A DNA stretch of 64,000 nucleotides from positions 10,459 to 74,458 of the forward strand of contig JAFGTF010000078.1 of assembly GCA_016934265.1 (NCBI GenBank), in the 5' to 3' direction. This stretch comes from Spirochaetota bacterium. Its GTDB lineage: Bacteria > Spirochaetota > B62-G9 > DRHN01. The translations under genes and the position numbers were made by a program. The stretch's first letter is position 1. The number at the start of each line of letters is the position of its first letter. This document shows, piece by piece, positions 1 to 64,000 of the stretch. The notes below the pieces were generated by a model that saw nothing but the letters and a program-made list of their open reading frames with translations, did not search any database and was not told where the DNA came from.

Positions 1-1
1 C

Positions 2-2314
2 CAGGCGGAGATAAACGAGGAGCATGGCGCTTTCACGATAACCGATACCTCGGAAGAAAAGAGCACGACGGTCAACGGGAAAACGATAGAAACCATCAAA
101 CTTAACTACGGGGACCGCCTTACGTTCGGTCCCGTAACCGCCCTTTTTTATCCGGAAAAGAAAAGAAAGGGGGGCGGCAAGGCGAAGCTTCTGCTCTATG
201 TCGGTGCGGGCGCGCTCGTCATAGTGCTTTCAATCGTCTTCATATTCTTTCTCATGAGCAGGCAGATTCAGTCGGTCGTCACCGGTCGGATCGGAGAGGG
301 GCTTATCGCAGAGAGCGTCGTGGAGGAAGTTCCGACCGGCATTCCCGCTCCTTTGGAAAAACCTTCAGCGGAACGTACGGGGTTACGCCTGTTCGGAGGC
401 GAGAAAGAACCCTCCGGGTACGATCGGCCCAAGGCCGGCCGGTCCGCCCGCACAACGATAGAGCTGCCGGAACCGACGGCCCTGGAAATCTCGAAGCGAA
501 CGGCCGCCGCCGTACCGAGGGGCCTGGGCCGGCTCTTTTTCAGTAAGACGCCGGTTCCTGTCGCAATAACCGTGCCCGCCGGGGTTGAAGCTGCTCCCGA
601 TGAACGGGAGGCCGGCGCTTTGGGCGGATCGGAGATCGGTCCTTCGGCGGCCGGTGAGGGCGTCGAGGCGGAAACCGCTTCCGTCAATATAACGACGACG
701 GTACAGGAGACTGCGGGCGTGTTCGGGAGGGTGCTCTCACCTTTCAGGCGGCTCTTCGGGTCAGGGGAAACACGCGGGCCGGATATTACAGAAACCGGTG
801 ACATCATCGAGACGACTGCTCCCGTCGAGGAGGTGGGACGGGAGTTAGAACCGGTGCAACCCTCTATTGCAGCAAAGCCGCCCGAAACACCAGAAAGCGC
901 GGAGACGGTAGAGATAGGGGATCTCGTCCGTGTTACGGACCCGCTGGCCGTCCTGACCGCCTTGGATATACCTTCGCTCTCTGCGGGGGCTTTCGAAGAG
1001 AAACCGCTCTACGAGGAGGGGGAGGTTAAAAAGCCCGAGTCAACCGTCAGTTTCAGGGACTTACCGCTTTCGGAGATCGATACCGTTAACATTGACGTAG
1101 CATGGAAATACCCGGAAGGTTTTGAAAGGAACGAGCCGATCATCCGTTCCGGTGCGGTTACCAGGCTCGATCGACGGGGACCGTTACACTACCTCTTCGG
1201 AACGAAGAGCGGCGTTCTCTATGCGCTGAACGGTGAAACCGGAGAGGAGGCGTTCGTCGAGGACCTCGGAAAGCCGTTTTACGATCCGCTTGTAGAATCT
1301 TTCGACGAGGATCCGATAAAGGAAATCCTCATCGTCTTCGAAGACGGCGATATCTCGATCTTTTCCGCACGGCTCGAGCGCTTGTGGCATTACGACGGTT
1401 CGGACCGCATAACCGCGATGCCGGCTCTCGTAGACAGCAACGGCGACGGGACGAAGGACGTCATATTCCCTACGTTGAACATGGACATCATCGCCCTTGA
1501 CGGTAGAAGCGGTTTCGAGCTCTGGCGCTTCTATGATTCGGAGAGCGAGATCATACACTCCCCGGTGGCGCTCGACGCCAACGGCGATTCAGTCGAGGAC
1601 CTGCTCGTCAGCACGGAGCTGGGGTACATATACATGCTCGACGGCGGCACCGGCTGGTCGCTCTGGAAGAACCCGGTACACGGAAGGCCGGCGGGGTCTC
1701 CCGCGCTCGCTGATCTCGACGGCGACGGACAGCGTGAGATAGTGGTCCTGACGAAAGACGGCAATCTCGAAAGCTTCTCTTTGGACGGAAAGCTCCTGTT
1801 CGCCTATGAGATCGAAGGCGGTTTCAGCAATTCGCCTTCTTTGGGGGATACTGACGGGGACGGGTTGAACGAGATCGTAATCACCGACGATACCGGCGTC
1901 GTCCATGTTATAGAGGGGAAGACGAGGGCCGAAAAATGGACGTTTGAATCGGAGGAAGGTCCTGTGCTCGGCAGGACGGTCCTGTGTGACCTCGACGGGG
2001 ATAGGGGAACGGAAGTCGTATTTTGCACCTATTCCGGTACGCTTTTCGTGCTGGACGGCAGGACGGGCTCTCAGATCGCATCTTTCAACAGCAAAAGCCA
2101 TCTGATGTCTACTCCGATCGCGGTCGACATGAACAGGGACAGAACCATTGAAATACTATGCGGGACCTACGGCGGCGAGGTGTTCGCACTCAACGTTTCC
2201 GATATACGAAGAAAGCTCCTTGTTCTGAAACGCTCGGCCTGGGGCACGAGAAACCATGATTACAGTAACACGGGATACGCGGGATCCTATTTCTTGAAAA
2301 ATCCCTGGATGTGA
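2..2314 (+). CDS. FHA-domain / transmembrane / PQQ-like (DxDGDG) beta-propeller repeat protein; 5-prime partial, the ORF is open to the window edge
   Basis: In-frame translation from position 2 gives ...NGKTIETIKLNYGDRLTFG (FHA signature), then a hydrophobic TM segment (LLLYVGAGALVIVLSIVFIFFLM), then repeated DLDGDG / DTDGDG / NGDG propeller-type motifs. No stop codon lies upstream of the track's Met at 224. Confidence 0.6.
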   Translation, partial: QAEINEEHGAFTITDTSEEKSTTVNGKTIETIKLNYGDRLTFGPVTALFYPEKKRKGGGKAKLLLYVGAGALVIVLSIVFIFFLMSRQIQSVVTGRIGEGLIAESVVEEVPTGIPAPLEKPSAERTGLRLFGGEKEPSGYDRPKAGRSARTTIELPEPTALEISKRTAAAVPRGLGRLFFSKTPVPVAITVPAGVEAAPDEREAGALGGSEIGPSAAGEGVEAETASVNITTTVQETAGVFGRVLSPFRRLFGSGETRGPDITETGDIIETTAPVEEVGRELEPVQPSIAAKPPETPESAETVEIGDLVRVTDPLAVLTALDIPSLSAGAFEEKPLYEEGEVKKPESTVSFRDLPLSEIDTVNIDVAWKYPEGFERNEPIIRSGAVTRLDRRGPLHYLFGTKSGVLYALNGETGEEAFVEDLGKPFYDPLVESFDEDPIKEILIVFEDGDISIFSARLERLWHYDGSDRITAMPALVDSNGDGTKDVIFPTLNMDIIALDGRSGFELWRFYDSESEIIHSPVALDANGDSVEDLLVSTELGYIYMLDGGTGWSLWKNPVHGRPAGSPALADLDGDGQREIVVLTKDGNLESFSLDGKLLFAYEIEGGFSNSPSLGDTDGDGLNEIVITDDTGVVHVIEGKTRAEKWTFESEEGPVLGRTVLCDLDGDRGTEVVFCTYSGTLFVLDGRTGSQIASFNSKSHLMSTPIAVDMNRDRTIEILCGTYGGEVFALNVSDIRRKLLVLKRSAWGTRNHDYSNTGYAGSYFLKNPWM

Positions 2315-2318
2315 AACT

Positions 2319-4775
2319 ATGAGAATACGTCTTGTACCGCTTATAGCCATACTACTTTTTGTTTTTTCACTGTTTCTTTTCAAGGCCCAGAACCTAGAAG
2401 GGGCGAAGAACGCGTCGCCGACCGCAGGGAAAGATGCCGAGCAGCCTGCGGAAGAAACCGCGCCCGAAGAGGTGGAGATACCGGAACCAGAACCGCAGGT
2501 CGTCAAGGAAAAGATTACGGAGGGTGAAATATCCGGAAGGCTCATCGACGAGCTCGGCGGTCCGGTGGGCGGGGTGACGGTTACCGCGGTCGATAAAAAC
2601 GGTCACGTAGTCTCCGAGACGACGACCGACGAAGAGGGAATTTACCGGTTCGAAGGCATCACCGAAGGCGAATATACGATTTCGGTGCGCTACAGCGGGA
2701 TCTCCGCTCCGCTGGAGATCCGGTTCGGCGATAAAAAAGAGCGGGCGCCCATACCCACCGGTCTGCGGGTATCGGAGGCGTACGAAAATATCCCCGGGAA
2801 AAGCTTCATCAGGGCGACGTGGAACAAAATGCCCGATGTACTGTCATATAAGGCCGAAGTGTATAAAAAGGGGGACAGGGAACCGGTCGCCCGGTACGAG
2901 GACCTGCTGCACACGACGTTCGAGTTCGGCAACCTCGAGGAAGACACCGACTATCAGGTGAGGATTTTCTCCAAGAACGAGAAAGGTTTTTCCACCTCGT
3001 ACGCGCTCGGGAACCTGCACACAGCGAACAAACCGCCGTTCGCACCGTTCGGCGTCGGGGCGGTGTACGCGAAGAACCACCGTCTCGACCTTATTTGGAG
3101 CAGGGTGAAAAGCGATATCCCGAAAGGGTACATCATCTCTCTGAGAAGCGGAAGCGCTCCATGGCGCTACTACAGCCCGAGCGGTCTCGTTGCCGACTCG
3201 GCCGATGCGTTCGTCGTAGAGGATAAAGAGGAAAGTAAAAACGGTTTTTCAATCACCGGAAACGGCAGCGACGGAAGGCCGCTGGTACAAAACGGCGTAC
3301 CATACGGCGTGAGGATTTATGCGGTAGACGATGCCGGTTCTCTGAGCCCGGCCTCCACCCCTGTATACGGAATCGTGCTCGAAGACACCGTACCGCCTTT
3401 CGTCCCCACGAATATCAAATACGAGTTCGTTTCAGGGGACCGTTTGAGGATCTCCTGGGAGACGAAAGACACCGATATATCCAGATACAGGGTATACTAC
3501 GGGCTCACGCCCGGACGGTACGACGGTATCGTCTATACGGATCTCTCCTTCTACGAGCTCATCGTGGACCGTGAGAAGCTTCAAGACAAGGGGCTGTACG
3601 TCGCAGTGACCGCCATAGACAGGGCGGGAAACGAGAGCGTGTACAGGCAGGTGGAGGAGCGCGCCTCGGTGAAAGGAGGCGAAACGGTCTCCCGCGACCT
3701 CGTCTTGTCCTACTCGGGGGTGACAAAGGACCTCTCGCCTGCGATACAACAACCTCCGAAGAAGATCGAAGAGAAGCCGAAGCCGAAGAAGACCGTCCCC
3801 ACGGTTCGAAAACCCACCGAGTACGGGCTCTCTTACCTGGCAAGCAAGGGATTCGTGGTCGAGGGCAAGGAGACCGCGACGCTCAGCGGAAAGATTTTGC
3901 TGCCGGAAGACACTATTATCAGGGTCCTTTCGGGGGGGACGCTCGTGGTAAAGGGAGCCGAGCTATCGGCCGAGAAGTCCATATGGGGAGGTATACGGTT
4001 TGCGGGCGGGTCGAACGGTTCGGTTATCGACGTTACCGTCCGTGATGCGCTCACCGGGATCGCCGTTACCGACAATACGGCCGGCGTCACGCTGAGGGGT
4101 CTGACGGTGGAGGGTTGCATCGAGCATGGAATATACATAAAGAACAGCACTATAGAGATGACTTCGCTCACCGTACGGAAGAATAAAACGGGAATATTCA
4201 TAGAGGACTCGGACGTACGAATCACCGGCTCACAGATAGAGGAAAACGAGAAGGGGGTTTTGGCGTACAACTACCGCTCCCGTATCGATACTACGCGTTT
4301 CATCGGTAACAGCGTGTACGGGCTGCGGCTGTACGGCGGCGGCGACGTTACAGGGTGTACATTCAGGAACAACTATGTGGGGGCAGCGTTCGATCCCGGA
4401 AGGGGAGCAGCCCGGCTTTTGGACAGCAGGGTCGAAAAGAACCGTATCGACGGTGTAGTGGCGAGCTCTTCCGAGCTCTTGATTCAACGGACGGCCGTTT
4501 CCGGTAACGGCAGGAACGGCGTGTATGTAAAGAATCGGGAAAACCCGGTAATCACGGAAAGCGACATAACGAACAATAAACGGTATGGGGTCACAGGCGG
4601 CGGGAGGGTTTCACGCTGCTATGTAGCCTATAATAACGGCAGTATCTACGTGGATGATACGCAAAAGAAGGGCAGGCCTGACGACGTCACGTCTTCCTCC
4701 TCTTCCGGTATCGTAAAGCAGATTTCCGGCGTCGACTATATCGGAGACCTCACAGGGTCTTCCGTTTTACAATAG
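2319..4775 (+). CDS. Secreted/surface protein with carboxypeptidase-regulatory-like domain, Fn3-like repeats and C-terminal right-handed parallel beta-helix (PbH1/NosD-like) repeats
   Basis: N-terminal signal/TM segment MRIRLVPLIAILLFVFSLFLF. The GRLIDELGGPVGGVTVTAVDKNGHVV..EGIYRFEGITEGEYTISV motif matches CarbopepD_reg. Repeated ~100-aa Fn3-like modules follow, then recurring NxxxGxxLxG..V..N / I.NN.RYGV repeats typical of beta-helix proteins. Confidence 0.55.
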   Translation: MRIRLVPLIAILLFVFSLFLFKAQNLEGAKNASPTAGKDAEQPAEETAPEEVEIPEPEPQVVKEKITEGEISGRLIDELGGPVGGVTVTAVDKNGHVVSETTTDEEGIYRFEGITEGEYTISVRYSGISAPLEIRFGDKKERAPIPTGLRVSEAYENIPGKSFIRATWNKMPDVLSYKAEVYKKGDREPVARYEDLLHTTFEFGNLEEDTDYQVRIFSKNEKGFSTSYALGNLHTANKPPFAPFGVGAVYAKNHRLDLIWSRVKSDIPKGYIISLRSGSAPWRYYSPSGLVADSADAFVVEDKEESKNGFSITGNGSDGRPLVQNGVPYGVRIYAVDDAGSLSPASTPVYGIVLEDTVPPFVPTNIKYEFVSGDRLRISWETKDTDISRYRVYYGLTPGRYDGIVYTDLSFYELIVDREKLQDKGLYVAVTAIDRAGNESVYRQVEERASVKGGETVSRDLVLSYSGVTKDLSPAIQQPPKKIEEKPKPKKTVPTVRKPTEYGLSYLASKGFVVEGKETATLSGKILLPEDTIIRVLSGGTLVVKGAELSAEKSIWGGIRFAGGSNGSVIDVTVRDALTGIAVTDNTAGVTLRGLTVEGCIEHGIYIKNSTIEMTSLTVRKNKTGIFIEDSDVRITGSQIEENEKGVLAYNYRSRIDTTRFIGNSVYGLRLYGGGDVTGCTFRNNYVGAAFDPGRGAARLLDSRVEKNRIDGVVASSSELLIQRTAVSGNGRNGVYVKNRENPVITESDITNNKRYGVTGGGRVSRCYVAYNNGSIYVDDTQKKGRPDDVTSSSSSGIVKQISGVDYIGDLTGSSVLQ

Positions 4776-4787
4776 AGCAGGGATCAC

Positions 4788-6557
4788 ATGGATACAACGA
4801 AGCAGATGCAGTTTCTCGTGGGAAGCATACGCGAAGCGAAAAAAAAGATCGTGCTCGGGGCAATTGCGGCATCGGTGCTTTCGGTGCTGCTGTTCGTCGT
4901 GGGGTCCTACTATCTTCTTTTTCGCGTATTCGAGAGCATGACACGGGATTATTATGCCTCCCTTTTACGCGGCATCTCTTCCTTTCAGACCGATCTCATC
5001 GGCAAGGAGAACACGAGCGGCGATCTCAAACGTATCGCCTCGGAGTTGTCGTCGTACCGTGGGGTAAACGAGGTCTGGTTTGCCGACCGCTTCGGAAGGC
5101 TCATATTCGCGACGGATCGCGAGCTTTTTTCCCAATTCGAGAACAGGAGGCTTCCGTCGGAGTATTTCGAGAGCGTGCAGCATGTATGGCGTTTCGAAAA
5201 CGGCAGGCCGGTGCCGAAAATCGTGCCCGTTACGAAACTGCTGGGACAGAGATTTTCGATTCCGATTTATCCGTTCCGGACCGAGGGTTATGATTTCGTA
5301 ATGGGAATCGACGTCAACCGGTTCGTGTATCTCCCGGATAACTACCTCTTCATATTACTGTCCGCAGGATATTTCGTGGTATTCTCCGCGCTATTATTCT
5401 TTCCCCTGTTCTTCTGGGTGTCGAACAGGCTCGCAAGCATCGCCATGCGAATACCGATGATCGTCGGCTCGCAGGCTCCCGGTATTCGTGCTGCCGAGCA
5501 AAAACAAGAAAGGCCGTACGGGGTTCGCGAAGAGGAACCGGCTCCCGCAGGGTCCGAAGAGGAGGCCGAAAAGGCGGGATCGAATGAAACGGAGTCGGCC
5601 GGAGGTGTAGCCGGTAACGAGCCCGCGCCAGGAACCGGGAGCAATAAAAGACGGCGGCCTGAGAGAGTGTCCCCTGAGAAAGAGAGGGGGAAAGAGGAAA
5701 AAAAGACGCCTTTGGACGGTACATCCAAGGAGGGATCCTCCAAGGAAGGGGCATCCGCTGAGGTGGAGGCTGAAGCGGGGGAGACCGCCTTTGACACGGC
5801 CGCCGGCACACAAGACCTCGGCGAGGCGACAGCCTCGGCCGTGGCTCTTGCCTCCTTTGTAGAAAGAAAGAAGGCGTTGTTCATGCACGAAGACATCCAG
5901 CTGCCATTTATCAACGCGAGCTGCTACGTACATAACTCTTCCGGTGTGGACGGCTCCTATCTCTACAAGCACAAAACGGGCGAAAAGGTGTATTTCATCT
6001 CGTTTCTTCTTCCCTACGGGAGTGCGGAGGATGCACTGGCCGGTCTGAACGGCCTTCTGAACATATTCAACGAAGGGGTGGAGAAGGCGGGGCATGTGCG
6101 GGACTTTTCAAAAGGCCTCAACGAGTTCTGCCTCGAAAACGGTATGAAGCTGAACCTGTCGGTATTAGCCGTCGAAACGGGTGAGAAGAGTGTCCGCTAC
6201 AGCGCATTCGGTAGCGGGCGTGCCTTTTATTTGAAGAGCGGAAAAGACGAGCCGAAGGAGCTCGTGCTCGACCTGCCGGAACTGGGCGAGGTCGACGAAG
6301 ATGCGTTCAGCGAACATCCCACATTCGCCGATATCAGGTTTCAGCAAAACGATCTTTTTTTCATGTTGCCACAGGATATATTCCAGCCCGGCGGCGGCGG
6401 GGAAGCCGGGCCAGACGGTCCGGGGGCGCGTTTATCCGGTACGATGCGAGAGATGGGAGAAAAGAGCGCATTCGAGTGCAGTATGAGCATAGGACGCACG
6501 CTTCACGAAATATCAGGCTCCAGGCAGACAGGACTCGTAACGGTCAAATTCTTATGA
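4788..6557 (+). CDS. Membrane sensor-like protein: two TM segments around a ~150-aa extracytoplasmic domain, an E/K/S-rich disordered linker and a C-terminal globular domain (possibly a degenerate SpoIIE/PP2C-like domain)
   Basis: Hydrophobic segments at aa ~20-45 and ~185-210, a low-complexity acidic/Lys-rich linker, and a conserved-looking C-terminal domain. No confident family assignment can be made by eye. Confidence 0.4.
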   Translation: MDTTKQMQFLVGSIREAKKKIVLGAIAASVLSVLLFVVGSYYLLFRVFESMTRDYYASLLRGISSFQTDLIGKENTSGDLKRIASELSSYRGVNEVWFADRFGRLIFATDRELFSQFENRRLPSEYFESVQHVWRFENGRPVPKIVPVTKLLGQRFSIPIYPFRTEGYDFVMGIDVNRFVYLPDNYLFILLSAGYFVVFSALLFFPLFFWVSNRLASIAMRIPMIVGSQAPGIRAAEQKQERPYGVREEEPAPAGSEEEAEKAGSNETESAGGVAGNEPAPGTGSNKRRRPERVSPEKERGKEEKKTPLDGTSKEGSSKEGASAEVEAEAGETAFDTAAGTQDLGEATASAVALASFVERKKALFMHEDIQLPFINASCYVHNSSGVDGSYLYKHKTGEKVYFISFLLPYGSAEDALAGLNGLLNIFNEGVEKAGHVRDFSKGLNEFCLENGMKLNLSVLAVETGEKSVRYSAFGSGRAFYLKSGKDEPKELVLDLPELGEVDEDAFSEHPTFADIRFQQNDLFFMLPQDIFQPGGGGEAGPDGPGARLSGTMREMGEKSAFECSMSIGRTLHEISGSRQTGLVTVKFL

Positions 6558-6565
6558 TTTTGCTT

Positions 6566-6600
6566 GACAGTTGCTGACGATATTATTACAATTTTAATGC
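6566..6600 (+). promoter_or_regulatory. Sigma70-like promoter for the rimP-nusA-infB operon
   Basis: TTGACA, then a 17-bp spacer (gttgctgacgatattat), then TACAAT, lying between the upstream gene stop (6557) and the rimP start. Confidence 0.5.
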
Positions 6601-6629
6601 TCGGGTAAAGAGGATGGCTTGTTCCTGCA

Positions 6630-6656
6630 AGAGTCGCGTGGCCGACTCTTTTTTTA
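6630..6656 (+). terminator. Intrinsic-terminator-like hairpin plus T7 run in the rimP leader (candidate attenuator)
   Basis: AGAGTCG-cgtggc-CGACTCT is a perfect 7-bp stem, immediately followed by TTTTTTT. It lies downstream of the promoter and upstream of the rimP start. Confidence 0.45.
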
Positions 6657-6701
6657 TTGTGGTTCTTGCGCAAGGCAAATTTTCATTCCAGACCGAATGC
6701 C

Positions 6702-7184
6702 ATGGCTGAAGATATACATGAGAACCTCCAAGAGGTACTCTTCGATGAAGTCTCACGGATCGCCGAGCCGCTTCGGATAACGGTGGTGGAATGCGCCGTC
6801 AAGAGGGGTAAGAACGGGATCACCCTAACCGTCGTGATCGACATGCCCGGCGGGGTCAGGATCTCTGACTGTGAGAAGATCTCGCGCATGTTTGCGTCGA
6901 GGATCGATGTACTGGGGTTAGGCGGGCTCGAGAACTACAGTCTCCAGGTGACCTCGCCGGGTATTGGGAGGGAGCTCAAGAGCAGGAGAGAATACGAAAT
7001 ATTCAGAGGAAAAAAAGTGAGGGTAACGCTGCTGCATCCTCTTGACAAGACGAATACCAAGAGGGATATTGTTGTCAGGGGGGAGTTGCTCGGCATTGAA
7101 GGCGAAACCGTGTCCATAGCGGGAGAGGAGGGGGTGCTCTCGATCCCGTTTTCGTCCATTAAGCGGACGAAATTGGACGGATGA
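6702..7184 (+). CDS. rimP: Ribosome maturation factor RimP
   Basis: LQVTSPGIGRELK matches the RimP signature (SPG..RPL); size ~160 aa; conserved position upstream of nusA. The track ORF begins with TTG at 6657, but the ATG at 6702 gives a typical length. Confidence 0.8.
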   Translation: MAEDIHENLQEVLFDEVSRIAEPLRITVVECAVKRGKNGITLTVVIDMPGGVRISDCEKISRMFASRIDVLGLGGLENYSLQVTSPGIGRELKSRREYEIFRGKKVRVTLLHPLDKTNTKRDIVVRGELLGIEGETVSIAGEEGVLSIPFSSIKRTKLDG

Positions 7185-7197
7185 TTTGGAGGATACA

Positions 7198-8697
7198 ATG
7201 GCAAACGAGTTTGCCGGTGCGGTAAAACAGCTCGTTGCTGATAAAGGCATTTCCGAGGATCTGATACTGAAGACCATCGAGATGGCGCTGGTCGCTGCAT
7301 ACAAGAAGAAGTTCGGTACCGCGTCGAACGCGGAAACGGTAATCGACGAGGAGAATCATCTCGTCAAGATATATTCCAAGAAGGAAATCGTCGAGAAGGT
7401 GGAAGATCCCGTGTTCGAGATCAGTCTCGAAGAGGCCAAGAGACTGGTGGCGGGCGCCGAGCTCAAGGACGAGCTGCTCATCGAGGTCAAACCGGAGGAT
7501 TTCGGAAGGATAGCGGCGCAGACTGCGAAGCAGGTGGTCCGGCAGAGGCTCAAGGAGATTGAGAAGGACGTCGTGTACAACGAGTTCAAGCAGCGCGAGG
7601 GAGAAATGATCGTCGGATATTTCCAGCGCGAAAGAAACGGCACCATCTTTGTAAACCTAGGCAAGACCGAGGGTATAATGCCGAGATCGCAGCAGTCCCC
7701 GAGGGAACACTACAGGGTCGGGGACAGGATAAAGGCGCTCCTGCTGGAGGTGAGAAAGGACACGAAAGGGCCGCAGATCGTATTGTCCAGGGCCCATCCG
7801 GGCTTCGTCAAGAAGATATTCGAGCTCGAGGTGCCGGAAATCGCGGACGGCACGATAACGATTGAGAACATTGTTCGGGACCCCGGCTACAGAACCAAGG
7901 TTGCCGTCCACTCTCCGCGGGACGAGATCGATCCCGTAGGAGCCTGTGTCGGTCTGAAGGGTGTCCGTATCCAGGCGATCGTCGGAGAGCTCGAAGGCGA
8001 AAAGATTGACATATTGAAGTGGGACCCCGACATCAAACGCTACATCAGCAATGCGATGAATCCGGTCAAGATTTCGAGAATATTCCTTGTCGACGAGAGT
8101 ACGAAGGAGGCGATCATCGTGGTTTCCGAGTCGCAGCTCTCTATCGCGATCGGGCGGCAGGGACAGAATATCCGGCTCGTATCGAAGCTTGTCGGCTGGA
8201 AGCTCGATGTGATTACCGAGAAAGAGTTCGAGCAGTCCGAGTATGCCGAGTACGCGAGGAAGGCGGCGGACGAGCTGTTCGGCGGGGAAGAAAGCGAGGT
8301 CGTCACGCTTCGGGATATTCCGGGTCTCAAGGCCGAAACGGTCGATATTCTCGAGGGCGCGGGTATGCAGGAGATAGAGGACGTCATCAGCATGAAGCAG
8401 GAGGATCTCGTCGAGCTTGAGGGAATGACGAAAGAAATGGCCCAGGAATTTTTACACACAATTTCCGAGAACATCGAGATAGTCGAAGAGGAGATGATCA
8501 AATCCGATGAGTCTGTGACGGAATCGTCCGAAGACGAAGAAGAGAAGTATTATGAGTGCCCGAACTGCGGGGCCCGTATAGACGAGAGCATGCAGCAGTG
8601 TGCCTCGTGTGGGGTCGAGCTCGTATTCCAGGAGGAAGAAGAGGAGGGTGAGGAAAAGGAAAACGCTATGGAAGAGGGGGACGAACAAGAGGAGTAG
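7198..8697 (+). CDS. nusA: Transcription termination/antitermination factor NusA with an unusual C-terminal acidic tail and CxxC-x14-CxxC zinc-ribbon-like motif
   Basis: S1 domain (GEMIVGYFQRERNGTIFVNLGKTEGIMP), KH domains, and the rimP-nusA-infB context. GGAGG RBS at 7188-7192 followed by ATG at 7198. C-terminus contains YYECPNCGARIDESMQQCASCG followed by an E-rich tail. Confidence 0.9.
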   Translation: MANEFAGAVKQLVADKGISEDLILKTIEMALVAAYKKKFGTASNAETVIDEENHLVKIYSKKEIVEKVEDPVFEISLEEAKRLVAGAELKDELLIEVKPEDFGRIAAQTAKQVVRQRLKEIEKDVVYNEFKQREGEMIVGYFQRERNGTIFVNLGKTEGIMPRSQQSPREHYRVGDRIKALLLEVRKDTKGPQIVLSRAHPGFVKKIFELEVPEIADGTITIENIVRDPGYRTKVAVHSPRDEIDPVGACVGLKGVRIQAIVGELEGEKIDILKWDPDIKRYISNAMNPVKISRIFLVDESTKEAIIVVSESQLSIAIGRQGQNIRLVSKLVGWKLDVITEKEFEQSEYAEYARKAADELFGGEESEVVTLRDIPGLKAETVDILEGAGMQEIEDVISMKQEDLVELEGMTKEMAQEFLHTISENIEIVEEEMIKSDESVTESSEDEEEKYYECPNCGARIDESMQQCASCGVELVFQEEEEEGEEKENAMEEGDEQEE

Positions 8698-8786
8698 ACT
8701 CTTTTATTCCGGTTTTTCGGAATGTACGGCGGGGACGTGATGAAGGGCGATAGCATAGACAGTCAAGCGACAGTGCGGGGTAGTGT

Positions 8787-11120
8787 ATGAGAATTCATGA
8801 GTTAGCCAAAAAGCAGGAAATGCCGACGAGAGAGGTGTTGAAGGCACTGAGCACTCTCGGTATAAAGAACAAGAAATCGGCGAGCCTGCTGAGTAAAGAG
8901 GAGCTTGAGAAGTTTAAGGAATATATCAGCGCGAATAAAGACAACAAACCCGAAGTGTCCCTCATAAAGAAGAAACCGAAAGAGGAGGAAGAGGAACACA
9001 AGAAGATCGTCATCAAGAAGAAGAAGGTGGTAATACTCAAAAAGTCCCACAGGCCGGAACCCGCGAAGGAAGAACCGAAAGTAAAAAAACCGTTAAAAAA
9101 GCGTCCCGAGAGACCTGCGGCACAGCGGAAGCCGAAGGAAGCAGGTCAGAAAGGGGTAAAGGAAGATAAAAAACCGGTATACAAGCTGAAAGAAAAAAAG
9201 GCCACGACCGCGGACGAGACCAAGAAGGCTCCGTCGAAGAAGGGAATAAAAGACAGGAAACGTTACGGCTTCAGAAGGAGCAGGGATGATGAAGAGGGAA
9301 GCATCGACAAAATCCTGCAGCACAAACGAAAGGACCAGAGGATCGTCGCCAACCCGATTCCCAAAGAGATTGAAATCCTCGAAACGATCACGGTGGGAGA
9401 GCTCGCGCGAAAGATGAACCTCAAGGCGAGCGATCTCATCGCAAAGCTCATCACCCTCGGTGTAATGGCTCGTATCAACGATCAGATCGATTCGGAAACG
9501 GCAACGTTGGTGGCCGCGGAGTACGGCAGCCACACGAAGGTCGTCTCTCTCTACGAGGAGACCGTTATCGAGGAGGAGAAAGACAAACCGGAAGACCTCA
9601 TACACCGGCCGCCGGTCGTCACAATAATGGGTCATGTCGATCATGGAAAGACGAAGCTTCTCGACGTAATCAGGAACTCGAATATCGTAGGATCCGAGTC
9701 CGGCGGTATAACCCAGCATATCGGCGCGTACAGGGTTACAATCGGCGATAAGTCCATATGTTTTCTGGATACGCCCGGCCATGAGGCATTCACCATGATG
9801 CGGGCGCGCGGCGCGAAGGTGACCGATATCGTGGTACTCGTCGTTGCGGCCGACGACGGCGTTATGCCCCAGACCGTCGAGGCGATAGATCATGCAAAAG
9901 AGGCGGGCGTCCCGCTTGTCGTGGCGATCAACAAGATGGATATACACGGCGCCAATCCCGACAAGGTTAGAAATGAGCTCGCGGAAAGGGGCGTTGTACC
10001 CGAAGAGTGGGGGGGCGACACGCTCATGGTCGAGGTCTCCGCATTGAAAAAAACCGGGATAGACGGCCTTCTAGAAGCCATTCTCCTTCAGGCGGATATG
10101 CTGGACCTCAAGGCGAATCCCAACCGGCGTGCATCGGGGACGATAGTCGAGTCCAAGATCGATTCCGGCAGGGGTATCGTCACGACTGTTCTGATCCAGA
10201 ACGGCACCCTGAAACTCCAGTCGCCTTTTATCGCCGGCGTATTCCCCGGAAGAGTCAGGGCCATGTTCGACGAGTACGGAGAGGAGGTACGCGAGGCGCT
10301 TCCTTCGGATCCCGTCGAAGTCATCGGGCTCTCCGGTATGCCGGAGTCGGGCGATCCGTTCCAGGTAACCGAGCACGAGAAGTTCGCAAAGCAGATCGGG
10401 CAGAAACGCCAGGAGTTGAAACGGCTCGAAGAGTCGAAGAACGTGAAGAAGATCACACTCGAAAATCTCTACGAGCAGATCAAGGACGGGGAGGTCTTAG
10501 AGCTCAAGGTCATTATCAAGGCGGACGTACAGGGGTCCGTAGAGGCGTTGCAGGACTCGTTGAGCAAGCTTTCCACCTCACAGGTGAGGTTGAACTGCAT
10601 ACATACCGGCGTGGGTGCCATAAACAAGCCTGATATCATACTCGCATCCGCCTCGAATGCGATCATAATAGGATTTCGTGTCCGGCCCAACTCGCTGGCC
10701 GCCGAGATGGCGAAAAAGGAGAAGGTCGAAATCAAGCGGTACAGCATCATCTATGACGTGATAGACGATGTAAAATCGGCAATGGAGGGGCTGCTCGCAC
10801 CGGAGCTGCGGGAAGAGATCGTCGGAAATGCGGAAGTGAGAGCGGTCTTCAAGGTGCCGAAGCAGGGTAATGTGGCTGGCTCCTATGTGAAAAGCGGGAG
10901 GATCCAGAGAAGCGACAAAGTGCGAATAATCCGGGACGGCATCGAGCTGTATACGGGAACGATTTCGAGCCTCAGGAGATTCAAAGAGGACGCAAGAGAG
11001 GTGACGGAAGGGTTCGAGTGCGGGATCAAGGTGGAGAATTTCGACAATATCAAGGAAGGGGACGTCTTAGAGACCTTTGTAGTCCATGAGATAGCACGGA
11101 AGCTCGAGACAAAGGCCTGA
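8787..11120 (+). CDS. infB: Translation initiation factor IF-2
   Basis: G-domain motifs [24 protein letters not shown] and NKMD; K/E-rich low-complexity N-terminus; conserved position after nusA. Confidence 0.95.
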
Positions 11121-11176
11121 GACTGCATACGTGCAGGATTAGCCCGCACTATTTATTCGGACGAGTCTACGGTACA

Positions 11177-11536
11177 ATGAGCGCGAACTTTAAAAAGAGA
11201 AGAGTGGAGGAGCTCATAAAGGAAAAACTTTCGACTCTTCTCCTGAAAGGTTTGAAAGACCCGAGACTCGATGTCTTCATCACGGTTCTTGACGTAACGC
11301 TTTCCGGGGACGGCAGGTCGGCGAGGGTGACCGTATCCGTGATCGGCTCGCCGCAGGAGCGGAAGGCGGCGCTCAAGGGGCTCGAGAGCGCGCGCGGATA
11401 CATACAGATGAGGATCGGGAAGGGGATGAGGATCAAATACATTCCCCACCTCATTTTTCTTCTCGACGAGGGTACGGAAGAAAGGGTCAGATTCGTTCAC
11501 TGGATGAGCGAGATGGAAAGAAGGGACAATGAATGA
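11177..11536 (+). CDS. rbfA: Ribosome-binding factor A
   Basis: ~119 aa with the RbfA-like N-terminus (KRRVEELIKEKLSTLL...DPRL), immediately downstream of infB. Confidence 0.85.
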   Translation: MSANFKKRRVEELIKEKLSTLLLKGLKDPRLDVFITVLDVTLSGDGRSARVTVSVIGSPQERKAALKGLESARGYIQMRIGKGMRIKYIPHLIFLLDEGTEERVRFVHWMSEMERRDNE

Positions 11537-11583
11537 GGGTCATCCCCGGTTGGTAGCGGTGTACTCTAAATTCATGGCAGAGG

Positions 11584-12582
11584 ATGAGAACGGTAGGTAG
11601 CGATCGTAAAATATGGCGGTTCCTGATGGAATCGAACCGGACCGTACTGACGACGCACGTACGGCCCGACGGAGACGGTATCGCATCGGAGCTTGCTCTC
11701 TTTCAAATTCTGAAATCACTCGGCAGGGAAGTGCACATTATCAACCACGACCCCGTACCCGAGATATATGAATGGCTTCCTTTTTCCGATATCATAAAAA
11801 GTACTAGGGGCGGAAACGTTCCCTTGCTCGATTCGATAGACCTTTCGGTTCTTTTGGACTGCGCGAGCGAAAACCGCATTGGTAGCGCCTGCGAGGTTAT
11901 CCGTAACTCCCGAGATATCGTCAGCATCGATCACCACGAAGGAAACGAATGCTTCAGGGATTACTGCTACATAGATACGAGCGCGTCGAGCATCGGCGAG
12001 ATTCTCTATTCGCTCGTGCCTGATATAAAAAGGCTGCTCGACAGAGACCTCGCCACATGCCTGTACGTCTCGATTATGACCGATACGGGGAGCTTCGCCT
12101 ATTCGAACACCACGCCGGCGGTATTCAGGATAGTATCCGAGCTGATCGAATACGGACTGGCCCCCGACGAGATCTATAAGAACATCTACAACCACAAGCG
12201 GATCGGCCACTTCCGTCTTCTCGGTAAGGCGCTGGAGAGAATGGAGAGGGACGAGTCGGGCAGAGTCGTGTCGGTGCTGCTCCCGCTGAAGCTCTACCGG
12301 GAGTCCGGGGCGGTCGAGGAGGACAACGAGGGTATTCTGGAGGTGATTCGAGGCCTGGGAGGAATCGAGCTCATCATACTCCTCCGCCAGATCGACGAAA
12401 CCATGCTCAAGTGCAGCCTCAGATCCGTCAATTCGATAGACTGCAGTCATCTTGCTCGGCTTTTCGACGGCGGGGGACATTTCAAGGCTGCAGGCTTCGT
12501 GCTGAAGGGCGACGTAGAGAAGACGGGGAAGTCGATCGTGGAGAAGATACTGCGGGAGGTGAAGGAGTGCGGGTGGCTGTAG
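11584..12582 (+). CDS. nrnA: DHH-family phosphoesterase (NrnA-type bifunctional oligoribonuclease/pAp phosphatase)
   Basis: DHH motifs (HVRPDGDGIASELAL; IDHHEGNE) and a DHHA1-like C-terminus (GGGHFKAAG). Confidence 0.8.
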   Translation: MRTVGSDRKIWRFLMESNRTVLTTHVRPDGDGIASELALFQILKSLGREVHIINHDPVPEIYEWLPFSDIIKSTRGGNVPLLDSIDLSVLLDCASENRIGSACEVIRNSRDIVSIDHHEGNECFRDYCYIDTSASSIGEILYSLVPDIKRLLDRDLATCLYVSIMTDTGSFAYSNTTPAVFRIVSELIEYGLAPDEIYKNIYNHKRIGHFRLLGKALERMERDESGRVVSVLLPLKLYRESGAVEEDNEGILEVIRGLGGIELIILLRQIDETMLKCSLRSVNSIDCSHLARLFDGGGHFKAAGFVLKGDVEKTGKSIVEKILREVKECGWL

Positions 12583-13520
12583 ACGGAGTGCTCCTCATCG
12601 ACAAGGAAGAGGGGATGACATCGTTCGAGACCGTGCGAAAGGTACGCGGTACGCTCGGCGTCAGGAAGGCGGGGCATGCGGGTACGCTCGACAAGGCGGC
12701 GAGCGGGCTTCTTCTCGTCTGTATCAACAGAGCCACGGCCGTTCAGAACATACTCATGGGGAGCAGCAAGCGATACAGCGCCGTCATTCGGCTCGGCACC
12801 GAGACAGACACCCTCGACAGGTACGGCCGGGTCGTGAAAACCGGACCGGTACCGCGTATCACAAAGGAAAAGATCGAACGGGCGCTTGAAAATTTTCGGG
12901 GTCCCATACGACAAACGCCGCCGCTGTTCTCGGCCATCCACCACGAAGGGGAACGCCTCTACAAGAAGGCGATGAAAGGTGAGCGGCCGAGCGTGAAGCC
13001 GCGGGATGTGGTCATACACGAGCTCGTGCTCTCGGGCTTTACGAACGACACCATCGAGATAGAGGCGTACGCATCGAAGGGAACGTACATACGGTCGCTT
13101 GGCAGGGACATCGCGGACAGTCTCGGTACCTGCGGCTCGCTCACATCGCTTCGAAGGCTTTCGATAGGTCCTTTCTCCGTGGTGAATGCGGTACGTCTGC
13201 GAGATATCGACGGACCGGAGGCGGTCGTCCCGCTTGAAGAGGCTCTCGGTTACCTGCCGGCAGTCGAAGTGGGTGAGGAGGAAGCTTCCATGGTTAAAAA
13301 CGGTATCCCGCCGGGCCGTGCGCTTAAGCGGCATTGGGCCGCTTTCGGCTCTTTGGAGCTTTCGGGTCCCCGGCCGGTTCCCGGTCTCGATTCTTTCTCC
13401 CGGGTGATGTCGGAGGGTCGCCTCATCGCAATTGTGACACGGGGCAGAGGCCTCGGTACAGCGGTCGGTACCGGGCAAAACACCGCACTGCGCTATTTCA
13501 AGGTATTCAAGGACGGGTAA
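12573..13520 (+). CDS. truB: tRNA pseudouridine(55) synthase TruB
   Basis: GVLLIDKEEGMTSFE...GHAGTLDKAASGLLLV is the TruB catalytic motif. Likely GTG start at 12573, preceded by a GGAGG/AAGGAG RBS and overlapping the nrnA stop; the track ORF is extended upstream in another frame of nrnA. Confidence 0.8.
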   Translation: MAVDGVLLIDKEEGMTSFETVRKVRGTLGVRKAGHAGTLDKAASGLLLVCINRATAVQNILMGSSKRYSAVIRLGTETDTLDRYGRVVKTGPVPRITKEKIERALENFRGPIRQTPPLFSAIHHEGERLYKKAMKGERPSVKPRDVVIHELVLSGFTNDTIEIEAYASKGTYIRSLGRDIADSLGTCGSLTSLRRLSIGPFSVVNAVRLRDIDGPEAVVPLEEALGYLPAVEVGEEEASMVKNGIPPGRALKRHWAAFGSLELSGPRPVPGLDSFSRVMSEGRLIAIVTRGRGLGTAVGTGQNTALRYFKVFKDG

Positions 13521-13522
13521 GT

Positions 13523-14320
13523 GTGCACATAGTGGAGCGTATCGGGCGGGTGGACCCGTTCTCATTTTCCCTCGGGCTGACGATCGGGAATTTCGACGGT
13601 TTTCACCAGGGCCATAAAAAGATCATCGAAGAACTCGTTTCCGAAACAAGAAAAAGAAATCTCTATTCGGCAGTCATTACCTTCAAAGATCATCCCCTGA
13701 AATTGATCAATAATGGAGCGCCCCCGCAGCTCATGTCGCGGATGGAAAAGATCGAGGGATTCGAAAAACTAGGAGTCGACCTCCTTTACCATGTCGATTT
13801 CGATGAAACGATGTGCGGCATGAAGCCGCTTCGGTTTCTTACGCTGCTCGGCGAAACGCTCGGTCCGAAGCTGTACTGTCTTGGGCACGGTTTCAGGTTC
13901 GGCTCGAACAACGAGGGAGATGTCACCCTTATTGAACGGTATGGAAGCGATCTCGGTTACGGTCTGATAGAGGTGGACGACGTACAGCTCGATGGAAGCC
14001 TTGTATCGAGCACCAGGATACGGGAAGCGGTACGATGCGGGAACATCGAAACCGCCAATCGTCTCCTCGGACGGCCTTATGCGGTGTGGCTTGAACGAAG
14101 GAAGCCGGACGTAAAAAGGCTTGATCCCTTTCTTCCGCATACGGCGTTTCCTCCCGACGGCGCATACGAAGGCGAGTTGCTTGCGGTGGGGACGGGAGAG
14201 AGGTCGCGTCGGCTTGTAACGGTCTCGAAGGACAGCCTTACGGCGGATGCAGGATACAGGGGAACAGGAACATTATTCAGGTTTTTCTTTATAACCGGTA
14301 GAGCGGAAAAAGGATTTTGA
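13523..14320 (+). CDS. ribF: Bifunctional riboflavin kinase / FMN adenylyltransferase RibF
   Basis: LGLTIGNFDGFHQGHKKII nucleotidyltransferase motif, riboflavin-kinase C-terminal half, conserved truB-ribF adjacency. Probable GTG start at 13523 just after the truB stop. Confidence 0.75.
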   Translation: MHIVERIGRVDPFSFSLGLTIGNFDGFHQGHKKIIEELVSETRKRNLYSAVITFKDHPLKLINNGAPPQLMSRMEKIEGFEKLGVDLLYHVDFDETMCGMKPLRFLTLLGETLGPKLYCLGHGFRFGSNNEGDVTLIERYGSDLGYGLIEVDDVQLDGSLVSSTRIREAVRCGNIETANRLLGRPYAVWLERRKPDVKRLDPFLPHTAFPPDGAYEGELLAVGTGERSRRLVTVSKDSLTADAGYRGTGTLFRFFFITGRAEKGF

Positions 14321-14350
14321 TATTTATTATAAAAAGAGTATATTACAAGT
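14318..14350 (+). promoter_or_regulatory. Candidate promoter for rpsO-pnp
   Basis: TTGATA, a 17-bp spacer, then TATATT, upstream of rpsO. By eye only. Confidence 0.3.
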
Positions 14351-14445
14351 GATTCAACAGATTGTTGTTCGCCCATTTTGTTTTTTAAAAGCAAGCTGGT
14401 ACAGCATTCATGTTGTCATTTCATATTAACAGGCAGGAGCGGTAG

Positions 14446-14715
14446 ATGACGTTGGCAAAGGAGAAGAAGGAAGGTATCATCGGAAATTTTAGGACCCACG
14501 ATGCCGATACAGGTTCCCCCGAGGTGCAGATCGCGCTCTTTACGGAGCGTATCAACCAGCTCACCGAGCATTTCAAGATCCACACAAAGGATCATCACTC
14601 GAGGAGGGGGCTTCTGAAGCTCGTCGGTCAGAGAAGAAGGCTTCTGGATTATCTTAAGAAGAAGGATATCCAGAGGTACAGAGACATTATCGAAAAATTA
14701 GGAATAAGGAAATAG
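14446..14715 (+). CDS. rpsO: 30S ribosomal protein S15
   Basis: 89 aa, strong S15 match ([48 protein letters not shown]); AGGAG RBS. Confidence 0.95.
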
Positions 14716-14728
14716 GTACAAAGTATTT

Positions 14729-16987
14729 ATGAATGAAACAATAGAATTATCAATAGGTAGCGGGAAACTGATATTCGAGACAGGAAAGATCGCGCGGCAG
14801 GCTAACGGAAGCGCGATGGTGCTGTACGAGGGCTCGGCAGTGTTGGCAACCGCCTGCACCGCGAAATCTGACAAGCCGCTCGACTATCTGCCACTCACAG
14901 TCAACTATTCGGAGAGGTACTATGCCGCGGGGAAGATACCGGGCGGATTCATCAAGAGAGAGGGAAGACCGAAGGACAAGGAGATCCTCGTCTCCCGCCT
15001 TATCGACAGGCCTATACGGCCGCTATTCCCGAAAATGTACAGGAACGAGATCCAGGTCATAGTAACGACCATATCCGCGGACCAGATCAACCCGCCGGAT
15101 ATCCTGGCGATGAACGGCGCATCGCTGGCGCTCGGGCTTTCCGATATCCCGTTCTCGAAACTCGTCGGAGCGGTACGGGTGGGTCTCATAGACGGTAGTT
15201 ATATCGTTAATCCCACATTCGAAGAGATTGAGAATTCAAAACTCGATCTCGTCGTCGCGGGTACGGACGATGCGATCGTCATGGTGGAAGGCGGCGGTAA
15301 GGAGCTGTCTGAGGACGAGCTCTTAGAAGGAATATCGTTCGCAGAGGGACATATCAGAGAGATCATAAAGGCGCAGGAAGCGCTCGTCGCAAGATCGGGA
15401 AAGAAAAAGATAGACGTCCCCGGGGAAACGGTGGACCAAAACCTCGTAAACGAGGTGCGTAGGCGTGCGCTTCCCCTTTACGAGAGTGCATGCTTCATAC
15501 CCACCAAGATGGAGCGTCAGGGCGCTCTCGAGGCGGCGGGCGACAAGGTGGTGTCGGAGATAAAGGAGAGCTTCGGCGAGGAATCGGTGCCGGTGATACG
15601 CGAGCTGCTCGAGGAACTCGAAAGGGAGATCGTCAGGAAATCGATTCTCGAGAAAGGGCTCCGCTCGGACGGCAGGGGCCTTACGGACATACGGCCGATC
15701 AGTATCGAGATAAACGTGCTGCCGAGAACGCACGGTTCCGCTCTATTCACGCGCGGCGAGACGCAGAGCCTCGCGATCACGAGCCTCGGTTCGGTGAACG
15801 ACGAACAGCGGCTTGACGACATTGAGGGGGAAGGCTCCAAGAGCTTTATGCTCCATTACAACTTCCCGCCCTTCTCGGTCGGTGAGGTCGGATTCAGGTT
15901 CGGCACGTCGAGGCGTGAGATCGGCCACGGAAACCTCGCGGAACGCGCGATCGGTACCGTGATACCGTCGAAAGAGGAGTTTCCGTATACGGTCAGGCTC
16001 GTGTCGGAGATCACCGAGTCGAACGGGTCCTCGTCCATGGCGACGGTCTGCTCCGGAACGCTTTCGCTCTTGAGCGCCGGCGTTCCCCTCAGGGACTCGG
16101 TCGCAGGTGTGGCGATGGGTCTCGTATACGAGGAGGGAAAATACGCCGTGCTCACGGACATCCTCGGATCCGAGGACCATCTCGGCGATATGGATTTCAA
16201 GGTCGCGGGAACGAGAAACGGCATCACCGCGTTCCAGATGGACATAAAGATCAGCGGAATATCGACGGGGATAATGAAAGAGGCCCTCGAACAGGCTCGC
16301 GACGGCAGGCTGTTCATCCTGGACCAGATGGCGAAGGTGATAGGCCGTCCAGCGGAGAGCGTTTCGTCATACGCACCGAAGATATTCACGATGAAGGTGC
16401 CGACGGACAAGATAGGTACGGTTATTGGGTCGGGTGGCAAGACGATCCGGTCCATTATGGAGAAGACGGGATCGGAGATATGGGTCGTCGACGATGGAAC
16501 CGTTACCATCTCGAGTAAGAGCGAAGGCGAGGCCGAGATGGCGCACGAGATGATCCGCCAGCTCACGGAGGACGTCGAGGTCGGCAAGACCTATGAGGGA
16601 AAGGTGAAGCGTATCATGGATTTCGGGGCCTTTATCGAGGTTCTTCCGGGAAAGGAAGGTCTCTGCCACATATCGAAGCTCGACTTCAAGCGCGTCAATA
16701 AGGTCACCGATGTGCTCAAGGTGGGCGATACGGTCAAGGTCAAGGTCACGGAGATAGACGCCATGGGGAGAATAAACCTCTCGAGGAAAGCGGCGCTCCC
16801 CCAGGAGGACCGGCCCAGTGACGATAACGACAAAGATGACCGTCCAAGAGATGACCGTCCAAGAGACGACCGTCCAAGGGACGACCGTCCAAGGGACGAC
16901 CGTCCAAGGGACGACCGTCTCCCTCATGCCCGCTCCAGGAAGGACTCCTATCATAAACGGGACCGTTCCGATAGACACAGGAATTAA
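14729..16987 (+). CDS. pnp: Polyribonucleotide nucleotidyltransferase (PNPase) with a repetitive (DDRPR)n C-terminal extension
   Basis: Two RNase PH domains, a KH domain (TMKVPTDKIGTVIGSGGKTIRSI) and an S1 domain (GKVKRIMDFGAFIEVLPGKEGLCHIS), in the conserved rpsO-pnp context. The C-terminal tail is DRPRDDRPRDDRPRDD... Confidence 0.95.
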   Translation: MNETIELSIGSGKLIFETGKIARQANGSAMVLYEGSAVLATACTAKSDKPLDYLPLTVNYSERYYAAGKIPGGFIKREGRPKDKEILVSRLIDRPIRPLFPKMYRNEIQVIVTTISADQINPPDILAMNGASLALGLSDIPFSKLVGAVRVGLIDGSYIVNPTFEEIENSKLDLVVAGTDDAIVMVEGGGKELSEDELLEGISFAEGHIREIIKAQEALVARSGKKKIDVPGETVDQNLVNEVRRRALPLYESACFIPTKMERQGALEAAGDKVVSEIKESFGEESVPVIRELLEELEREIVRKSILEKGLRSDGRGLTDIRPISIEINVLPRTHGSALFTRGETQSLAITSLGSVNDEQRLDDIEGEGSKSFMLHYNFPPFSVGEVGFRFGTSRREIGHGNLAERAIGTVIPSKEEFPYTVRLVSEITESNGSSSMATVCSGTLSLLSAGVPLRDSVAGVAMGLVYEEGKYAVLTDILGSEDHLGDMDFKVAGTRNGITAFQMDIKISGISTGIMKEALEQARDGRLFILDQMAKVIGRPAESVSSYAPKIFTMKVPTDKIGTVIGSGGKTIRSIMEKTGSEIWVVDDGTVTISSKSEGEAEMAHEMIRQLTEDVEVGKTYEGKVKRIMDFGAFIEVLPGKEGLCHISKLDFKRVNKVTDVLKVGDTVKVKVTEIDAMGRINLSRKAALPQEDRPSDDNDKDDRPRDDRPRDDRPRDDRPRDDRPRDDRLPHARSRKDSYHKRDRSDRHRN
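16835..16920 (+). repeat. 15-bp tandem repeat (~5.7 copies of gaYgaccgtccaagR) inside the pnp 3-prime end
   Basis: Consecutive units at 16835, 16850, 16865, 16880 and 16895, with a partial copy at 16910. In frame, encoding DDRPR repeats. Confidence 0.9.
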
Positions 16988-17105
16988 TCCCACCAAGCCG
17001 TTTTTTCCCCTGTATTGTTTTCTCACCACGAAAGGCGTTTGCATGAACGCTTCTTTTGTGGTACCCTCTATCAAAACGGCATAGTGCACCGTAAAGGAGA
17101 CGATT

Positions 17106-18434
17106 ATGGAAACCGATGTCAACAAGCTGCTCGAGAAGGCGAAACGGCCGTCTGAGGAGGCGCCCGGCCTCCACAAGAAATACAGGGGAAAGGTGGAGGT
17201 ACTGCCGCGGTGCAGGATAAAGGACATGAGCGACTTCAATATATGGTATACACCGGGGGTCTCCGCGCCGTGCCGGCTCATTCAGGATGACCCGGAGCTC
17301 GCCTATGAATATACCTGCAAATGGAACACCGTCGCCGTGGTATCGGACGGAACGAGAGTACTCGGGCTCGGAGATATCGGACCCCTCGCCGCGCTTCCAG
17401 TGATGGAGGGAAAGGCGCTCATTTTCAAGTATCTCGGCGGTGTGGACGCATTTCCGGTTTGCCTGGATACAAAGGACCCCGACCGTTTCATTGAGACGGT
17501 AAAGATTCTGCAGCCTTCATTCGGGGGGATAAACCTCGAGGATATCGCACAGCCGAAATGTTTCGAGATACTCGAGCGCCTGCGAAAGGAATGCGAGATA
17601 CCGGTATGGCACGACGATCAGCAGGGTACCGCGGCAGTGACCCTCGCGGGGCTCATTAACGCCCTGAAGGTCGTGGATAAGCGCATGGACGAAGCCAGGA
17701 TCGTTTTCTTAGGGGCCGGAGCTGCGAATATCCGGATAGCCGACGTCGTGTTCAAGGCAGGGGCCGATCCGAAGAAGTGCCTCATGGTTGACAGCAGGGG
17801 AATTCTTCACGAAGAGCGTGAGGACATACAGGGCGATCCCGAAAAGAAGGAGAAGTGGCATATCTGCCGGACAACGAACGGCGGACACGAAAAAGGAGAC
17901 GCCCCGCGAGCACTCGAAGGCGCAGATGTGCTTATCGCCCTGTCGAAGCCAGGTCCCGGTACGGTAAAGCCGGAGTGGATTCGGCGGATGGCCGTAAAGC
18001 CCGTAGTGTTCGCCTGCGCCAATCCGATACCCGAGATATGGCCGTGGGAGGCGAAAGAAGCCGGTGCTGCAGTCGTTGCCACCGGGAGGGGAGACTTTCC
18101 AAACCAGGTAAACAACTCGCTCGGATTTCCCGGTATCTTTAGGGGAACGCTCGATGTACGGGCAAAAACGATTACGGACGAGATGTGCATCGAAGCAGCG
18201 AAAGAGCTCGCGAAAACGGCCGAGGACAGGGGGCTTTCCGAGGACTATATCGTACCAACGATGGACGAGTGGGAGGTGTTCCCCCGTGAGGCCGCCGCGG
18301 TAGGCAGCAAGGCCGTGGCGCAGGGTATAGCGACAAAAGCGATGTCGAAAGAAGATATCTTCCGGGGTGCGGAAGATATCATACGTGAGGCGCGCGAGAA
18401 ATCGAGGCTGCTCATAGAAAGGTTATCCGGCTGA
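17106..18434 (+). CDS. NAD(P)-dependent malic enzyme (short form, no PTA domain)
   Basis: Malic enzyme N-terminal signature (FNIWYTPGVSAPC; VVSDGTRVLGLGDIGP...PVMEGKALIFK) and a Rossmann domain (VFLGAGAANI); AAGGAG RBS. Confidence 0.8.
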   Translation: METDVNKLLEKAKRPSEEAPGLHKKYRGKVEVLPRCRIKDMSDFNIWYTPGVSAPCRLIQDDPELAYEYTCKWNTVAVVSDGTRVLGLGDIGPLAALPVMEGKALIFKYLGGVDAFPVCLDTKDPDRFIETVKILQPSFGGINLEDIAQPKCFEILERLRKECEIPVWHDDQQGTAAVTLAGLINALKVVDKRMDEARIVFLGAGAANIRIADVVFKAGADPKKCLMVDSRGILHEEREDIQGDPEKKEKWHICRTTNGGHEKGDAPRALEGADVLIALSKPGPGTVKPEWIRRMAVKPVVFACANPIPEIWPWEAKEAGAAVVATGRGDFPNQVNNSLGFPGIFRGTLDVRAKTITDEMCIEAAKELAKTAEDRGLSEDYIVPTMDEWEVFPREAAAVGSKAVAQGIATKAMSKEDIFRGAEDIIREAREKSRLLIERLSG

Positions 18435-18439
18435 AAGCG

Positions 18440-20920
18440 ATGATACGTGCCGAGATGCTTCCTGTCTACCGTCATAGAGAAACGATCATAAAGGCCCTGA
18501 AAGGAAATCAGGTTATCGTGGTCGAGAGCCCGACGGGGTCGGGCAAGACGACACAGATCCCCAAGATACTCTATGACAGCGGTTTCGCTAATGAAGGCAT
18601 CATCGGTGTTACCCAGCCGAGGCGGATCGCCGCAGTCTCCGTCTCCGACTATATCGCAAGACAGTACAAAACCGAGATCCCCGGCCTCGTCGGCTACAAG
18701 ATGCGGTTCGTTGACGAGACGAACGAGGAGACGAGGATCACCGTCATGACCGACGGTATCCTGCTCCAGGAGATCAAGACGGACCCGCTCCTTTCACGGT
18801 ACGGCGTCATCATGGTGGACGAAGCCCACGAGCGCAGCCTCAACATCGATTTCATCCTCGGGCTGCTTAAGGAGGTGCTCCGCCGTCGGCCCGAGTTCAA
18901 GGTCGTCATCTCTTCGGCCACAATCAATACACGTGTTTTCTCCGAGTACTACGACCGCTGCCCGGTCGTTTCGATAGACGCCCGGATGTACCCGGTGAAG
19001 ATGGTCTACGATCCCATCGACGGCCCTCGCAGAATCGAGGCGATTACCGAGAAGATAGGCGAAATAGTGAAGGGTATAGAGGAAAAAAACCTTCCGGGTG
19101 ACGTGCTGATCTTTCTTTCGGGGGAAGGCCAGATCAAGGAGTGCGCCACGCACCTTCTTCACCTCGATAAGAAAGCCCATCTTGAGATACTTCTCTTATA
19201 CGGGAGGCTCTCCCGCGAGGAGCAGGAGCGCGTCTTCTTGGAGTTCTTGGGGAAGCGGAAGGTCATACTCGCCACGAATATCGCGGAAACGAGCGTCACG
19301 ATCGACGGGATACGCCACGTGATAGATCCGGGGTATGCGAAACTCAACTATTACAATCCGAGGAATTTTACCTCCTCCCTCGTCGAGATGCCGATATCGA
19401 AGGCATCCTGCGATCAGCGGAAGGGCAGGGCAGGCAGAACCGCCCCGGGGTTCTGCTACAGGCTTTACTCCAAACAGAGCTACGACACTCGGAGCCTTTA
19501 TACCGAGGAGGAGATCTACAGGACCGACCTCTCAGAGGTGATACTCCGTATGGCGGAGCTCGGTATACGGGATTTCGAGTCTTTCGACTTCATATCGGAT
19601 CCCGGGCCGGGGAAGATACGAAGCGCCGTCGAAGTGCTCGAGCTACTCGAAGCGATCGATTCCGACCGAGAGCTCACCGCGATCGGCAGAATGATGGTAC
19701 AGTTTCCGATAATACCGAGGATCTCCAGAATGATCGTGGCGGCGATACAGGAGTATCCCAATGTCTTGGAAGAGGTTCTCATCGCGAGCGCCTTCATCAA
19801 CAACAGGGCGCCGTTTCTCCTCCCGCACGGACTCGAGCTCGAAGCGAGGAAGGCGCACCATTCCTTCAGGCATCCTTTAGGCGATTTCGTGTCCTACCTC
19901 AAGATATTCCGGGCATACGTCAACGCCGGGGACAGCGAGGGGTTCTGTGCGAAGTACTATCTTGACAACAAGGGCATGGGGGAGATCTATAACGTAAAGC
20001 AGCAGCTTGCCGAGATCGTATCGGATATGGGGGTGCCGCTTACCGGAGGAGGAGATCTCTTTGAATATCTCTGCGCGGTCTCGAAGGGACTCATCCAGTT
20101 CGTATGTAAACAGACGAAGAAAGGGGTCTATTCGAGCCTTACGGCGTACGGGATCAAGATCCACCCCGGGTCGGTGATGTTCTCCAAGCGGCCGGAGTAT
20201 ATTGTCGCCGGCGAGGTGATGAGAACCTCCCAGATGTACGCCATGTCCGTTTCACCTCTTACCCCGGATCTCATCGGAAGGATTTCGGACCGGCTGTATA
20301 ACACCTTCGTACGGAAGAAGAGGGGGGCAAAAAAGAAGGTTCATGCCGCAGTGCGCCGCGACTATACGAACTATATCAAGATCGGAAGCGAGCGCTTCAC
20401 GATCGAGGCCGATAAGAAGCAGCATAAAGTCGTCGTGCTCCCGTATGACAGACTTAAAAATGCGATAGCGGGAATGGACGTCAATGGAATCGAAAATTAC
20501 AAGGGGCTCCGCGGCAGGGTTCTTTTAGGGGAGTACGAGCTGTTCGGAGGCTTCCGGCTCAACCGGATACTGGAGATCGTCGGCAGGATCGACGAAGTCG
20601 AAGAGATACCGGGCCGCTGGCCGAAAGGGGCGAGGTACGAGTACCTCGAAGATGCCTACCACATTGTCCGTCATATCCCGGATATCCTCAAGCTCTGCCG
20701 GAAGAAGAAGGAGACGAAGCGGCTCGGTTTCCTTACGCTGCTCACCGACAGAAACGGTCAATACTGGTACTCCTGCTACAGGGATTATCTTCAGGCCCTG
20801 GAGGAATCCGTTTCGAGCCTTGAGGCGATGATAGACGAAGATATCAACGTTCTCGATAAAGAGCAGGAGGAGACGGTGAGCCGGACCTACGGGCGGCTCA
20901 ACGAGATCCTAGAAAAGTAG
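18440..20920 (+). CDS. DEAH-box ATP-dependent helicase, HrpB/HrpA family
   Basis: Motif I VVESPTGSGKTTQIP, motif II MVDEAHERS, helicase C-terminal and HA2-like regions. The ~826-aa length is closer to HrpB. Confidence 0.7.
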   Translation: MIRAEMLPVYRHRETIIKALKGNQVIVVESPTGSGKTTQIPKILYDSGFANEGIIGVTQPRRIAAVSVSDYIARQYKTEIPGLVGYKMRFVDETNEETRITVMTDGILLQEIKTDPLLSRYGVIMVDEAHERSLNIDFILGLLKEVLRRRPEFKVVISSATINTRVFSEYYDRCPVVSIDARMYPVKMVYDPIDGPRRIEAITEKIGEIVKGIEEKNLPGDVLIFLSGEGQIKECATHLLHLDKKAHLEILLLYGRLSREEQERVFLEFLGKRKVILATNIAETSVTIDGIRHVIDPGYAKLNYYNPRNFTSSLVEMPISKASCDQRKGRAGRTAPGFCYRLYSKQSYDTRSLYTEEEIYRTDLSEVILRMAELGIRDFESFDFISDPGPGKIRSAVEVLELLEAIDSDRELTAIGRMMVQFPIIPRISRMIVAAIQEYPNVLEEVLIASAFINNRAPFLLPHGLELEARKAHHSFRHPLGDFVSYLKIFRAYVNAGDSEGFCAKYYLDNKGMGEIYNVKQQLAEIVSDMGVPLTGGGDLFEYLCAVSKGLIQFVCKQTKKGVYSSLTAYGIKIHPGSVMFSKRPEYIVAGEVMRTSQMYAMSVSPLTPDLIGRISDRLYNTFVRKKRGAKKKVHAAVRRDYTNYIKIGSERFTIEADKKQHKVVVLPYDRLKNAIAGMDVNGIENYKGLRGRVLLGEYELFGGFRLNRILEIVGRIDEVEEIPGRWPKGARYEYLEDAYHIVRHIPDILKLCRKKKETKRLGFLTLLTDRNGQYWYSCYRDYLQALEESVSSLEAMIDEDINVLDKEQEETVSRTYGRLNEILEK

Positions 20921-20961
20921 CGCCGCGTACGCGCGTACACCGCGGGCTTTTGAATACGCGC

Positions 20962-20971
20962 GGGGGGGGGG
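20962..20971. repeat. G10 homopolymeric tract in the hrpB-lacI intergenic region
   Basis: cgcGGGGGGGGGGatgggg, read directly; intergenic. Confidence 0.9.
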
Positions 20972-21094
20972 ATGGGGTACGTCCTTATTTAAAAAACAGA
21001 CTTTCGTATCTAAATGAGTGTGACTGCCTTTCGAGTATAATTATTCTTCATTTTCGTTGACAATCGCTTTGCAGGGTGGTACCATGTGTTACCA

Positions 21095-21110
21095 TTGTAA
21101 TCGATTACAA
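21095..21110. promoter_or_regulatory. 16-bp perfect palindrome TTGTAATCGATTACAA: LacI/GalR-type operator immediately upstream of the LacI-family gene
   Basis: Perfect inverted repeat matching the LacI-family operator consensus (TGTAA.CG.TTACA), 9 bp upstream of the ATG at 21119. A candidate -35 TTGACA (21057-21062) and -10 TACCAT lie upstream. Confidence 0.6.
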
Positions 21111-21118
21111 GAAGCGAT

Positions 21119-22126
21119 ATGAACAAACGGTTGAACATAGCCGAAGTGGCCAAGGCTGCGGGAGTTTCCACCGCAACGGTTTCGAGGGTTCTCAATGAAA
21201 AGCCGTTCGTGAGGGAAAATACCAGGCGGAAGGTCCTTCGGGTGATCGACAAGACGAACTACAGGGTCAACGCGGTCGCAAGGAACCTCAGACGGAAAAA
21301 AACGCACTCGATCGGTATAATCATAAGCAACGTATTGAGCCCCTTTTATTCCGTCATTGCAAAGGCGGTGGAGGACGTCGCGCTTTGCAACAACTTCAGC
21401 ATGGTACTGTGCAACGGGGGCGATAAACCAAAAAAGGAGCGCCGGTACCTGCAGGTTCTTTTCGAGAACAGGGTCGACGGCATAATCATTTCACCTACCG
21501 GGGAAAACGCCGACTATCTGAAACTTCTTTTATCCAGCGGAATCGCAGTCTGCCTCATCGACAGGAAGGTGAGCGGCATGGTATGTGATTCCGTCATGGT
21601 CAACAACCGCGAGGCATCGAAGGAGGCGGTAGCGCACCTTCTCGAGCGCGGATACAGACGGATCGGTCTGATTTCCGGCCCGAAAGAGCGTACAACGGGT
21701 TATCTGCGAATGGCGGGGTACCTCGATGCTCACAAGGAGTACGGCATCCCCCCGCAGGAGCGGTTTATCCGGTACGGGGATTTCTCACTCGAATCTGGAA
21801 GAAAAAACGCCGCCCTTCTTCTTTGTGAGAGCGATCTCGATGCGCTGTACGTTGCGAATACGGACATGGCGATGGGAGCGTACGGGCTGTTGAAGGAACG
21901 GGGCGTCGTCATACCGGACGACATGGGTTTCGTGATGTTCGACGACCCAGACTGGACCAGGCTTGTCACACCGAAGCTCACCGCGGTGAGTCAGCCGGTA
22001 TACGAGCTTGGTTCAACGGCGGCGAAGATGCTGTTTAGGCGCCTTCAGATGCCGCCGGACTATGTGAAGACGGATACCGTACAGACGGTGCTGAATGCAA
22101 AGCTCGTACGCCGCGGTTCCGTGTGA
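21119..22126 (+). CDS. LacI-family transcriptional regulator
   Basis: N-terminal HTH (LNIAEVAKAAGVSTATVSRVLNEKPFVRENTRRKVLRVIDKTNYRVNAVARNL) and a periplasmic-binding-protein-like sugar-binding core. Confidence 0.9.
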   Translation: MNKRLNIAEVAKAAGVSTATVSRVLNEKPFVRENTRRKVLRVIDKTNYRVNAVARNLRRKKTHSIGIIISNVLSPFYSVIAKAVEDVALCNNFSMVLCNGGDKPKKERRYLQVLFENRVDGIIISPTGENADYLKLLLSSGIAVCLIDRKVSGMVCDSVMVNNREASKEAVAHLLERGYRRIGLISGPKERTTGYLRMAGYLDAHKEYGIPPQERFIRYGDFSLESGRKNAALLLCESDLDALYVANTDMAMGAYGLLKERGVVIPDDMGFVMFDDPDWTRLVTPKLTAVSQPVYELGSTAAKMLFRRLQMPPDYVKTDTVQTVLNAKLVRRGSV

Positions 22127-22266
22127 GAGGAGGTTCGGCACGTACCGCGTCGCGGAATTCGCGCGGGAGCGTTTAGGCGCGAATCGTATTCTTTTTCGCC
22201 GTGTGAATGGTGAAATCGGATTTATTAATCGTAACGGGTGCTTATTTCAAATAGCGAGGTGATCGA

Positions 22267-24063
22267 ATGAAAAAAACAAAGAAGAATGCCGGAGAAAACA
22301 TGCCGAAGGTCGGAATCCGGCCGGTGATCGACGGGAGAAGAGATGGCGTGCGGGAATCGCTCGAAGCGCAGACCATGGGCATGGCACAAACGGTGGAGGA
22401 GTTTATCACAGGCAACATGCGGTATCCGGACGGATCGCCGGTACAGTGCGTGATCGCAGATACATGCATCGGCGGGGTCGCGGAATCCGCGCAGACCGCG
22501 AGGAAGTTCGAACGGGAGGGGGTAGGCGTGTTGATAACGGTGACCCCGAGCTGGTGCTACGGGAGCGAGACCATGGATATGGATCCGTACATACCGAAAG
22601 CGGTATGGGGGCTGAACGCCACCGAGCGGCCTGGTGCAGTCTATCTAGCAGCCGTACTCGCCTCGTACGCCCAGAAGGGTCTCCCGGCGTTCGGAATATA
22701 CGGAAAGGACGTTCAGGACGCGGACGATCGAACGATCCCGCAGGAAGTGAAGGACAAGATCGTACAGTTCGTTCGTGCGGGGATCGCGGCAGCCGTGATG
22801 AGGGGAAAGTCGTATCTCGCGATGGGCGGCGTGTCCATGGGGATCGCCGGATCGCTCGTGTCGGCGGAATTCTTGGAGAAGTATCTCGGAATGCGGTACG
22901 AGTCCGTCGATATGTCGGAGTTCATCCGGAGGATCGAAAAAAAAATATACGACGAGAAGGAGTACGGCCGTGCGCTGCAGTGGGTGAAGGCGCACTGCAA
23001 GGAGGGGAAAGACTACAACAAGCCGCAGAACAGGTTCTCAGACGAGAAGCGCCGGCGCGATTGGGAGACAGTTGTCAAGATGACGCTCATCGCGCGCGAT
23101 CTCATGGCGGGCAACGATGCACTTGCGGAGATCGGATTCGAAGAGGAGGCGCTCGGGCACAACGCAATCGCGGGCGGGTTCCAAGGGCAGCGGCAGTGGA
23201 CCGACCATTTTCCCAACGGGGATTTCTTAGAGACGATACTGAACTCCTCGTTCGACTGGAACGGAATCCGGCAGCCTTTTATCGTTGCAACGGAGAACGA
23301 TCACCTCAACGGTCTCGCGATGCTGCTCGGGAACATGCTCACCGGCACAGCCCAGATCTTCAGCGACATACGGACGTTCTGGAGCCCGGAGGCGATAGCG
23401 AGGGTGACCGGGTATACGCCGGAAGGTGCCGCGCAAAACGGCATCATACATCTCATAAACTCCGGTTCGACCTGCCTGGACGGGACGGGGGAGCAGTCTC
23501 TAAACGGCAAGCCGGCCATGAAGCCGTTCTGGGAGATCGATCAAGAAGAGGCCGACCGGTGCCTGCAGGCCGCGAGGTTCTGCCCGGCGAACATCGAATA
23601 TTTCCGGGGCGGCGGTTTTTCGGTCACATTCCTCACGCGCGGCGGCATGCCGGCCACGATGTCGCGGTTGAATATAGTCGACGGGCTCGGGCCGGTTCTC
23701 CAGATCGCCGAAGGATACACCGTCGACCTTCCCCGGGAGGTCGGGCGGGTTTTGATGGACCGGACGGACCCTGCCTGGCCGACCACATGGTTCGCGCCGA
23801 TACTTACCGGCATGGGACCGTTTAAGGACGTCTATACCGTGATGGACAATTGGGGGGCTAACCACGGCGCCATCTGTTACGGGCATGTGGGAGGTGACCT
23901 CATCACTCTATCATCGATACTCCGCATACCGGTGCACATGCACAACGTGCCGCCCGAGAGAGTATTTCGGCCGAGGGTATGGGCGAGCTTCGGGGATATG
24001 GAGTCCATCGGCGCGGATTTCAGGGCGTGCCAAAACTTCGGCCCGCTGTACGGGCGTGTGTGA
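22267..24063 (+). CDS. fucI: L-fucose isomerase
   Basis: Near full-length collinear similarity to E. coli FucI as recalled from memory ([22 protein letters not shown]; ITVTP.WCYGSET.DMDP; SSFDWNG.R.PF.VATENDSLNG; PTTWFAP.LTG.GPF.DVY.VM.NWGANHG; NFGPLY). ~598 aa. Confidence 0.9.
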
Positions 24064-24328
24064 CGTGTTTCTTGTACAGGGAGGCTCAATCGGAGACATT
24101 CACGCAAGTCGCCGGAGTACACATACAGCGTTTTGCGGTGAGCATGACGCCGTCCTATGAATCCCGGTAAAACGGACTGCTCCGGGATGAGGGAAGGCGC
24201 CGCCTCGAACCGGAATCGCCAACCGTTGCGAAAATAAAAGGCCGGGCAAAAAGGAGGCGGGAGATCCCGATACCGAGACGGCGGGCGGGATGGTTCCTGC
24301 TACTTCGAAGGTGGATAGGGAGGACGAT

Positions 24329-24652
24329 ATGGAAAGACACGGCTCGGTAATAAAGGTTAAGCCGGAAATGCTCGAGGAATACAGACGGCACCATAAGAAC
24401 GTATGGCCGGAGGTACTCGACATGATAAAAAGGTGCAATATACGAAACTACTCCATATATCACAAGGACGGCTACCTGTTCAGCTATTTCGAGTACCACG
24501 GGAACGATTTCGCTTCCGATATGGAGAGGATGGCGGCCGACCCGAAGACCCTGGAATGGTGGGCGATCATGAAGCCGATGCAGCAGCCGCTCGAAACAAG
24601 GGCACAAAACGAGTGGTGGGCCGAAATGGAAGAGGTGTTTCATATGGAGTGA
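24329..24652 (+). CDS. RhaM/YiiL-family mutarotase (L-rhamnose mutarotase-like; here plausibly a fucose mutarotase)
   Basis: ~107 aa; pattern (IKVKPEMLEEYRRHHKNVWPEVLDMIK...NYSIY...WWA.M...M) resembles E. coli RhaM. AGGGAGG RBS 5 nt before the ATG at 24329; the track ORF is extended upstream. Confidence 0.6.
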   Translation: MERHGSVIKVKPEMLEEYRRHHKNVWPEVLDMIKRCNIRNYSIYHKDGYLFSYFEYHGNDFASDMERMAADPKTLEWWAIMKPMQQPLETRAQNEWWAEMEEVFHME

Positions 24653-24719
24653 GCGCAGGCGGTAGGTAATGCGCCGGGAATGGTTTTAGGACGGATATTG
24701 ACCGGGAAAAGAGGTTTTT

Positions 24720-25889
24720 ATGGGAAGAAGTGAAAACTGCTTCGGCAAGCTGAAAAGGATGAAGAGCACGCTGGAACACAGGGAGGCGGACAGGGTGCCG
24801 GTATCCGACTTCTTCTGGGGGAGCTTTTTGAAACGATGGAAAGAAGAGCTCGGCCTTTCGGCCGACACGGATATCTACAGGTACTACGACCTCGACTGGA
24901 TCGCGACGATACCGAACATGGACCCGCATATCAAGCGTTTCGAGGTGCTAACGCAGAACGACGAGGAGGTCCTCGTAAAAACTGGATTCGAGGCGATCAT
25001 ACGAAAGAAATTTTGCGATCCCATGCCGGAATATGTGCAGTTTGACACGGATACGATAGACAGGATGAAAGCCTTCCGGTTCGACGACCCGTGGGATGAT
25101 CGTCGTTATTTCTCAGGCGGCGACAACCAGGTGGCCGGTGTGGGGGACAGCTTCGTCCGGGACCTTCCTCCATGGACGGACACCGTGAAATCGCTGTATC
25201 CCGACTTCCCCGTATACGGAAGCGTGTGCGAGGGTCATGAAGCGCTGTGGCGGATCATCGGTATGGAGAACGTCCTGCTCTGGATAGGGCTGTATCCGGA
25301 CGAGGTCGGGAAGTTCGTGGACAGGATAGTGGAGTTCGACCTCGGGATTGCGGAAGCACAGATAAAGGCGGCGGACGGAATGCTCGACGGAATGGTCATA
25401 TGGGGCGATGTTGCGTATACAAGGGACATGCTCTTCTCTCCCGACTACTGGCGGAAGCATTTCAAGCCCGGGGTCAAGGCGATCGTCGACCTCTGCCACG
25501 GCTACGGACTGCCGGTCATCTACCACGGCTGTGGAAACGTGAAGAGGATATTCGAGGATTTTATCGAGATGGGGGTCGATTCGTACAACCCGCTCGAGGC
25601 GAAGGCGGGACTCGATGTCGTGGAACTTCGCAGGAAATACGGCCATCGAATCGGGTTCTGCGGAAACATGGATGTAAAGGCCTGGGCGGACTCTTCGCCG
25701 GATGAGCTTCGGAAGATCGTGCTGACGAAGCTCAACGCGGCAAAAGGCGGCGGCTTCATCTTTCAGTCGGACCATTCCGTTCCGGGTAACGTCTCCGGAA
25801 AGAGCTACGACTACGTGGTGAATCTGCTGCGGCGTTACGGCACCTATCCCCTCGATCTCGGTGAGTATGACATTCCGGATATTTCTTAA
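24720..25889 (+). CDS. Uroporphyrinogen-decarboxylase (URO-D) family protein (MtaA/CmuA-like methyltransferase fold)
   Basis: Global pattern of URO-D-like TIM-barrel proteins (..YDLDWI.., GMENVLLWIGLYPDEV, VIYHGCGNV). Family-level call only. Confidence 0.45.
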   Translation: MGRSENCFGKLKRMKSTLEHREADRVPVSDFFWGSFLKRWKEELGLSADTDIYRYYDLDWIATIPNMDPHIKRFEVLTQNDEEVLVKTGFEAIIRKKFCDPMPEYVQFDTDTIDRMKAFRFDDPWDDRRYFSGGDNQVAGVGDSFVRDLPPWTDTVKSLYPDFPVYGSVCEGHEALWRIIGMENVLLWIGLYPDEVGKFVDRIVEFDLGIAEAQIKAADGMLDGMVIWGDVAYTRDMLFSPDYWRKHFKPGVKAIVDLCHGYGLPVIYHGCGNVKRIFEDFIEMGVDSYNPLEAKAGLDVVELRRKYGHRIGFCGNMDVKAWADSSPDELRKIVLTKLNAAKGGGFIFQSDHSVPGNVSGKSYDYVVNLLRRYGTYPLDLGEYDIPDIS

Positions 25890-26168
25890 TGTAACCCCCA
25901 TATGGTGAAGTCGGCGATACGGGGGGCGACATCCGGTTCTGCGGGATATGTATATGTAGAATGCAGAATATTTTCTGTAACGACTGTCGTACGTTTGGTG
26001 TCATCAGATCTGCGGTTTTCAATGTTCACCAACCGCCGGCACGTAAAAGAGCAGCAAGAGACATCCGATCATTACTACTTTTAGAAATGCTGGGGTGTTG
26101 TTACTCTAAGAATTGCGGTAAGTTCCCAAGCAACTATCTGTCAACGATTGATGCTGCGAACCGTGTCA

Positions 26169-28706
26169 TCAGGGACGTATACTCACAGAACGTTCGATTT
26201 TTAATTCCCGTACCGCATTCTCGAGCCTTCCTGCGAATACGTCGTACCCCTCTTCCGCGTACTCGACCGGTGCGCCGAACCGTACCACGACCCGGCCGCG
26301 CCGTAGAAACCGCGCACCCGGCGGCAGCACCTTTTCCATGCCGTCGATGCAGACCGTGTATACCGGCGACCTCGTCTGCGCCGCGATCATGCCGATTCCT
26401 TTCTTGAACTCGTGTACTCGGCCGTCGGAAGAAACCTCTCCTTCCGGGAAAACGAGCACCCATCGGCCCGCGTCCAGCAGCTCTCCCGTATACTCGAGGC
26501 TCGGCCGGTATGCCGCACCCTGCGGAAACGGATATGTCTGAAAGAGCAATGTAACGGTACGGTACGCAAGACCGGCAAAAAACCGTTTGATCCGATTTCC
26601 GGTATCTTCCCCCCGAGGCCCGGTCGTATACCCTGCGAAACGGGCGCCGAAACGGTTGAGACCCATCGCAGGGCACAGCAGTTTCCTGTATCGTACAGGC
26701 AGCGCGAGAAGTATCGCAACCGGGTCGAGGTGCGACGTGTGGTTGCTCACCAGTATTCTCTCTCTTTCGCCTTTTTCGATCCATTCGAGCCCCTCGGTCT
26801 CGAGCCTGCAGAACAGCCGCATTACAGGAAGCAGCGCACCGTCCAGCAAAAGCCTCCGTACAACCCTCACGGGAAGCGACCTGTTCCAGCGTGGCATTTT
26901 CAGCGCGGTGTGCGGCCTGGGGTGCTGAGCCAGCTTTTCGAGATCGCCCAGCGTGGTGTGCGGACTTATATCGGACTCGTCGAGGCTCGTTCCGTATTCC
27001 TGTTCGAGACGCAGCACCAGCTCGATGCGGTCGAGAGAATCGAGGCCGAGGTCGTCGGCGAGTCTCGATTCCGGTGCCGCGTCCGGGGGGATCAGTTTTT
27101 CGAGCGGATTATCGCTTTGTATCACGGCATGCGCGCTTTGAACGCGGGACAGCACCTCCTCCCGCCTGATCTTGAGCGTCGGGGTTCTGGGAAAATCGGG
27201 CGCGTCCCACACGGTGTACCCTTTTATCTTCTGGAAGGGGAGAAGGGAGTTGTTCGCCGTACGGACGGCTTCCACCGGTTCGATCGATTCATCGAGGAGC
27301 AGAACGGCATGAACGGTTTCGCCGCTTTTATGTGGCATGCCGAATACGAGGCTGTCCCGCACCCCGTCGACACGGCCCAACGCCTCCTCGACGTCGCTCG
27401 CGAAGACGTTTCTCCCGTCGGGAGTGACGATCATCTCCTTTTTACGGCCACGTATGTACAGGAGGCCGTCTTCGCCCACGGTTCCCATGTCTCCGGTCGA
27501 AAGCCAACCGTCGCGGAGAACCTGCGCGGTTTTTTCCGGATCCTTGTAGTACCCCTCCATCACGTTCTTGCCTCTAACCTGGATCTCTCCCTCTTTGGAG
27601 ATACGTACCGATTGACCCGGGAACACCCTGCCGACTGACGCCCTATCGTGACCGAACGGGCTGAACATCGAAACGATCGGCGCGGTCTCGGTGAGCCCGT
27701 ACCCCTGAAACACCGCATAGACGAGCCGGCGCCAGAACTCGTGCGTATCAGGGTCGAGCGGCGCGCCGCCGACGATAAAGGACCAGAATGAGAGGCCGAA
27801 GAAGCGGCGGACGTCTAAAAAGAACGGCCATCGCAGCGGATAGGGAAGCGAGACAAGTCGGTCGTACCGTCTCTCGAAGCCTTCCATCCTGCCGTTTGCA
27901 CGGAGAAAAGAATAAAAGTGATCCTTCATCAGTCTCATCACGCGCGGCACGGTAATCAGGCTGATGATCCTGTTTCGCTTTATCTGGCGGATGAGGGAAG
28001 CGGGGTCGTTGTCGGCCGCCTCATAGACGGTGCTGCCGATGAGCACTGGAAGGAAGATCCCCGCTATCTGGCCGAACATGTGGCTGTACGGTACGCAGCA
28101 GAGGATCCTGAGAGGGGTGCAAAGCCGTATTAGACGCTTTCTGCGCTCGATTCCCTCCTCGAGAGGTTTCAGGTCCGCGAGAATGTTGCCGTGGGTGAGC
28201 ACCACGCCCTTCGGGTTCGCCGTGGTACCGGACGTATACACGATTTCGGCTTGATCGGAAAGCGCGACGGGCTCCGGTATCCCGGGGGGGCCTTCACGGC
28301 ACGCAGCGATATCTTCCTCGGTTACACAGACGGCGTGTCGGCTTGACAGGGCCGCGGGGTCGGTTTTCGAGCCTGAGATAACGAACGACGGTTCCGTCTG
28401 TTTCACGATTTCGCGAAGCAGCGACTGTGGGGAGTCGGGTTCGATCGGTACCACCACTCCTCCCCGGTGAAGCACCGAAAAGAAGGCGATGACCCATGAC
28501 GGTCCCGGCCGCAGCCCGAGAATGACCCGCTCTCCTTTTTTCAGGCCGGCTTTTTTCAGCGCGCCGCTGAACCCGAGCGAGGCGCGTTGAACTTCGTCGA
28601 AGCGCCACGGATTAGAGCGGTACCCGTCACGGCCGACGAGGTAAATACGGCTTCCCCATTCCTGCATGAGGTTTAGGTATCCTTCGAGCGCGATTCTTTC
28701 TGCCAT
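26169..28706 (-). CDS. Tri-domain fusion: AMP-dependent acyl-CoA/acyl-ACP synthetase, an acyl-carrier-protein-like domain and a PlsC-type lysophospholipid acyltransferase (Aas-like, domain order reversed)
   Basis: AMP-binding motif IVYTSGTTANPKGVVLTHGNI plus YGLTET and a downstream GWL.TGD adenylation motif. 4-prime-phosphopantetheine site LADDLGLDSLDRIELV. Acyltransferase motifs VSNHTSHLD (HX4D) and VFPEGEVS. Single uninterrupted 845-aa ORF. Confidence 0.75.
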   Translation of the reverse strand: MAERIALEGYLNLMQEWGSRIYLVGRDGYRSNPWRFDEVQRASLGFSGALKKAGLKKGERVILGLRPGPSWVIAFFSVLHRGGVVVPIEPDSPQSLLREIVKQTEPSFVISGSKTDPAALSSRHAVCVTEEDIAACREGPPGIPEPVALSDQAEIVYTSGTTANPKGVVLTHGNILADLKPLEEGIERRKRLIRLCTPLRILCCVPYSHMFGQIAGIFLPVLIGSTVYEAADNDPASLIRQIKRNRIISLITVPRVMRLMKDHFYSFLRANGRMEGFERRYDRLVSLPYPLRWPFFLDVRRFFGLSFWSFIVGGAPLDPDTHEFWRRLVYAVFQGYGLTETAPIVSMFSPFGHDRASVGRVFPGQSVRISKEGEIQVRGKNVMEGYYKDPEKTAQVLRDGWLSTGDMGTVGEDGLLYIRGRKKEMIVTPDGRNVFASDVEEALGRVDGVRDSLVFGMPHKSGETVHAVLLLDESIEPVEAVRTANNSLLPFQKIKGYTVWDAPDFPRTPTLKIRREEVLSRVQSAHAVIQSDNPLEKLIPPDAAPESRLADDLGLDSLDRIELVLRLEQEYGTSLDESDISPHTTLGDLEKLAQHPRPHTALKMPRWNRSLPVRVVRRLLLDGALLPVMRLFCRLETEGLEWIEKGERERILVSNHTSHLDPVAILLALPVRYRKLLCPAMGLNRFGARFAGYTTGPRGEDTGNRIKRFFAGLAYRTVTLLFQTYPFPQGAAYRPSLEYTGELLDAGRWVLVFPEGEVSSDGRVHEFKKGIGMIAAQTRSPVYTVCIDGMEKVLPPGARFLRRGRVVVRFGAPVEYAEEGYDVFAGRLENAVRELKIERSVSIRP

Positions 28707-29243
28707 TCGAAGCTCCCCACATCGATTATAACAGATTCGTGGGGTCGGGCCATATAAATTATCGCAGAAGAATGAATATGATCTTATACAGTGCAGGTGC
28801 CGCTATTTGGGAATGCGCACATACCGATTGGTAACAATCAAGGAGGATGCCCTGTAAAGGCTTTTTCCGTGTACATAGTTTCCGGGCCCGTATGAGATTC
28901 AAAACGATGATTTTCATGCGTTGCCGCCGTGAAACGGTAAAGACAGTGTTACGGAGTTCTTTTTTGTGTATACGTTTATCCGTACAGACCGGTTTAAAGA
29001 GAGTAGAATATACTACTGCCTGCCGGCCGACGAGCGTCGGCCGCATACCGTATACGTACCTGCAACAAGTAACGTAAAAACAGGACGGGTTTCATCGGCA
29101 CCACCGTTTGCCGTCGCACGGGTTGACGTCGCGTAGGCCGCAGCCGTACTCCGTTTATTGATTGTACCGTTTTATATTTCATTGTATTATTTCGATCGGC
29201 TGATATAATTAAGACTAATCCAACATGGAGTGTGGAGGAACCC

Positions 29244-30020
29244 ATGAAGGTCGAAAACAGGCGGATACTGGCGGTGGGGGCCCACCCGGACGATGTCGAG
29301 TTCATGTGCGGCGGCACGCTCAAGCTGCTTGCCGAGGAGGGATACGAGATATTCATCGGTATCATGGCAAACGGGGACTGCGGATCGATGGTGGAACCCC
29401 CGGAGAGTATCACGAGGATCAGGCGGCATGAAGCCCTCGACGCGGCCAAGCTTCTCGGCGCGGAGCTGTACCCCCTCGGGGAGCTCGATCTCCGGATTAC
29501 CCCCGACGACCGGACAAAGGAGGCCACAACGGAGCTCGTCAGGTCGGTGGACCCGCTTTTGGTATTTACCCATCCCCACGAGGACTACATGGCGGATCAC
29601 GAGGTGTGCTCGAGGCTCGTCAGGCTCGCCTGCTTTTGCGCCCCGATACCGAACTATACCACGCGTGCGCCGATACCCGCGCCGAGGACGTACGGTATTC
29701 CGTATCTCTACTACTGGTCCCCCTTCGAAGGTCTCGACATATACGGCGGGTTCGTTCCCCAATCGGTGCTTGTCGACATCACGCCGGTCGTTACCTTCAA
29801 AACGGATCTTCTGACCTGCCACAAGAGCCAGAGGGACTGGCTCTTGGAGCAGCACGGCATTGACCGGTACACCGAGCTCATGAAACAGACAGGCAGACGC
29901 TACGGAAAGGAGTGCGGAGTGGAGTTTGCCGAGGGATTCCGCCAGCATCTCGGTAACGCCTATCCGCGCGACAATATGCTGGCGCAGATACTGGGTGCAC
30001 GTGTGAAGGAAAAGAAATAA
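29244..30020 (+). CDS. PIG-L / LmbE-family N-acetylglucosaminyl deacetylase
   Basis: RILAVGAHPDDVEFMCGGTL zinc-binding motif and HEDY..DH. GGAGG RBS 6 nt upstream of the ATG at 29244 (the track ORF starts at GTG 29232). Confidence 0.8.
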   Translation: MKVENRRILAVGAHPDDVEFMCGGTLKLLAEEGYEIFIGIMANGDCGSMVEPPESITRIRRHEALDAAKLLGAELYPLGELDLRITPDDRTKEATTELVRSVDPLLVFTHPHEDYMADHEVCSRLVRLACFCAPIPNYTTRAPIPAPRTYGIPYLYYWSPFEGLDIYGGFVPQSVLVDITPVVTFKTDLLTCHKSQRDWLLEQHGIDRYTELMKQTGRRYGKECGVEFAEGFRQHLGNAYPRDNMLAQILGARVKEKK

Positions 30021-30032
30021 GAGAGGAGGGTA

Positions 30033-31067
30033 ATGATGAAGAGCTATAAAGTCGGGATAGTAGGGCTCGGCTGGGTGGCAGGCGCACACCTGCGTACGTT
30101 CGCCGCGCTGCCGTACTACGAACCGGTGGCAGTCATGTCGAGGAGGAAGCTCGATCCCGAGGAGATACGCCGGGAGTACGGGGTGAACGTGACGGTATAT
30201 AACGACTACGACCGGTTCCTCGCGCACAAGGGTTTGGAGATAGTCGATATCTGTACCCCTCACCCGTTTCATCCCGATGCGACGGTGAAGGCGGCGAACG
30301 CCGGAAAGCATCTCATCGTCGAGAAGCCGCTCTCCCTTACCTTCGAGGACAGCAAGCGTATGCTGGAGGCGGTGAAGAAAAACAAAGTCAAAACATCGGT
30401 CGGATTCTGGATCAGGCTTATGTCAGTCACGAAAGCTATGAAATCGATAATAGACAAGGGCCTCATCGGCGATATCTACTACGCGGAGTGCGATTACTTC
30501 CATGGTATCGGCCCCTGGTATGGCCAGTTCGAGTGGAACATCAAGAAGGATATGGGCGGCAGCTCGCTTCTCACCGCAGGCTGTCATTCGCTCGATATTA
30601 TGCTTTATCTGCTATCGGAGCCGGTGGAGGAGGTGTTCTCCTATTCCACGAAGAACCCGAACCCGGTGTACGCCCCCTACGAATACGATACGACCTCGAT
30701 TACGCTGCTCAAGTTCGTGAAAAAGGGGCTGCTCGGCAAGGTCGCGTCGGTGACGGACTGCATGCAGCCGTATGTCTTCAACATGAACGTCATCGGATCC
30801 GACGGCTCGATCGACAACGAGCGATTCTACAGCAAGAAGATCGACGGATTGCTCGATTGGAGCACTCTCGACGTGATGCGGGTCGATTCCGGAGACGTTG
30901 CCCGCCACTCATACAACGAGCAGTTCCTTCATTTCGCGGAATGCCTCGATACCGGAAAGGAGGCGATAAACAGCCTCGAAGCCGCCTATGAGACGCATAG
31001 GGTGATATTCGCCGCGGACAGGTCCGCGGAAACGGGAAAACCGGTACGGATTTCCGAGTTCTCGTAA
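30033..31067 (+). CDS. Gfo/Idh/MocA-family NAD(P)-dependent oxidoreductase
   Basis: N-terminal Rossmann motif KVGIVGLGWVAGAHL and EKPLSLT...; GGAGGG RBS. Confidence 0.8.
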   Translation: MMKSYKVGIVGLGWVAGAHLRTFAALPYYEPVAVMSRRKLDPEEIRREYGVNVTVYNDYDRFLAHKGLEIVDICTPHPFHPDATVKAANAGKHLIVEKPLSLTFEDSKRMLEAVKKNKVKTSVGFWIRLMSVTKAMKSIIDKGLIGDIYYAECDYFHGIGPWYGQFEWNIKKDMGGSSLLTAGCHSLDIMLYLLSEPVEEVFSYSTKNPNPVYAPYEYDTTSITLLKFVKKGLLGKVASVTDCMQPYVFNMNVIGSDGSIDNERFYSKKIDGLLDWSTLDVMRVDSGDVARHSYNEQFLHFAECLDTGKEAINSLEAAYETHRVIFAADRSAETGKPVRISEFS

Positions 31068-31139
31068 ATCCGAAGAGATGCGGTGAAGACCGCCCCATGT
31101 ACGGCGGAGATATCAACGAACGTTATTGACGGGGAACGG

Positions 31140-31919
31140 ATGAGCCTGCGGGAGGAACAGTACGATCGTTATAAAAGAAATATCGCCTTGGGAGAGGTAG
31201 GCGTACGGGGCCAGAAGAAGCTTCTCTCCTCGAAAGTCTGTATCATCGGTGCCGGCGGTCTGGGCTCCTCGTGTGCGCTCTACCTGGCCGCCGCCGGTGT
31301 CGGCCGGCTTTTAATCGTCGACAAAGATTGTGTCGAGCGCTCCAATCTCCAGCGGCAGATACTGCACAGAACGGGTGACATCGGAAGGACGAAGGTCGAA
31401 TCAGCGCGGCGCGAGATAGAGGCGCTCAATCCCGACGTAGAGCTTATCACGCGGGAGGTCCGGGCGGATATCTCTAATATCCGGGATCTTGTAACCGGAA
31501 GCGATTTCGTGATCGACGCCGCGGACAACTTCGAGACGAAGTTTCTCATAAACGACGCGTGCGTGATCGAGAAAATTCCGTTTTCGCACGCCGGGGTAGC
31601 CGGTTTCGGCGGTCAAGCGCTGACCTATGTTCCGGGGCACGCGTGCTATCGCTGCCTTTTCGAATCGCCTCCTCCGCAAGAAATAGGCGGCGGCAGGCAA
31701 GAAGCGGGGATCCTCGGCAGTATTGCGGGGATCCTGGGTGCGATACAGGCGACTGAAGCGGTGAAGTTCCTCCTCCAAACAGGGGGCCTGCTCACAAACA
31801 GGCTTCTTTTATGCGACGGGCTTTCTTTGACCTTCAACGAAGTGGAGGTGTCGCGCAACCGACAGTGCCCGGTATGCGGAGAACATCCGAGGATCACCGG
31901 GTTTCGAGACGAAGGGTAA
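31140..31919 (+). CDS. ThiF/MoeB/HesA-family E1-like adenylyltransferase
   Basis: VCIIGAGGLGSSCALYLAAAGVGRLLIVDKDCVERSNLQRQILH and two C-terminal CxxC pairs (CYRC...CPVC). No ThiS/MoaD-like partner ORF was seen in the window. Confidence 0.75.
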   Translation: MSLREEQYDRYKRNIALGEVGVRGQKKLLSSKVCIIGAGGLGSSCALYLAAAGVGRLLIVDKDCVERSNLQRQILHRTGDIGRTKVESARREIEALNPDVELITREVRADISNIRDLVTGSDFVIDAADNFETKFLINDACVIEKIPFSHAGVAGFGGQALTYVPGHACYRCLFESPPPQEIGGGRQEAGILGSIAGILGAIQATEAVKFLLQTGGLLTNRLLLCDGLSLTFNEVEVSRNRQCPVCGEHPRITGFRDEG

Positions 31920-32470
31920 GAACGGAAGTTGCCGGGATTTTCACTTCTCTTCATAGAGGAGTAACGGCGATACGACATAGGTAACCCTTTTCCGTATGTC
32001 ACGAAATCCGCGGTATGGTGACTTGTGAATCGAGGGTTATACATCTGAGAAACCCCCTTTTTACAAATCCTAACGAAACTACTTTTCAGAGAGTTACGGA
32101 AATTCAAGCGATTTCGTAACCGGCGAAGATCGCCGATTTTCAATGCCCGCGTCTGCCGAGCCTCGTCGCCGTACCTCTCGAAACGGCGTGTCTATCACCT
32201 GGTCATACCGATTTCAGGGCGGCATGCGCTGTGATTATTACATAAAAGGGGGTTTGACGGCAGGAAGCGGACAGGCCGTACCCACGCCGCGGGCACGACT
32301 CGAGAGCGTACGCGTTCGTGCGCATATTCCGGCTCGTCTGCACCGCACGGGGTAACGGAAGACTGTGTATCGCACTTCGGAGGAAAAAGCCGGGGGACGG
32401 ATTTTGTTTGAACGGCGGAAGAATAGGTTGTACTATTACAAGAGGAGAGCAAAATACGCGAGGTAACGAA

Positions 32471-33814
32471 ATGCGCGCGGCGGAGATTTCGGAATATTAC
32501 CTGGGCAGGACGCCTTCCGTGATACGGATGGCGCAGATCGAGTTCGGCAGAAGAAAGGACCGGGTCGATGCGGTCAACGTGGCGATCGGTAACGTTTCTC
32601 TTCCCATGCATCCTGCGATGAGAAAGCGGATGCGCTCGCTCGGTTCGGAAGGCCCGTTCACGGACGGCGTGGTGAAGTACACGCCGACGGTCGGGCTCGA
32701 TGAGACGAGGCGCGCATTCCTGAAAATAATCGGGTCTAGCGGTTTTTCAACGGATGGGCTCGACGTGCAGGTTACCGACGGAGGATCGCAGGCTATGGAG
32801 TACGTCGTGCTCGGAACCTGCGGGCCGGCGGGAAGCGGTAGAAGGCCCTTGCTGCTGATCGATGCGGCATATACGAACTACCCGGCGTTCGCCGGGAGGG
32901 TGGGGAGAACGACCGTCTCCGTAACGAGGCGCCTCATGGATAACGGAACGTTCACCCTTCCGGATATCGGGAGGATAGAACGTACGATCGTGGATCATGA
33001 TCCGGGTGCAATGGTCGTTATTCCGTATGACAACCCGACTGGTCACTTCTACGATCAAAAAACGCTTTTGCTCCTCGCCCGGCTTTGTGTCGAGCACAAC
33101 CTGTGGATGGTGAGCGACGAGGCATACCGGGAGCTCTTCTATACCGGTGAAAACGCATCAAGCGTCTGGGGTATCACCGATTCGGAAGTTCCGGGGATAG
33201 AGGGGAGACGTATTTCGATTGAGACGGCCTCCAAGGTATGGAACGCGTGCGGCCTCCGTATCGGAGCGCTCGTCACCGACAACCCGGAGTTCCACCGCAG
33301 GGCGGTCGCCGAGGCTACGGCCAATCTCTGCCCGAATGCGGTGGGGCAATGGATTTTCGGCGCGCTCGCGTATGAGGATCAAGAGGCGCTTAAAGGTTGG
33401 TATGAGACGCAGCGGTCATACTACAAGCCGCTCATAACTTCCTTTGCGGAGGAGATGAGACGGCGTCTTGACGGCATTATCGTCTCGAGTCCGGAAGCCT
33501 CCATCTACTCCGTGATAGATGTCAGAAACATCGCGGGAGAGTGGTTCGATGCGAAACAGTTCGTGATGTACTGCGCGCGGGAGGGAGCTGTCGATCTCGA
33601 CGGTGCCCGGCATACCCTGCTTGTTGCTCCTATGGAGGGGTTCTACAACCCCGCGCCGGGAGAGACGAACCCGGGAAAGACCCAGATGAGGATTGCATAC
33701 GTGGAGCCGCCAGACAGGATGAAGCTCGTCCCTCGTCTTTTCGGTACGCTTCTTACTAACTACCGGGCGGCGGTGCAGGAAGGCCGCATCGTCGGACAAA
33801 CCCGGACCGCGTAA
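32471..33814 (+). CDS. PLP-dependent aminotransferase, class I/II fold
   Basis: SASKVWNACGLRIGALV matches the SxSKxxxxxGxRxG PLP-lysine motif. Start chosen at Met MRAAEISEYY (32471); upstream there is a ~550-nt non-coding leader. Confidence 0.6.
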   Translation: MRAAEISEYYLGRTPSVIRMAQIEFGRRKDRVDAVNVAIGNVSLPMHPAMRKRMRSLGSEGPFTDGVVKYTPTVGLDETRRAFLKIIGSSGFSTDGLDVQVTDGGSQAMEYVVLGTCGPAGSGRRPLLLIDAAYTNYPAFAGRVGRTTVSVTRRLMDNGTFTLPDIGRIERTIVDHDPGAMVVIPYDNPTGHFYDQKTLLLLARLCVEHNLWMVSDEAYRELFYTGENASSVWGITDSEVPGIEGRRISIETASKVWNACGLRIGALVTDNPEFHRRAVAEATANLCPNAVGQWIFGALAYEDQEALKGWYETQRSYYKPLITSFAEEMRRRLDGIIVSSPEASIYSVIDVRNIAGEWFDAKQFVMYCAREGAVDLDGARHTLLVAPMEGFYNPAPGETNPGKTQMRIAYVEPPDRMKLVPRLFGTLLTNYRAAVQEGRIVGQTRTA

Positions 33815-34233
33815 GCGGTCACGGTCCAAGAGTACACGCTACCGGCGCGGTTTCTTCACCTTCAGGCTGTTGTAAAGCCGGCGGGCCGAAGCGGCCGCGG
33901 TCTCGTTCGATAACTCGCCCTACGGCGAGGACAGTAACCGACAATCGCTCGATCTCGGCACCGATCCCGGTGCTGAATGCGGCGCATCGGTCTTCGTATA
34001 TCGGTTCCCGCTAAAAGACTCGACAACGTGGTGAAATATCATTATAATTGTTTTCACATAAAAGCGCGCCGCCAACTTCCTTTTCGCTTCGAGAAGAGGA
34101 GGGACGGCGTATGTATTATTATCTGTTATGAAAGGAATTAGACCTTTTTTAACGGGGCTTCCATTATCACCGTGTACCGGTTGACGATGAAGGCTCCCAA
34201 CAGAAAAAGCGATAGAATCCCGTAGGAGGAGAT

Positions 34234-35487
34234 ATGGAGTATAAGGTCAAGGATATCGGGCTCGCCGATTCCGGGAAGCTGAAGATCGAATGGGCGGAGT
34301 CGCGGATGCCCGTACTGATGACGCTTAGGGAGAGATACAAAACGAAAAAGCCGTTGAAAGGGCAGCGGGTCTCAGGCTGTCTTCACGTGACGAAAGAGAC
34401 GGCGGTACTGGTAAAAACCCTGGTCGTAGCGGGCGCGGAGGTCGCGTGGTCCGGATGCAACCCGCTCTCGACCCAGGACGATATTGCGGCGGCGCTTGCG
34501 GCCAGTAACGTACCGATATATGCGTGGCATGGGATGAGCGTCGACGAGTTCTACTGGGCGATAGAACGGACGATCGATATGAAGCCGACACTTACGCTGG
34601 ATGACGGTGCGGATCTCATCAATACCCTTCACCAGAAGCATCCCGACCTTGCGAGAAAGGTAACGGGAGGGACGGAAGAAACGACGACCGGCGTACACCG
34701 CCTCAGGGCGATGGACAAGGCCGGCGCGCTTCTCTATCCCGTGATCGCGGTAAACGATGCGGAGACCAAGTGGGACTTCGACAACGTCTACGGTACCGGA
34801 CAGTCCTCGATAGATGGGATTCTGCGAACGACCAACGTGCTGCTCGCAGGAAAGAATTTCGTCGTTGCCGGGTACGGTCACTGCGGGAGAGGGGCCGCCA
34901 TACGGGCCTCCGGTATGGGAGCGCACGTGATCGTCACGGAAGTCAGCCCGACCCAGGCCCTGAAAGCCGTGCTCGACGGTTTCAGTGTGATGAAGATGGA
35001 CGAAGCCTGTGCAGCCGGCGATATTTTCATCACCGCAACGGGGATGAAGGACGTAATTGTGGAGCGTCACTTCAAACGGATGAGAGACGGGGCCATAGTG
35101 TGCAATACGGGACATTACGACTGTGAGGTGAACCTGAAAGACCTCGGCAAAGCCTCGAAATCGGTTCGGGAAGTCAGGGAGGGGAACGAGGAATACACGT
35201 TGAAGAACGGGGTACGAATCTATATCCTCGCAAAAGGGAGACTGGTGAACCTTGCAGGCGCAGAGGGGCACCCCTCCGAGGTCATGGACATGAGCTTCGC
35301 AAATCAGTTCCTCTCGCTTATACGGTGCGCGAAGGAGGGTAAAAACCTCGAGGTGCGGGTCCACGATATTCCCGAGCAGCAGGACCAGGAGCTTGCGATG
35401 TTGAAGCTGCATACCATGGGACTTTCGATAGACACCCTCACTAAAGAGCAGCTGCACTACCGCGATGATTACCTCGCTGGAACGTAA
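34234..35487 (+). CDS. ahcY: Adenosylhomocysteinase
   Basis: Strong SAHH similarity across the full length (KVKDIGLADSGKLKIEWAESRMPVLM; NAD-binding GYGHCGRGAA); AGGAGG RBS. Confidence 0.95.
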   Translation: MEYKVKDIGLADSGKLKIEWAESRMPVLMTLRERYKTKKPLKGQRVSGCLHVTKETAVLVKTLVVAGAEVAWSGCNPLSTQDDIAAALAASNVPIYAWHGMSVDEFYWAIERTIDMKPTLTLDDGADLINTLHQKHPDLARKVTGGTEETTTGVHRLRAMDKAGALLYPVIAVNDAETKWDFDNVYGTGQSSIDGILRTTNVLLAGKNFVVAGYGHCGRGAAIRASGMGAHVIVTEVSPTQALKAVLDGFSVMKMDEACAAGDIFITATGMKDVIVERHFKRMRDGAIVCNTGHYDCEVNLKDLGKASKSVREVREGNEEYTLKNGVRIYILAKGRLVNLAGAEGHPSEVMDMSFANQFLSLIRCAKEGKNLEVRVHDIPEQQDQELAMLKLHTMGLSIDTLTKEQLHYRDDYLAGT

Positions 35488-35527
35488 TTCAAAGGTCTTT
35501 TGATACACTCGAATTCGGGAGGGGTCC

Positions 35528-38305
35528 TTGTTTCTTAAAAGTCTGGACATACTGGGCTTCAAGTCTTTTGCCTCCAAAACGAGCTTTACATTCAAACCAG
35601 GCGTCACCGCCCTCGTCGGTCCGAATGGATGCGGCAAGAGCAACGTCGTCGACGCGATACGCTGGGTTCTCGGTGAAGCGAATGCGAGATCTCTTCGTGG
35701 TGAGATCATGGACGATATAATCTTCGCCGGATCGGAATCGCAGAAACCGCTTGGAATGGCCGAGGTAGGCATGACCATCGTGAACGACGATGGGCTTTTA
35801 CCCATCGACTTTTCCGAAGTGAACGTCAAACGGAGATTATACAGGTCGGGCGAGAGCGAATTCCTGATCAATAATAATTCGGTTCGTCTCAAGGATATAC
35901 AGGACCTGTTCGCGGATACCGGTATCGGAAAGGCATCCTATTCCGTGATGGAGCAGGGAAACATCGACTCCCTTTTGAGCAACAGGCCCGAAGAGCGGAT
36001 GTATATATTCGAGGAGGCCTCAGGGATCACTCGGTACAAGATGAGGATCCGGGAATCCTACCGTAAGCTCACCGCCACGGAGGAAAACATTAACCGTCTG
36101 GGGTTCGTGATAAGCGAGGTCGAGAAAGAGTACAAAAATCTCGAGCGGCAGGCCAAGAAGGCCGAAGAGTACAAGGCGCTCAAGCAGAAAGAGATCGAGT
36201 ACGAGACGCTCTACCACTACCATCGCGTGAAGGAGCTCAAGGAAAGGGTTCAAAAGAACAACACCGCCTTCAAAAAGCTTGAGGAAAGAAAAAAATCCCT
36301 CGCCGGGGCGATCGAAAAGCTGGAGGCCGCCATGAGGGATCATGTCGGCAGCGTCAAGCGAATAGAGAACGAGATCGTCGAAATACGAAGCGGTATATTC
36401 AGGCGGGACGCGGAGATCGAGGCGCTGGACTCGAAGTCCTCGCACGTCAAAGACAGAGTATCCGAGATCGAGAGCGAGATAGAGAAGAGGAGGAAGCTTC
36501 TGAAGAGGGCGGAAGAGGGTAAAAAGGCGCTCGCTAACCGTATCACCTCGAACGAAACGGAGATGGAGTCGCTTCTTTCGCTCCTCCAGTCGCAAACGGA
36601 GAAGCAGCGGCAGTACGGGGAGGAGACCGACCGAATTAACTGCCGCATCGAGGAGAATAAAAAGAAGCTCGTTACCACGACGATGCGTATCGAAAAGACC
36701 GGTCAGACACTGCTCGGTCTTCGGGAGGAACTAAAGGGGGTCGTGGACAGGCTCTTGAAAGAGATAGACGGAATAAAGGCGAGGGGAAGAGCCGATGAGA
36801 GAAAAAAGAAAGAGCTCATCGGGAAGATAGACGAGGCCGCGGCTGCGCTCGACAGCGCCCTCCTGCAGCACAATAAGAAGCTCAAAGACCTCCGTTTTAC
36901 GACGGAGAAGTCACATGTGGACGATCTCGTCGATATGCTTACCGGTGAAGCGGAAGGATTGCGGAGTAAGCTGAGCGGTTTGAAGTCCGATATATCGACG
37001 GTCATCGCGATGCAGGAGGAGCTGTCCAGGGCCATATTCGGCGAGAAGAGCTATCACTCGCAGAAGGAGAAAGTGGAGCGGAATATCGAGCTGATGCTCG
37101 CCGAAGAGGAAGAGCTCAAGAGGGAGACCGTACGGATCAACGAGGAGCTCAAGGAGGAGGAAAAAAGGAGAAACGAGTTCGTGACTCTCGTTCACGGGCT
37201 TGCCACCGACGTCGCGAGGAACATGGAAAAAAAGCGGTCGCTTCATGATAGTCTGGGAATGCTGAAGACCCAGCTGCAAAGAAGCGAGGAGTCGCTCGAG
37301 GACCTTCGTTTCGATCATAAAAAACTTGAAGAGAGGAAAACGGCCTTTGAAAAGGATATCGGGGCGCTCGAGGAGAAACGGTCTGAAGTCGAACGCGCCA
37401 AACGGGAGCTCAACGAGGAGACGAAGAGCAACAACGTAATGATAGAACGAATGGTCGCAAAGATCCGGGAGATGGAGGTAAAAGAGTCCCGGTATAGGGA
37501 GGAGCAAAAAAAGGTTTCGGGGCAGATCGAAAAAATAGAGCTCAACAATGCGGAGCTTCGTTCGAGGATCGACACGATCATCGAGACATTCAACGAGAGC
37601 TACGGGGTGGCGCTCGAACTCTTCGAACCGGAAAAACCGGTCGAAATCAAGACGGTTGGTGAGAACAGGGCCGCCGTCAAGGAGCGGATACGGGAGCTGG
37701 GACAGGTGAACCTCATCGCGATCCAGGAGTTCGAGGACGTGAAGAAGCGCTACGAGTATCTCGTCTCGCAGAGAGAAGATCTCCTATCGGCGAAGAAGGA
37801 CGTAAACGATCTCATCGCCGATACGGTTCAGTATTCGAACGACAAGTTCAGGGAAAGTTTCGACAAGATCGAGCATAATTTCCAGAGTATCTTCAAGAGA
37901 CTGTTCAACGGTGGGAAGACGCAGCTTTACCTCACCAACGACGCCGATATTTTCAACACGGGTGTGGAGATCATGGCGTGCCCTCCGGGAAAGACTCTGC
38001 GTCGGCGGTCCCTCCTCTCGGGAGGAGAGAAGGGACTTACCGCGGTATCGCTGCTTTTTGCGATTTTCATGGTCCGGCCGAGCCCCTTCTGCATCCTCGA
38101 TGAGGTTGATCACGATCTCGACGAGGAGAACATCATGCGGTTCATCAAGCTGCTAAAGGAGTTCACCGACACGACGCAGTTTATCATTATTACCCATAAC
38201 CGCCGGACGATAGAGTTTGCCGACGTGATATACGGTATCACCGCCGAGCAGGTGGGGGTATCGAAGGTCGTATCTCTGGATCTCGTGGAGCATGCGGTTG
38301 AATGA
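35528..38305 (+). CDS. smc: Chromosome partition protein Smc
   Basis: N-terminal Walker A (LGFKSFASKTSFTFKPGVTALVGPNGCGKSNVVDAIRWVLGE), long coiled coils, C-terminal signature LSGGEKGLTAVSLLFAIF and Walker B ILDEVD. TTG start with GGGAGGGG RBS. Confidence 0.9.
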   Translation: MFLKSLDILGFKSFASKTSFTFKPGVTALVGPNGCGKSNVVDAIRWVLGEANARSLRGEIMDDIIFAGSESQKPLGMAEVGMTIVNDDGLLPIDFSEVNVKRRLYRSGESEFLINNNSVRLKDIQDLFADTGIGKASYSVMEQGNIDSLLSNRPEERMYIFEEASGITRYKMRIRESYRKLTATEENINRLGFVISEVEKEYKNLERQAKKAEEYKALKQKEIEYETLYHYHRVKELKERVQKNNTAFKKLEERKKSLAGAIEKLEAAMRDHVGSVKRIENEIVEIRSGIFRRDAEIEALDSKSSHVKDRVSEIESEIEKRRKLLKRAEEGKKALANRITSNETEMESLLSLLQSQTEKQRQYGEETDRINCRIEENKKKLVTTTMRIEKTGQTLLGLREELKGVVDRLLKEIDGIKARGRADERKKKELIGKIDEAAAALDSALLQHNKKLKDLRFTTEKSHVDDLVDMLTGEAEGLRSKLSGLKSDISTVIAMQEELSRAIFGEKSYHSQKEKVERNIELMLAEEEELKRETVRINEELKEEEKRRNEFVTLVHGLATDVARNMEKKRSLHDSLGMLKTQLQRSEESLEDLRFDHKKLEERKTAFEKDIGALEEKRSEVERAKRELNEETKSNNVMIERMVAKIREMEVKESRYREEQKKVSGQIEKIELNNAELRSRIDTIIETFNESYGVALELFEPEKPVEIKTVGENRAAVKERIRELGQVNLIAIQEFEDVKKRYEYLVSQREDLLSAKKDVNDLIADTVQYSNDKFRESFDKIEHNFQSIFKRLFNGGKTQLYLTNDADIFNTGVEIMACPPGKTLRRRSLLSGGEKGLTAVSLLFAIFMVRPSPFCILDEVDHDLDEENIMRFIKLLKEFTDTTQFIIITHNRRTIEFADVIYGITAEQVGVSKVVSLDLVEHAVE

Positions 38306-38711
38306 TTTCTTAGAGTGGATCGGAAAAAACCGGGCCGTCTTCATCGCCGCCGCGGTGGCTCTCATGACGGTGGCAGTCGTTACCGGTGTTCTGGTCGGAA
38401 CCGCTGAAAGGAGAAAAACGGGTGCAGTCGGTCCCCGGGAGACTGATATGTCCGATCAGGATCTCGATCGCATTGCGAGTCCCGAGCTTTTGCTTCCTGC
38501 GCCGGTCGTACCGTCGCTTTATGAAGATAACGGATACTCCTATTACTACGACCGTTACTACGACATCGAGCGCCAGACGTTTATCCCTCTGACCGCATCC
38601 GGGCTTCTTGCGCATCTTCCGGGATACGAAACCGAGGGAATCAAACCGCTTTCCGTCCGCGGCATGGAGTTTGAGGTGCTGACCCTCTCCGACGAGCTCG
38701 CGGAACCGTAG
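38292..38711 (+). CDS. Hypothetical small membrane-anchored protein
   Basis: One N-terminal TM helix (AVFIAAAVALMTVAVVTGVLVG); overlaps the smc stop by 14 nt. No family recognised. Confidence 0.35.
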   Translation: MRLNDFLEWIGKNRAVFIAAAVALMTVAVVTGVLVGTAERRKTGAVGPRETDMSDQDLDRIASPELLLPAPVVPSLYEDNGYSYYYDRYYDIERQTFIPLTASGLLAHLPGYETEGIKPLSVRGMEFEVLTLSDELAEP

Positions 38712-38885
38712 GGGGCGGTTTTCTTTTATCACGGTCGCGAACACCTTTGCGTCGGAGAGGTGAAATGTCCGCCGTTTTCGGTGTATGAGGGTCTTCCCCG
38801 CTCGTCATGCCCCGTAAAAAATTCGTTTCACCGCATGATTGTTACTATACTATAGGTATCGCAGGAAGAATGAAAGGAGCGGACC

Positions 38886-40148
38886 GTGCGCGCAATCGGT
38901 GTTCTTTCGGCGCTGGTGCCAATAAGCTGCGCCGCCTTGTACACCGTGGTGTGCGCCGATGAGTTCATATTGCGAGGCGGCAGCGGGCAAGAGGAGATCG
39001 AAGTCCGTTCCGGCGAAGAGTTCCGTATCGGTATCGACGGCGCGGGATGGTACCTCAACCGGTACGACAGGCAGCGATTGAAGTTCCGGTACAGGATCGT
39101 CGACCCGGCTGTGACGAGTTTCGTCATCATGCCCTTGCAGACGGGGGAGGGGTATCTCCTCTTCAGTTACCGAAACGAGGACCTCTACGTCAGGGTCGTG
39201 ATCGACCGGAAGGGGGAGCCCGGGGGTACGGACGGACAGGCGCCCGCGGTGACCGATAGCGGCACCGGCGGGGATACGGGGGAACAGGCGCTATCGATAC
39301 CCGAAGGAGGTACGGCAGAGCCGGAGGCGGCCCGGGCTGCGACGCGGGAAGGGGTAGGACCGGCGGTATCTCACGATGACGGTGGTGAAGAGGCGCCCTT
39401 GCGGGAATCCAAAGACCCATCGGTACGCGAAAAGGACGAGAGCGGACGCGGGCAGGTAGGCGTAAGAAAGCCGAAAGATACCGAAAGGATCTACTATACT
39501 GACGAGGAGGGCCGAGTCGTTCCGGTCCCGGCGGACGCAGGGAGGGACGAGGGGTACGAGTACAGAAGGGGAACGGCCCTCTATAAAGGGAAACGGTTCT
39601 CGGAGGCGGCGGAAAGGTTCGTACGGTATCTGGACCGGTGCGAGGAGTGTGAAAAGAAGATCGATGCGTCGATGAAGCTTGCAGAGAGCCTTGTCGCGGT
39701 CGGGAGGGAGAAGGAAGCGATACCCCATCTCGATACGGTGATCGATTCCTCACAAGACAGCTATCGTGAGAAAGCGTATATAATGAGGGGGAACATATAC
39801 TACGACGAGGGGCTCCTAAAAAAGGCGCTTCGATCCTACCGCGGTGCTTTGGATGCCGGCGCCGCGAGCGTGGAAGTCTTACGAAGGGTCGGCGACCTGC
39901 ACTACGAGCTGAATGAGTACGGCCCGGCGCTCGAAGCGTACGAACGGCTGATAAAGCTCGGTGCGGTCGACGATGTGCTTTTCTTCCGGGTTGCGACGAT
40001 TTACGACAGTCCGGGAGAGCCGAGGGATATCGAGAAGGCATACGGGTACTATAAGCTGCTTGTTGACGGATACAGAAAGTCCGAGTATCGTCTGTTCGCG
40101 GCTAAAAGAATGGAGTTTCTCGAAAAGAACTTTTTCAACTACAGGTGA
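38886..40148 (+). CDS. Signal-peptide-bearing tetratricopeptide (TPR) repeat protein with a Gly/Asp/Glu-rich low-complexity spacer
   Basis: GTG start after an AAAGGAG RBS; N-terminal signal-like segment; C-terminal TPR-like helical repeats (ALYKGKRFSEAAERFVRYL..., GNIYYDEGLLKKALRSYRGAL...). Confidence 0.5.
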   Translation: MRAIGVLSALVPISCAALYTVVCADEFILRGGSGQEEIEVRSGEEFRIGIDGAGWYLNRYDRQRLKFRYRIVDPAVTSFVIMPLQTGEGYLLFSYRNEDLYVRVVIDRKGEPGGTDGQAPAVTDSGTGGDTGEQALSIPEGGTAEPEAARAATREGVGPAVSHDDGGEEAPLRESKDPSVREKDESGRGQVGVRKPKDTERIYYTDEEGRVVPVPADAGRDEGYEYRRGTALYKGKRFSEAAERFVRYLDRCEECEKKIDASMKLAESLVAVGREKEAIPHLDTVIDSSQDSYREKAYIMRGNIYYDEGLLKKALRSYRGALDAGAASVEVLRRVGDLHYELNEYGPALEAYERLIKLGAVDDVLFFRVATIYDSPGEPRDIEKAYGYYKLLVDGYRKSEYRLFAAKRMEFLEKNFFNYR

Positions 40149-40205
40149 AGGCGCAAATAGAAGCCGCGCCGATCCATCAGACCGGAATAGGGACGGTAAA
40201 ACGCT

Positions 40206-41546
40206 GTGCTGACGACATTGACACAAAAGCTGGCAGGGGTATTCAAGAAGGTCAGGGGATGGGGGAGCCTCACGGAAGGCAACATCAAGGAGGGTATTCG
40301 GGAGATTCGGCTCGCACTGCTCGAGGCCGACGTGAGCTACAAAGTCGTAAAGTCGTTTATCGACAAGGTTACCGAGGAGGCGAAGGGGGAGAAGGTGTTG
40401 AAAAGCCTTACCCCTTCTCAGCAGTTTACCAAGATCGTCCATGACAATCTCGTAGAGCTGCTCGGGGGCGCGCCGGCAGACCTCGGGATCAAATCGGGCG
40501 GGATATCCGTGATCATGGTGGTAGGTCTGCAGGGGTCGGGAAAGACCACCACGTGCACGAAACTGGCACAGTGGGTGGAACAAAACTTCGGCAAGAAACC
40601 GCTCGTCGTCGCGGCGGACCCCTACAGGCCGGCCGCTGTCGAGCAGCTCGTGCTTCTTTGCAGAAAATCGCAGATAGCGGTCTTCAACAGGGAGAATGCT
40701 CGTCCTCCCGAGATCTGCGCGGAGGCGCTGCGACATGCAAAAGAAAATTCTTTCGGTGCAGTAATCATCGATACGGCGGGGAGGCTCGAGATCGACGAAA
40801 CGATGATGGAAGAGCTCGTCGAGATCAAGAAACGGATAGATCCTCATGAGATACTCCTCGTAGCCGACGCCGCCACCGGGCAGGTCGCCGTCACGGTTGC
40901 ACAGGGATTTCATGAGAGAATCGGTATCACCGGCATCATACTTTCACGTATGGATTCGGATGCAAGAGGCGGCGCAGCTCTTTCCATGTCCTATGTAACC
41001 GGCAGGACGGTAAGCTTCATCGGGACGGGCGAGAAAGTCGAGGATTTCGAACGATTTTACCCCGATCGGATCGCCTCGAGGATACTCGAGATGGGCGACG
41101 TGGTGACGCTCGTCGAGAAGGTTAAGCAGGAGATCGATGTCGAGAAGGCGAAAAAACTCGAGAAGAAGATCAAGAAGGCGACATTCGATCTCAATGATTT
41201 CTTAGACCAGCTGAAGCAGCTGAAGAAGATGGGGCCTCTTGAAAACATACTGGAGCTCATCCCGGGCGTGCCGAAAAAGGCGAATATACAATTCGACGAA
41301 ACCCAGCTCGTAAAGACGGAGGCGATAATAAATTCGATGACACCGAAAGAGCGGGAGCACTACAAGATCATCAACGGCAGCAGGAGAAAGAGGATCGCTC
41401 TCGGCAGCGGGACGAACGTATATGACGTGAACCGTCTTCTGAACAGTTTTTCCCAGATGAAGAAGATGATGAAGAAGATGGGAAAGGGCGGTAGGGGCGG
41501 CGGGCAAAGGGGCTTTATGCCCACCTCCTTCATGAATCGGCCGTAA
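40206..41546 (+). CDS. ffh: Signal recognition particle protein Ffh
   Basis: N domain, SRP54 GTPase motifs (GLQGSGKTTT; DTAGR) and a Met-rich M domain (MKKMMKKMGKGG). Confidence 0.95.
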   Translation: MLTTLTQKLAGVFKKVRGWGSLTEGNIKEGIREIRLALLEADVSYKVVKSFIDKVTEEAKGEKVLKSLTPSQQFTKIVHDNLVELLGGAPADLGIKSGGISVIMVVGLQGSGKTTTCTKLAQWVEQNFGKKPLVVAADPYRPAAVEQLVLLCRKSQIAVFNRENARPPEICAEALRHAKENSFGAVIIDTAGRLEIDETMMEELVEIKKRIDPHEILLVADAATGQVAVTVAQGFHERIGITGIILSRMDSDARGGAALSMSYVTGRTVSFIGTGEKVEDFERFYPDRIASRILEMGDVVTLVEKVKQEIDVEKAKKLEKKIKKATFDLNDFLDQLKQLKKMGPLENILELIPGVPKKANIQFDETQLVKTEAIINSMTPKEREHYKIINGSRRKRIALGSGTNVYDVNRLLNSFSQMKKMMKKMGKGGRGGGQRGFMPTSFMNRP

Positions 41547-41620
41547 GGCGGTACAATATATCGCTTTACAAAAAAAGCGATTGACAGTATATTAAGGGCA
41601 AAATTTTTGAGGAGCTTTTT

Positions 41621-41872
41621 GTGAGCGTCAAAATACGGCTAACGCGAGTAGGTACAAGGAAAAAACCCTATTATAGAATCGTTGTAATGGATTCGAGAAG
41701 GCAGAGAGACGGTGCGTATCTCGAAAATCTGGGAGTATATCATCCACTCAATAGCGACGATCGGCAGGTGGAGGTGAAAGAGGACAGAATTCGGGAATGG
41801 CTGAGCAAGGGCGCGAGACCGAGCCATACGGTGAAAGTTCTTTTAAATAAACAGGGGATACAGATCAAGTAG
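41621..41872 (+). CDS. rpsP: 30S ribosomal protein S16
   Basis: VKIRLTRVGTRKKPYYRIVVMDSRRQRDGAYLENLGVYHPL; GTG start after a GAGGAG RBS. Confidence 0.9.
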   Translation: MSVKIRLTRVGTRKKPYYRIVVMDSRRQRDGAYLENLGVYHPLNSDDRQVEVKEDRIREWLSKGARPSHTVKVLLNKQGIQIK

Positions 41873-41918
41873 GCGCTTTCCACACACATCCATCATTCAC
41901 GGCAAAAGGAGAGAACGG

Positions 41919-42155
41919 ATGAAGGAGAAAGAGTTCCTCTTGTATATCATCAAGGCACTCGTTGATGAACCTGATGAGGTAGAGATTAACGTAGTCGAAG
42001 GTGAGAAATCGACGATCTTCGAGCTGAAAGTCGCGCAGGCTGATATAGGAAAGGTGATCGGAAAGAGCGGGAGGATAGCGAAAGCGATACGAACGATACT
42101 GAACGCAGCGATTGCACGGTCCGGCAAGAGGATCAGTCTGGATATTCTCGGTTGA
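41919..42155 (+). CDS. KH-domain RNA-binding protein (YlqC/UPF0109 family)
   Basis: ~78 aa; GKVIGKSGRIAKAIRTIL KH motif; conserved position between rpsP and rimM. Confidence 0.8.
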   Translation: MKEKEFLLYIIKALVDEPDEVEINVVEGEKSTIFELKVAQADIGKVIGKSGRIAKAIRTILNAAIARSGKRISLDILG

Positions 42156-42318
42156 TCGCGGATGCCGTATATACGGGTTTCCGCTTCCGAAGGATAGATA
42201 CCGGAATAAAGCACATCACCGCCTGAAGCGAAGGCAAAGGCTCCGAACAGTCCCCTTTCATCATCGTTTTGTGGATTTCGACGGGCGTAAGAGTGCGACC
42301 CGTTGATCAGGGCGGGTT

Positions 42319-42882
42319 TTGGGGCGGAAAAAAGAGTGGTCAAGATCCTCATACGGAGGAGTCGGTAAAACGAAGGAAGAGTATCTCATCGTTGGGAGGG
42401 TGACGAGACCGTTCGGTATTAAGGGGGAGGTGAGGGTTCTCCCGATAACGGATGACCCCACGCGCTATATCGGTATGGATTCGGTGTTTATCGGGGAAGA
42501 GGGGAAAAAAAGAAGAATCGGCCTGGAGTACGCAAAAGTCTGCCCCCGATACGTCATCGTCAAGCTCGAGGGATACGATACCGTCGAAGATGCGGACCGC
42601 CTCAAAGACGAGCTCCTCTATGTTGCCCGGGACGAAGCGGTGACGCTCGACGAGGGGAGCTACTACCACTACGACTTGAACGGCTGTACCGTGGTGACGT
42701 CGGAGGGAAAAACAGTCGGAACGGTGTTCGATATCCAGAACATGGGAAGCTGCGACGTGTACTTCATCCGGGCTGAAGCCGACGGGAAGGAATATCTCGT
42801 TCCTGCGATCCACGACGTCGTAAAAACGATAGATATATCGGAAAAGAGGATCGTAATAGAGCCGTTAGAGGGGCTGTTCTGA
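42319..42882 (+). CDS. rimM: Ribosome maturation factor RimM
   Basis: YLIVGRVTRPFGIKGEVRV N-terminal beta-barrel motif and PRC-barrel C-terminal domain. The exact start is uncertain. Confidence 0.8.
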   Translation: MGRKKEWSRSSYGGVGKTKEEYLIVGRVTRPFGIKGEVRVLPITDDPTRYIGMDSVFIGEEGKKRRIGLEYAKVCPRYVIVKLEGYDTVEDADRLKDELLYVARDEAVTLDEGSYYHYDLNGCTVVTSEGKTVGTVFDIQNMGSCDVYFIRAEADGKEYLVPAIHDVVKTIDISEKRIVIEPLEGLF

Positions 42883-42962
42883 AGGCGTTATACAGCTACG
42901 GTCCCGGTACCGCTCTGTTCGGGGTCAGGAGCGAGGAACGTGCACATCGCACGCAGTGAGAG

Positions 42963-43736
42963 ATGAAATTCAACATACTCACGCTATTTCCCGGTACGGT
43001 GGGCTGCTTTTTCAAAGAGAGTATAATCGGGAGGGCGGTAGAGAACGAAATACTGAGTGTCAACATCGTCAATATCAGGGATTACTCCACCGACAGGCAC
43101 GGTAAAGTGGACGACAGTCCCTTCGGCGGCGGCAGGGGGATGCTGCTTCAGCCCGACCCGATCTTCAGGGCACTCGAAGACATAGGGGATACTGGATGGG
43201 TCGTGCATATGAGCCCCATGGGATCGAGGCTCGACCAGCGAAGGGTGAGGGAGCTTTCCCTGATCGAAACGGTCACCCTGATATGCGGCAGGTATGAAGG
43301 GATAGACCAGAGGGTCGTGGAAGCGTGGGTCGACGAAGAGATCTCGATAGGAGACTACGTGCTGACAGGCGGAGAGACGGCGGCATGTGTTCTCGTGGAT
43401 TGCGTGGCGCGCGAGCTCGAAGGCACTCTCGGCGCCGGCGAATCAAAAGCGGAGGAGAGCTTCGACGCGACCGGTCTTCTGGAGTACGAGCAGTATACCA
43501 GGCCGGCGTCGTACAGGGGTATGGAGGTGCCCGACATCCTCATCTCGGGAAACCACGAGGCAATCAGGAAGTGGAGGATGAAGCGGCGGCTCTTGAACAC
43601 GATGGAGCGGCGGTCGGATCTGCTGGCCGATGCGATGAATCGTGCAGCGCTCTCCGACGAGTATATGGCATTATTAGCAGAGATTGAGAAGGAGAAGGGC
43701 GATGAAGGAGATACAGGAGATAGAGAAGGATTATAA
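42963..43736 (+). CDS. trmD: tRNA (guanine37-N1)-methyltransferase TrmD
   Basis: [11 protein letters not shown]...; [15 protein letters not shown]; [16 protein letters not shown]-knot motifs. Confidence 0.9.
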
Positions 43737-44043
43737 AAAATACGATGAGGTGCCTTTTACACCCGGCGATAGGGTAAAGGTTCATGTGAAGATCGTCGAA
43801 GCAAAGCGAGAGCGGATTCAGGTCTTCGAGGGATATGTGATCGCCGTTAAAAACAGCGGGTCCGGAAAGACCTTCAGGGTCAGACGCGAATCCTACGGAA
43901 TCGGCGTAGAGCGGGTGTTCCCTTTGAATTCGCCGAGGATCGACAAGATCGAGGTGGTACGAAAGGGAAAGGTCCAGCGTGCGAAGCTCTACTATCTTCG
44001 AGACCGTATCGGTAAAGCGGCGCAGGTCAAGCAGCAGGTCTAA
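43702..44043 (+). CDS. rplS: 50S ribosomal protein L19
   Basis: [30 protein letters not shown] aligns with L19. AAGGAG RBS inside the trmD 3-prime end; 35-nt overlap with trmD. Confidence 0.9.
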
Positions 44044-44129
44044 GTCGATGCTGTACGGCGTTTTCTCGGCTCATGTCGGTTTTATGCAGATCGCGCCGTT
44101 TCGGCACCGAAACAGACTGCGTGTAGAAG

Positions 44130-44768
44130 ATGGGCCACTACCGTTTTGAAAGGGAAGCCATGTGCATGCTTGAGAACAGAGCGCATGCGGATGGCTTTCG
44201 TGCCGTTGGGGGTATAGATGAGGCGGGGAGGGGGGCGCTTGCAGGGCCGGTCGTCGCCTGCTGCGTAGTGCTAGATCCGAAGCACATTCCATCCGGAATA
44301 CTCGATTCGAAGAAGCTTACCGACAAAAAGAGAAGAATCCTCTCAAAACAGATCAGGGAAAAGGCCCGATCCGTCGGGGTCGGTATTTGCGGGCCCGGGC
44401 TCATAGAGGAATACAACATCTATAATGCAACGGTTATCGCGATGAAACGGTCGGTCTTTTCGTGTGATATCAAGCCCGATTTTCTATTAATCGATGCCGT
44501 GCAATTATACGATATTTCTATTAGTTCGGAATCGATGTATAAAGGAGAGGATAAATCGGTGTCGATTGCCGCGGCCAGCATAGTCGCGAAGGTATACAGG
44601 GACGATCTCATGATTTTGTTGGCACGTGATTACCCGCAATACGGTTTCGAGATGCACAAGGGGTATGGAACGACGGTACACCGTGCCGCTCTCTTACGAT
44701 ACGGTCCCACTATAGAGCACAGGTATACCTACAGACCGGTCCGCGAAGCTGCAAAACGATGGAAATAG
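44130..44768 (+). CDS. rnhB: Ribonuclease HII
   Basis: GIDEAGRGALAGPVVACCVVL catalytic DEDD motif region; ~210 aa. Confidence 0.9.
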   Translation: MGHYRFEREAMCMLENRAHADGFRAVGGIDEAGRGALAGPVVACCVVLDPKHIPSGILDSKKLTDKKRRILSKQIREKARSVGVGICGPGLIEEYNIYNATVIAMKRSVFSCDIKPDFLLIDAVQLYDISISSESMYKGEDKSVSIAAASIVAKVYRDDLMILLARDYPQYGFEMHKGYGTTVHRAALLRYGPTIEHRYTYRPVREAAKRWK

Positions 44769-45616
44769 AAAAAACCGCGCGAAGCACGAATCATACGGGT
44801 GCACAAAAAACCTCCCCAAAGCCGGGCGACCTGATACGTGTTCGAGTGATTCGTCATGTCCGTGGAAGCTCCTACCTCGTGGAGATCAAGGGAGAAACCC
44901 GCACTGCGAGGCTGGAAGGCAGGATACCGAGTCCGCTTTTCATCGCCAGGGTACTGAAGCTTAAACCGCGAATGATCCTCCAGCACGTGAAGACCTTTAA
45001 AGAAACGGGAAACGCCGCCTCGAGTTCCGTGTACAGAGAGCTTCTGGGTCGTGAAAAATCGTTTATCCAAAAATTGATTGCCACCGATAATTTTCTTGAA
45101 AAGCTTGTAGTTACGGTGCGTCATAAGAAGGAGCTCATACGGGAATCGTTGCGTGATGCAGTCCGAAATCAGAACATATATCGAATGTTGGAAAAGAGTG
45201 GGATCGTTTCAAAGGAGGTTATCACCTACTACTGTCTGCAGCAGATGCATAATCTCCTCAATTACAGCGCCCTAACGTTATTATTCTCATTGAGAATAAA
45301 AGACCGATCCTGTCCCTGCGACCTGGCTGTTTCCAGGGCCGAGGACGGATCGGAGTACTCTTTCTTGCTCACTATTTCGTTCGAAAACGGAAGAAAAATC
45401 GCATTTTTGGTTTTTACGGACTATAAGGCGATACATTGTACCATCTCGACGAACAGCAAAGAACTGGAAACGCAGATGAAGGCGGATGTCGAAAAACTGG
45501 TCGGCGGCCTGAAACGTCTCAGGTTCGAAAGAGATGTGACGGTCCGGTTCTCACCGTACGAGGATGCCGGATTTTATACACAGGACAATCTGAAAAAGAT
45601 TGATATAAGGCTGTAG
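44759..45616 (+). CDS. Hypothetical protein (positional counterpart of Bacillus ylqG, between rnhB and the FlhB-C-like ylqH)
   Basis: 285-aa ORF with no recognisable motifs; the assignment is from synteny only. Confidence 0.4.
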   Translation: MEIEKTARSTNHTGAQKTSPKPGDLIRVRVIRHVRGSSYLVEIKGETRTARLEGRIPSPLFIARVLKLKPRMILQHVKTFKETGNAASSSVYRELLGREKSFIQKLIATDNFLEKLVVTVRHKKELIRESLRDAVRNQNIYRMLEKSGIVSKEVITYYCLQQMHNLLNYSALTLLFSLRIKDRSCPCDLAVSRAEDGSEYSFLLTISFENGRKIAFLVFTDYKAIHCTISTNSKELETQMKADVEKLVGGLKRLRFERDVTVRFSPYEDAGFYTQDNLKKIDIRL

Positions 45617-45619
45617 CGA

Positions 45620-45868
45620 ATGGCACGGAAAGCGGTAGCTTTGCGGTACAAGACTGAGGATGAAGCCCCGAAAATAACGGCCAAGGGGACGGGACAGGTA
45701 GCCGAGACAATACTTCGTATTGCGAAGGAAAGCGGTGTATATATCGAGGACAACAGACTGCTTTCGGAGGCTCTCATGCAGTTTGAAGTCGGAGATTATG
45801 TTCCGCAAGAATTGTACGAGATAGTGGCCGAGATACTTGCGTTTGTATACCGGCTCGATCTGGAATGA
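45620..45868 (+). CDS. FlhB C-terminal-domain-like protein (YlqH / EscU-YscU-HrcU export-switch family stand-alone paralog)
   Basis: ALRYKTEDEAPKITAKGTGQVAETILRIAKESGVYIEDNRLLSEAL...VPQELYEIVAEILAFVYRLD matches the FlhB C-terminal cytoplasmic domain consensus. Confidence 0.75.
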   Translation: MARKAVALRYKTEDEAPKITAKGTGQVAETILRIAKESGVYIEDNRLLSEALMQFEVGDYVPQELYEIVAEILAFVYRLDLE

Positions 45869-45871
45869 CGG

Positions 45872-47044
45872 ATGGCGATGAAAAAACTGCGGGTTGATGA
45901 ATTGAAGCCGGGTATGGTTTTCAACAAGGCGGTGTATATCGATATGAACAATATCCTCGTTGCGCCCATGGTCCCGCTTCGGGATGAGGATATCCAGCGG
46001 CTCGTGAAATGGGGCATAGAGGAGATAGAAACCGCGGGTGACGTCATCAAGCAGGTGGAGCCGGAAAAGAAGCTTTCGATCAAGGAGGAGGTGTCGAAGC
46101 TCACGAAACTCGCAGAAAGCCCGCAGGCCGGGGGACATGCTGAGAGAAACACATCTGAAGTCTTCGATACAATGTTGCACCTAACGGAGGACGTATTCGA
46201 AAAGGTAAGAAACGGCGCAGGCTACGAACGTGATCGTATCCTCGACTCGGTGAGCGAAATGATCGAGGCGGTGCGTGGGAATAAGAACGGTATACTCGAC
46301 GAGCTCACGAGGGAACACGAGGGAAAGTACCTCTATATCCTCGGGGTCGGTGTCGCGATGCTTTCCGCGGTAGTCGGCCTTGATATCGGATACGGCAAGC
46401 ACCGTCTCATACCCCTCTGTGCGGGAGCACTCCTGCACGACATCGGTATGGTGCGGGTACCCTCCTACATCACCGACAAGAAGGGCAAACTGACGCCGGA
46501 GGAGTACAACAGGATCAAAACGCATACCATATACGGATATCGGATCATCACAAAGGAGCTCGACCTCGGCGAAGAGGTGGCGGCGGTCGTACTGCAGCAC
46601 CACGAGGCATACGACGGAAGCGGATATCCTCGTAAGCTGAAAGAGGATACGATATCGGTGTTCGCAAAGATCGTTTCGATATGCGACGCCTTTATGGCGA
46701 TGACGAGAAAACGGAGCTACAGGGATGAGCACCTCTCCTACCACGCCATGAAGACGATCCTCAGCGGTGCGAGCAGGAAGTATGATCCCGAGATAGTAAA
46801 GGTGTTCTTGAAGAACCTCGCGATATATCCCGTGGGAAGCATTGTCCAGTTGAGCAACAACGCCGTCGGAAGGGTGATAAGCGCGAATCCGCAGCTTCCT
46901 TTGAGGCCGAAGGTGGCTGTTATGATAGATGAGTTCGGCGACAGGCTCGAGGAGGAGAAAGAGATCGACCTGCAGGAGCAGAGCTCCCTCTTCGTAAAAA
47001 AACCGCTGTCGAAGTTCATTCTGAAGCAGATACTGAATGAATAG
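45872..47044 (+). CDS. HD-GYP domain protein (putative c-di-GMP phosphodiesterase)
   Basis: LHDIGMVRVP... (HD) plus HHEAYDGSGYP (GYP motif). Confidence 0.8.
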   Translation: MAMKKLRVDELKPGMVFNKAVYIDMNNILVAPMVPLRDEDIQRLVKWGIEEIETAGDVIKQVEPEKKLSIKEEVSKLTKLAESPQAGGHAERNTSEVFDTMLHLTEDVFEKVRNGAGYERDRILDSVSEMIEAVRGNKNGILDELTREHEGKYLYILGVGVAMLSAVVGLDIGYGKHRLIPLCAGALLHDIGMVRVPSYITDKKGKLTPEEYNRIKTHTIYGYRIITKELDLGEEVAAVVLQHHEAYDGSGYPRKLKEDTISVFAKIVSICDAFMAMTRKRSYRDEHLSYHAMKTILSGASRKYDPEIVKVFLKNLAIYPVGSIVQLSNNAVGRVISANPQLPLRPKVAVMIDEFGDRLEEEKEIDLQEQSSLFVKKPLSKFILKQILNE

Positions 47045-47387
47045 GGTTTCTGTAGGAAAGAGATATGAAGATGAGGTCGCGGCGTGGCTTGACGGACACG
47101 GCTATTCGGTCTTAGAGCGAAACTTCAGGTTTCGGCACAAGGAGATCGATATCATCGCCGAGAAGGACAGCCTCCTTGTCTTCGTGGAGGTGAAATACAG
47201 GAAGGACGGCGCGTTCGGCACCGGGCTCGAGGCGGTTACCGTCTCGAAGCGCAGGAATATTCGAACGGCGGCCCTTTACTATTTGGAAAAAAACAGACGT
47301 TATGACTGTAACGTACGTTTCGATGTCGCAACTTTCGAACGGGAAAAACTCCTGTATATCGAGGATGCGTTTCAGTTGACAAAGTGA
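47037..47387 (+). CDS. yraN: YraN-family (UPF0102) predicted endonuclease
   Basis: ~116 aa; GE.VA..WL...GY.VLERN.R....EIDIIA.......FVEVK motif pattern. Confidence 0.8.
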   Translation: MNRVSVGKRYEDEVAAWLDGHGYSVLERNFRFRHKEIDIIAEKDSLLVFVEVKYRKDGAFGTGLEAVTVSKRRNIRTAALYYLEKNRRYDCNVRFDVATFEREKLLYIEDAFQLTK

Positions 47388-47393
47388 GCCGTT

Positions 47394-47579
47394 ATGGAAA
47401 AATTAAAAGAGAGATATCAATCGTACGGTCTTCTGCTGGTCAAAGAGAAGAAAGGCAAGTCCGCCAGGCCGAGGAGGAACAGGATAGAACGGCTCAAGAC
47501 GATGATCAACAACGAGGACTACCTCAACGAAGCGATACAGAAACTCGCCAACTCTCTCACGAGCGGGCTCATGAAGTAG
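47394..47579 (+). CDS. Small hypothetical protein (61 aa, basic/helical)
   Basis: ORF directly after yraN with plausible composition; overlaps an antisense ORF of similar size, so it is uncertain. Confidence 0.3.
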   Translation: MEKLKERYQSYGLLLVKEKKGKSARPRRNRIERLKTMINNEDYLNEAIQKLANSLTSGLMK

Positions 47580-47686
47580 GCATGTTCCAGAAGACGGTCC
47601 GGACATACTGGGCATGACGTTGGAATTTCCTTGATTTTAATCCCGCTGGATGTTACCACTATACAATACCGAAACAAGAAGGACGA

Positions 47687-48004
47687 ATGGTGACGAGCAA
47701 CCATCACAAAAAGTACCGGAAGCACAGACGATACAGGGCGCCGCGCAAACGGGGGCCTCGCTACATATGCCCGGTATGCGAGAAACCCATTAATGTCGTT
47801 TCCACCGCAATAATCCACAAAGAGACGAGCAAGAAGGCACATTTCGACTGTATCATAAAGGAGTTGAAGAAGTCCTACCAGCTGAAGCCGAACGAGGGTA
47901 TCTGTTATCTCGGTGGGGGCGGATTCGGTATCATCGAGACTTCCAAGGGAGACAGAAACAAGGGGTTCGTCATCAAAAAGAGAATCCAGTACGAAACCAG
48001 GTAG
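47687..48004 (+). CDS. Hypothetical basic protein with a CxxC...H...C zinc-binding-like motif
   Basis: AAGAAGGA RBS before the ATG; Arg/Lys-rich N-terminus followed by CPVCEKP...HFDC. Confidence 0.5.
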   Translation: MVTSNHHKKYRKHRRYRAPRKRGPRYICPVCEKPINVVSTAIIHKETSKKAHFDCIIKELKKSYQLKPNEGICYLGGGGFGIIETSKGDRNKGFVIKKRIQYETR

Positions 48005-48151
48005 CGTTTCCTCAAGCAGTATCCCGATATCATTCTCCATTCAATTCGCTGAGCGGCCTGCGGAAAAAAATCGTTTTTTTTGATAAAATTGTGCATCAGG
48101 TGCAACAAGAAATGCGGATCCGATGTTCAGGAGTGATGGGAGAGAAATGAA

Positions 48152-49747
48152 ATGTTCCGCAGGCTCCGCTCGGCGACTGTGAATGGCGTGTGCTCGTCCA
48201 TTATCGAGGTGGAAGTGGACTTAAAGAGGGGCCTGCCGCAGCAGACGATCGTCGGGCTTCCCGATCCGGCGATCAAGGAGGCGAAAGACAGGGTCAACTC
48301 TGCGATACGGAACTCCGGGTTCGAATTTCCCCTCGGCCGCCTCACCATAAATCTCGCCCCCGCGGACGAGAAGAAAGAGGGGTCGATATTCGATCTCGCA
48401 ATAGCGATCGGTGTGCTTTCCGTTTCCGGCCAGGTGGAAACGGACGGGGCACTCGATTCCTTCATTGTGCTCGGAGAGCTCTCGCTGGACGGCAGGGTAC
48501 GGCCGATACACGGACTTTTAGCCATCCTGGAAGCGGCGAATGAAAAGGGCGTTACCAGCGTTATCATACCCCAAGGAAACATGAAGGAGGCCGGTCTCAT
48601 ATCCGGTCTCGACGTATATCCCGTTCGAAGATTGAAGGATGCGATTGAAGTCCTCTACGGGACGAGGCCGCCTGAAAAAAGCGGGCCGGAGAATGTCAAA
48701 ACCGGGTGCCCTACCGCCTCCGACTACGAATATTCGAACGATCTTGCCGAAGTGAAAGGGCAGAGCTATGCGGTACGGGCGGTGGAGATAGCGGCTGCGG
48801 GCGGACACAACCTCCTGCTCATAGGGTCTCCCGGTTCCGGAAAGACGATGATCGCGTCGAGGATACCGACCATACTGCCGTTGATGACGGAAGAGGAGTC
48901 GATAGAGACGACGAAGATCTACAGCGTCGCAGGACTTTTAAAGCCTGAGACAGGGCTTATCAGAAAACGGCCGTTCCGTGCCCCTCACCACACCGCTTCG
49001 GCGGTTTCGATAATAGGCGGCGGGAAAAACCCCATACCCGGAGAGGTAACCCTGTCACACAACGGGATACTGTTTTTAGACGAGTTCCCGGAGTTCAAGA
49101 GTTCGATCATACAGTCGCTTCGCCAGCCCGTCGAGAGCGGCTCGATTGCAATCGCGAGGGCGGACTCCAGGCTCGTCTTTCCCGCCCGTTTCATGCTGGT
49201 CGCGTCGATGAATCCCTGCCCGTGCGGCTATCTGTTCGATACGGAGCGGCTGTGCCGCTGCAGCCCGGCCCAGATCAACAAGTACTATATGAAGCTTTCC
49301 GGCCCGATTCTCGACAGGATAGATATACAGGTCGCGGTCAAACCGCTGAAGGCGTTCGAGCTTGTGAAGAGCCAGGCATCCGCACGTTCGAAGGAGATAC
49401 GGGAACACGTGGTCCGTGCGCGGGAGTTTCAGATGAAACGGTCGGAGCAGAAAGGCGGTACGAAGCTGAACGCGAATATGGATACCGCGTCGCTCAAGCG
49501 GTACTGCACGCTGGACGGGGATATGGAATCGATCCTCTTCACGGCGATAAAGAAATACAGGCTCTCGGCCCGCAGTTACAACAAGGTGCTCCGGGTGGCG
49601 CGGACCATATCGGATCTCGATCTCCGGGACAGGATAAATAAACAGGACCTGCTCGAAGCGCTCTCCTACCGGGAGGTAGAGCACATTCTCTACAGCAGGC
49701 CGTACGACAGCCAGGGGTACGGATACGGCGCGCACGTGAAGAGGTGA
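48152..49747 (+). CDS. comM: YifB/ComM-family Mg-chelatase-like AAA+ ATPase
   Basis: ChlI-like N-terminus, Walker A LLIGSPGSGKTM, NGILFLDEFPEF, and a zinc-finger insert C.C..YLFD...CRC. ~531 aa. Confidence 0.85.
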   Translation: MFRRLRSATVNGVCSSIIEVEVDLKRGLPQQTIVGLPDPAIKEAKDRVNSAIRNSGFEFPLGRLTINLAPADEKKEGSIFDLAIAIGVLSVSGQVETDGALDSFIVLGELSLDGRVRPIHGLLAILEAANEKGVTSVIIPQGNMKEAGLISGLDVYPVRRLKDAIEVLYGTRPPEKSGPENVKTGCPTASDYEYSNDLAEVKGQSYAVRAVEIAAAGGHNLLLIGSPGSGKTMIASRIPTILPLMTEEESIETTKIYSVAGLLKPETGLIRKRPFRAPHHTASAVSIIGGGKNPIPGEVTLSHNGILFLDEFPEFKSSIIQSLRQPVESGSIAIARADSRLVFPARFMLVASMNPCPCGYLFDTERLCRCSPAQINKYYMKLSGPILDRIDIQVAVKPLKAFELVKSQASARSKEIREHVVRAREFQMKRSEQKGGTKLNANMDTASLKRYCTLDGDMESILFTAIKKYRLSARSYNKVLRVARTISDLDLRDRINKQDLLEALSYREVEHILYSRPYDSQGYGYGAHVKR

Positions 49748-49877
49748 AGAGTCGGGCCCATGCTGCTGCGAGCGGTGGATAGTTATTTGTGCCGGCGGCA
49801 TGGGTCGTGGACTGTTGTCGATTGCATTCCATTGTATTACAATAGTACCATGATAATGAAATACGGCGGGTGAATCG

Positions 49878-51119
49878 ATGCGAGAACGTGCGCTCTATGC
49901 AGAGGAGTATGTACGCCTGAAAAGCGCGTATACGCATGAAAAGGCGAGTATCACGCTCGAGGGGGATGCGGAGATAGTCAACATCCGTTTCGAATCAAAG
50001 GCCTCTTCTTTTTTGCCGGGAGCAGAGGAGTACCGGTGCGATAATCACAACCGCTATTTCGTGGCCCAGATGGAGATGAACAGGGAGTTTTTCGTACCGC
50101 CCCTGAACGAGATTCTGCACGTACTCGACTCCGAGATAGAGGAAAACCGTGTGTTTTCCTACCCGGTGTTCAAAAAACGGTCGAAAACGAAAGCGAACGG
50201 CGTGATTGTTCTCGTGCACGGGCTGAACGAAAGATCCTGGGACAAATACCTGCCCTGGGCGAAACGGCTTCTGGAGCGCTCCGGCAGGGCGGTGTTGCTG
50301 TTTCCCATCGCCTTTCACATGAACCGCGCGCCGTTGAAATGGAGCGACCGGCGACTCATGAGCATGGTGTCGAAGGAGAGAAAAAAGATCTTTCCCACAG
50401 TGACGGCTTCCACCCTTGCGAACGCGGCGGTATCAACGAGGCTTCAGCTCTGTCCCCCCCGTTTTTTCTGGTCGGGCCTGCAATCGTACTTCGACGTCAT
50501 ACGGATCGTGAAACAGGTGCAAGACGGCCTGCATCCCTGTATCGAAAGAGACGCGACTGTCGATTTTTTCGGGTATTCCATAGGAGCCTTTCTGACCCAG
50601 CTCATACTCATGGCGGACCTCGACCGGATGCTTCCGGATTCACGGCTTTTCATTTTTTGCGGCGGCCCGACGGTGAACCGGATGTCTCCCGTGTCCCGCT
50701 ATATTCTCGACAGTGAGGCGAATATCGCCCTGTATTCCTATTTCATCGAAAATTTCGAGGAGGAGCTCAAGAGAGACGCCCGGATGCGCGAATTCTTCAA
50801 TGACGCGACGCCGGAGGGCCGGTATTTCAGGGCGATGCTCGACTACCACAAGATGGCGGGCCTGCGGGAATCGCGGTTTCATGCTCTTTCCGGGCGTATC
50901 ATGGCGGTCGGTCTCGAGAAGGACGACGTCATCCCCAAGTACGAGATCGAGAACACCCTGAGAGGAAGGAACCGGGATATACCGATCAGGATCGAGACTG
51001 TTGATTTCCCGTATCGATATACGCATGAAAATCCCTTTCCCGCGGGAAGAAGGCACGCAAAGGCGGTGGATGAAAGCTTTACCGAGGTATTGGATCTCGC
51101 GGCCGATTTCCTCCGATAG
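49878..51119 (+). CDS. Alpha/beta-hydrolase-fold protein
   Basis: VIVLVHGLNERSWDKY (oxyanion HG region) and a GYSIG nucleophile elbow. Confidence 0.5.
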   Translation: MRERALYAEEYVRLKSAYTHEKASITLEGDAEIVNIRFESKASSFLPGAEEYRCDNHNRYFVAQMEMNREFFVPPLNEILHVLDSEIEENRVFSYPVFKKRSKTKANGVIVLVHGLNERSWDKYLPWAKRLLERSGRAVLLFPIAFHMNRAPLKWSDRRLMSMVSKERKKIFPTVTASTLANAAVSTRLQLCPPRFFWSGLQSYFDVIRIVKQVQDGLHPCIERDATVDFFGYSIGAFLTQLILMADLDRMLPDSRLFIFCGGPTVNRMSPVSRYILDSEANIALYSYFIENFEEELKRDARMREFFNDATPEGRYFRAMLDYHKMAGLRESRFHALSGRIMAVGLEKDDVIPKYEIENTLRGRNRDIPIRIETVDFPYRYTHENPFPAGRRHAKAVDESFTEVLDLAADFLR

Positions 51120-51208
51120 CGAAAAGCTTGCGCGGCAAAAGGGGGGCGTGGGGAGCGTTACGTAACGGATATCGAAAAATCTATGGAAAACCGGGTAAAG
51201 GAACGGGT

Positions 51209-51820
51209 ATGCCGGAAAGGCGAATCGAGTATATATCGGTACGAATGCATCACCCCGCGATCCGGGAGGCGCCGGTATTTACGCTTCCCGAAGGGTTTTT
51301 CTCACGTAACTACCGGCCCGGCGACGAGGCGGAGTGGGCGGGTATAGAGACTTCGGCGGGTGAGTTCGATTCAAGGGACGAGGCGCGCTCTCATTTCGAT
51401 AACGAGTTCGCAGGCCGCGAGGACGAGCTTGGAGAACGCTGTTACTTTATCGGGTGCGGCGCTCGGACGATGAAAGATCGCGCGATCGCCGATCGGCCGA
51501 TCGGCACGGCCATGGGCTGGTACGGCGACTGCGACGGGAGCGGCGTCACTGGACGCATCCACTGGGTGGGCATACGTCCCGAGTTTCAGGGGAGGGGGCT
51601 TGGCAGGCCGCTCGTGAGCCTTGCGGTCGAATGCCTGAAGCGCTTTCATAAGACTGCGTATCTTCTGACCCAGACCACGAGCTTCAGAGGGGTGCGGATC
51701 TACCTCGATTTCGGATTTATACCGGTCATAACGGATGAGGAAAGCAAAAAAGGCTGGCGGATACTCGCGGGGATTTTAAAGTATCCCCCGCTCGAGAAAT
51801 ACCTGCAGAATACGACGTGA
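51209..51820 (+). CDS. GNAT-family N-acetyltransferase
   Basis: IRPEFQGRGLGRPLV acetyl-CoA binding motif (Q/RxxGxG/A). Confidence 0.7.
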   Translation: MPERRIEYISVRMHHPAIREAPVFTLPEGFFSRNYRPGDEAEWAGIETSAGEFDSRDEARSHFDNEFAGREDELGERCYFIGCGARTMKDRAIADRPIGTAMGWYGDCDGSGVTGRIHWVGIRPEFQGRGLGRPLVSLAVECLKRFHKTAYLLTQTTSFRGVRIYLDFGFIPVITDEESKKGWRILAGILKYPPLEKYLQNTT

Positions 51821-51832
51821 TAGGAGAAATGA

Positions 51833-52333
51833 ATGGACGCGATCTACAAAAGACGGAGCATACGGCGGTTTAAAAGCGGGCCGGTGGACGAGAAGACGCT
51901 GGTTTCGTTCGTAAAGGCGGGGATGAACGCGCCCTCAGCGGGGAACCAGCGGCTGTGGCGGTTCGTGATCATCACGGAGCGCTCGATACTCGACGAAATA
52001 CCGTCTGTTCATCCGTATTCCTCGATGCTGAAGGAGGCGCCCGCCGCGATACTCGTATGCGGCGACATGGATCTCGAGGAGCGCGAGGGGTATTGGGTGC
52101 AGGACTGCGCAGCGGCCACCCAGAACATCCTTCTCGAGATCGCGGACAGGGGGTACGGCGGTTGCTGGCTCGGTGTCTATCCGAGGGAAGACCGGGTCGA
52201 AGGGTTGAGAAGGCTTCTGAATATACCCGGCCATATAATTCCGCTCTCCCTCATCGCTGTCGGGATCCCTGCGGAAAAGAAGCCTCCGAAGAACGAGTTC
52301 GACAAAAGCAGGATCACCTTCAACCGCTGGTAA
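51833..52333 (+). CDS. Nitroreductase-family protein
   Basis: RRSIRRFKSGPVDEKTLVSFVKAGMNAPSAGNQRLWRFVII is the typical NADH/flavin nitroreductase N-terminus. Confidence 0.8.
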   Translation: MDAIYKRRSIRRFKSGPVDEKTLVSFVKAGMNAPSAGNQRLWRFVIITERSILDEIPSVHPYSSMLKEAPAAILVCGDMDLEEREGYWVQDCAAATQNILLEIADRGYGGCWLGVYPREDRVEGLRRLLNIPGHIIPLSLIAVGIPAEKKPPKNEFDKSRITFNRW

Positions 52334-52753
52334 GGGCTATAGAAAGGGAGACGTGAGTAGGGAGAGATAATCATACGTAATCGTGTAATATTCAGAATAT
52401 ACGTTTAGGTTTCAGGATATAAATATTTTAAAATCGCAATGAGAGGTTTAATCTTTTATTAACCCGAGAGGAAATAAGATGGCTTTGTAAGATAATTAAG
52501 AGGGTTATGTTGATAAAATAGAATATTAATCCTTTACATAACTTTTTGTTTCGCTATCATTGAATAGTAGATAGGGGATTTAATAAACAGTTAAGGAGGC
52601 TTAATGAGAGTGGCGGTTTTTACCTAACGAGGAAGGTTCATATAAGATAATGTTGTAATTTTTTGATTATTGAGGGTTAATGTGTTGAACTTATCTGATA
52701 TGATAATATTCATACCCTGTTATTTACAATAAGAATTAATCCAGAGAAGCAGA

Positions 52754-53719
52754 ATGAAACCCGAGACTAAACCATTATTCAATCAAAAACGGAATATTGT
52801 TGAACAATTCAGCCTCTCCGAATCAATAGTCGTATACCCCGACGACTGTCTTGATATGCTAAAAAATATCCCCGATGAATCGATCCAACTAATCGTTACA
52901 TCACCTCCATATAATATTGGCAAAGAGTACGAGAAGAAGTTACATCTCGAATTGTATATCCAACAACAAGCCCAGGTAATTACCGAATGTGTACGGACAT
53001 TGTCTCCTAAAGGTAGTATATGCTGGCAAGTCGGTAACTATGTTGACAGAGGGGCAATCATACCTTTGGATACAGCTCTATATCCTATCTTCACGAATTT
53101 GCACCTTAGTATGAGGAATCGTATTATCTGGCATTTTGAACACGGGCTACATTGTAGTCGTCGCTTCTCTGGGCGCTACGAAACGATTATATGGTTCACC
53201 AAGTCAGATGAGTATGTTTTTAATCTGGATGCAGTACGAGTTCCTCAAAAATATCCCGGAAAAAAATATTTTAAAGGTCCCAAGGTTGGCCAATATTCAT
53301 GTAACCCACTTGGTAAGAATCCTGGGGATATGTGGGTAATCCCAAATGTCAAGAGCAATCATATTGAGAAGACAGAACATCCTTGCCAATTTCCTGTTGA
53401 ATTAATTGAACGCTTGGTACTTTCACTTACAAATGAGGGGGATTGGGTGATTGATCCTTTCTTGGGAACCGGGACATCGATAATTGCTGCCATTCGTCAT
53501 GGTAGGCGAGGCGCTGGTGCAGAAACTGTTTCAAAGTATATTAATATAGCGAAGCGGAGGATTAATCAGGAAATTGAAGGAACATTGAGGACCCGCCCAA
53601 TGGACAGACCGGTTTTTAATCCCATAAGTTCTGGAAATAGCCTGACTTTTTGTCCATGGGAAAAGAACAATGAACAGAATAAATTATTTGAGAAAAACCA
53701 GAAATATAAAAAAGAATAA
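52754..53719 (+). CDS. Type II DNA methyltransferase (beta-class, SPPY motif; N4-cytosine or N6-adenine)
   Basis: IQLIVTSPPYNIGKEY catalytic motif IV near the N-terminus, SAM-binding D.F.GTGTS near the C-terminus (beta-class order); low-GC gene. Confidence 0.8.
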   Translation: MKPETKPLFNQKRNIVEQFSLSESIVVYPDDCLDMLKNIPDESIQLIVTSPPYNIGKEYEKKLHLELYIQQQAQVITECVRTLSPKGSICWQVGNYVDRGAIIPLDTALYPIFTNLHLSMRNRIIWHFEHGLHCSRRFSGRYETIIWFTKSDEYVFNLDAVRVPQKYPGKKYFKGPKVGQYSCNPLGKNPGDMWVIPNVKSNHIEKTEHPCQFPVELIERLVLSLTNEGDWVIDPFLGTGTSIIAAIRHGRRGAGAETVSKYINIAKRRINQEIEGTLRTRPMDRPVFNPISSGNSLTFCPWEKNNEQNKLFEKNQKYKKE

Positions 53720-53723
53720 ATCT

Positions 53724-54335
53724 ATGAAAATTACAGAAATATATTCACATTTAAATGGGCTTGAATTTTTAATCGTTCATAAGGAAACTCTTTGGAAGGA
53801 GATACAATCTGTTATTAAGGATGTTAATGCAAACCGATGTAGAACTAAGGTTTCTAAAGAAAAGACAATGAAAGGAAAGTTACTATATAGCCCGGTAGAT
53901 ATGAACGCGGCTTTCAAAAAGCTGCTTCGAGAAAAATCATGGGATGAAAGCCGGGTCAGCTATTGGGTTACGAGAAGCGAAAAATTGATCCGAAAGACAC
54001 TTACGATGTCGGCAGAAGAGCAGAAGAGAGAGATAGAATCAGCAGGTGAGATACCGATCTTCAGTTACAATCAAACAGACTTTGTCAAGGATAGAGTGGC
54101 TGTTGAGGTGCAATTCGGTAAATATTCGTTCGTCGCTTATGATCTTTTTGTTAAACATCTTGCTTTCTATGTGGGTGATCGTATTGATGTTGGGGTCGAG
54201 ATTCTTCCGATGAAGTCACTACAAAGCCAGATGAGTTCAGGTGTCCCATATTTTGAGGGGGAATTTTATAATGTTGTTCGTCAGGGGAGAGGGGTGCCGG
54301 CAGTTCCTCTCGTGCTTATAGGTATAGAATCATAA
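53724..54335 (+). CDS. Type II restriction endonuclease, BglII/BstYI-like
   Basis: KDRVAVEVQFGKYSFVAYDLFV and PLVLIGIES resemble BglII, recalled from memory as ...LVEVQFSNYPF... and ...PIRLVGLIED. ~203 aa; starts 5 nt after the methyltransferase stop. Confidence 0.6.
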   Translation: MKITEIYSHLNGLEFLIVHKETLWKEIQSVIKDVNANRCRTKVSKEKTMKGKLLYSPVDMNAAFKKLLREKSWDESRVSYWVTRSEKLIRKTLTMSAEEQKREIESAGEIPIFSYNQTDFVKDRVAVEVQFGKYSFVAYDLFVKHLAFYVGDRIDVGVEILPMKSLQSQMSSGVPYFEGEFYNVVRQGRGVPAVPLVLIGIES

Positions 54336-54672
54336 GAGTTTAATATATAAATCGGTGCTTGGTTTTACCTGTTGAATTCAGCGAATAAAGGAGGAAGGAA
54401 GCAGCAGTGTTTTGGTAAGAGTGCGTAGTAACGTGGAAGCCTCGTGATACAATCATTTCGTTTCGGCCCGAGGGTTCCTGAAGTCGCCGCCACTGGTCCA
54501 AGATACCTGCTTCCGATCGACCCGCGCGTCTTTTCGCATGCGCTTTTGCTTCCTGCAGCCCGGTTTCATCTCCATCAAAGGAATCGGCCGATCTGAGGAA
54601 TCGGCCGATGGAAGAGTCCTGTATGGTGGGAAAGAAGACTGTCTTCGGGCCTATGCTTTTGACACGGCACAG

Positions 54673-54705
54673 GAGAAAAAACCGGGCATGCCGCAGGGCC
54701 CGGTT
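54673..54705 (-). terminator. Intrinsic terminator downstream of the first STAS-like paralog (minus strand)
   Basis: On the minus strand, AACCGGGC-loop-GCCCGGTT forms an 8-bp GC stem followed by TTTTTTCTCC (plus-strand gagaaaaaaccgggcatgccgcagggcccggtt). Confidence 0.55.
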
Positions 54706-54726
54706 TCCAGGCGCACTCATCCTGAC

Positions 54727-55095
54727 TCACTCGCGAAACCACTCTTTGGCCTCGCCCAGCGATCCGAATACCTTCGTCTCGAAGGAACTCTTGGTCAATT
54801 CGGTTACCGTCTCGAACATTTGCGAGAAGCTGTACTCGAGGTAGGCGGGAGCTATTATCGCCGTTTTGCCGCCCCCCCTGCGGGCCCGCTGCTTGTCCCA
54901 GATATCGACGAGCCTCTTCACCGTCCCGGGCGAAAGGTTGATCATCTGCGCGAAAGAGAAATCCCATATAACATACGGCGTATGCACACCGCCGAAGAAC
55001 GATTGCGCGGTCTCCAGCAACTCTTCCGTCGATATGTCCCCGAAGCATTCCTGGATCGTATAGTTCTTCTTCGGAAAAATTATTGTCTCAATCAT
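54727..55095 (-). CDS. STAS-like (SpoIIAA / anti-sigma-antagonist-like) small protein, paralog 1 of 3
   Basis: 122 aa; shares with its two neighbours the pattern ..LT..E.L......F.......LWDF..........A..R.......R.GGKTAI.AP..LEY.......T.......FE..VF....EA..W. Confidence 0.45.
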   Translation of the reverse strand: MIETIIFPKKNYTIQECFGDISTEELLETAQSFFGGVHTPYVIWDFSFAQMINLSPGTVKRLVDIWDKQRARRGGGKTAIIAPAYLEYSFSQMFETVTELTKSSFETKVFGSLGEAKEWFRE

Positions 55096-55295
55096 CGATC
55101 GGCCGATCCTGTTTATTCCGTAGCCCGAAAAACGCACCGAATTCTCTGTGCCCCCGGGCGTATCCGGCCGGTTCGCGAGGCTTTATGAAGATGTGAAATA
55201 GTGCGCGGCCGCCCCTGCAATTACGGCGTTACGCCCGCATCTCTGTATCTATTCTAACGCAGTGAACGGAAGAACGCAAATATATTATGAAATAA

Positions 55296-55670
55296 TCACT
55301 CCTTTGAAAACAGCCACTGCCCGGCTTCTTCCGGTGTCCTGAACACCTTTGTTTCGTAGGGGAGCCCGCCTATACCGGCCCATGTCTGAATCATTCGGCC
55401 CAAGCCGTACTCGAGGTCCAACGGCGCTACAATCGCCGTTTTTCCGCCCTTTCTTTTGTTTCCGAGCGTGCGTATTGTCTCATAGATACGTCTCAACGCA
55501 TCCGTTGAAATATTTGTGGCCGAAAAACCGTCAAGCTGCCAAAGTGTGAATTTTGTAGGAGATTCTTTATAGAAAGAACGTATCGCCTCCAGGCACTCCT
55601 GTTCCGTCAAGGCACTGGAGCATTTGAAGACGGTCAGATCGTTTCGGTTGTCTACGACTTTTTCAACCAT
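55296..55670 (-). CDS. STAS-like small protein, paralog 2 of 3
   Basis: 124 aa; NDLTVFKCSSALTEQECLEAIRSFY...GGKTAIVAPLDLEYG...VFRTPEEAGQWL. The N-terminal pattern resembles the ..l.i.l.GeLd...a..l...l start of anti-sigma antagonists. Confidence 0.45.
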   Translation of the reverse strand: MVEKVVDNRNDLTVFKCSSALTEQECLEAIRSFYKESPTKFTLWQLDGFSATNISTDALRRIYETIRTLGNKRKGGKTAIVAPLDLEYGLGRMIQTWAGIGGLPYETKVFRTPEEAGQWLFSKE

Positions 55671-55700
55671 TGATGTGCCGTTTGACTTCTTATATTTATC

Positions 55701-56072
55701 TCACTGCGACAGAAGCCACAGCCGGGCTTCGTCGGTTGATCTAAACACCCTGAACTCGAATGGAATTTGCGTCAAATCGGTCATGGTTTGAAATATACGT
55801 ATCATCCCGTATTCGAGATCCGTCGGCGCCGCTACCGCGGTTTTTCCCCCCTCCCGTACGGATCCTATTTTCTTTACCACCGAAACGAACCGGTGCACGG
55901 CTTCTGTAGGTATGTTTTTCACGGAAGCGTCTACAAAGTCCCATAAGTTGTGTTTCGTGGGGGGGTGGTGATAAAGCGACTGCAAATTATCGAGAAGCTC
56001 CTGCTCCGTCAAATCGCCTGAGCAGGTGATTATTGTCAGATCGTTTTCATTGTCGTGCGTTATAGTAACCAT
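55701..56072 (-). CDS. STAS-like small protein, paralog 3 of 3
   Basis: 123 aa; NDLTIITCSGDLTEQELLDNLQSLY...GGKTAVAAPTDLEYG...VFRSTDEARLWL. Confidence 0.45.
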   Translation of the reverse strand: MVTITHDNENDLTIITCSGDLTEQELLDNLQSLYHHPPTKHNLWDFVDASVKNIPTEAVHRFVSVVKKIGSVREGGKTAVAAPTDLEYGMIRIFQTMTDLTQIPFEFRVFRSTDEARLWLLSQ

Positions 56073-56616
56073 TGACGGGCCTTTTTTAAAGCAGAGCGTT
56101 TACGGTCGTCCCTGCAATAGCTGCAGCTCTGTTTACGAGTCTTTTTACCTCATATCAGGATACTATTCAGTTTCCCGAATCGTCTTTTTTATGAGTTTCT
56201 ATCCTTTTTTTATATTTTAGCGTAAAAATGAGAAAAAACAATATGAAATACTGTGAAGACAGATCTTACACCGAACGCCCCGGATCCGGTAACCGACTAT
56301 TAGACTCCGGGAATAGGTGAGCGTAATGAATTCTCGGATCATGGAGACTGGCGGGTGATACTGATATAAATAAAACAAAATAATAAATCACTTGAATAAA
56401 ATAAATAAATGATACATAATAGATAATCTATAGGGCCTGCTATCGCCGATTCCTTCCAGGCAGGGTGGTGCAATAATCGGCTTTATCGACATTACCATAC
56501 ATATAGTGCTTGTACGTACGTGGAAGAAAGAAGTAGTTGATATCGAACAATCCCCTGTGAAGAAGGGCGTTTCAGTGTGCCGTTGTTGTTTCTATCCAAA
56601 TCAGTACGAATAGAAG

Positions 56617-57105
56617 ATGGAGAGACTGTTTTTAACAGGAAAGTGGATCGATCTTTCGATTCTTTTGTCCTTCCTATGTCCGATTACAATAATAGATATT
56701 AAAGAAAGAACGGTACCGGACGAACTCACTTTCATGGGGTTGATAATATTTTTCACCAAAGCAGTTTTTCATAATACCGTACCGGTTCTTATCTTACCGG
56801 TCAGAAGCATGGTGGGTTTCATGTTTGTGTTTATGCTCTTTTTATTAAAAAAAGGCGGTATCGGGCTCGGAGATGCAAAGCTTTGCGCCCTCCTGTCACT
56901 CGTGTTGGGATTCGACGGTTTTATGATAGTGCTATTTACCGCATCGTGTACCGGTATCGCATACATGCTTCTGATGCTCGGGCTGAAAAGAAAGCCTTTG
57001 AACCGTTCGATACCGTTTGCTCCGTTTCTGTCTATAGGGGGCATAACCGCCTATATTATGCAGGATACGTTTCGAAACCTTTTAGACCGCATACCGTTCT
57101 GGTAG
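56617..57105 (+). CDS. A24-family prepilin peptidase (short CpaA/TadV-like form)
   Basis: Polytopic membrane protein with the conserved GGIGLGDAKL aspartate motif and ...TVPDELTF; 162 aa, with no N-terminal zinc/methyltransferase domain. Confidence 0.65.
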   Translation: MERLFLTGKWIDLSILLSFLCPITIIDIKERTVPDELTFMGLIIFFTKAVFHNTVPVLILPVRSMVGFMFVFMLFLLKKGGIGLGDAKLCALLSLVLGFDGFMIVLFTASCTGIAYMLLMLGLKRKPLNRSIPFAPFLSIGGITAYIMQDTFRNLLDRIPFW

Positions 57106-57134
57106 GCGCATTCAACGGTTGAAAGAAGGCTGCG

Positions 57135-59342
57135 ATGAAAAGAGAGGTGCTGCTTGTTCTCCTTTTACTGATCATCCCGGTGCAACCCATAGCGGCGCAG
57201 CAAATCAGGGAAATAGAGTTCAGAGACCAAAAAGTAACCGATATCCTTCTCGCGGTGGGGGAACTTGCCGGAAAATCGATTGTACCCGACGAAACTGTAA
57301 CGGGGAGGGCCTCATATTACTTCGTGGAGACCGATTTCGATACCGCCTTACATGCGTTTATCGCTGCATACGGCCTTTACGTTACCGAGGAGAATGGAAT
57401 ATACTACGTTTCCAGGGTACATGTAGAGTTTGATGAAAATACGGCGACGGTTTCGATCGATGCGGATGAAGTGGAGATTCAGGCACTACTACGATCGCTC
57501 TCCGAAGCAATCGGGCGAACCATACTGTACGACCCCCTTCCTGCAATACCCGTTACGGTACATATCAAGAGTGTAGCGCCTGAAAAAGCGCTATCCATTC
57601 TTTTGCGAAAATATCATGGGTATGTGATAGATTCAGACACCGATTTTTATTATGTAAAGAAGGTTAGAAGAGACACGCAGGCAGCCGGACCGCCTTCAAA
57701 AGGGGACATCCGGGATGCTGTATCCAAAACCGGTGACCGCTACTCCGTCGAAGCGGATGAGATACTGTTCGGTGTTGTTATTAAAAGGCTGTTCGAAGAA
57801 GCGGGATTGGAGTACTCGCTTCTCACCACAAAAGAAACAATACTGAAGAATATTCGATATAATGATAAACCGTTTGAGACGTTGTTGAGAATCCTGCTCG
57901 AACAGGTACAGGCCGATTACAAGAGAATCGACGATGTCTATTATATATTCGAGGTTTCGAAAAGCGACGTGTTGAAACGGTATAAAACCGTGTTCAGGGT
58001 GAGGCTTCAGCATCTTTCAGCTCAGGAGCTACCCCAACTTCTTCCTCCTGATTTTGCCAAAGGCAGGTACTACACCATTGTGCCTGAATCGAACTCTGTG
58101 ATCCTCAACGGAAGTCTTGCCGAGATAGGTCCAATTCAGACCTTGCTGGAAGAATTGGACAAACCGTCTGATAGAGGGCGCTACTACAGGTTCGATCTGA
58201 ATCATCTGCAGACGAAAAACGTGAAAGCGTTTCTCCCCCCGGAATATAAGTATGCAGCCCCTGTTACCATTCCCGGGACCAACTCTTTTGTCCTGCGGCT
58301 GTCGGAGGATAAAAGAAAGTATCTTGACGACTATCTATCACTCATCGATATAGATCAAAAAGCGTATCCTGTCCGTCTGAAGTATATAAGAGCGGGTGAT
58401 CTGAAGAAACATGTTCCGGCGACGTTATCCGGTGAGGAAATCATCGAAACACATGACCCTTCGCTCGTTTTTGTAAAAGTTTCACCGCAAAGGATGGATA
58501 CCTTTTTTAGAGAGCTTGAATTACGGGACCGTCCGGTTCCGCAAATACGATACACGCTTCTCGTGGTTCAGTATCAAGACGGAGAAGCATTGAGCTGGAA
58601 TCAGAATATTTCTGACAATATGTTCGAAATACGGAAACCACCACAGGAAGGAGGCGGTGCATTCGTCGGCTCTATCGGGAAGGTATTCAACCTCAGCTTC
58701 GATATCGTATCGAACTTTGGATATCAGTTTGCGCTTCAGCTGAATCTCGATCTCAGCGAGGAGCGTGCCAAGGTGCTTGCCGATACAACGCTCAACGGAA
58801 TATCAGGGGAGGAGATACAGTTTCAGAATACGAGTACCTACCGGTACAGGGAATACGAAGTGGATCCGAATACCGGGGAGCTGATCCTGACAGGTGTCGT
58901 CCGCGAGATAACTTCAGGCTTGATCATCGTGATCAGGGGCTGGGTTTCGGGGGACGGCCTTATCACAATGGATGTCGAAGCAACGGTATCCAGGAGGGGG
59001 GCCGACGTGGCCATGGATACGGCCAAACCCCCGACGACCTTTGAGAAGATACTTAAAACTCATGTGTGTGCGCTTTCCGGTAGACCGGTGATAATAGGCG
59101 GCCTCATTACCGAGGAGAACAATATTACTGTTCAAAAGATCCCGGTAATAGGTGATATACCTCTGTTGGGTCTTCTTTTTAGATCGCAAAAAGAAACCGT
59201 AGACCGCTCGGAGTTTGTGATCTATATAGTGCCGTACGCCGAATACCCCGAATCGGGAGATATGAACGGTGGCCTTAAGATGGAAAAATTGTATCATAGG
59301 TTTTTCCGGGACCTGCCGGATTCATACGCATACCGTAATTGA
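57135..59342 (+). CDS. Secretin (GspD/PilQ family outer-membrane channel)
   Basis: Signal peptide MKREVLLVLLLLIIPVQPIAAQ; C-terminal secretin signature VIIGGLITEENNITVQKIPVIGDIPLLGLLFRSQKE. Confidence 0.8.
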   Translation: MKREVLLVLLLLIIPVQPIAAQQIREIEFRDQKVTDILLAVGELAGKSIVPDETVTGRASYYFVETDFDTALHAFIAAYGLYVTEENGIYYVSRVHVEFDENTATVSIDADEVEIQALLRSLSEAIGRTILYDPLPAIPVTVHIKSVAPEKALSILLRKYHGYVIDSDTDFYYVKKVRRDTQAAGPPSKGDIRDAVSKTGDRYSVEADEILFGVVIKRLFEEAGLEYSLLTTKETILKNIRYNDKPFETLLRILLEQVQADYKRIDDVYYIFEVSKSDVLKRYKTVFRVRLQHLSAQELPQLLPPDFAKGRYYTIVPESNSVILNGSLAEIGPIQTLLEELDKPSDRGRYYRFDLNHLQTKNVKAFLPPEYKYAAPVTIPGTNSFVLRLSEDKRKYLDDYLSLIDIDQKAYPVRLKYIRAGDLKKHVPATLSGEEIIETHDPSLVFVKVSPQRMDTFFRELELRDRPVPQIRYTLLVVQYQDGEALSWNQNISDNMFEIRKPPQEGGGAFVGSIGKVFNLSFDIVSNFGYQFALQLNLDLSEERAKVLADTTLNGISGEEIQFQNTSTYRYREYEVDPNTGELILTGVVREITSGLIIVIRGWVSGDGLITMDVEATVSRRGADVAMDTAKPPTTFEKILKTHVCALSGRPVIIGGLITEENNITVQKIPVIGDIPLLGLLFRSQKETVDRSEFVIYIVPYAEYPESGDMNGGLKMEKLYHRFFRDLPDSYAYRN

Positions 59343-59388
59343 GTAACGGTGCGCAGGCTTCAGTTATAGAAGAGGATGTACAACCGAG

Positions 59389-60864
59389 ATGGTGAGAGTA
59401 TCCATAGAAGGATTCAAACCGGAGGTCGACAGGGATCAGTATCCGATAGAGTTCGTAAAAACTCATTCTCTGTTGAAATTGAAAGAAACCAGGGATTCCG
59501 TGACAGTCGGAACATGCAGCCCGGTAAGCGCGGTGGTAATGGAGGAATTGAAAAATTACCATGGCAAGAAGATTAGATTCTTCCTGGTCGATAAAAGTGA
59601 GTTGTCGGCTTGGCTCGGAAGCAGGCTTTCAGACATAACCCTCCGGAGTCCGTCCGAGGCGGTGTATCTCAATCACCATACAAGACTCCTCATTGATAAG
59701 CTCGAAACGGATGCTCCTACCGTGAATCTTGTGAACAGTATCCTGATAGAAGGTATCAGGAGGGAGGTCTCTGATATTCACATAGAGGTCGATGCCGAAG
59801 CGACTGTGGTACGGTATCGTATAGACGGGCAGCTTCAAACCATCCATCGACTTACGCAGGAACGGTTCAACGGGATTTCCTCGCGTATCAAGGTCATGGC
59901 GAATCTGAATATAATGGAGCGGAGGCTTCCCCAGGACGGCAGGATTACGGTCCATCTCGACAGCGATGTTTTCGATATCAGGGTATCGATCATCCCGATA
60001 GTAGACGGAGAATCCATCGTTCTCAGGCTGTTCAATAAAAAAAGGAAACCGTTGAATATCGACCAGCTCGGGCTGCAGGGGGATGCCTTGATACGGATGA
60101 AGAGCCTGTATCACCGGACTCAGGGGCTCGTTCTCGTCACCGGCCCGACCGGGAGCGGTAAAACGACGACGTTAAACGCGGTTCTAAGAGAGTTGCGTTC
60201 GGAAAGCCTCAAGATAGTATCGATAGAGGATCCGGTTGAATACATTACCGACGGTGTCGACCAGATTCAGACGAACGAAAAGATCGGTCTTACGTTCGAT
60301 ACGATCCTGAAGAGGGTGCTCCGGCAGGATCCGAATATCATTATGGTCGGGGAAATACGGGACCTGCAGACTGCGGAGCTTGCGGTACGGGCCGCGCTGA
60401 CCGGTCATCTCGTGTTCTCGACGCTGCATACGAAGGACTCGGTATCCGTAGTAACGCGTCTGAAGAACATGGGAATAGAAGGATATCTCATAAGTGCGGT
60501 GTTGAAGGGCGCGCTTGCCCAGAGATTGGTCCGGAAGATATGCGACAAGTGCCGGGTAAAAAAGAAGATCGGGCATGCCGAGCGCATGCTCTTGCGGCGG
60601 TATGGTTTGGATGCCGATTTTCTCTTTCAAGGGAAAGGCTGTGAACGATGCAACGGAACGGGTTTCAACGGCCGGACAGGTATCTTCGAGCTGTTTGTCT
60701 CGAACGAGGAAATCGAAGCGATTATCGCTTCGGATCGGAGGGAATACGAAGTGCGGGAATTTCTCCTTTTAAGGGGAATGGAACGCCTTGTCATCGACGG
60801 CCTGAAAAAGGCGTGCAGCGGGGTAACGACTGTCGGGGAAGTGGAAAGGGTGGCGGAGGAGTAA
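59389..60864 (+). CDS. GspE/PilB-family secretion ATPase
   Basis: Walker A LVTGPTGSGKTTTLNAVL, Asp box, Walker B IIMVGEIRD, His box, and tetracysteine CDKC...CERCNGTG. Confidence 0.85.
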   Translation: MVRVSIEGFKPEVDRDQYPIEFVKTHSLLKLKETRDSVTVGTCSPVSAVVMEELKNYHGKKIRFFLVDKSELSAWLGSRLSDITLRSPSEAVYLNHHTRLLIDKLETDAPTVNLVNSILIEGIRREVSDIHIEVDAEATVVRYRIDGQLQTIHRLTQERFNGISSRIKVMANLNIMERRLPQDGRITVHLDSDVFDIRVSIIPIVDGESIVLRLFNKKRKPLNIDQLGLQGDALIRMKSLYHRTQGLVLVTGPTGSGKTTTLNAVLRELRSESLKIVSIEDPVEYITDGVDQIQTNEKIGLTFDTILKRVLRQDPNIIMVGEIRDLQTAELAVRAALTGHLVFSTLHTKDSVSVVTRLKNMGIEGYLISAVLKGALAQRLVRKICDKCRVKKKIGHAERMLLRRYGLDADFLFQGKGCERCNGTGFNGRTGIFELFVSNEEIEAIIASDRREYEVREFLLLRGMERLVIDGLKKACSGVTTVGEVERVAEE

Positions 60865-62060
60865 TGGCCGTTTATACCTGTAGGGTAAAAGACGGCAGTG
60901 GGAGAATAAGAAAAGTCAGGCAACAAGCCGTATCGGAAGAGAAAGCGGTGACTGCGCTGTTGCAGAACGATCTCTATCCATTGCTCATACGGACGACCGA
61001 AAGATATGGCGGGATACGGCGTGCGGGAAGTTCTCAAAAACTGCTTTCTGAGTTCACCGATACCATCGCGCTTCTTCTCTCCTCAGGCCTGACTCTGAAA
61101 GACTCGTTGGAGGTGGCCGCGGACAGTACCCCGAGAGGACGACTGAGAGAGCTCTACAAGATACTATTGAAGCGGATAGACAGCGGGCGGTCATTGGCTG
61201 AGGCGGTGCGATCGTGCGGGATACGATTTCCCCGTCTGTATGAAGGGCTGTTCAGGATCGGCGAAAAGCTCGGTTCTCTCGAAGGAAGTTTTCGAATGCT
61301 CTCCTCATACTATTTAAGAGAAAGAGCCTTGAGGGATAAGCTGATAAGCGCACTGATATATCCCGCGATGGTGCTGACTGTCGCATTTTCGGGTGTCGTG
61401 GTGATAACCGTTTACGTTCTCCCGAGGGTCACCGAGATATTCACCCAATTGGATACGGTTCTTCCGGTACGGATCGAATCCATTATTACAAGCGGCAGGA
61501 TCCTGCTCGTGCTCGCCATAGGTGGGGTCGTTCTTTTAGGCGGATTGGGATTCTTGTTTTCTTTCGCAAAGAAACGGAACTGGAAATCGGCTGCACAGCT
61601 CGATAGAATCATTTTCAAAATACCTGTAATCGGGTCAATGCAGCAACTTCGGGAGAACTACAAGTTTACCTGCTCAATGGAAGCGCTTTGTATGGGAGGG
61701 TATTCTTTGGAAGAAGCATTGCTGGAAGCGAGCTTCATCGTATCAAGCGGCACGTACAGATCCAGCATTCTTTCGGCAAGAAAGAGTATTCTAAAAGGCG
61801 GGACATTGGCGGATTCCTTCATTCGTAGCCGCGTCTTCCCGCAGCGGCTTTCGAGTTGGATAATGATCGGTGAACGATCGGGAAATATCGAGGGTGTGTT
61901 TTGTCAACTGCGGCGTTTTTTCGAAGCCGAGCTTGAAAAGTACAGCGCGAGATTCATCGGGTTGATAGAACCCGTACTGATACTCATCCTCGGTGCTGCG
62001 ATTATCACGATTATCGTCCTCTTTGTAATGCCGATCCTGTCCCTGTACGGGAGTCTCTAA
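60865..62060 (+). CDS. GspF/PilC-family inner-membrane platform protein
   Basis: ~398 aa with duplicated GspF-like halves and three TM regions. ATG at 60865 immediately after the gspE stop, with a GGAGGA RBS; the track ORF is extended upstream in the overlapping frame. Confidence 0.75.
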
Positions 62061-62216
62061 ATGGACTTAATCGAAATGTAATTTTTTTATAGAAAGGATA
62101 TCACACACATTTAGATATGGAAGTCTTTGTTGAAAGAAGTGTCGTTTTACATCCGCTGGTCGTTCGGGTATATGTCGATGGTAAGATGATACGGTTTGTC
62201 GTGAGAAAAGGGTAGG

Positions 62217-62708
62217 GTGATGTGCCTGGGCGTGAAGAAAAACGATAAGGGTACCGGAATAATAAAAGATGTTTTCAGGGCTTGGATCGCCTTCGGGAAA
62301 AAAGAGGCGGGATTTACGCTTATCGAGATCATGGTGGCGTCTGTGGTACTGCTCATACTCATCAGTGTCACCGGTTTCGTAATATCCAAACAGGTCGAAA
62401 AGGCAAGGGTGATCAGCTGCAGAAATCAGATTCACATCTTTTCCATGGCCCTGAATGCTTATTTTCTCGACTGCGAAATATACCCGACAACCGAGCAGGG
62501 GCTCGGCGCACTTTGGGAGCGGCCCGTTTTCGAACCGATGCCGGAGAATTGGAACGGTCCCTATATAGATAGCGCGGTTCCCCGGGATCCATGGAGCAAT
62601 GCGTATCAGTATTTTTGTCCGGGCAGTTACGGTCTGCCGTTCGGCATACGGTCGCTTGGGGCGGACGGCAGGGAAGGGGCGGACGATATAAACTCCTGGG
62701 AGCGGTAA
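62217..62708 (+). CDS. Type II secretion major pseudopilin (GspG-like)
   Basis: Prepilin N-terminus GFTLIEIMVASVVLLILISV and the GspG-specific DPWSNAYQY (DPWGNPYxY) motif. The true start may lie downstream of 62217, which implies an unusually long leader. Confidence 0.75.
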   Translation: MMCLGVKKNDKGTGIIKDVFRAWIAFGKKEAGFTLIEIMVASVVLLILISVTGFVISKQVEKARVISCRNQIHIFSMALNAYFLDCEIYPTTEQGLGALWERPVFEPMPENWNGPYIDSAVPRDPWSNAYQYFCPGSYGLPFGIRSLGADGREGADDINSWER

Positions 62709-62908
62709 TGAAGAGCCAATTCCGATGCTTCATACTGTTGGATACACTCATCTCTTTGTTTTTAGCCGGTCTTATCCTCGTAGTTGTATTCGTATCCGTC
62801 AGCCTCGGACTGAAGCATACGTCGGGAATGAAGCGGCATAGTAGAAATCTGATACTTTTGATGAACCGGTATGAAGAGGATAAGAAAATTACTTACTCTT
62901 CGGAGTAA
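62708..62908 (+). CDS. Possible small minor pseudopilin-like protein
   Basis: ATG overlapping the gspG stop (TAATG); MKSQFRCFILLDTLISLFLAGLILVVVF is a hydrophobic prepilin-like N-terminus with Asp in place of the canonical Glu. Confidence 0.3.
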   Translation: MKSQFRCFILLDTLISLFLAGLILVVVFVSVSLGLKHTSGMKRHSRNLILLMNRYEEDKKITYSSE

Positions 62909-63404
62909 CGGCGGGTATTCGTTTTTGGAGATAACCGTCGCCATGGTAATCATTTCAATTATCGGAATAACGGTATGGCAGGGAATTATACATGTGTCTG
63001 CGCTGCTGAACAAAATACATTCGGTACATACCGGAGTACGGGATATGATTATGATGGAGGCGCAGATCAGAAGTGAGGTGTCGATGATCCGAGTGCCGTT
63101 CTGGATGCCGTATGTTCCGGTGAGAGAAACAAACGGCGAGTTAAGAATCGGTTGTTACAAGGGATGCCTCACAAGTGAGCTTTATTTTCGGTTCAGCGAA
63201 GGATGTCTCGAGATGGGATGTGATAACGGCTCCGACAAGACGGTACTGCAACGGTACGGTCCATACGAAGAGGTCATTATCGAAACCGAACACAGGCAGA
63301 AAGGCGAAGGGGTCTTGATATCATTTTCCTTCTATTATCCCGGAAGCAGGAAAAAAACGCTAGTTATTTCGACCGGTATTTGCAGCAACCCGTTTGTCAG
63401 ATAG
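62871..63404 (+). CDS. Minor pseudopilin (prepilin-type N-terminal cleavage/methylation domain)
   Basis: GYSFLEITVAMVIISIIGI matches G-F-[ST]-L-[IL]-E plus a hydrophobic helix. Confidence 0.6.
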   Translation: MKRIRKLLTLRSNGGYSFLEITVAMVIISIIGITVWQGIIHVSALLNKIHSVHTGVRDMIMMEAQIRSEVSMIRVPFWMPYVPVRETNGELRIGCYKGCLTSELYFRFSEGCLEMGCDNGSDKTVLQRYGPYEEVIIETEHRQKGEGVLISFSFYYPGSRKKTLVISTGICSNPFVR

Positions 63405-63413
63405 AATCCGAAA

Positions 63414-64000
63414 ATGAACGAGAAGGGTTTTACAACCATCATACTGCTCTGTGCTATGGTGCTTTTTACCTCGATATCTCTAGGTATAGCGGCCCTGCTT
63501 CGCTTTTCGGGGGCACGGCTGAAGCGCTGGGAGAGCGAATTCGAAGAACGGATGATGCTTCATGAGGAGGCAAGCCGTGTCATTACATTACTGGTGGAAG
63601 ACGAAACACCGGCATCGGATTCCCCTGCGGACCGTGTATGGGAGTACGTACATACTTTGAAAAGAGATCGGCTGTCAGTTGTTTTGAGAGACATATCGAG
63701 CCGCTATGGTATTAACTGGGTACGGAAGGACGTTCTCGATTATTCCGGGTTGTTGCGGCCGGGAAAGTCATCGGGTGAGTTACAGCAGTATAGGTGGGAT
63801 ATGGGGCCTGTTCTGCGACTTTTGCCGGAGTATGGATACTTTTTTTCCGAAGCAAGTATCCATATGTATTTTACTCCGTACAGTTACTTCAATATCAACA
63901 TTTCCGACGAGTTTATCATCGAGAAAATTGTTCTTATTCGTACCGGTGACAGCGATAGAGCACGCCTTCTTCGGAAGAGACTCCATAAGTTTTGGGAAAC
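63414..64000 (+). CDS. GspK-like or other pseudopilus-associated protein, 3-prime partial (open to the window end)
   Basis: My own translation from the ATG at 63414 reads through to position 64000 with no stop. N-terminus MNEKGFTTIILLCAMVLFTSISLGIAAL is prepilin/GspK-like. Absent from the ORF track because the ORF is not closed. Confidence 0.4.
   Translation, partial: MNEKGFTTIILLCAMVLFTSISLGIAALLRFSGARLKRWESEFEERMMLHEEASRVITLLVEDETPASDSPADRVWEYVHTLKRDRLSVVLRDISSRYGINWVRKDVLDYSGLLRPGKSSGELQQYRWDMGPVLRLLPEYGYFFSEASIHMYFTPYSYFNINISDEFIIEKIVLIRTGDSDRARLLRKRLHKFWE

Follow-up and report, generated by a model that had tools for sequence, protein, structure and literature searches.

Three neighboring genes in a Spirochaetota bacterium encode ancient paralogs of a widespread, uncharacterized SpoIIAA-like family

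Three genes (A, B, and C) found in a 64-kb stretch of Spirochaetota DNA (the window, meaning the whole stretch that was analyzed) encode new members of a known, uncharacterized STAS-clan family. The three genes are probably ancient paralogs of a widespread SpoIIAA/STAS-fold family in the core chromosome, with the neighboring restriction-modification (R-M) pair as a separate insertion and with the gene products serving as small binding modules. The coordinates of the genes and the surrounding features are listed in Table 1.

Table 1. Locations within the window of genes A, B, and C and of the features around them
Feature	Coordinates	Strand	Description
Gene A (JXQ30_09445)	55701..56072	-	123 aa; predicted SpoIIAA-like fold; A-type member of the GGKTA subfamily
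Gene B (JXQ30_09440)	55296..55670	-	124 aa; paralog of A
Gene C (JXQ30_09435)	54727..55095	-	122 aa from ATG; divergent C-type paralog with its own orthogroup
AT-rich divergent intergenic region, gene A (-)/T2SS-like cluster (+)	56073..56616	.	544 nt, GC 0.39; no Rfam match or family remnant
B-C intergenic region	55096..55295	-	200 nt, GC 0.52; sigma-70-like match at its start
Hairpin followed by a U-tract	54672..54700	-	8-bp stem, AACCGGGC/GCCCGGTT; about 25 nt past the gene C stop

The first-pass annotation of this DNA had described three consecutive paralogous genes on the minus strand, and this description was confirmed. The pairwise identities are 46% for A and B, 37% for A and C, and 30% for B and C. 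All three products match the family HMM far beyond chance, with E-values from 1e-39 to 1e-47 (4e-47 for gene A and 7e-46 for gene B). The shared motifs that had been listed earlier fit A and B well and are approximate in C, where they appear as NYTIQECFGDISTEELL, IWDF, RGGGKTAIIAPAYLEYS, and VFGSLGEAKEWF. The open reading frame of gene C reaches upstream to a GTG at 55137, and the ATG was assigned as the start because the orthologs and the NCBI record (JXQ30_09435, 122 aa) agree. Gene A is named 'hypothetical protein' by NCBI.

Gene B starts 30 nt downstream of the gene A stop, and these two genes are probably co-transcribed. Gene C lies 200 nt downstream of gene B. A promoter-like site at 55308->55279 of the minus strand has 9/12 matches (a consensus match only), and a separate promoter for gene C in the B-C intergenic region is possible. 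The hairpin beyond gene C is likely, from its sequence, to be the intrinsic terminator of the cluster. Its stem appears in the MFE fold, but the 71-nt segment has an unremarkable z-score, and the hairpin was missed by the consensus scanner because the loop is 10 nt. A sigma-54 promoter suggested by the ATTGCAGGG motif was rejected by eye for lack of a GG at -24. The window contains this motif only twice, and it was found in 0/36 loci. No Rfam match for a riboswitch or leader RNA was obtained near the genes, and in related loci the conserved leader lacks an Rfam match, shows weak structure and no covariation, and fails to align with the window.

A Pfam scan of the three proteins gave no match at E<=10 to any model, STAS-type models included. 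Scans against NCBIfam, PADLOC (v2), and PHROGs gave no matches. An exhaustive HMMER search identified 4130 cluster representatives (50%-identity clusters) at E<=1e-3, of which 1040 also reach E<=1e-10; almost all are single-domain proteins of ~125 aa. A set of 106 close homologs, each matching the same family HMM as A, B, and C at E<1e-23, was used to connect the three proteins to Pfam. The SpoIIAA-like family PF11964 (formerly DUF3478) is matched by 44 of these homologs at E<=0.01, and some of them, such as P0103, P0098, and P0080 with 32.3, 28.9, and 27.4 bits, respectively, exceed its gathering score of 25 bits. PF11964 is the only sequence family reached in this way; the STAS families PF01740 and PF13466 are absent among the families matched by the 106 homologs. 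Searches of PDB sequences with the family profiles and with bridging members gave no meaningful match, entries 2q3l and 2ook included. A, B, and C are therefore placed with PF11964 by fold and transitive homology only, since they lack a Pfam match of their own and the family profile finds no PDB sequence. In P0058, P0098, and P0103, the domain is naturally fused to another SpoIIAA-like domain. Homologs on plasmids or in phages were not found. The family is probably a distinct sub-branch of PF11964, widespread and uncharacterized, that consists of stand-alone cytoplasmic proteins of ~125 aa.

The structures of the gene A and gene C products were predicted using AlphaFold (AF2), with a pLDDT of 81 and a pTM of 0.75 for A, and a pLDDT of 90.7 and a pTM of 0.85 for C. 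The order of elements assigned by DSSP in both models is beta1-beta2-alpha1-beta3-alpha2-beta4-alpha3-beta5-alpha4. The best Foldseek matches in the PDB are all STAS-fold proteins, namely SpoIIAA, RsbV, RsfB, RsbS, SiaC, and the DUF3478 structures 2q3l and 2ook, with E-values down to 9e-6 and TM scores of 0.55-0.70. SiaC and RsbS are among the weaker of these matches. The top match for the gene A model is 2q3l, and SpoIIAA ranks above 2q3l for the better gene C model. The models show a SpoIIAA/STAS fold for both predicted products, and the earlier proposal that these proteins are STAS-like thus holds at the level of the fold.

The two solved DUF3478 proteins are Shewanella YP_749275.1 (2ook) and YP_001095227.1 (2q3l), which are dimeric in solution and have a SpoIIAA-like fold with the order b1-b2-a1-b3-a2-b4-a3-b5-a4 (PMC2954212). 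The predicted A and C structures share this order, and the three proteins resemble the DUF3478 proteins in being stand-alone domains of about 125 aa with no conserved kinase neighbor; 2q3l and 2ook are among the top structural matches, whereas a match to the Pfam model or a sequence match to either structure is absent. The DUF3478 proteins have been proposed to be CRAL-TRIO-like carriers of hydrophobic ligands in which alpha2 and alpha3 serve as an open/closed lid (PMC2954212). It is quite unlikely, in our estimate, that A, B, and C are soluble carriers of hydrophobic small molecules of this kind. PF11964 is the one family reached by sequence, 2q3l leads for the gene A model, and alpha2 and alpha3 are long and amphipathic in both models, all of which would suit a carrier. 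As for kinship with the DUF3478 family, its 'second cluster', composed of Ala88 (beta4 Ala/Gly), Phe114 (beta5), and Ala120/Trp123/Leu124 (alpha4) (PMC2954212), is matched by secondary-structure element, not by residue-level alignment, with A79 (104/106), F110 (105/106), A116 (104/106), W119 (106/106), and L120 (73/106). The 'switch-region' cluster contains His6, Gly7, Gly27, Thr30, His31, Tyr34, and AAWDD in alpha2 (PMC2954212). The subfamily has no conserved His in beta1/alpha1 and no AAWDD in alpha2, and only the alpha1 Tyr at position 34, present in 86 of the 106 members, could correspond to the cavity Tyr34 (an equivalence by numbering, not by structural alignment). The other switch and cavity residues are not recognizably conserved, which weakens the transfer of the carrier idea. 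The carrier role is itself a prediction for DUF3478 (PMC2954212), and the higher rank of SpoIIAA for the better gene C model also counts against it.

The subfamily differs further from DUF3478 in having invariant motifs of its own and, in some lineages, clustered paralogs. The motifs are T39, W44-D45, R73-x-G-G-K-T-A, and D85-L-E-[YF]-G-x-x-R92-M. The last two are the hallmarks, with R-x-G-G-K-T-A in the turn between alpha2 and beta4 and D-L-E-[YF]-G-x-x-R-M where alpha3 begins. The GGKT segment was considered as a Walker A/P-loop and rejected. The Gly lies at -7 instead of the required -6, and from the sequence and the model the segment would lie in a helix-to-strand turn, whereas P-loop NTPases carry the motif in a strand-loop-helix.

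The alpha2 N-cap, which we take to be the position equivalent to the SpoIIAA phospho-serine, is occupied by P55-T56 in A and by S55 in both B and C. In 71% of the family, position 55 is a Ser or Thr, and 86% have one of these residues at 55 or 56, contrary to the earlier statement that the phospho-Ser position is replaced. These residues bear on the possibility that A, B, and C are phosphorylation-controlled antagonists like SpoIIAA and RsbV, with the kinase and PP2C phosphatase encoded elsewhere in the genome and with the paralogs receiving different inputs. The proteins share the predicted fold and size of SpoIIAA, RsbV, and RsfB, and the best structural matches include complexes with SpoIIAB, RsbW, and UsfX. 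Some orphan STAS proteins are known to depend on kinases encoded at a distance, as in the HsbA and SiaC systems. This arrangement is nevertheless unlikely. The three proteins differ from SpoIIAA, RsbV, and RsfB (PF01740/PF13466) in lacking detectable sequence homology: the STAS Pfam matches are absent, and alignment of the family profile with SpoIIAA using hhalign was not significant (E of 0.44, probability of 0.1%). No DSSG-like context surrounds the N-cap Ser/Thr. The pattern at positions 55-58 is [ST]-x-x-[DEQ], a textbook helix-capping box, which would account for the Ser/Thr enrichment without phosphorylation.

The genomic context also argues against a local partner switch. No anti-sigma kinase, PP2C, or sigma-factor family was found among the 40 scanned proteins of the window, where the only ATPase-type matches are the T2SS ATPase, SMC, SRP54, and a Mg-chelatase/ComM-type protein. 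All six frames were also scanned with a crude PP2C motif, and nothing was found. The first-pass annotation had noted that no kinase or anti-sigma partner is adjacent, and this observation now extends to all 40 proteins. Related loci were collected using a narrow alignment, since the wide alignments had no conserved search stretch, and only 4 genome and 21 metagenome loci were obtained. P0009 and P0004 are on contigs too short for context. In 18 loci with 126 neighboring ORFs, no kinase (SpoIIAB-type kinases included), phosphatase, sigma-factor, T2SS, or defense family recurs, and the most frequent neighboring Pfam family accounts for <=3 of the 126 ORFs. The neighbors at most loci are metabolic or housekeeping genes, and the contexts vary. 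L040 has a hybrid histidine kinase/response regulator upstream, found in one lineage and of a kinase class that differs from SpoIIAB/RsbW. Conserved small partner genes (a 79-aa ORF and a CxxC ORF) were considered and rejected; they occur in a few related contigs and are absent from the window.

The three genes had been described as a tandem triplication, and a recent local event of this kind is contradicted by the pairwise alignments and dN/dS analysis. Each copy has a closer homolog elsewhere, with identities of 54% for A (P0156/L006 copy 2), 60% for B (P0005), and 74% for C, compared with 30-46% among the three. The identity of gene C is 71-74% to L006 copy 3, L023 copy 2, and P0166, and 30-37% to A and B; its orthologs at 71-74% identity are located in L006, L023, and L010. 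The pS values among the three paralogs are 0.68-0.84, which corresponds to saturated synonymous sites. The dN/dS values against orthologs are 0.07-0.35 across the genes and 0.07-0.08 for gene C. The duplication is old and the copies are under purifying selection; A, B, and C are ancient, independently maintained paralogs with orthologs of their own elsewhere. A degraded fourth copy was sought in the three intergenic gaps, and only noise-level matches were obtained. Of the roughly 25 distinct loci, about 5 contain clustered paralogs.

The flanks of the three genes are as originally reported, with a BglII-family R-M pair on one side and a T2SS-like cluster (prepilin peptidase, secretin, and GspE/F/G) on the other. 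The R-M pair adjoins gene C, and its MTase and REase match the PADLOC type II R-M model. A defense system adjoins two of the closest multi-copy loci, the window and L006, where a complete PD-Lambda-5 system (A+B) and an SNase lie between family copies, with DUF4062 and HTH_17 genes nearby. L001 has a toxin-antitoxin-like pair (DUF6290 and a 140-aa protein) upstream. These observations would favor a role for A, B, and C as accessory or regulatory parts of a defense island, tied to the R-M pair or to defense in general. We consider this role very improbable. The GC content of the R-M pair is 0.38-0.40 (GC3 of 0.36) versus 0.50-0.53 for A, B, and C, and the pair is read as a foreign insert on this basis. 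The R-M genes are convergent with gene C, with about 390 nt and the terminator-like hairpin between them. The absence of PADLOC matches for A, B, and C, the predominantly metabolic or housekeeping neighbors, and the lack of plasmid or phage homologs point the same way, and outside L006 only one or two weak defense-model matches were found among the 126 neighbors. Two defense-adjacent loci in about 18 would fall within chance adjacency. A link of A, B, and C to defense islands is unlikely.

The three genes had been placed in a lower-GC segment. This is correct for the R-M genes and for the intergenic region upstream of gene A, whereas genes A, B, and C, with GC contents of 0.495, 0.499, and 0.534, respectively, are near the 0.535 average of the window. 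Gene A diverges from the prepilin-peptidase gene across this single AT-rich intergenic region, and a shared promoter region could make A, B, and C accessory factors of the T2SS-like cluster. That relationship is extremely improbable. The Secretin, T2SSE/F/G, and Peptidase_A24 families are not recurrent beside homologs in the 18 other loci, and the GC content of the T2SS genes is somewhat below that of A, B, and C. Both the R-M and the T2SS neighbors look coincidental. The family is common and looks essentially unrelated to its neighbors, and the suggestion of a novel partner-switch module or an accessory/defense system is not upheld, given the 4130 representatives, the varied neighbors, the absence of PADLOC and PHROGs matches, and the foreign composition of the R-M pair.

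The window is core chromosome, and the reading that we favor, ancient paralogs of a SpoIIAA/STAS-fold family, would place A, B, and C in this ordinary setting. The BglII-type R-M pair would be a separate and recent foreign insertion, and the T2SS-like cluster would merely be transcribed divergently from the shared intergenic region. By analogy with other single-domain STAS-clan proteins, A, B, and C probably act as small binding modules. MlaB, SiaC (DUF1987), and RsbS are likewise small single-domain STAS-fold proteins. MlaB binds the ABC ATPase MlaF, SiaC binds the diguanylate cyclase SiaD, and RsbS binds within the stressosome. A, B, and C differ from these in that no ABC transporter, GGDEF, or RsbR/RsbT neighbor recurs (ABC_tran in 2/126 and GGDEF in 1/126 neighboring ORFs), and the structural similarity is weaker than that to SpoIIAA or DUF3478. 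The proteins probably form homo- or heterodimers, as suggested by the clustering of paralogs, the two-domain fusions, and the dimeric state of DUF3478 in solution. The face built from the N-terminal end of alpha2 and the beta4-alpha3 loop may bind either a partner protein or a ligand that is small or hydrophobic, and no locally encoded kinase/phosphatase partner switch would be involved.

A more specific proposal is that the GGKTA subfamily forms an undescribed branch of the STAS clan that has a function of its own and works in heteromeric pairs or sets, switched by N-cap phosphorylation or by an anionic or nucleotide ligand at R-x-GGKT/DLEYG-x-x-R, with the kinase or signal encoded elsewhere. 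The idea of heteromers of A/B-type with C-type proteins comes from the presence of both types in the window, L006, and L023 and from the natural two-domain fusions. We regard this proposal as speculative and rather improbable; if true, it would constitute a kinase-unlinked, STAS-only signaling module.

Annotation of the three 'hypothetical proteins' can now be updated to SpoIIAA-like (PF11964-related) members of the STAS clan, and the A-type and C-type paralog lineages are conserved in Spirochaetota. A sizeable subfamily, with about a thousand representatives at E<=1e-10, escapes the current Pfam and NCBIfam models, and a dedicated model would annotate the GGKTA-subfamily proteins. The locus offers no special leverage, and any experimental handle on the DUF3478-type family would be new.

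Three consecutive paralogous genes (A, B, and C) are present on the minus strand, in agreement with the first-pass annotation. Their coordinates are listed in the table together with those of other features in the window and in homologous loci from other genomes or metagenomes (designated with L). The three proteins are annotated by NCBI as "hypothetical protein" from a Spirochaetes/Spirochaetota MAG and have pairwise identities of 46% (A-B), 37% (A-C), and 30% (B-C). Each copy matches the family HMM at E-values of 1e-39 to 1e-47 and, by this sequence criterion, the proteins are genuine paralogs. The shared motifs previously listed for all three fit well in A and B but only loosely in C. Genes A and B are separated by 30 nt and genes B and C by 200 nt, and gene C is followed on its 3' side by a hairpin (8-bp stem) with a U-tract. 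The open reading frame of gene C extends to a GTG at 55137; the ATG is the start in the orthologs and in the NCBI record.

Coordinates of features in the window and in homologous loci
Feature	Source	Position	Strand	Length	Remarks
ORF	window	4788-6557	plus	589 aa	no Pfam match at E<=1e-6
ORF	window	24155-24643	minus	162 aa	no Pfam match at E<=1e-6; may be spurious
ORF	window	29187-30311	minus	374 aa	no Pfam match at E<=1e-6; may be spurious
DUF6051 gene	window	49878-51119	plus		full-length, E 6e-129
Spacer	window	52334-52753			GC 0.31
Type II R-M pair	window	52754-54335	plus		N4/N6 DNA methyltransferase (PF01555) overlapping BglII-family endonuclease (PF09195; PADLOC REase_II E 7e-96)
Tandem 17-mers	window	54574-54607			ATCAAAGGAATCGGCCG / ATCTGAGGAATCGGCCG
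Gene C	window	54727-55095	minus	122 aa	NCBI locus tag JXQ30_09435
Inverted 17-mer copy	window	55097-55116			contains GATCGGCCGATC
16-nt motif ATTGCAGGGRCGRCCG	window	55206-55221	minus	16 nt	111-126 nt upstream of gene C
Gene B	window	55296-55670	minus	124 aa	NCBI locus tag JXQ30_09440
Gene A	window	55701-56072	minus	123 aa	NCBI locus tag JXQ30_09445
16-nt motif ATTGCAGGGRCGRCCG	window	56103-56118	minus	16 nt	31-46 nt upstream of gene A
Stretch upstream of A-type genes	L001; L017; L018; L006	2428-2557; 2526-2655; 91-220; 6952-7081		~130 nt	non-coding
Stretch upstream of C-type genes	L023; L006; L010; L038	~390-560; ~12600-12740; ~560-640; ~230-300			'...LQEAVRRGYTPCSVCRP..*'
Small ORF upstream of A/B-type genes	L006; L003; L037	7729-7968; 3-122; 3-59		79 aa	'...RYKELIKRCEEEKLI*'
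PD-Lambda-5-type system and SNase-domain protein	L006	8538-11535			between family copies 2 and 3

The arrangement had been described as a tandem triplication. A recent local event is contradicted by the saturated synonymous sites between the copies (pS 0.68-0.84) and by the closer relative that each protein has outside the window than inside it. For gene C, identity is 71-74% to L006 copy 3, L023 copy 2, and the homologous protein P0166; the closest proteins elsewhere for B and A are P0005 (60% identity) and P0156 (54% identity), respectively. The dN/dS values of 0.07-0.35 for ortholog pairs indicate purifying selection. Together, these observations identify the A/B-type and C-type genes as long-maintained paralog lineages. 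Clustered copies were also found in L006 (three), L023 (two), L034 (two), and L012 (two, divergent), and a single copy in about 20 other loci within the sequence available there. C-type and A-type genes occur together in the window, L006, and L023 but not in L010/L011 or L038.

No match for any of the three proteins was obtained in Pfam (E<=10), NCBIfam, PADLOC, or PHROGs. Confident AlphaFold2 models were obtained for A (pLDDT 81, pTM 0.75, 5 input sequences) and C (pLDDT 90.7, pTM 0.85, 42 input sequences). The order of elements in both models is beta1-beta2-alpha1-beta3-alpha2-beta4-alpha3-beta5-alpha4, which is that of the SpoIIAA-like fold (PMC2954212). The significant Foldseek matches of both models in the PDB are almost all STAS-fold proteins (E down to 9e-6, TM ~0.55-0.70), including 2q3l/2ook (DUF3478), SpoIIAA (1h4y/1h4z/1thn), RsfB (8ih8), RsbV (6m36), TM1442, RsbS, and SiaC. 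A STAS/SpoIIAA-like fold is predicted by the models of A and C. The earlier term "STAS-like" therefore holds for the fold but not for the sequence, where no link of A, B, C, or their homologs to canonical STAS proteins was detectable in Pfam scans or in profile alignment to SpoIIAA. The three proteins are set apart from canonical anti-sigma antagonists by sequence and by genomic linkage.

Only 2 relatives were returned by a word-indexed protein search. An exhaustive HMMER search identified 4130 cluster representatives at E<=1e-3, of which 1040 also passed E<=1e-10; nearly all are single-domain proteins of ~125 aa. PF11964 (SpoIIAA-like, formerly DUF3478) was matched by 44 of 106 close homologs at E<=0.01, and a few of these exceeded the gathering score. 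The near-invariant residues A79, F110, A116, W119, and L120 correspond to the "second cluster" of conserved residues in beta4/beta5/alpha4 of DUF3478 (PMC2954212), and the "VFR...EA..WL" motif of the first-pass annotation is therefore a hallmark of the PF11964-type fold. Invariant residues specific to the subfamily are G19, T39, W44-D45, R73-x-G-G76-K-T-A79, and D85-L-E-[YF]88-G89-x-x-R92-M. Proteins A, B, and C belong to a divergent sub-branch of PF11964/DUF3478, denoted here as the GGKTA subfamily, that escapes current Pfam and NCBIfam models.

The earlier description of the flanking genes is correct, with the R-M pair on one side and a T2SS-like cluster (prepilin peptidase, secretin, and GspE/F/G) on the other. 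The R-M pair, convergent with gene C, has a nitroreductase gene on its other side and is bordered by a low-GC spacer. Its GC content is 0.38-0.40 (GC3 0.36), compared with 0.495-0.534 for A/B/C and 0.535 for the window. The pair looks like a separate foreign insert, recently acquired horizontally by the core chromosome, which makes up the rest of the window (rimP-nusA-infB-truB-ribF-pnp, SMC, ffh, rimM-trmD, rnhB). Just upstream of this insert is the gene for a DUF6051 protein, an uncharacterised but conserved family, followed by GNAT acetyltransferase and nitroreductase genes.

As previously noted, no kinase or anti-sigma partner is apparent: among 40 scanned window proteins, kinases of the SpoIIAB/RsbW type, PP2C phosphatases, and sigma factors were all missing, and a crude scan of all six frames for a PP2C motif was negative. 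The homologous loci have different neighbours each time: ECF transporter/pantothenate kinase/ABC_ATPase/GGDEF (L004), ankyrin/MacB-ABC (L008), mevalonate pathway/aconitase (L039), a hybrid histidine kinase (L040), hemerythrin (L038), an RRM protein (L010), and a TA-like pair (L001). In a pooled Pfam scan (<=4 kb, 18 loci), no neighbour family recurred in more than 3 of 126 ORFs. Defence matches in the pooled PADLOC scan were essentially limited to L006, which contains a complete PD-Lambda-5-type system (A subunit, E 3e-37; B subunit, D12 methyltransferase, E 6e-87), an SNase-domain protein and, further downstream, DUF4062 and HTH_17 genes. These surroundings suggest that this part of the relative's genome is a variable or defence region. 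No family homologs were found on annotated plasmids or phages. Given the varying neighbours, the near-confinement of defence matches to L006, and the lack of plasmid or phage homologs, the defence adjacency in the window and L006 is most plausibly due to chance or to a shared variable region and not to a functional link. None of the three proteins belongs to a known defence system. The proposal of a novel partner-switch or accessory system beside the R-M genes is unsupported, since the R-M pair is foreign by GC content and no partner recurs in the 18 loci.

Several further elements were observed near these genes or their homologs. The 16-nt motif occurs exactly twice in the 64 kb and in none of the 36 homologous loci compared with it; as the two copies themselves supplied the pattern, the significance test is circular, and the motif is possibly a shared operator, or chance. 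Tandem 17-mers follow the likely terminator of gene C, and an inverted, 80% complementary copy is located immediately 5' of the gene C start codon. Conservation is clear for the ~130-nt stretch adjoining the A-type genes upstream, with downstream proteins of only 50-85% identity. This stretch holds a promoter-like pair (TTGCTA...TACTAAT) and inverted elements of GATA-like type (TTATCTTAA / GATAAGAAA). It has no match in Rfam, its consensus structure is weak (-4 kcal/mol) and without covariation, and it does not align with the region upstream of window gene A. Immediately 5' of the C-type genes, the conserved stretch can be read as the C-terminal end of a small CxxC protein that seems complete in L023 alone and decayed in L010 and L038; the stretch has no clear counterpart in the window. 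The 79-aa ORF, ~30 nt upstream of A/B-type genes, is absent from the window and the other long loci and has no match in Pfam, PADLOC, or PHROGs.

Three natural fusions of 248-279 aa (P0058, P0098, and P0103) contain an N-terminal GGKTA-subfamily domain and a second, more typical PF11964-like domain with the pattern "ILVDLRE...KIAVxIP...F...A.EWL". These fusions, the clustering of paralogs in some genomes, and the dimeric state of DUF3478 in solution (PMC2954212) suggest that the paralogs may pair as homo- or heterodimers. The role of hydrophobic-ligand carrier proposed for DUF3478 (PMC2954212) is not confidently transferable to A, B, and C because the DUF3478 "switch-region" residues are not conserved in this family. 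The GGKTA/DLEYG motifs might define a heteromeric STAS-only switch with no linked kinase, but this reading is considered quite improbable.

The family combines strong purifying selection and specific invariant polar residues with no conserved genomic partner. From STAS topology, the conserved alpha2 N-cap is expected next to the likewise conserved beta4-alpha3 segment (P83-x-D-L-E-Y-G-x-x-R), with both at the C-terminal edge of the parallel sheet. SpoIIAA, SiaC, and MlaB bind their partners through this same face. The N-cap is occupied by Ser/Thr in 71% of family members (S55 in B and C, P55-T56 in A) and might be phosphorylated, but a standard helix-capping box has the same [ST]-x-x-[DEQ] pattern. 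PF11964/DUF3478, the closest known kind, is itself functionally uncharacterised, and what is new is the membership of A, B, and C. With conserved features on the partner-binding face of SpoIIAA, SiaC, and MlaB, these three proteins most likely act as binding modules through the beta4-alpha3/alpha2 N-cap face.

Follow-up and report, generated by a model that had tools for sequence, protein, structure and literature searches.

A complete type II secretion-type operon, probably typical of its lineage, at the end of a 64-kb stretch of spirochaete DNA

[quoted passage not shown] All the genes in this segment are co-directional on the + strand, at the positions called initially. A public contig, L001, is identical to the window sequence over 5213 nt and adds 3.5 kb of the operon, bringing it to 12 genes instead of the seven or so first counted. 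These encode, in order, a short A24 prepilin peptidase, a secretin, a GspE-class ATPase, GspF, GspG, a helix-only mini-pseudopilin of 66 aa, a 177-aa pseudopilin, GspK-like, GspL-like and GspM/PilO-like proteins, a small bitopic GspC/PilP-like candidate and a lipoprotein; the window ends within the GspK-like gene, and L001 supplies its remainder and the last four genes. The order peptidase-D-E-F-G-minor pseudopilins proposed in the initial annotation agrees with the gene coordinates and family assignments. C, L and M, which had not been seen but were thought to lie possibly beyond the window, are encoded just past its end in the case of L and M, and plausibly in the case of C. As L and M are present downstream and C is plausible, the operon is not a streamlined T2SS in the sense of lacking these components.

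Most junctions in the operon overlap or are separated by less than 50 nt, except for a gap of about 156 nt 5′ of gspG. The start of gspF abuts or overlaps the stop of gspE, and the corresponding gene call in L001 begins at the ATG at window position 60864. Upstream of the operon lies an AT-rich intergenic region (56073-56616, + strand, GC 0.393), the probable promoter region. Sigma-70-like matches are found there at 56355-56384 and 56392-56420, their number not exceeding that in shuffled sequences, and an Rfam search of this region gave no family at E<=1.

The same 12-gene order is present in five other Spirochaetota contigs (L002, L004, L005, L006 and L007) with different flanking genes. Over 120 homologues of the secretin were listed at 42-76% identity, and all those with names are spirochaetal. 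Since the order recurs in these contigs and the named homologues are spirochaetal, there is no support for the suggestion that such a system may be unusual in the host lineage; the operon is found in the same order in other environmental spirochaetes and is typical of the lineage, though divergent from the textbook system.

The assignment to T2SS rather than to a Tad or competence pilus is supported by several components. The major pseudopilin GspG (62220-62708, +), which has an unusually long leader peptide, scores 117.7 bits with NCBIfam TIGR01710 and passes its equivalog cut-off of 88.85. It also matches Pfam T2SSG (104.8 bits) and N_methyl, carries the DPWSNAYQY motif at 62586-62612, and has 38% identity to E. 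coli GspG, with which it shares DPW and, towards the C-terminus, the S.G.DG...D region. The assembly ATPase of the GspE/PilB class (59389-60864, +; 491 aa) has an N1E-type N-terminal domain (Pfam T2SSE 390 bits, MshEN/N1E 27.6 bits). Its best NCBIfam model is GspE (491.5 bits, under the cut-off of 630), followed by PilB (450.1), ComGA (254) and PilT (167). The inner-membrane platform protein GspF (60864-62060, +; 398 aa; Pfam T2SSF 141 bits in two stretches) likewise scores best with the GspF model (218.8 bits, under the cut-off of 424), ahead of HofC (174.9), PilC (143.7) and ComGB (106). ComGA, PilT and TadA-type models fall far below GspE and GspF. Taken with a secretin nearest to PulD and with L-like, M-like and candidate C genes downstream, these results place the operon with T2SS.

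The secretin (57135-59342, +; 735 aa; NCBI MBN2323950.1) matches Pfam Secretin (92 bits) and Secretin_N (40.8 bits), with a weak Pfam N0/STN match at aa 110-164, and scores under its NCBIfam equivalog cut-off. An AlphaFold2 model built on an 89-sequence alignment (pLDDT 78 overall, about 90 over the N0-like domains) predicts a signal peptide followed by three N0-like domains in tandem (aa 24-93, 95-176 and 196-273), three ring domains of the N1-N3 type (aa 285-464), a barrel (aa 470-705) and a C-terminal helix (aa 712-724). In BLAST comparisons with the N0 region of E. coli GspD, N0a and N0b gave E=0.003 and 0.007 respectively. The best Foldseek match of the model is PulD (6hcg_A, E=2.6e-23), with PilQ entries at about 1e-13 to 1e-11. 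GspD/PilQ-family secretins were recently proposed to be required for slime secretion in cyanobacteria and myxobacteria, and pseudopilin genes have been linked to polysaccharide export (PMC12475490). Export of a non-protein polymer such as exopolysaccharide slime through this secretin and pseudopilus is nevertheless highly improbable, as genes for glycosyltransferases, polysaccharide synthases and Wza-type proteins are absent from the operon and its immediate flanks in all six loci, and the complete GspE-F-G-K-L-M complement is the one used for protein secretion.

The prepilin peptidase (56617-57105, +; 162 aa) consists of the A24 domain only (Pfam Peptidase_A24 64.3 bits, residues 15-118), with no other Pfam domain and no NCBIfam match. 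The N-terminal methyltransferase/zinc domain is missing; relative to E. coli GspO, the protein lacks about 75 residues at this end. Both catalytic aspartates are conserved, D27 (56695-56697) and D86 within GLGD (56872-56874), and L004, L006 and L007 each have an orthologue (152-157 aa) at the corresponding place in the operon.

Downstream of gspG, the two or three minor pseudopilins noted initially are accounted for by three genes. The first (62708-62908, +; 66 aa), a putative mini-pseudopilin, has no Pfam or NCBIfam match and is too small for anything beyond a hydrophobic N-terminal segment followed by a short tail. Its orthologues in L004, L005 and L007 (70-72 aa, same position) have the common motif DG(F/Y)ILLDVL.AL.IA; where they have the cleavage-site Gly, the window protein has a Cys at -1. 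The second (62871-63404, +; 177 aa), a candidate counterpart of GspH, GspI or GspJ, has a G/Y-S-F-L-E prepilin N-terminus (Pfam N_methyl, E=8e-4) and orthologues in all five related loci. The third is the large GspK-like minor pseudopilin (63414-64000, +, running off the window end), with the prepilin-like N-terminus MNEKG/FTTII; 195 of its 337 codons lie inside the window and it ends at L001 position 5640, i.e. position 64427 of the extended sequence. An acidic residue at +5 is absent in six of six orthologues of this family. Against NCBIfam T2SS_GspK the L006 orthologue scores 26 bits (E=5.8e-6), under the cut-off of 130, and comparisons of the family by Pfam, PDB profiles and hhalign were all negative.

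The GspL-like protein is composed of an actin-like cytoplasmic domain, a transmembrane helix, a coiled coil and a ferredoxin-like periplasmic domain, in a model of moderate confidence (pLDDT 63.7, five-sequence alignment). Its family comprises 1362 cluster representatives. No family member matched Pfam T2SSL, and a 90-sequence profile found Myxococcus PilN as its best match in PDB (E=0.003). Its fold and sequence matches include PilM and PilN, and its resemblance to PilM/PilN is no weaker than that to GspL. The periplasmic part of the L-like protein has a paralogue in the M-like protein (hhalign E=2.9e-6, probability 88%). The candidate C protein is recognised by position and topology only, similarity to GspC or PilP not being detectable. 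The K, L, M and C proteins were left unclassified by Pfam and NCBIfam models, and hhalign against E. coli Gsp proteins was also negative. The last gene of the operon encodes a lipoprotein in which a CarboxypepD_reg beta-sandwich is combined with TPR repeats.

An alternative is that the machine is a surface type IV-like pilus serving adhesion, motility or DNA uptake rather than protein secretion. The ATPase is almost equidistant from GspE and PilB (338.6 bits with GspE 4pht and 330.9 bits with PilB 6olj in PDB), PilN and PilM are among the best sequence and fold matches of the L-like protein, and the L-M-C gene order is collinear with pilM/N-O-P. In addition, the type IVa pilotins PilF, PilW and Tgl are TPR lipoproteins, which the terminal lipoprotein resembles. 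However, the major subunit ranks as a GspG equivalog and shares the DPW motif and C-terminal region with E. coli GspG, a single protein combines the PilM-like and PilN-like parts, as GspL does, the secretin is devoid of AMIN domains and nearest to PulD, and a GspK-like subunit without the acidic +5 residue is present. The 67.5 kb examined, including the operon, yielded no PilT/PilU retraction ATPase, no second ATPase and no paralogue of any gene in the operon. A pilus is thus considered improbable, and protein secretion is the preferred function.

On the established T2SS model, the peptidase would cleave the leader peptides off the pseudopilins, probably without N-methylating them since it has no methyltransferase domain. 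The ATPase hexamer would dock onto the L-like cytoplasmic domain and GspF, and power the assembly of a short pseudopilus of GspG, with a complex of the K-like and minor pseudopilins as its cap. The L/M/C platform may link pseudopilus assembly to the enlarged N0 region of the secretin, which would serve as the exit for folded periplasmic proteins pushed outward. The terminal lipoprotein is proposed to aid in targeting or assembling the secretin.

The drop in GC from which horizontal acquisition had been suggested is real. GC is 0.486 in the operon against 0.550 in the core (1-52000), where operon-sized windows have a minimum of 0.528 (sd 0.011), and GC3 is 0.555 against 0.708 +/- 0.025, a deficit of 0.15 (>5 sd). 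It argues only weakly for acquisition, as operon GC in the Spirochaetota loci spans 0.33-0.61, tracking each host, and operon GC3 is 0.06-0.10 below that of the flanking genes in four of five relatives, the deficit in the window being the largest. Because a smaller dip is seen again in these relatives, a lowered GC is a recurring trait of this operon, and the dip in the window does not prove recent acquisition. A horizontally acquired island, received from a lower-GC donor among spirochaetes or, in a stronger form, foreign to the lineage, is an unlikely though not negligible explanation. Besides the composition of the operon itself, the closest relatives' operons are lower in GC (L008, 76% secretin identity, GC3 0.48; L005, 60%, GC 0.33), the operon has other neighbours in each genome, and in several loci these include mobile or defence genes: the window has a restriction-modification pair, L002 an integrase and a transposase, and L006 IS110 with a toxin-antitoxin pair. 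On the other hand, the window has no tRNA gene, no integrase or flanking repeat adjoining the operon was identified, and the restriction-modification genes belong to a separate class of far lower GC3 (0.37) and are set apart from the operon by a core-like gene (GC3 0.73). The stronger form is ruled out, every named homologue among the matches listed being spirochaetal. An older transfer between spirochaetes, within the phylum, is possible, given that no relative shows as large a deficit as the window, that the surroundings of the operon vary between genomes and that mobile or defence genes are frequent neighbours. Inheritance within the lineage is the preferred reading.

When compared with the proteobacterial T2SS (Gsp/Pul/Eps/Xcp, e.g. 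E. coli K-12 gspC-O), the operon shares the secretin, GspE-class ATPase, GspF, GspG and A24 peptidase, a large pseudopilin without the acidic +5 residue, the absence of a retraction ATPase, an L protein with actin-like domain, transmembrane helix and ferredoxin-like domain, and an M protein paralogous to the periplasmic part of L. It differs in beginning with the peptidase, which has no N-terminal domain, in having three N0-like domains in the secretin model instead of one and three minor pseudopilins instead of four (one of just 66-72 aa), in a C candidate placed after M and devoid of PDZ or coiled-coil domains, in that K, L, M and C escape the models and hhalign searches mentioned above, and in a conserved beta-sandwich and TPR lipoprotein in place of a possible GspS/AspS-type pilotin.

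In the Xps system of Xanthomonas, the GspC-equivalent xpsN follows xpsL-xpsM at the cluster end rather than preceding gspD, the secretin gene is last, the H-I-J-K pseudopilin set is full and just one N0 domain is present in the secretin. By description, the operon resembles it in the C-equivalent gene after L-M; here the secretin gene is not last, three N0-like domains are predicted and the H-I-J-K set is not full. With the type IVa pilus (PilB-PilC-PilMNOP-PilQ-PilF) it shares an ATPase about as near to PilB as to GspE, the PilM/PilN matches of L, the collinear L-M-C order and the TPR lipoprotein, whereas one fused protein takes the place of PilM and PilN, GspG rather than PilA is the major subunit, PilT/PilU and AMIN domains are absent, and the secretin is nearer to PulD/GspD than to PilQ.

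The T2SS of Leptospira is the only spirochaete T2SS discussed in the literature found, and homologues of GspD and GspG as well as a gsp cluster of several genes are reported for it (PMC7768463, PMC6668835). Set side by side by description, the two share the phylum, GspD and GspG, and a multi-gene cluster, with 14-17 gsp genes reported in Leptospira (PMC7768463, PMC6668835) against 12 here. As Leptospira is not named among the at least 120 secretin homologues listed at 42% identity or more, the two clusters, compared by description and homologue names, are probably distinct lineages. The reduced T2SS of chlamydiae is similar in being non-proteobacterial and in having accessory parts missed by standard models (PMC6668835); minor pilins and GspLM are reportedly lacking there (PMC6668835), whereas K-like, L-like and M-like proteins are present in the spirochaete operon.

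The secretion cluster is co-directional on the + strand and tightly packed in the list of open reading frames made for 54-64 kb. It starts with a prepilin peptidase gene (56617-57105; 162 aa, Pfam Peptidase_A24), followed by genes for a secretin (57135-59342; 735 aa, Pfam Secretin and Secretin_N), an ATPase (59389-60864; 491 aa, Pfam T2SSE), a platform protein (60864-62060; 398 aa, Pfam T2SSF in two stretches), GspG (62220-62708; 162 aa, Pfam T2SSG and N_methyl), a mini-pseudopilin (62708-62908; 66 aa) and a minor pseudopilin (62871-63404; 177 aa, weak Pfam N_methyl match). The gene for a GspK-like (K-like) protein begins at 63414, and its frame is still open where the window ends. The ORF list and the Pfam and NCBIfam matches, together with a DPWSNAYQY motif at 62586-62612 in gspG, confirm the genes, order and coordinates of the initial annotation. 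One public contig, L001 (Logan SRR13394437), matches the last 5213 nt of the window exactly and extends 3.5 kb beyond it. It adds the remainder of the 337-aa K-like gene and then genes for proteins of 395, 175, 160 and 228 aa, with overlapping or abutting junctions. With these five additions to the window genes, the operon comprises 12 genes. The earlier description of the cluster as streamlined was not borne out, as the operon is complete on this extension. The secretin corresponds to NCBI MBN2323950.1, encoded on a 78-kb contig of a MAG labelled 'Spirochaetes bacterium'.

The secretin is of the GspD outer-membrane type expected in a type II secretion system (T2SS), as judged from its Pfam Secretin and Secretin_N domains and its fold match to PulD. 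By Foldseek, PulD was the best match (E=2.6e-23), followed by InvG and GspD entries; PilQ was at about 1e-13 and RcpA at 3e-8. Against the NCBIfam GspD equivalog it scored 95, which does not reach the cut-off of 351. The AlphaFold2 model (89-sequence alignment, pLDDT 78) predicts three tandem N0-like domains of beta-alpha-beta-beta-alpha-beta-beta topology at aa 24-93, 95-176 and 196-273 (pLDDT about 90). Three further domains, of N1-N3 type, precede the barrel, and a helix closes the C-terminus. An AMIN domain is absent from the model. Sequence similarity to the N0 domain of GspD from E. coli was seen for repeat 1 (E=0.003) and repeat 2 (E=0.007), which also resemble each other (E=0.004); the third repeat is predicted from the model. 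With three N0 domains, the platform or cargo could have additional places to dock.

GspG is the major pseudopilin of a T2SS. It scored 117.7 bits with TIGR01710, exceeding the curated cut-off of 88.85, and only 19.4 with ComGC (cut-off 75), and it shares the motif and the C-terminal region with GspG of E. coli. The leader before its G/FTLIE cleavage site is of about 26-30 residues (62220-62310), far longer than that of E. coli or of a related locus, L002 (12 residues); leader length is highly variable across the orthologues. Only three minor pseudopilins are encoded, namely the K-like protein and the proteins of 66 and 177 aa, and the latter two could not be assigned to H, I or J. The mini-pseudopilin (66-72 aa) recurs in four loci. 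Its residue at -1 is Cys in the window copy and the cleavage-site Gly in three orthologues; the window protein may escape processing by the peptidase. The N-terminus of the K-like protein is of prepilin type, and the acidic +5 residue is absent in all six orthologues. A sub-threshold match to NCBIfam GspK (E=5.8e-6, under the cut-off) belongs to the orthologue from the related locus L006 and not to the window's own protein. The peptidase consists of the A24 domain only, with both catalytic Asp residues kept; the N-terminal stretch of E. coli GspO, about 75 residues, is missing. Since the N-terminal domain is lacking, the protein appears to have the peptidase feature of GspO and not its N-methyltransferase feature.

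The ATPase gave its highest NCBIfam score with GspE (491.5 bits, cut-off 630), followed by PilB (450.1), ComGA (254.4, cut-off 300), PilT (167) and the TadA type (48.8). Against PDB sequences the scores for GspE and PilB were 338.6 and 330.9 bits. Control by c-di-GMP through an MshEN domain was considered for the ATPase and rejected; the Pfam match is to an N1E-type N-terminal domain, and no RLG-type motif was seen by eye. The platform protein is of the GspF kind found in T2SS, with Pfam T2SSF matched twice and GspF as the top NCBIfam model (218.8 bits, below the cut-off of 424), ahead of HofC (174.9), PilC (143.7) and ComGB (106, cut-off 240). With type II models ranking first in NCBIfam, the HMM comparison proposed in the initial annotation refutes an assignment to Tad or competence families.

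At useful thresholds, neither Pfam nor NCBIfam identified the K-like protein or the 395-, 175- and 160-aa proteins (L-like, M-like and C-like, after GspL, GspM and GspC). Among the window's own proteins, a weak PilN match was seen for the L-like protein, and matches at chance level for the M-like and C-like proteins. Six-sequence profiles of all four yielded nothing relevant among PDB sequences, and hhalign comparisons with GspK, L, M and C of E. coli K-12 were not significant. An exhaustive HMM search returned 1362 cluster representatives for the L-like family. A 90-sequence profile from this family matched Myxococcus PilN best in the PDB (E=0.003), from the transmembrane helix through the coiled coil into the beginning of the periplasmic domain, and PilM more weakly, over the N-terminal domain. 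Against Pfam, 16 of the 90 sequences matched PilN and none matched T2SSL. In the AlphaFold2 model of the L-like protein (pLDDT 63.7, shallow alignment), two subdomains of RNase-H-like fold are predicted, together with a long helix that spans the membrane and continues as a coiled coil, and a domain of alpha-beta-beta-alpha-beta-beta topology. GspL is defined by the fusion of a cytoplasmic actin-like domain, a transmembrane helix and a ferredoxin-like domain in the periplasm. This fusion is present here, and the predicted architecture is that of GspL, a PilM-PilN fusion.

The M-like protein was compared by hhalign with the periplasmic half of the L-like family. With trimmed alignments a probability of 88% was obtained (E=2.9e-6 over 115 columns); the full L family gave a spurious E of 5e-20, because three of its entries are L+M or L+M+C fusions. 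The protein is a bitopic paralogue of the periplasmic region of L, as GspM is defined, and gave no direct match to E. coli GspM or to the PDB. The relation is that expected for GspM and GspL or for PilO and PilN. The C-like protein is bitopic, of 154-164 aa, and comes after M at each of the six loci; its C-terminal domain, about 70 aa long, is conserved. PDB-profile and hhalign comparisons revealed no similarity to GspC or PilP, and a PDZ domain was not seen; a search of the PDB with the C-terminal domain, aligned and trimmed, hit only beta-trefoil and SSRP1 entries at chance level. Its gene stands where XpsN or PilP would be encoded, and by position and topology the protein is a candidate GspC/PilP. 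In a related locus (L007, 18146-19039) the M-like and C-like proteins are joined in one 297-aa ORF, and some database entries (P0210, P0258 and P0226) are single ORFs of 512-617 aa comprising L+M or L+M+C. These are either true fusions or read-through gene calls. The terminal 228-aa protein is a lipoprotein with an LLSC lipobox, a CarboxypepD_reg domain and TPR repeats. It could not be recognised as a PilF or GspS pilotin, as only generic TPR matches were obtained.

Homologues of the secretin are numerous, with more than 120 listed at 42-76% identity, and all those named among the matches listed are from Spirochaetes, Spirochaetia or Spirochaetales. The order from peptidase to lipoprotein was found in five further Spirochaetota loci, including contigs of 3.97 and 2.0 Mb. 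With this order shared and the named homologues spirochaetal, the proposal that the cluster is atypical for its lineage is not supported. In L002 a 302-aa ORF with a signal peptide and no family match (8853-9761) lies between gspG and the next pseudopilin gene, in the slot of the 66-72-aa mini-pseudopilin of other loci. A more distant Spirochaetales MAG (L003, 9821-17743; secretin 29% identical) carries a reduced cluster of secretin, ATPase, a short 309-aa GspF, GspG, unassigned ORFs of 133 and 423 aa and a smaller lipoprotein.

The initial annotation had taken low GC as a sign of horizontal acquisition. The dip itself is real. GC is 0.486 in the operon and 0.550 in the core (window 1-52000), where operon-sized windows have an sd of 0.011 and a minimum of 0.528; the dip extends to synonymous sites, as GC3 is 0.555 +/- 0.054 for the 12 operon genes and 0.708 +/- 0.025 for 22 core genes. 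In five relatives the GC of the operon is 0.33, 0.33, 0.39, 0.56 and 0.61 and tracks the host, and in four of the five related loci its GC3 is 0.06-0.10 under that of the flanking genes. A lowered GC therefore recurs in this operon across hosts that differ widely in composition, and alone it cannot indicate recent acquisition. An origin outside the phylum finds no support. The operon may perhaps have come by an older transfer from one spirochaete to another. The window GC3 deficit is the largest seen, the operons of the closest relatives are lower in GC, the flanking genes differ at every locus, and mobile or defence genes often adjoin the operon. We consider such a transfer somewhat unlikely, given the tracking of host GC and the recurrence of lower GC3 in relatives. 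The operon is a genuine, complete and lineage-typical T2SS-type system, a divergent variant that is neither streamlined nor foreign.

The surroundings of the operon were also inspected. Genes for a BglII-type restriction endonuclease and an N6/N4 DNA methylase lie at 52754-54335 (GC about 0.40, GC3 about 0.37 against 0.71 in the core); this pair is a far stronger candidate for recent insertion than the secretion operon, from which a core-like gene separates it. Three tandem paralogous ORFs of 136, 124 and 123 aa follow on the - strand (54727-56072). They are 30-46% identical, share the motif GGKTA..AP.DLEYG and have no Pfam match; a role as conserved regulators of the operon was rejected, as no homologue occurs in the flanks of any related locus. 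In the AT-rich stretch at 56073-56616, promoter-like matches were no commoner than in shuffled sequences, and an upstream riboswitch or leader RNA was rejected (no Rfam match at E<=1). A tRNA-bounded island was likewise rejected, the window having no tRNA gene. A few kb upstream of the operon, L002 carries a transposase fragment and a tyrosine recombinase (559-2030), and L006 an IS110 transposase with RelB/ParE (1389-2754). Beside the operon in two related genomes, L004 encodes an RHS/YD-repeat protein and 'Collar' domain proteins (19925-22175), and L006 a giant AHH-nuclease protein as well as one of 1872 aa accompanied by an Imm26 immunity gene (3278-9365 and 19943-22202). These neighbours of polymorphic-toxin type may be cargo, or their position may be coincidental.

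If the system operates as known T2SS do, the peptidase would process the major pseudopilin, GspG, and the minor ones. Held in place by GspF and by the cytoplasmic domain of the L-like protein, the ATPase would polymerise a short pseudopilus with the K-like protein in its tip complex. The L-, M- and C-like proteins would connect the platform in the inner membrane with the N0 region of the secretin. Folded proteins would exit through the secretin, and the terminal lipoprotein may help to target or assemble it.

In the literature searched, no paper on this operon architecture was found, and type II secretion in spirochaetes outside Leptospira is essentially undescribed. Denise et al. (PMC6668835) list T2SS in Spirochaetes after relaxation of their models, citing Leptospira, and GspD of Leptospira has been examined as an antigen for vaccines (PMC7768463). 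The database record gives both the secretin and the L-like protein the name 'hypothetical protein'. Because K, L, M and C reach none of the Pfam and NCBIfam cut-offs tried, an automated pipeline would report an incomplete system. The 12-gene module, conserved across many environmental Spirochaetota, offers an annotation template and points to an unexplored route of exoenzyme release in these polymer-degrading bacteria. Its variant parts (the triple-N0 secretin, the mini-pseudopilin and the methyltransferase-less peptidase) could inform the coupling of platform and secretin in T2SS. No general principle is changed by the finding, and its significance is modest.

The operon was compared with the other machineries of the type IV filament family. 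For competence, ComGA, ComGB and ComGC all scored far under the Gsp models and under their own cut-offs. A Tad pilus is defined by CpaF/TadA, TadB/TadC, RcpA, TadZ and a Flp pilin, and the operon does not fit this set (48.8 bits with the TadA type against 491.5 with GspE; structure match to RcpA at E=3e-8 against 2.6e-23 to PulD); the only likeness to Tad is the short architecture of the peptidase, which resembles TadV. Nor does the operon have the components of a type IVa pilus. Such a pilus has PilT/PilU, whereas in the 67.5 kb examined there was no second ATPase for retraction and no paralogue of any operon component. It also has separate PilM and PilN, a PilA-type pilin and a PilQ with AMIN domain, whereas here PilM and PilN are fused, the pilin is GspG and AMIN is absent. 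The operon might instead represent a distinct, widespread spirochaetal branch of type IV filaments near the split of type IVa pili and T2SS. This would fit an ATPase equidistant between PilB and GspE, a PilM-PilN fusion protein nearer in sequence to PilN/PilM than to GspL, platform genes in pilMNOP order, a TPR lipoprotein accompanying the system, a three-N0 secretin and a reduced tip complex that includes a helix-only pseudopilin. We regard this placement as unlikely; if true, the operon would be a natural intermediate in which to study the change from a pilus machine to a secretion machine. For the T2SS-type reading, GspC is mandatory in the final TXSScan model, with a transmembrane helix and an HR domain contacting the secretin N0 (PMC6668835). 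Of the T2SS components, D, F, G, L and M are present in the operon, and by analogy the system would work like a T2SS.
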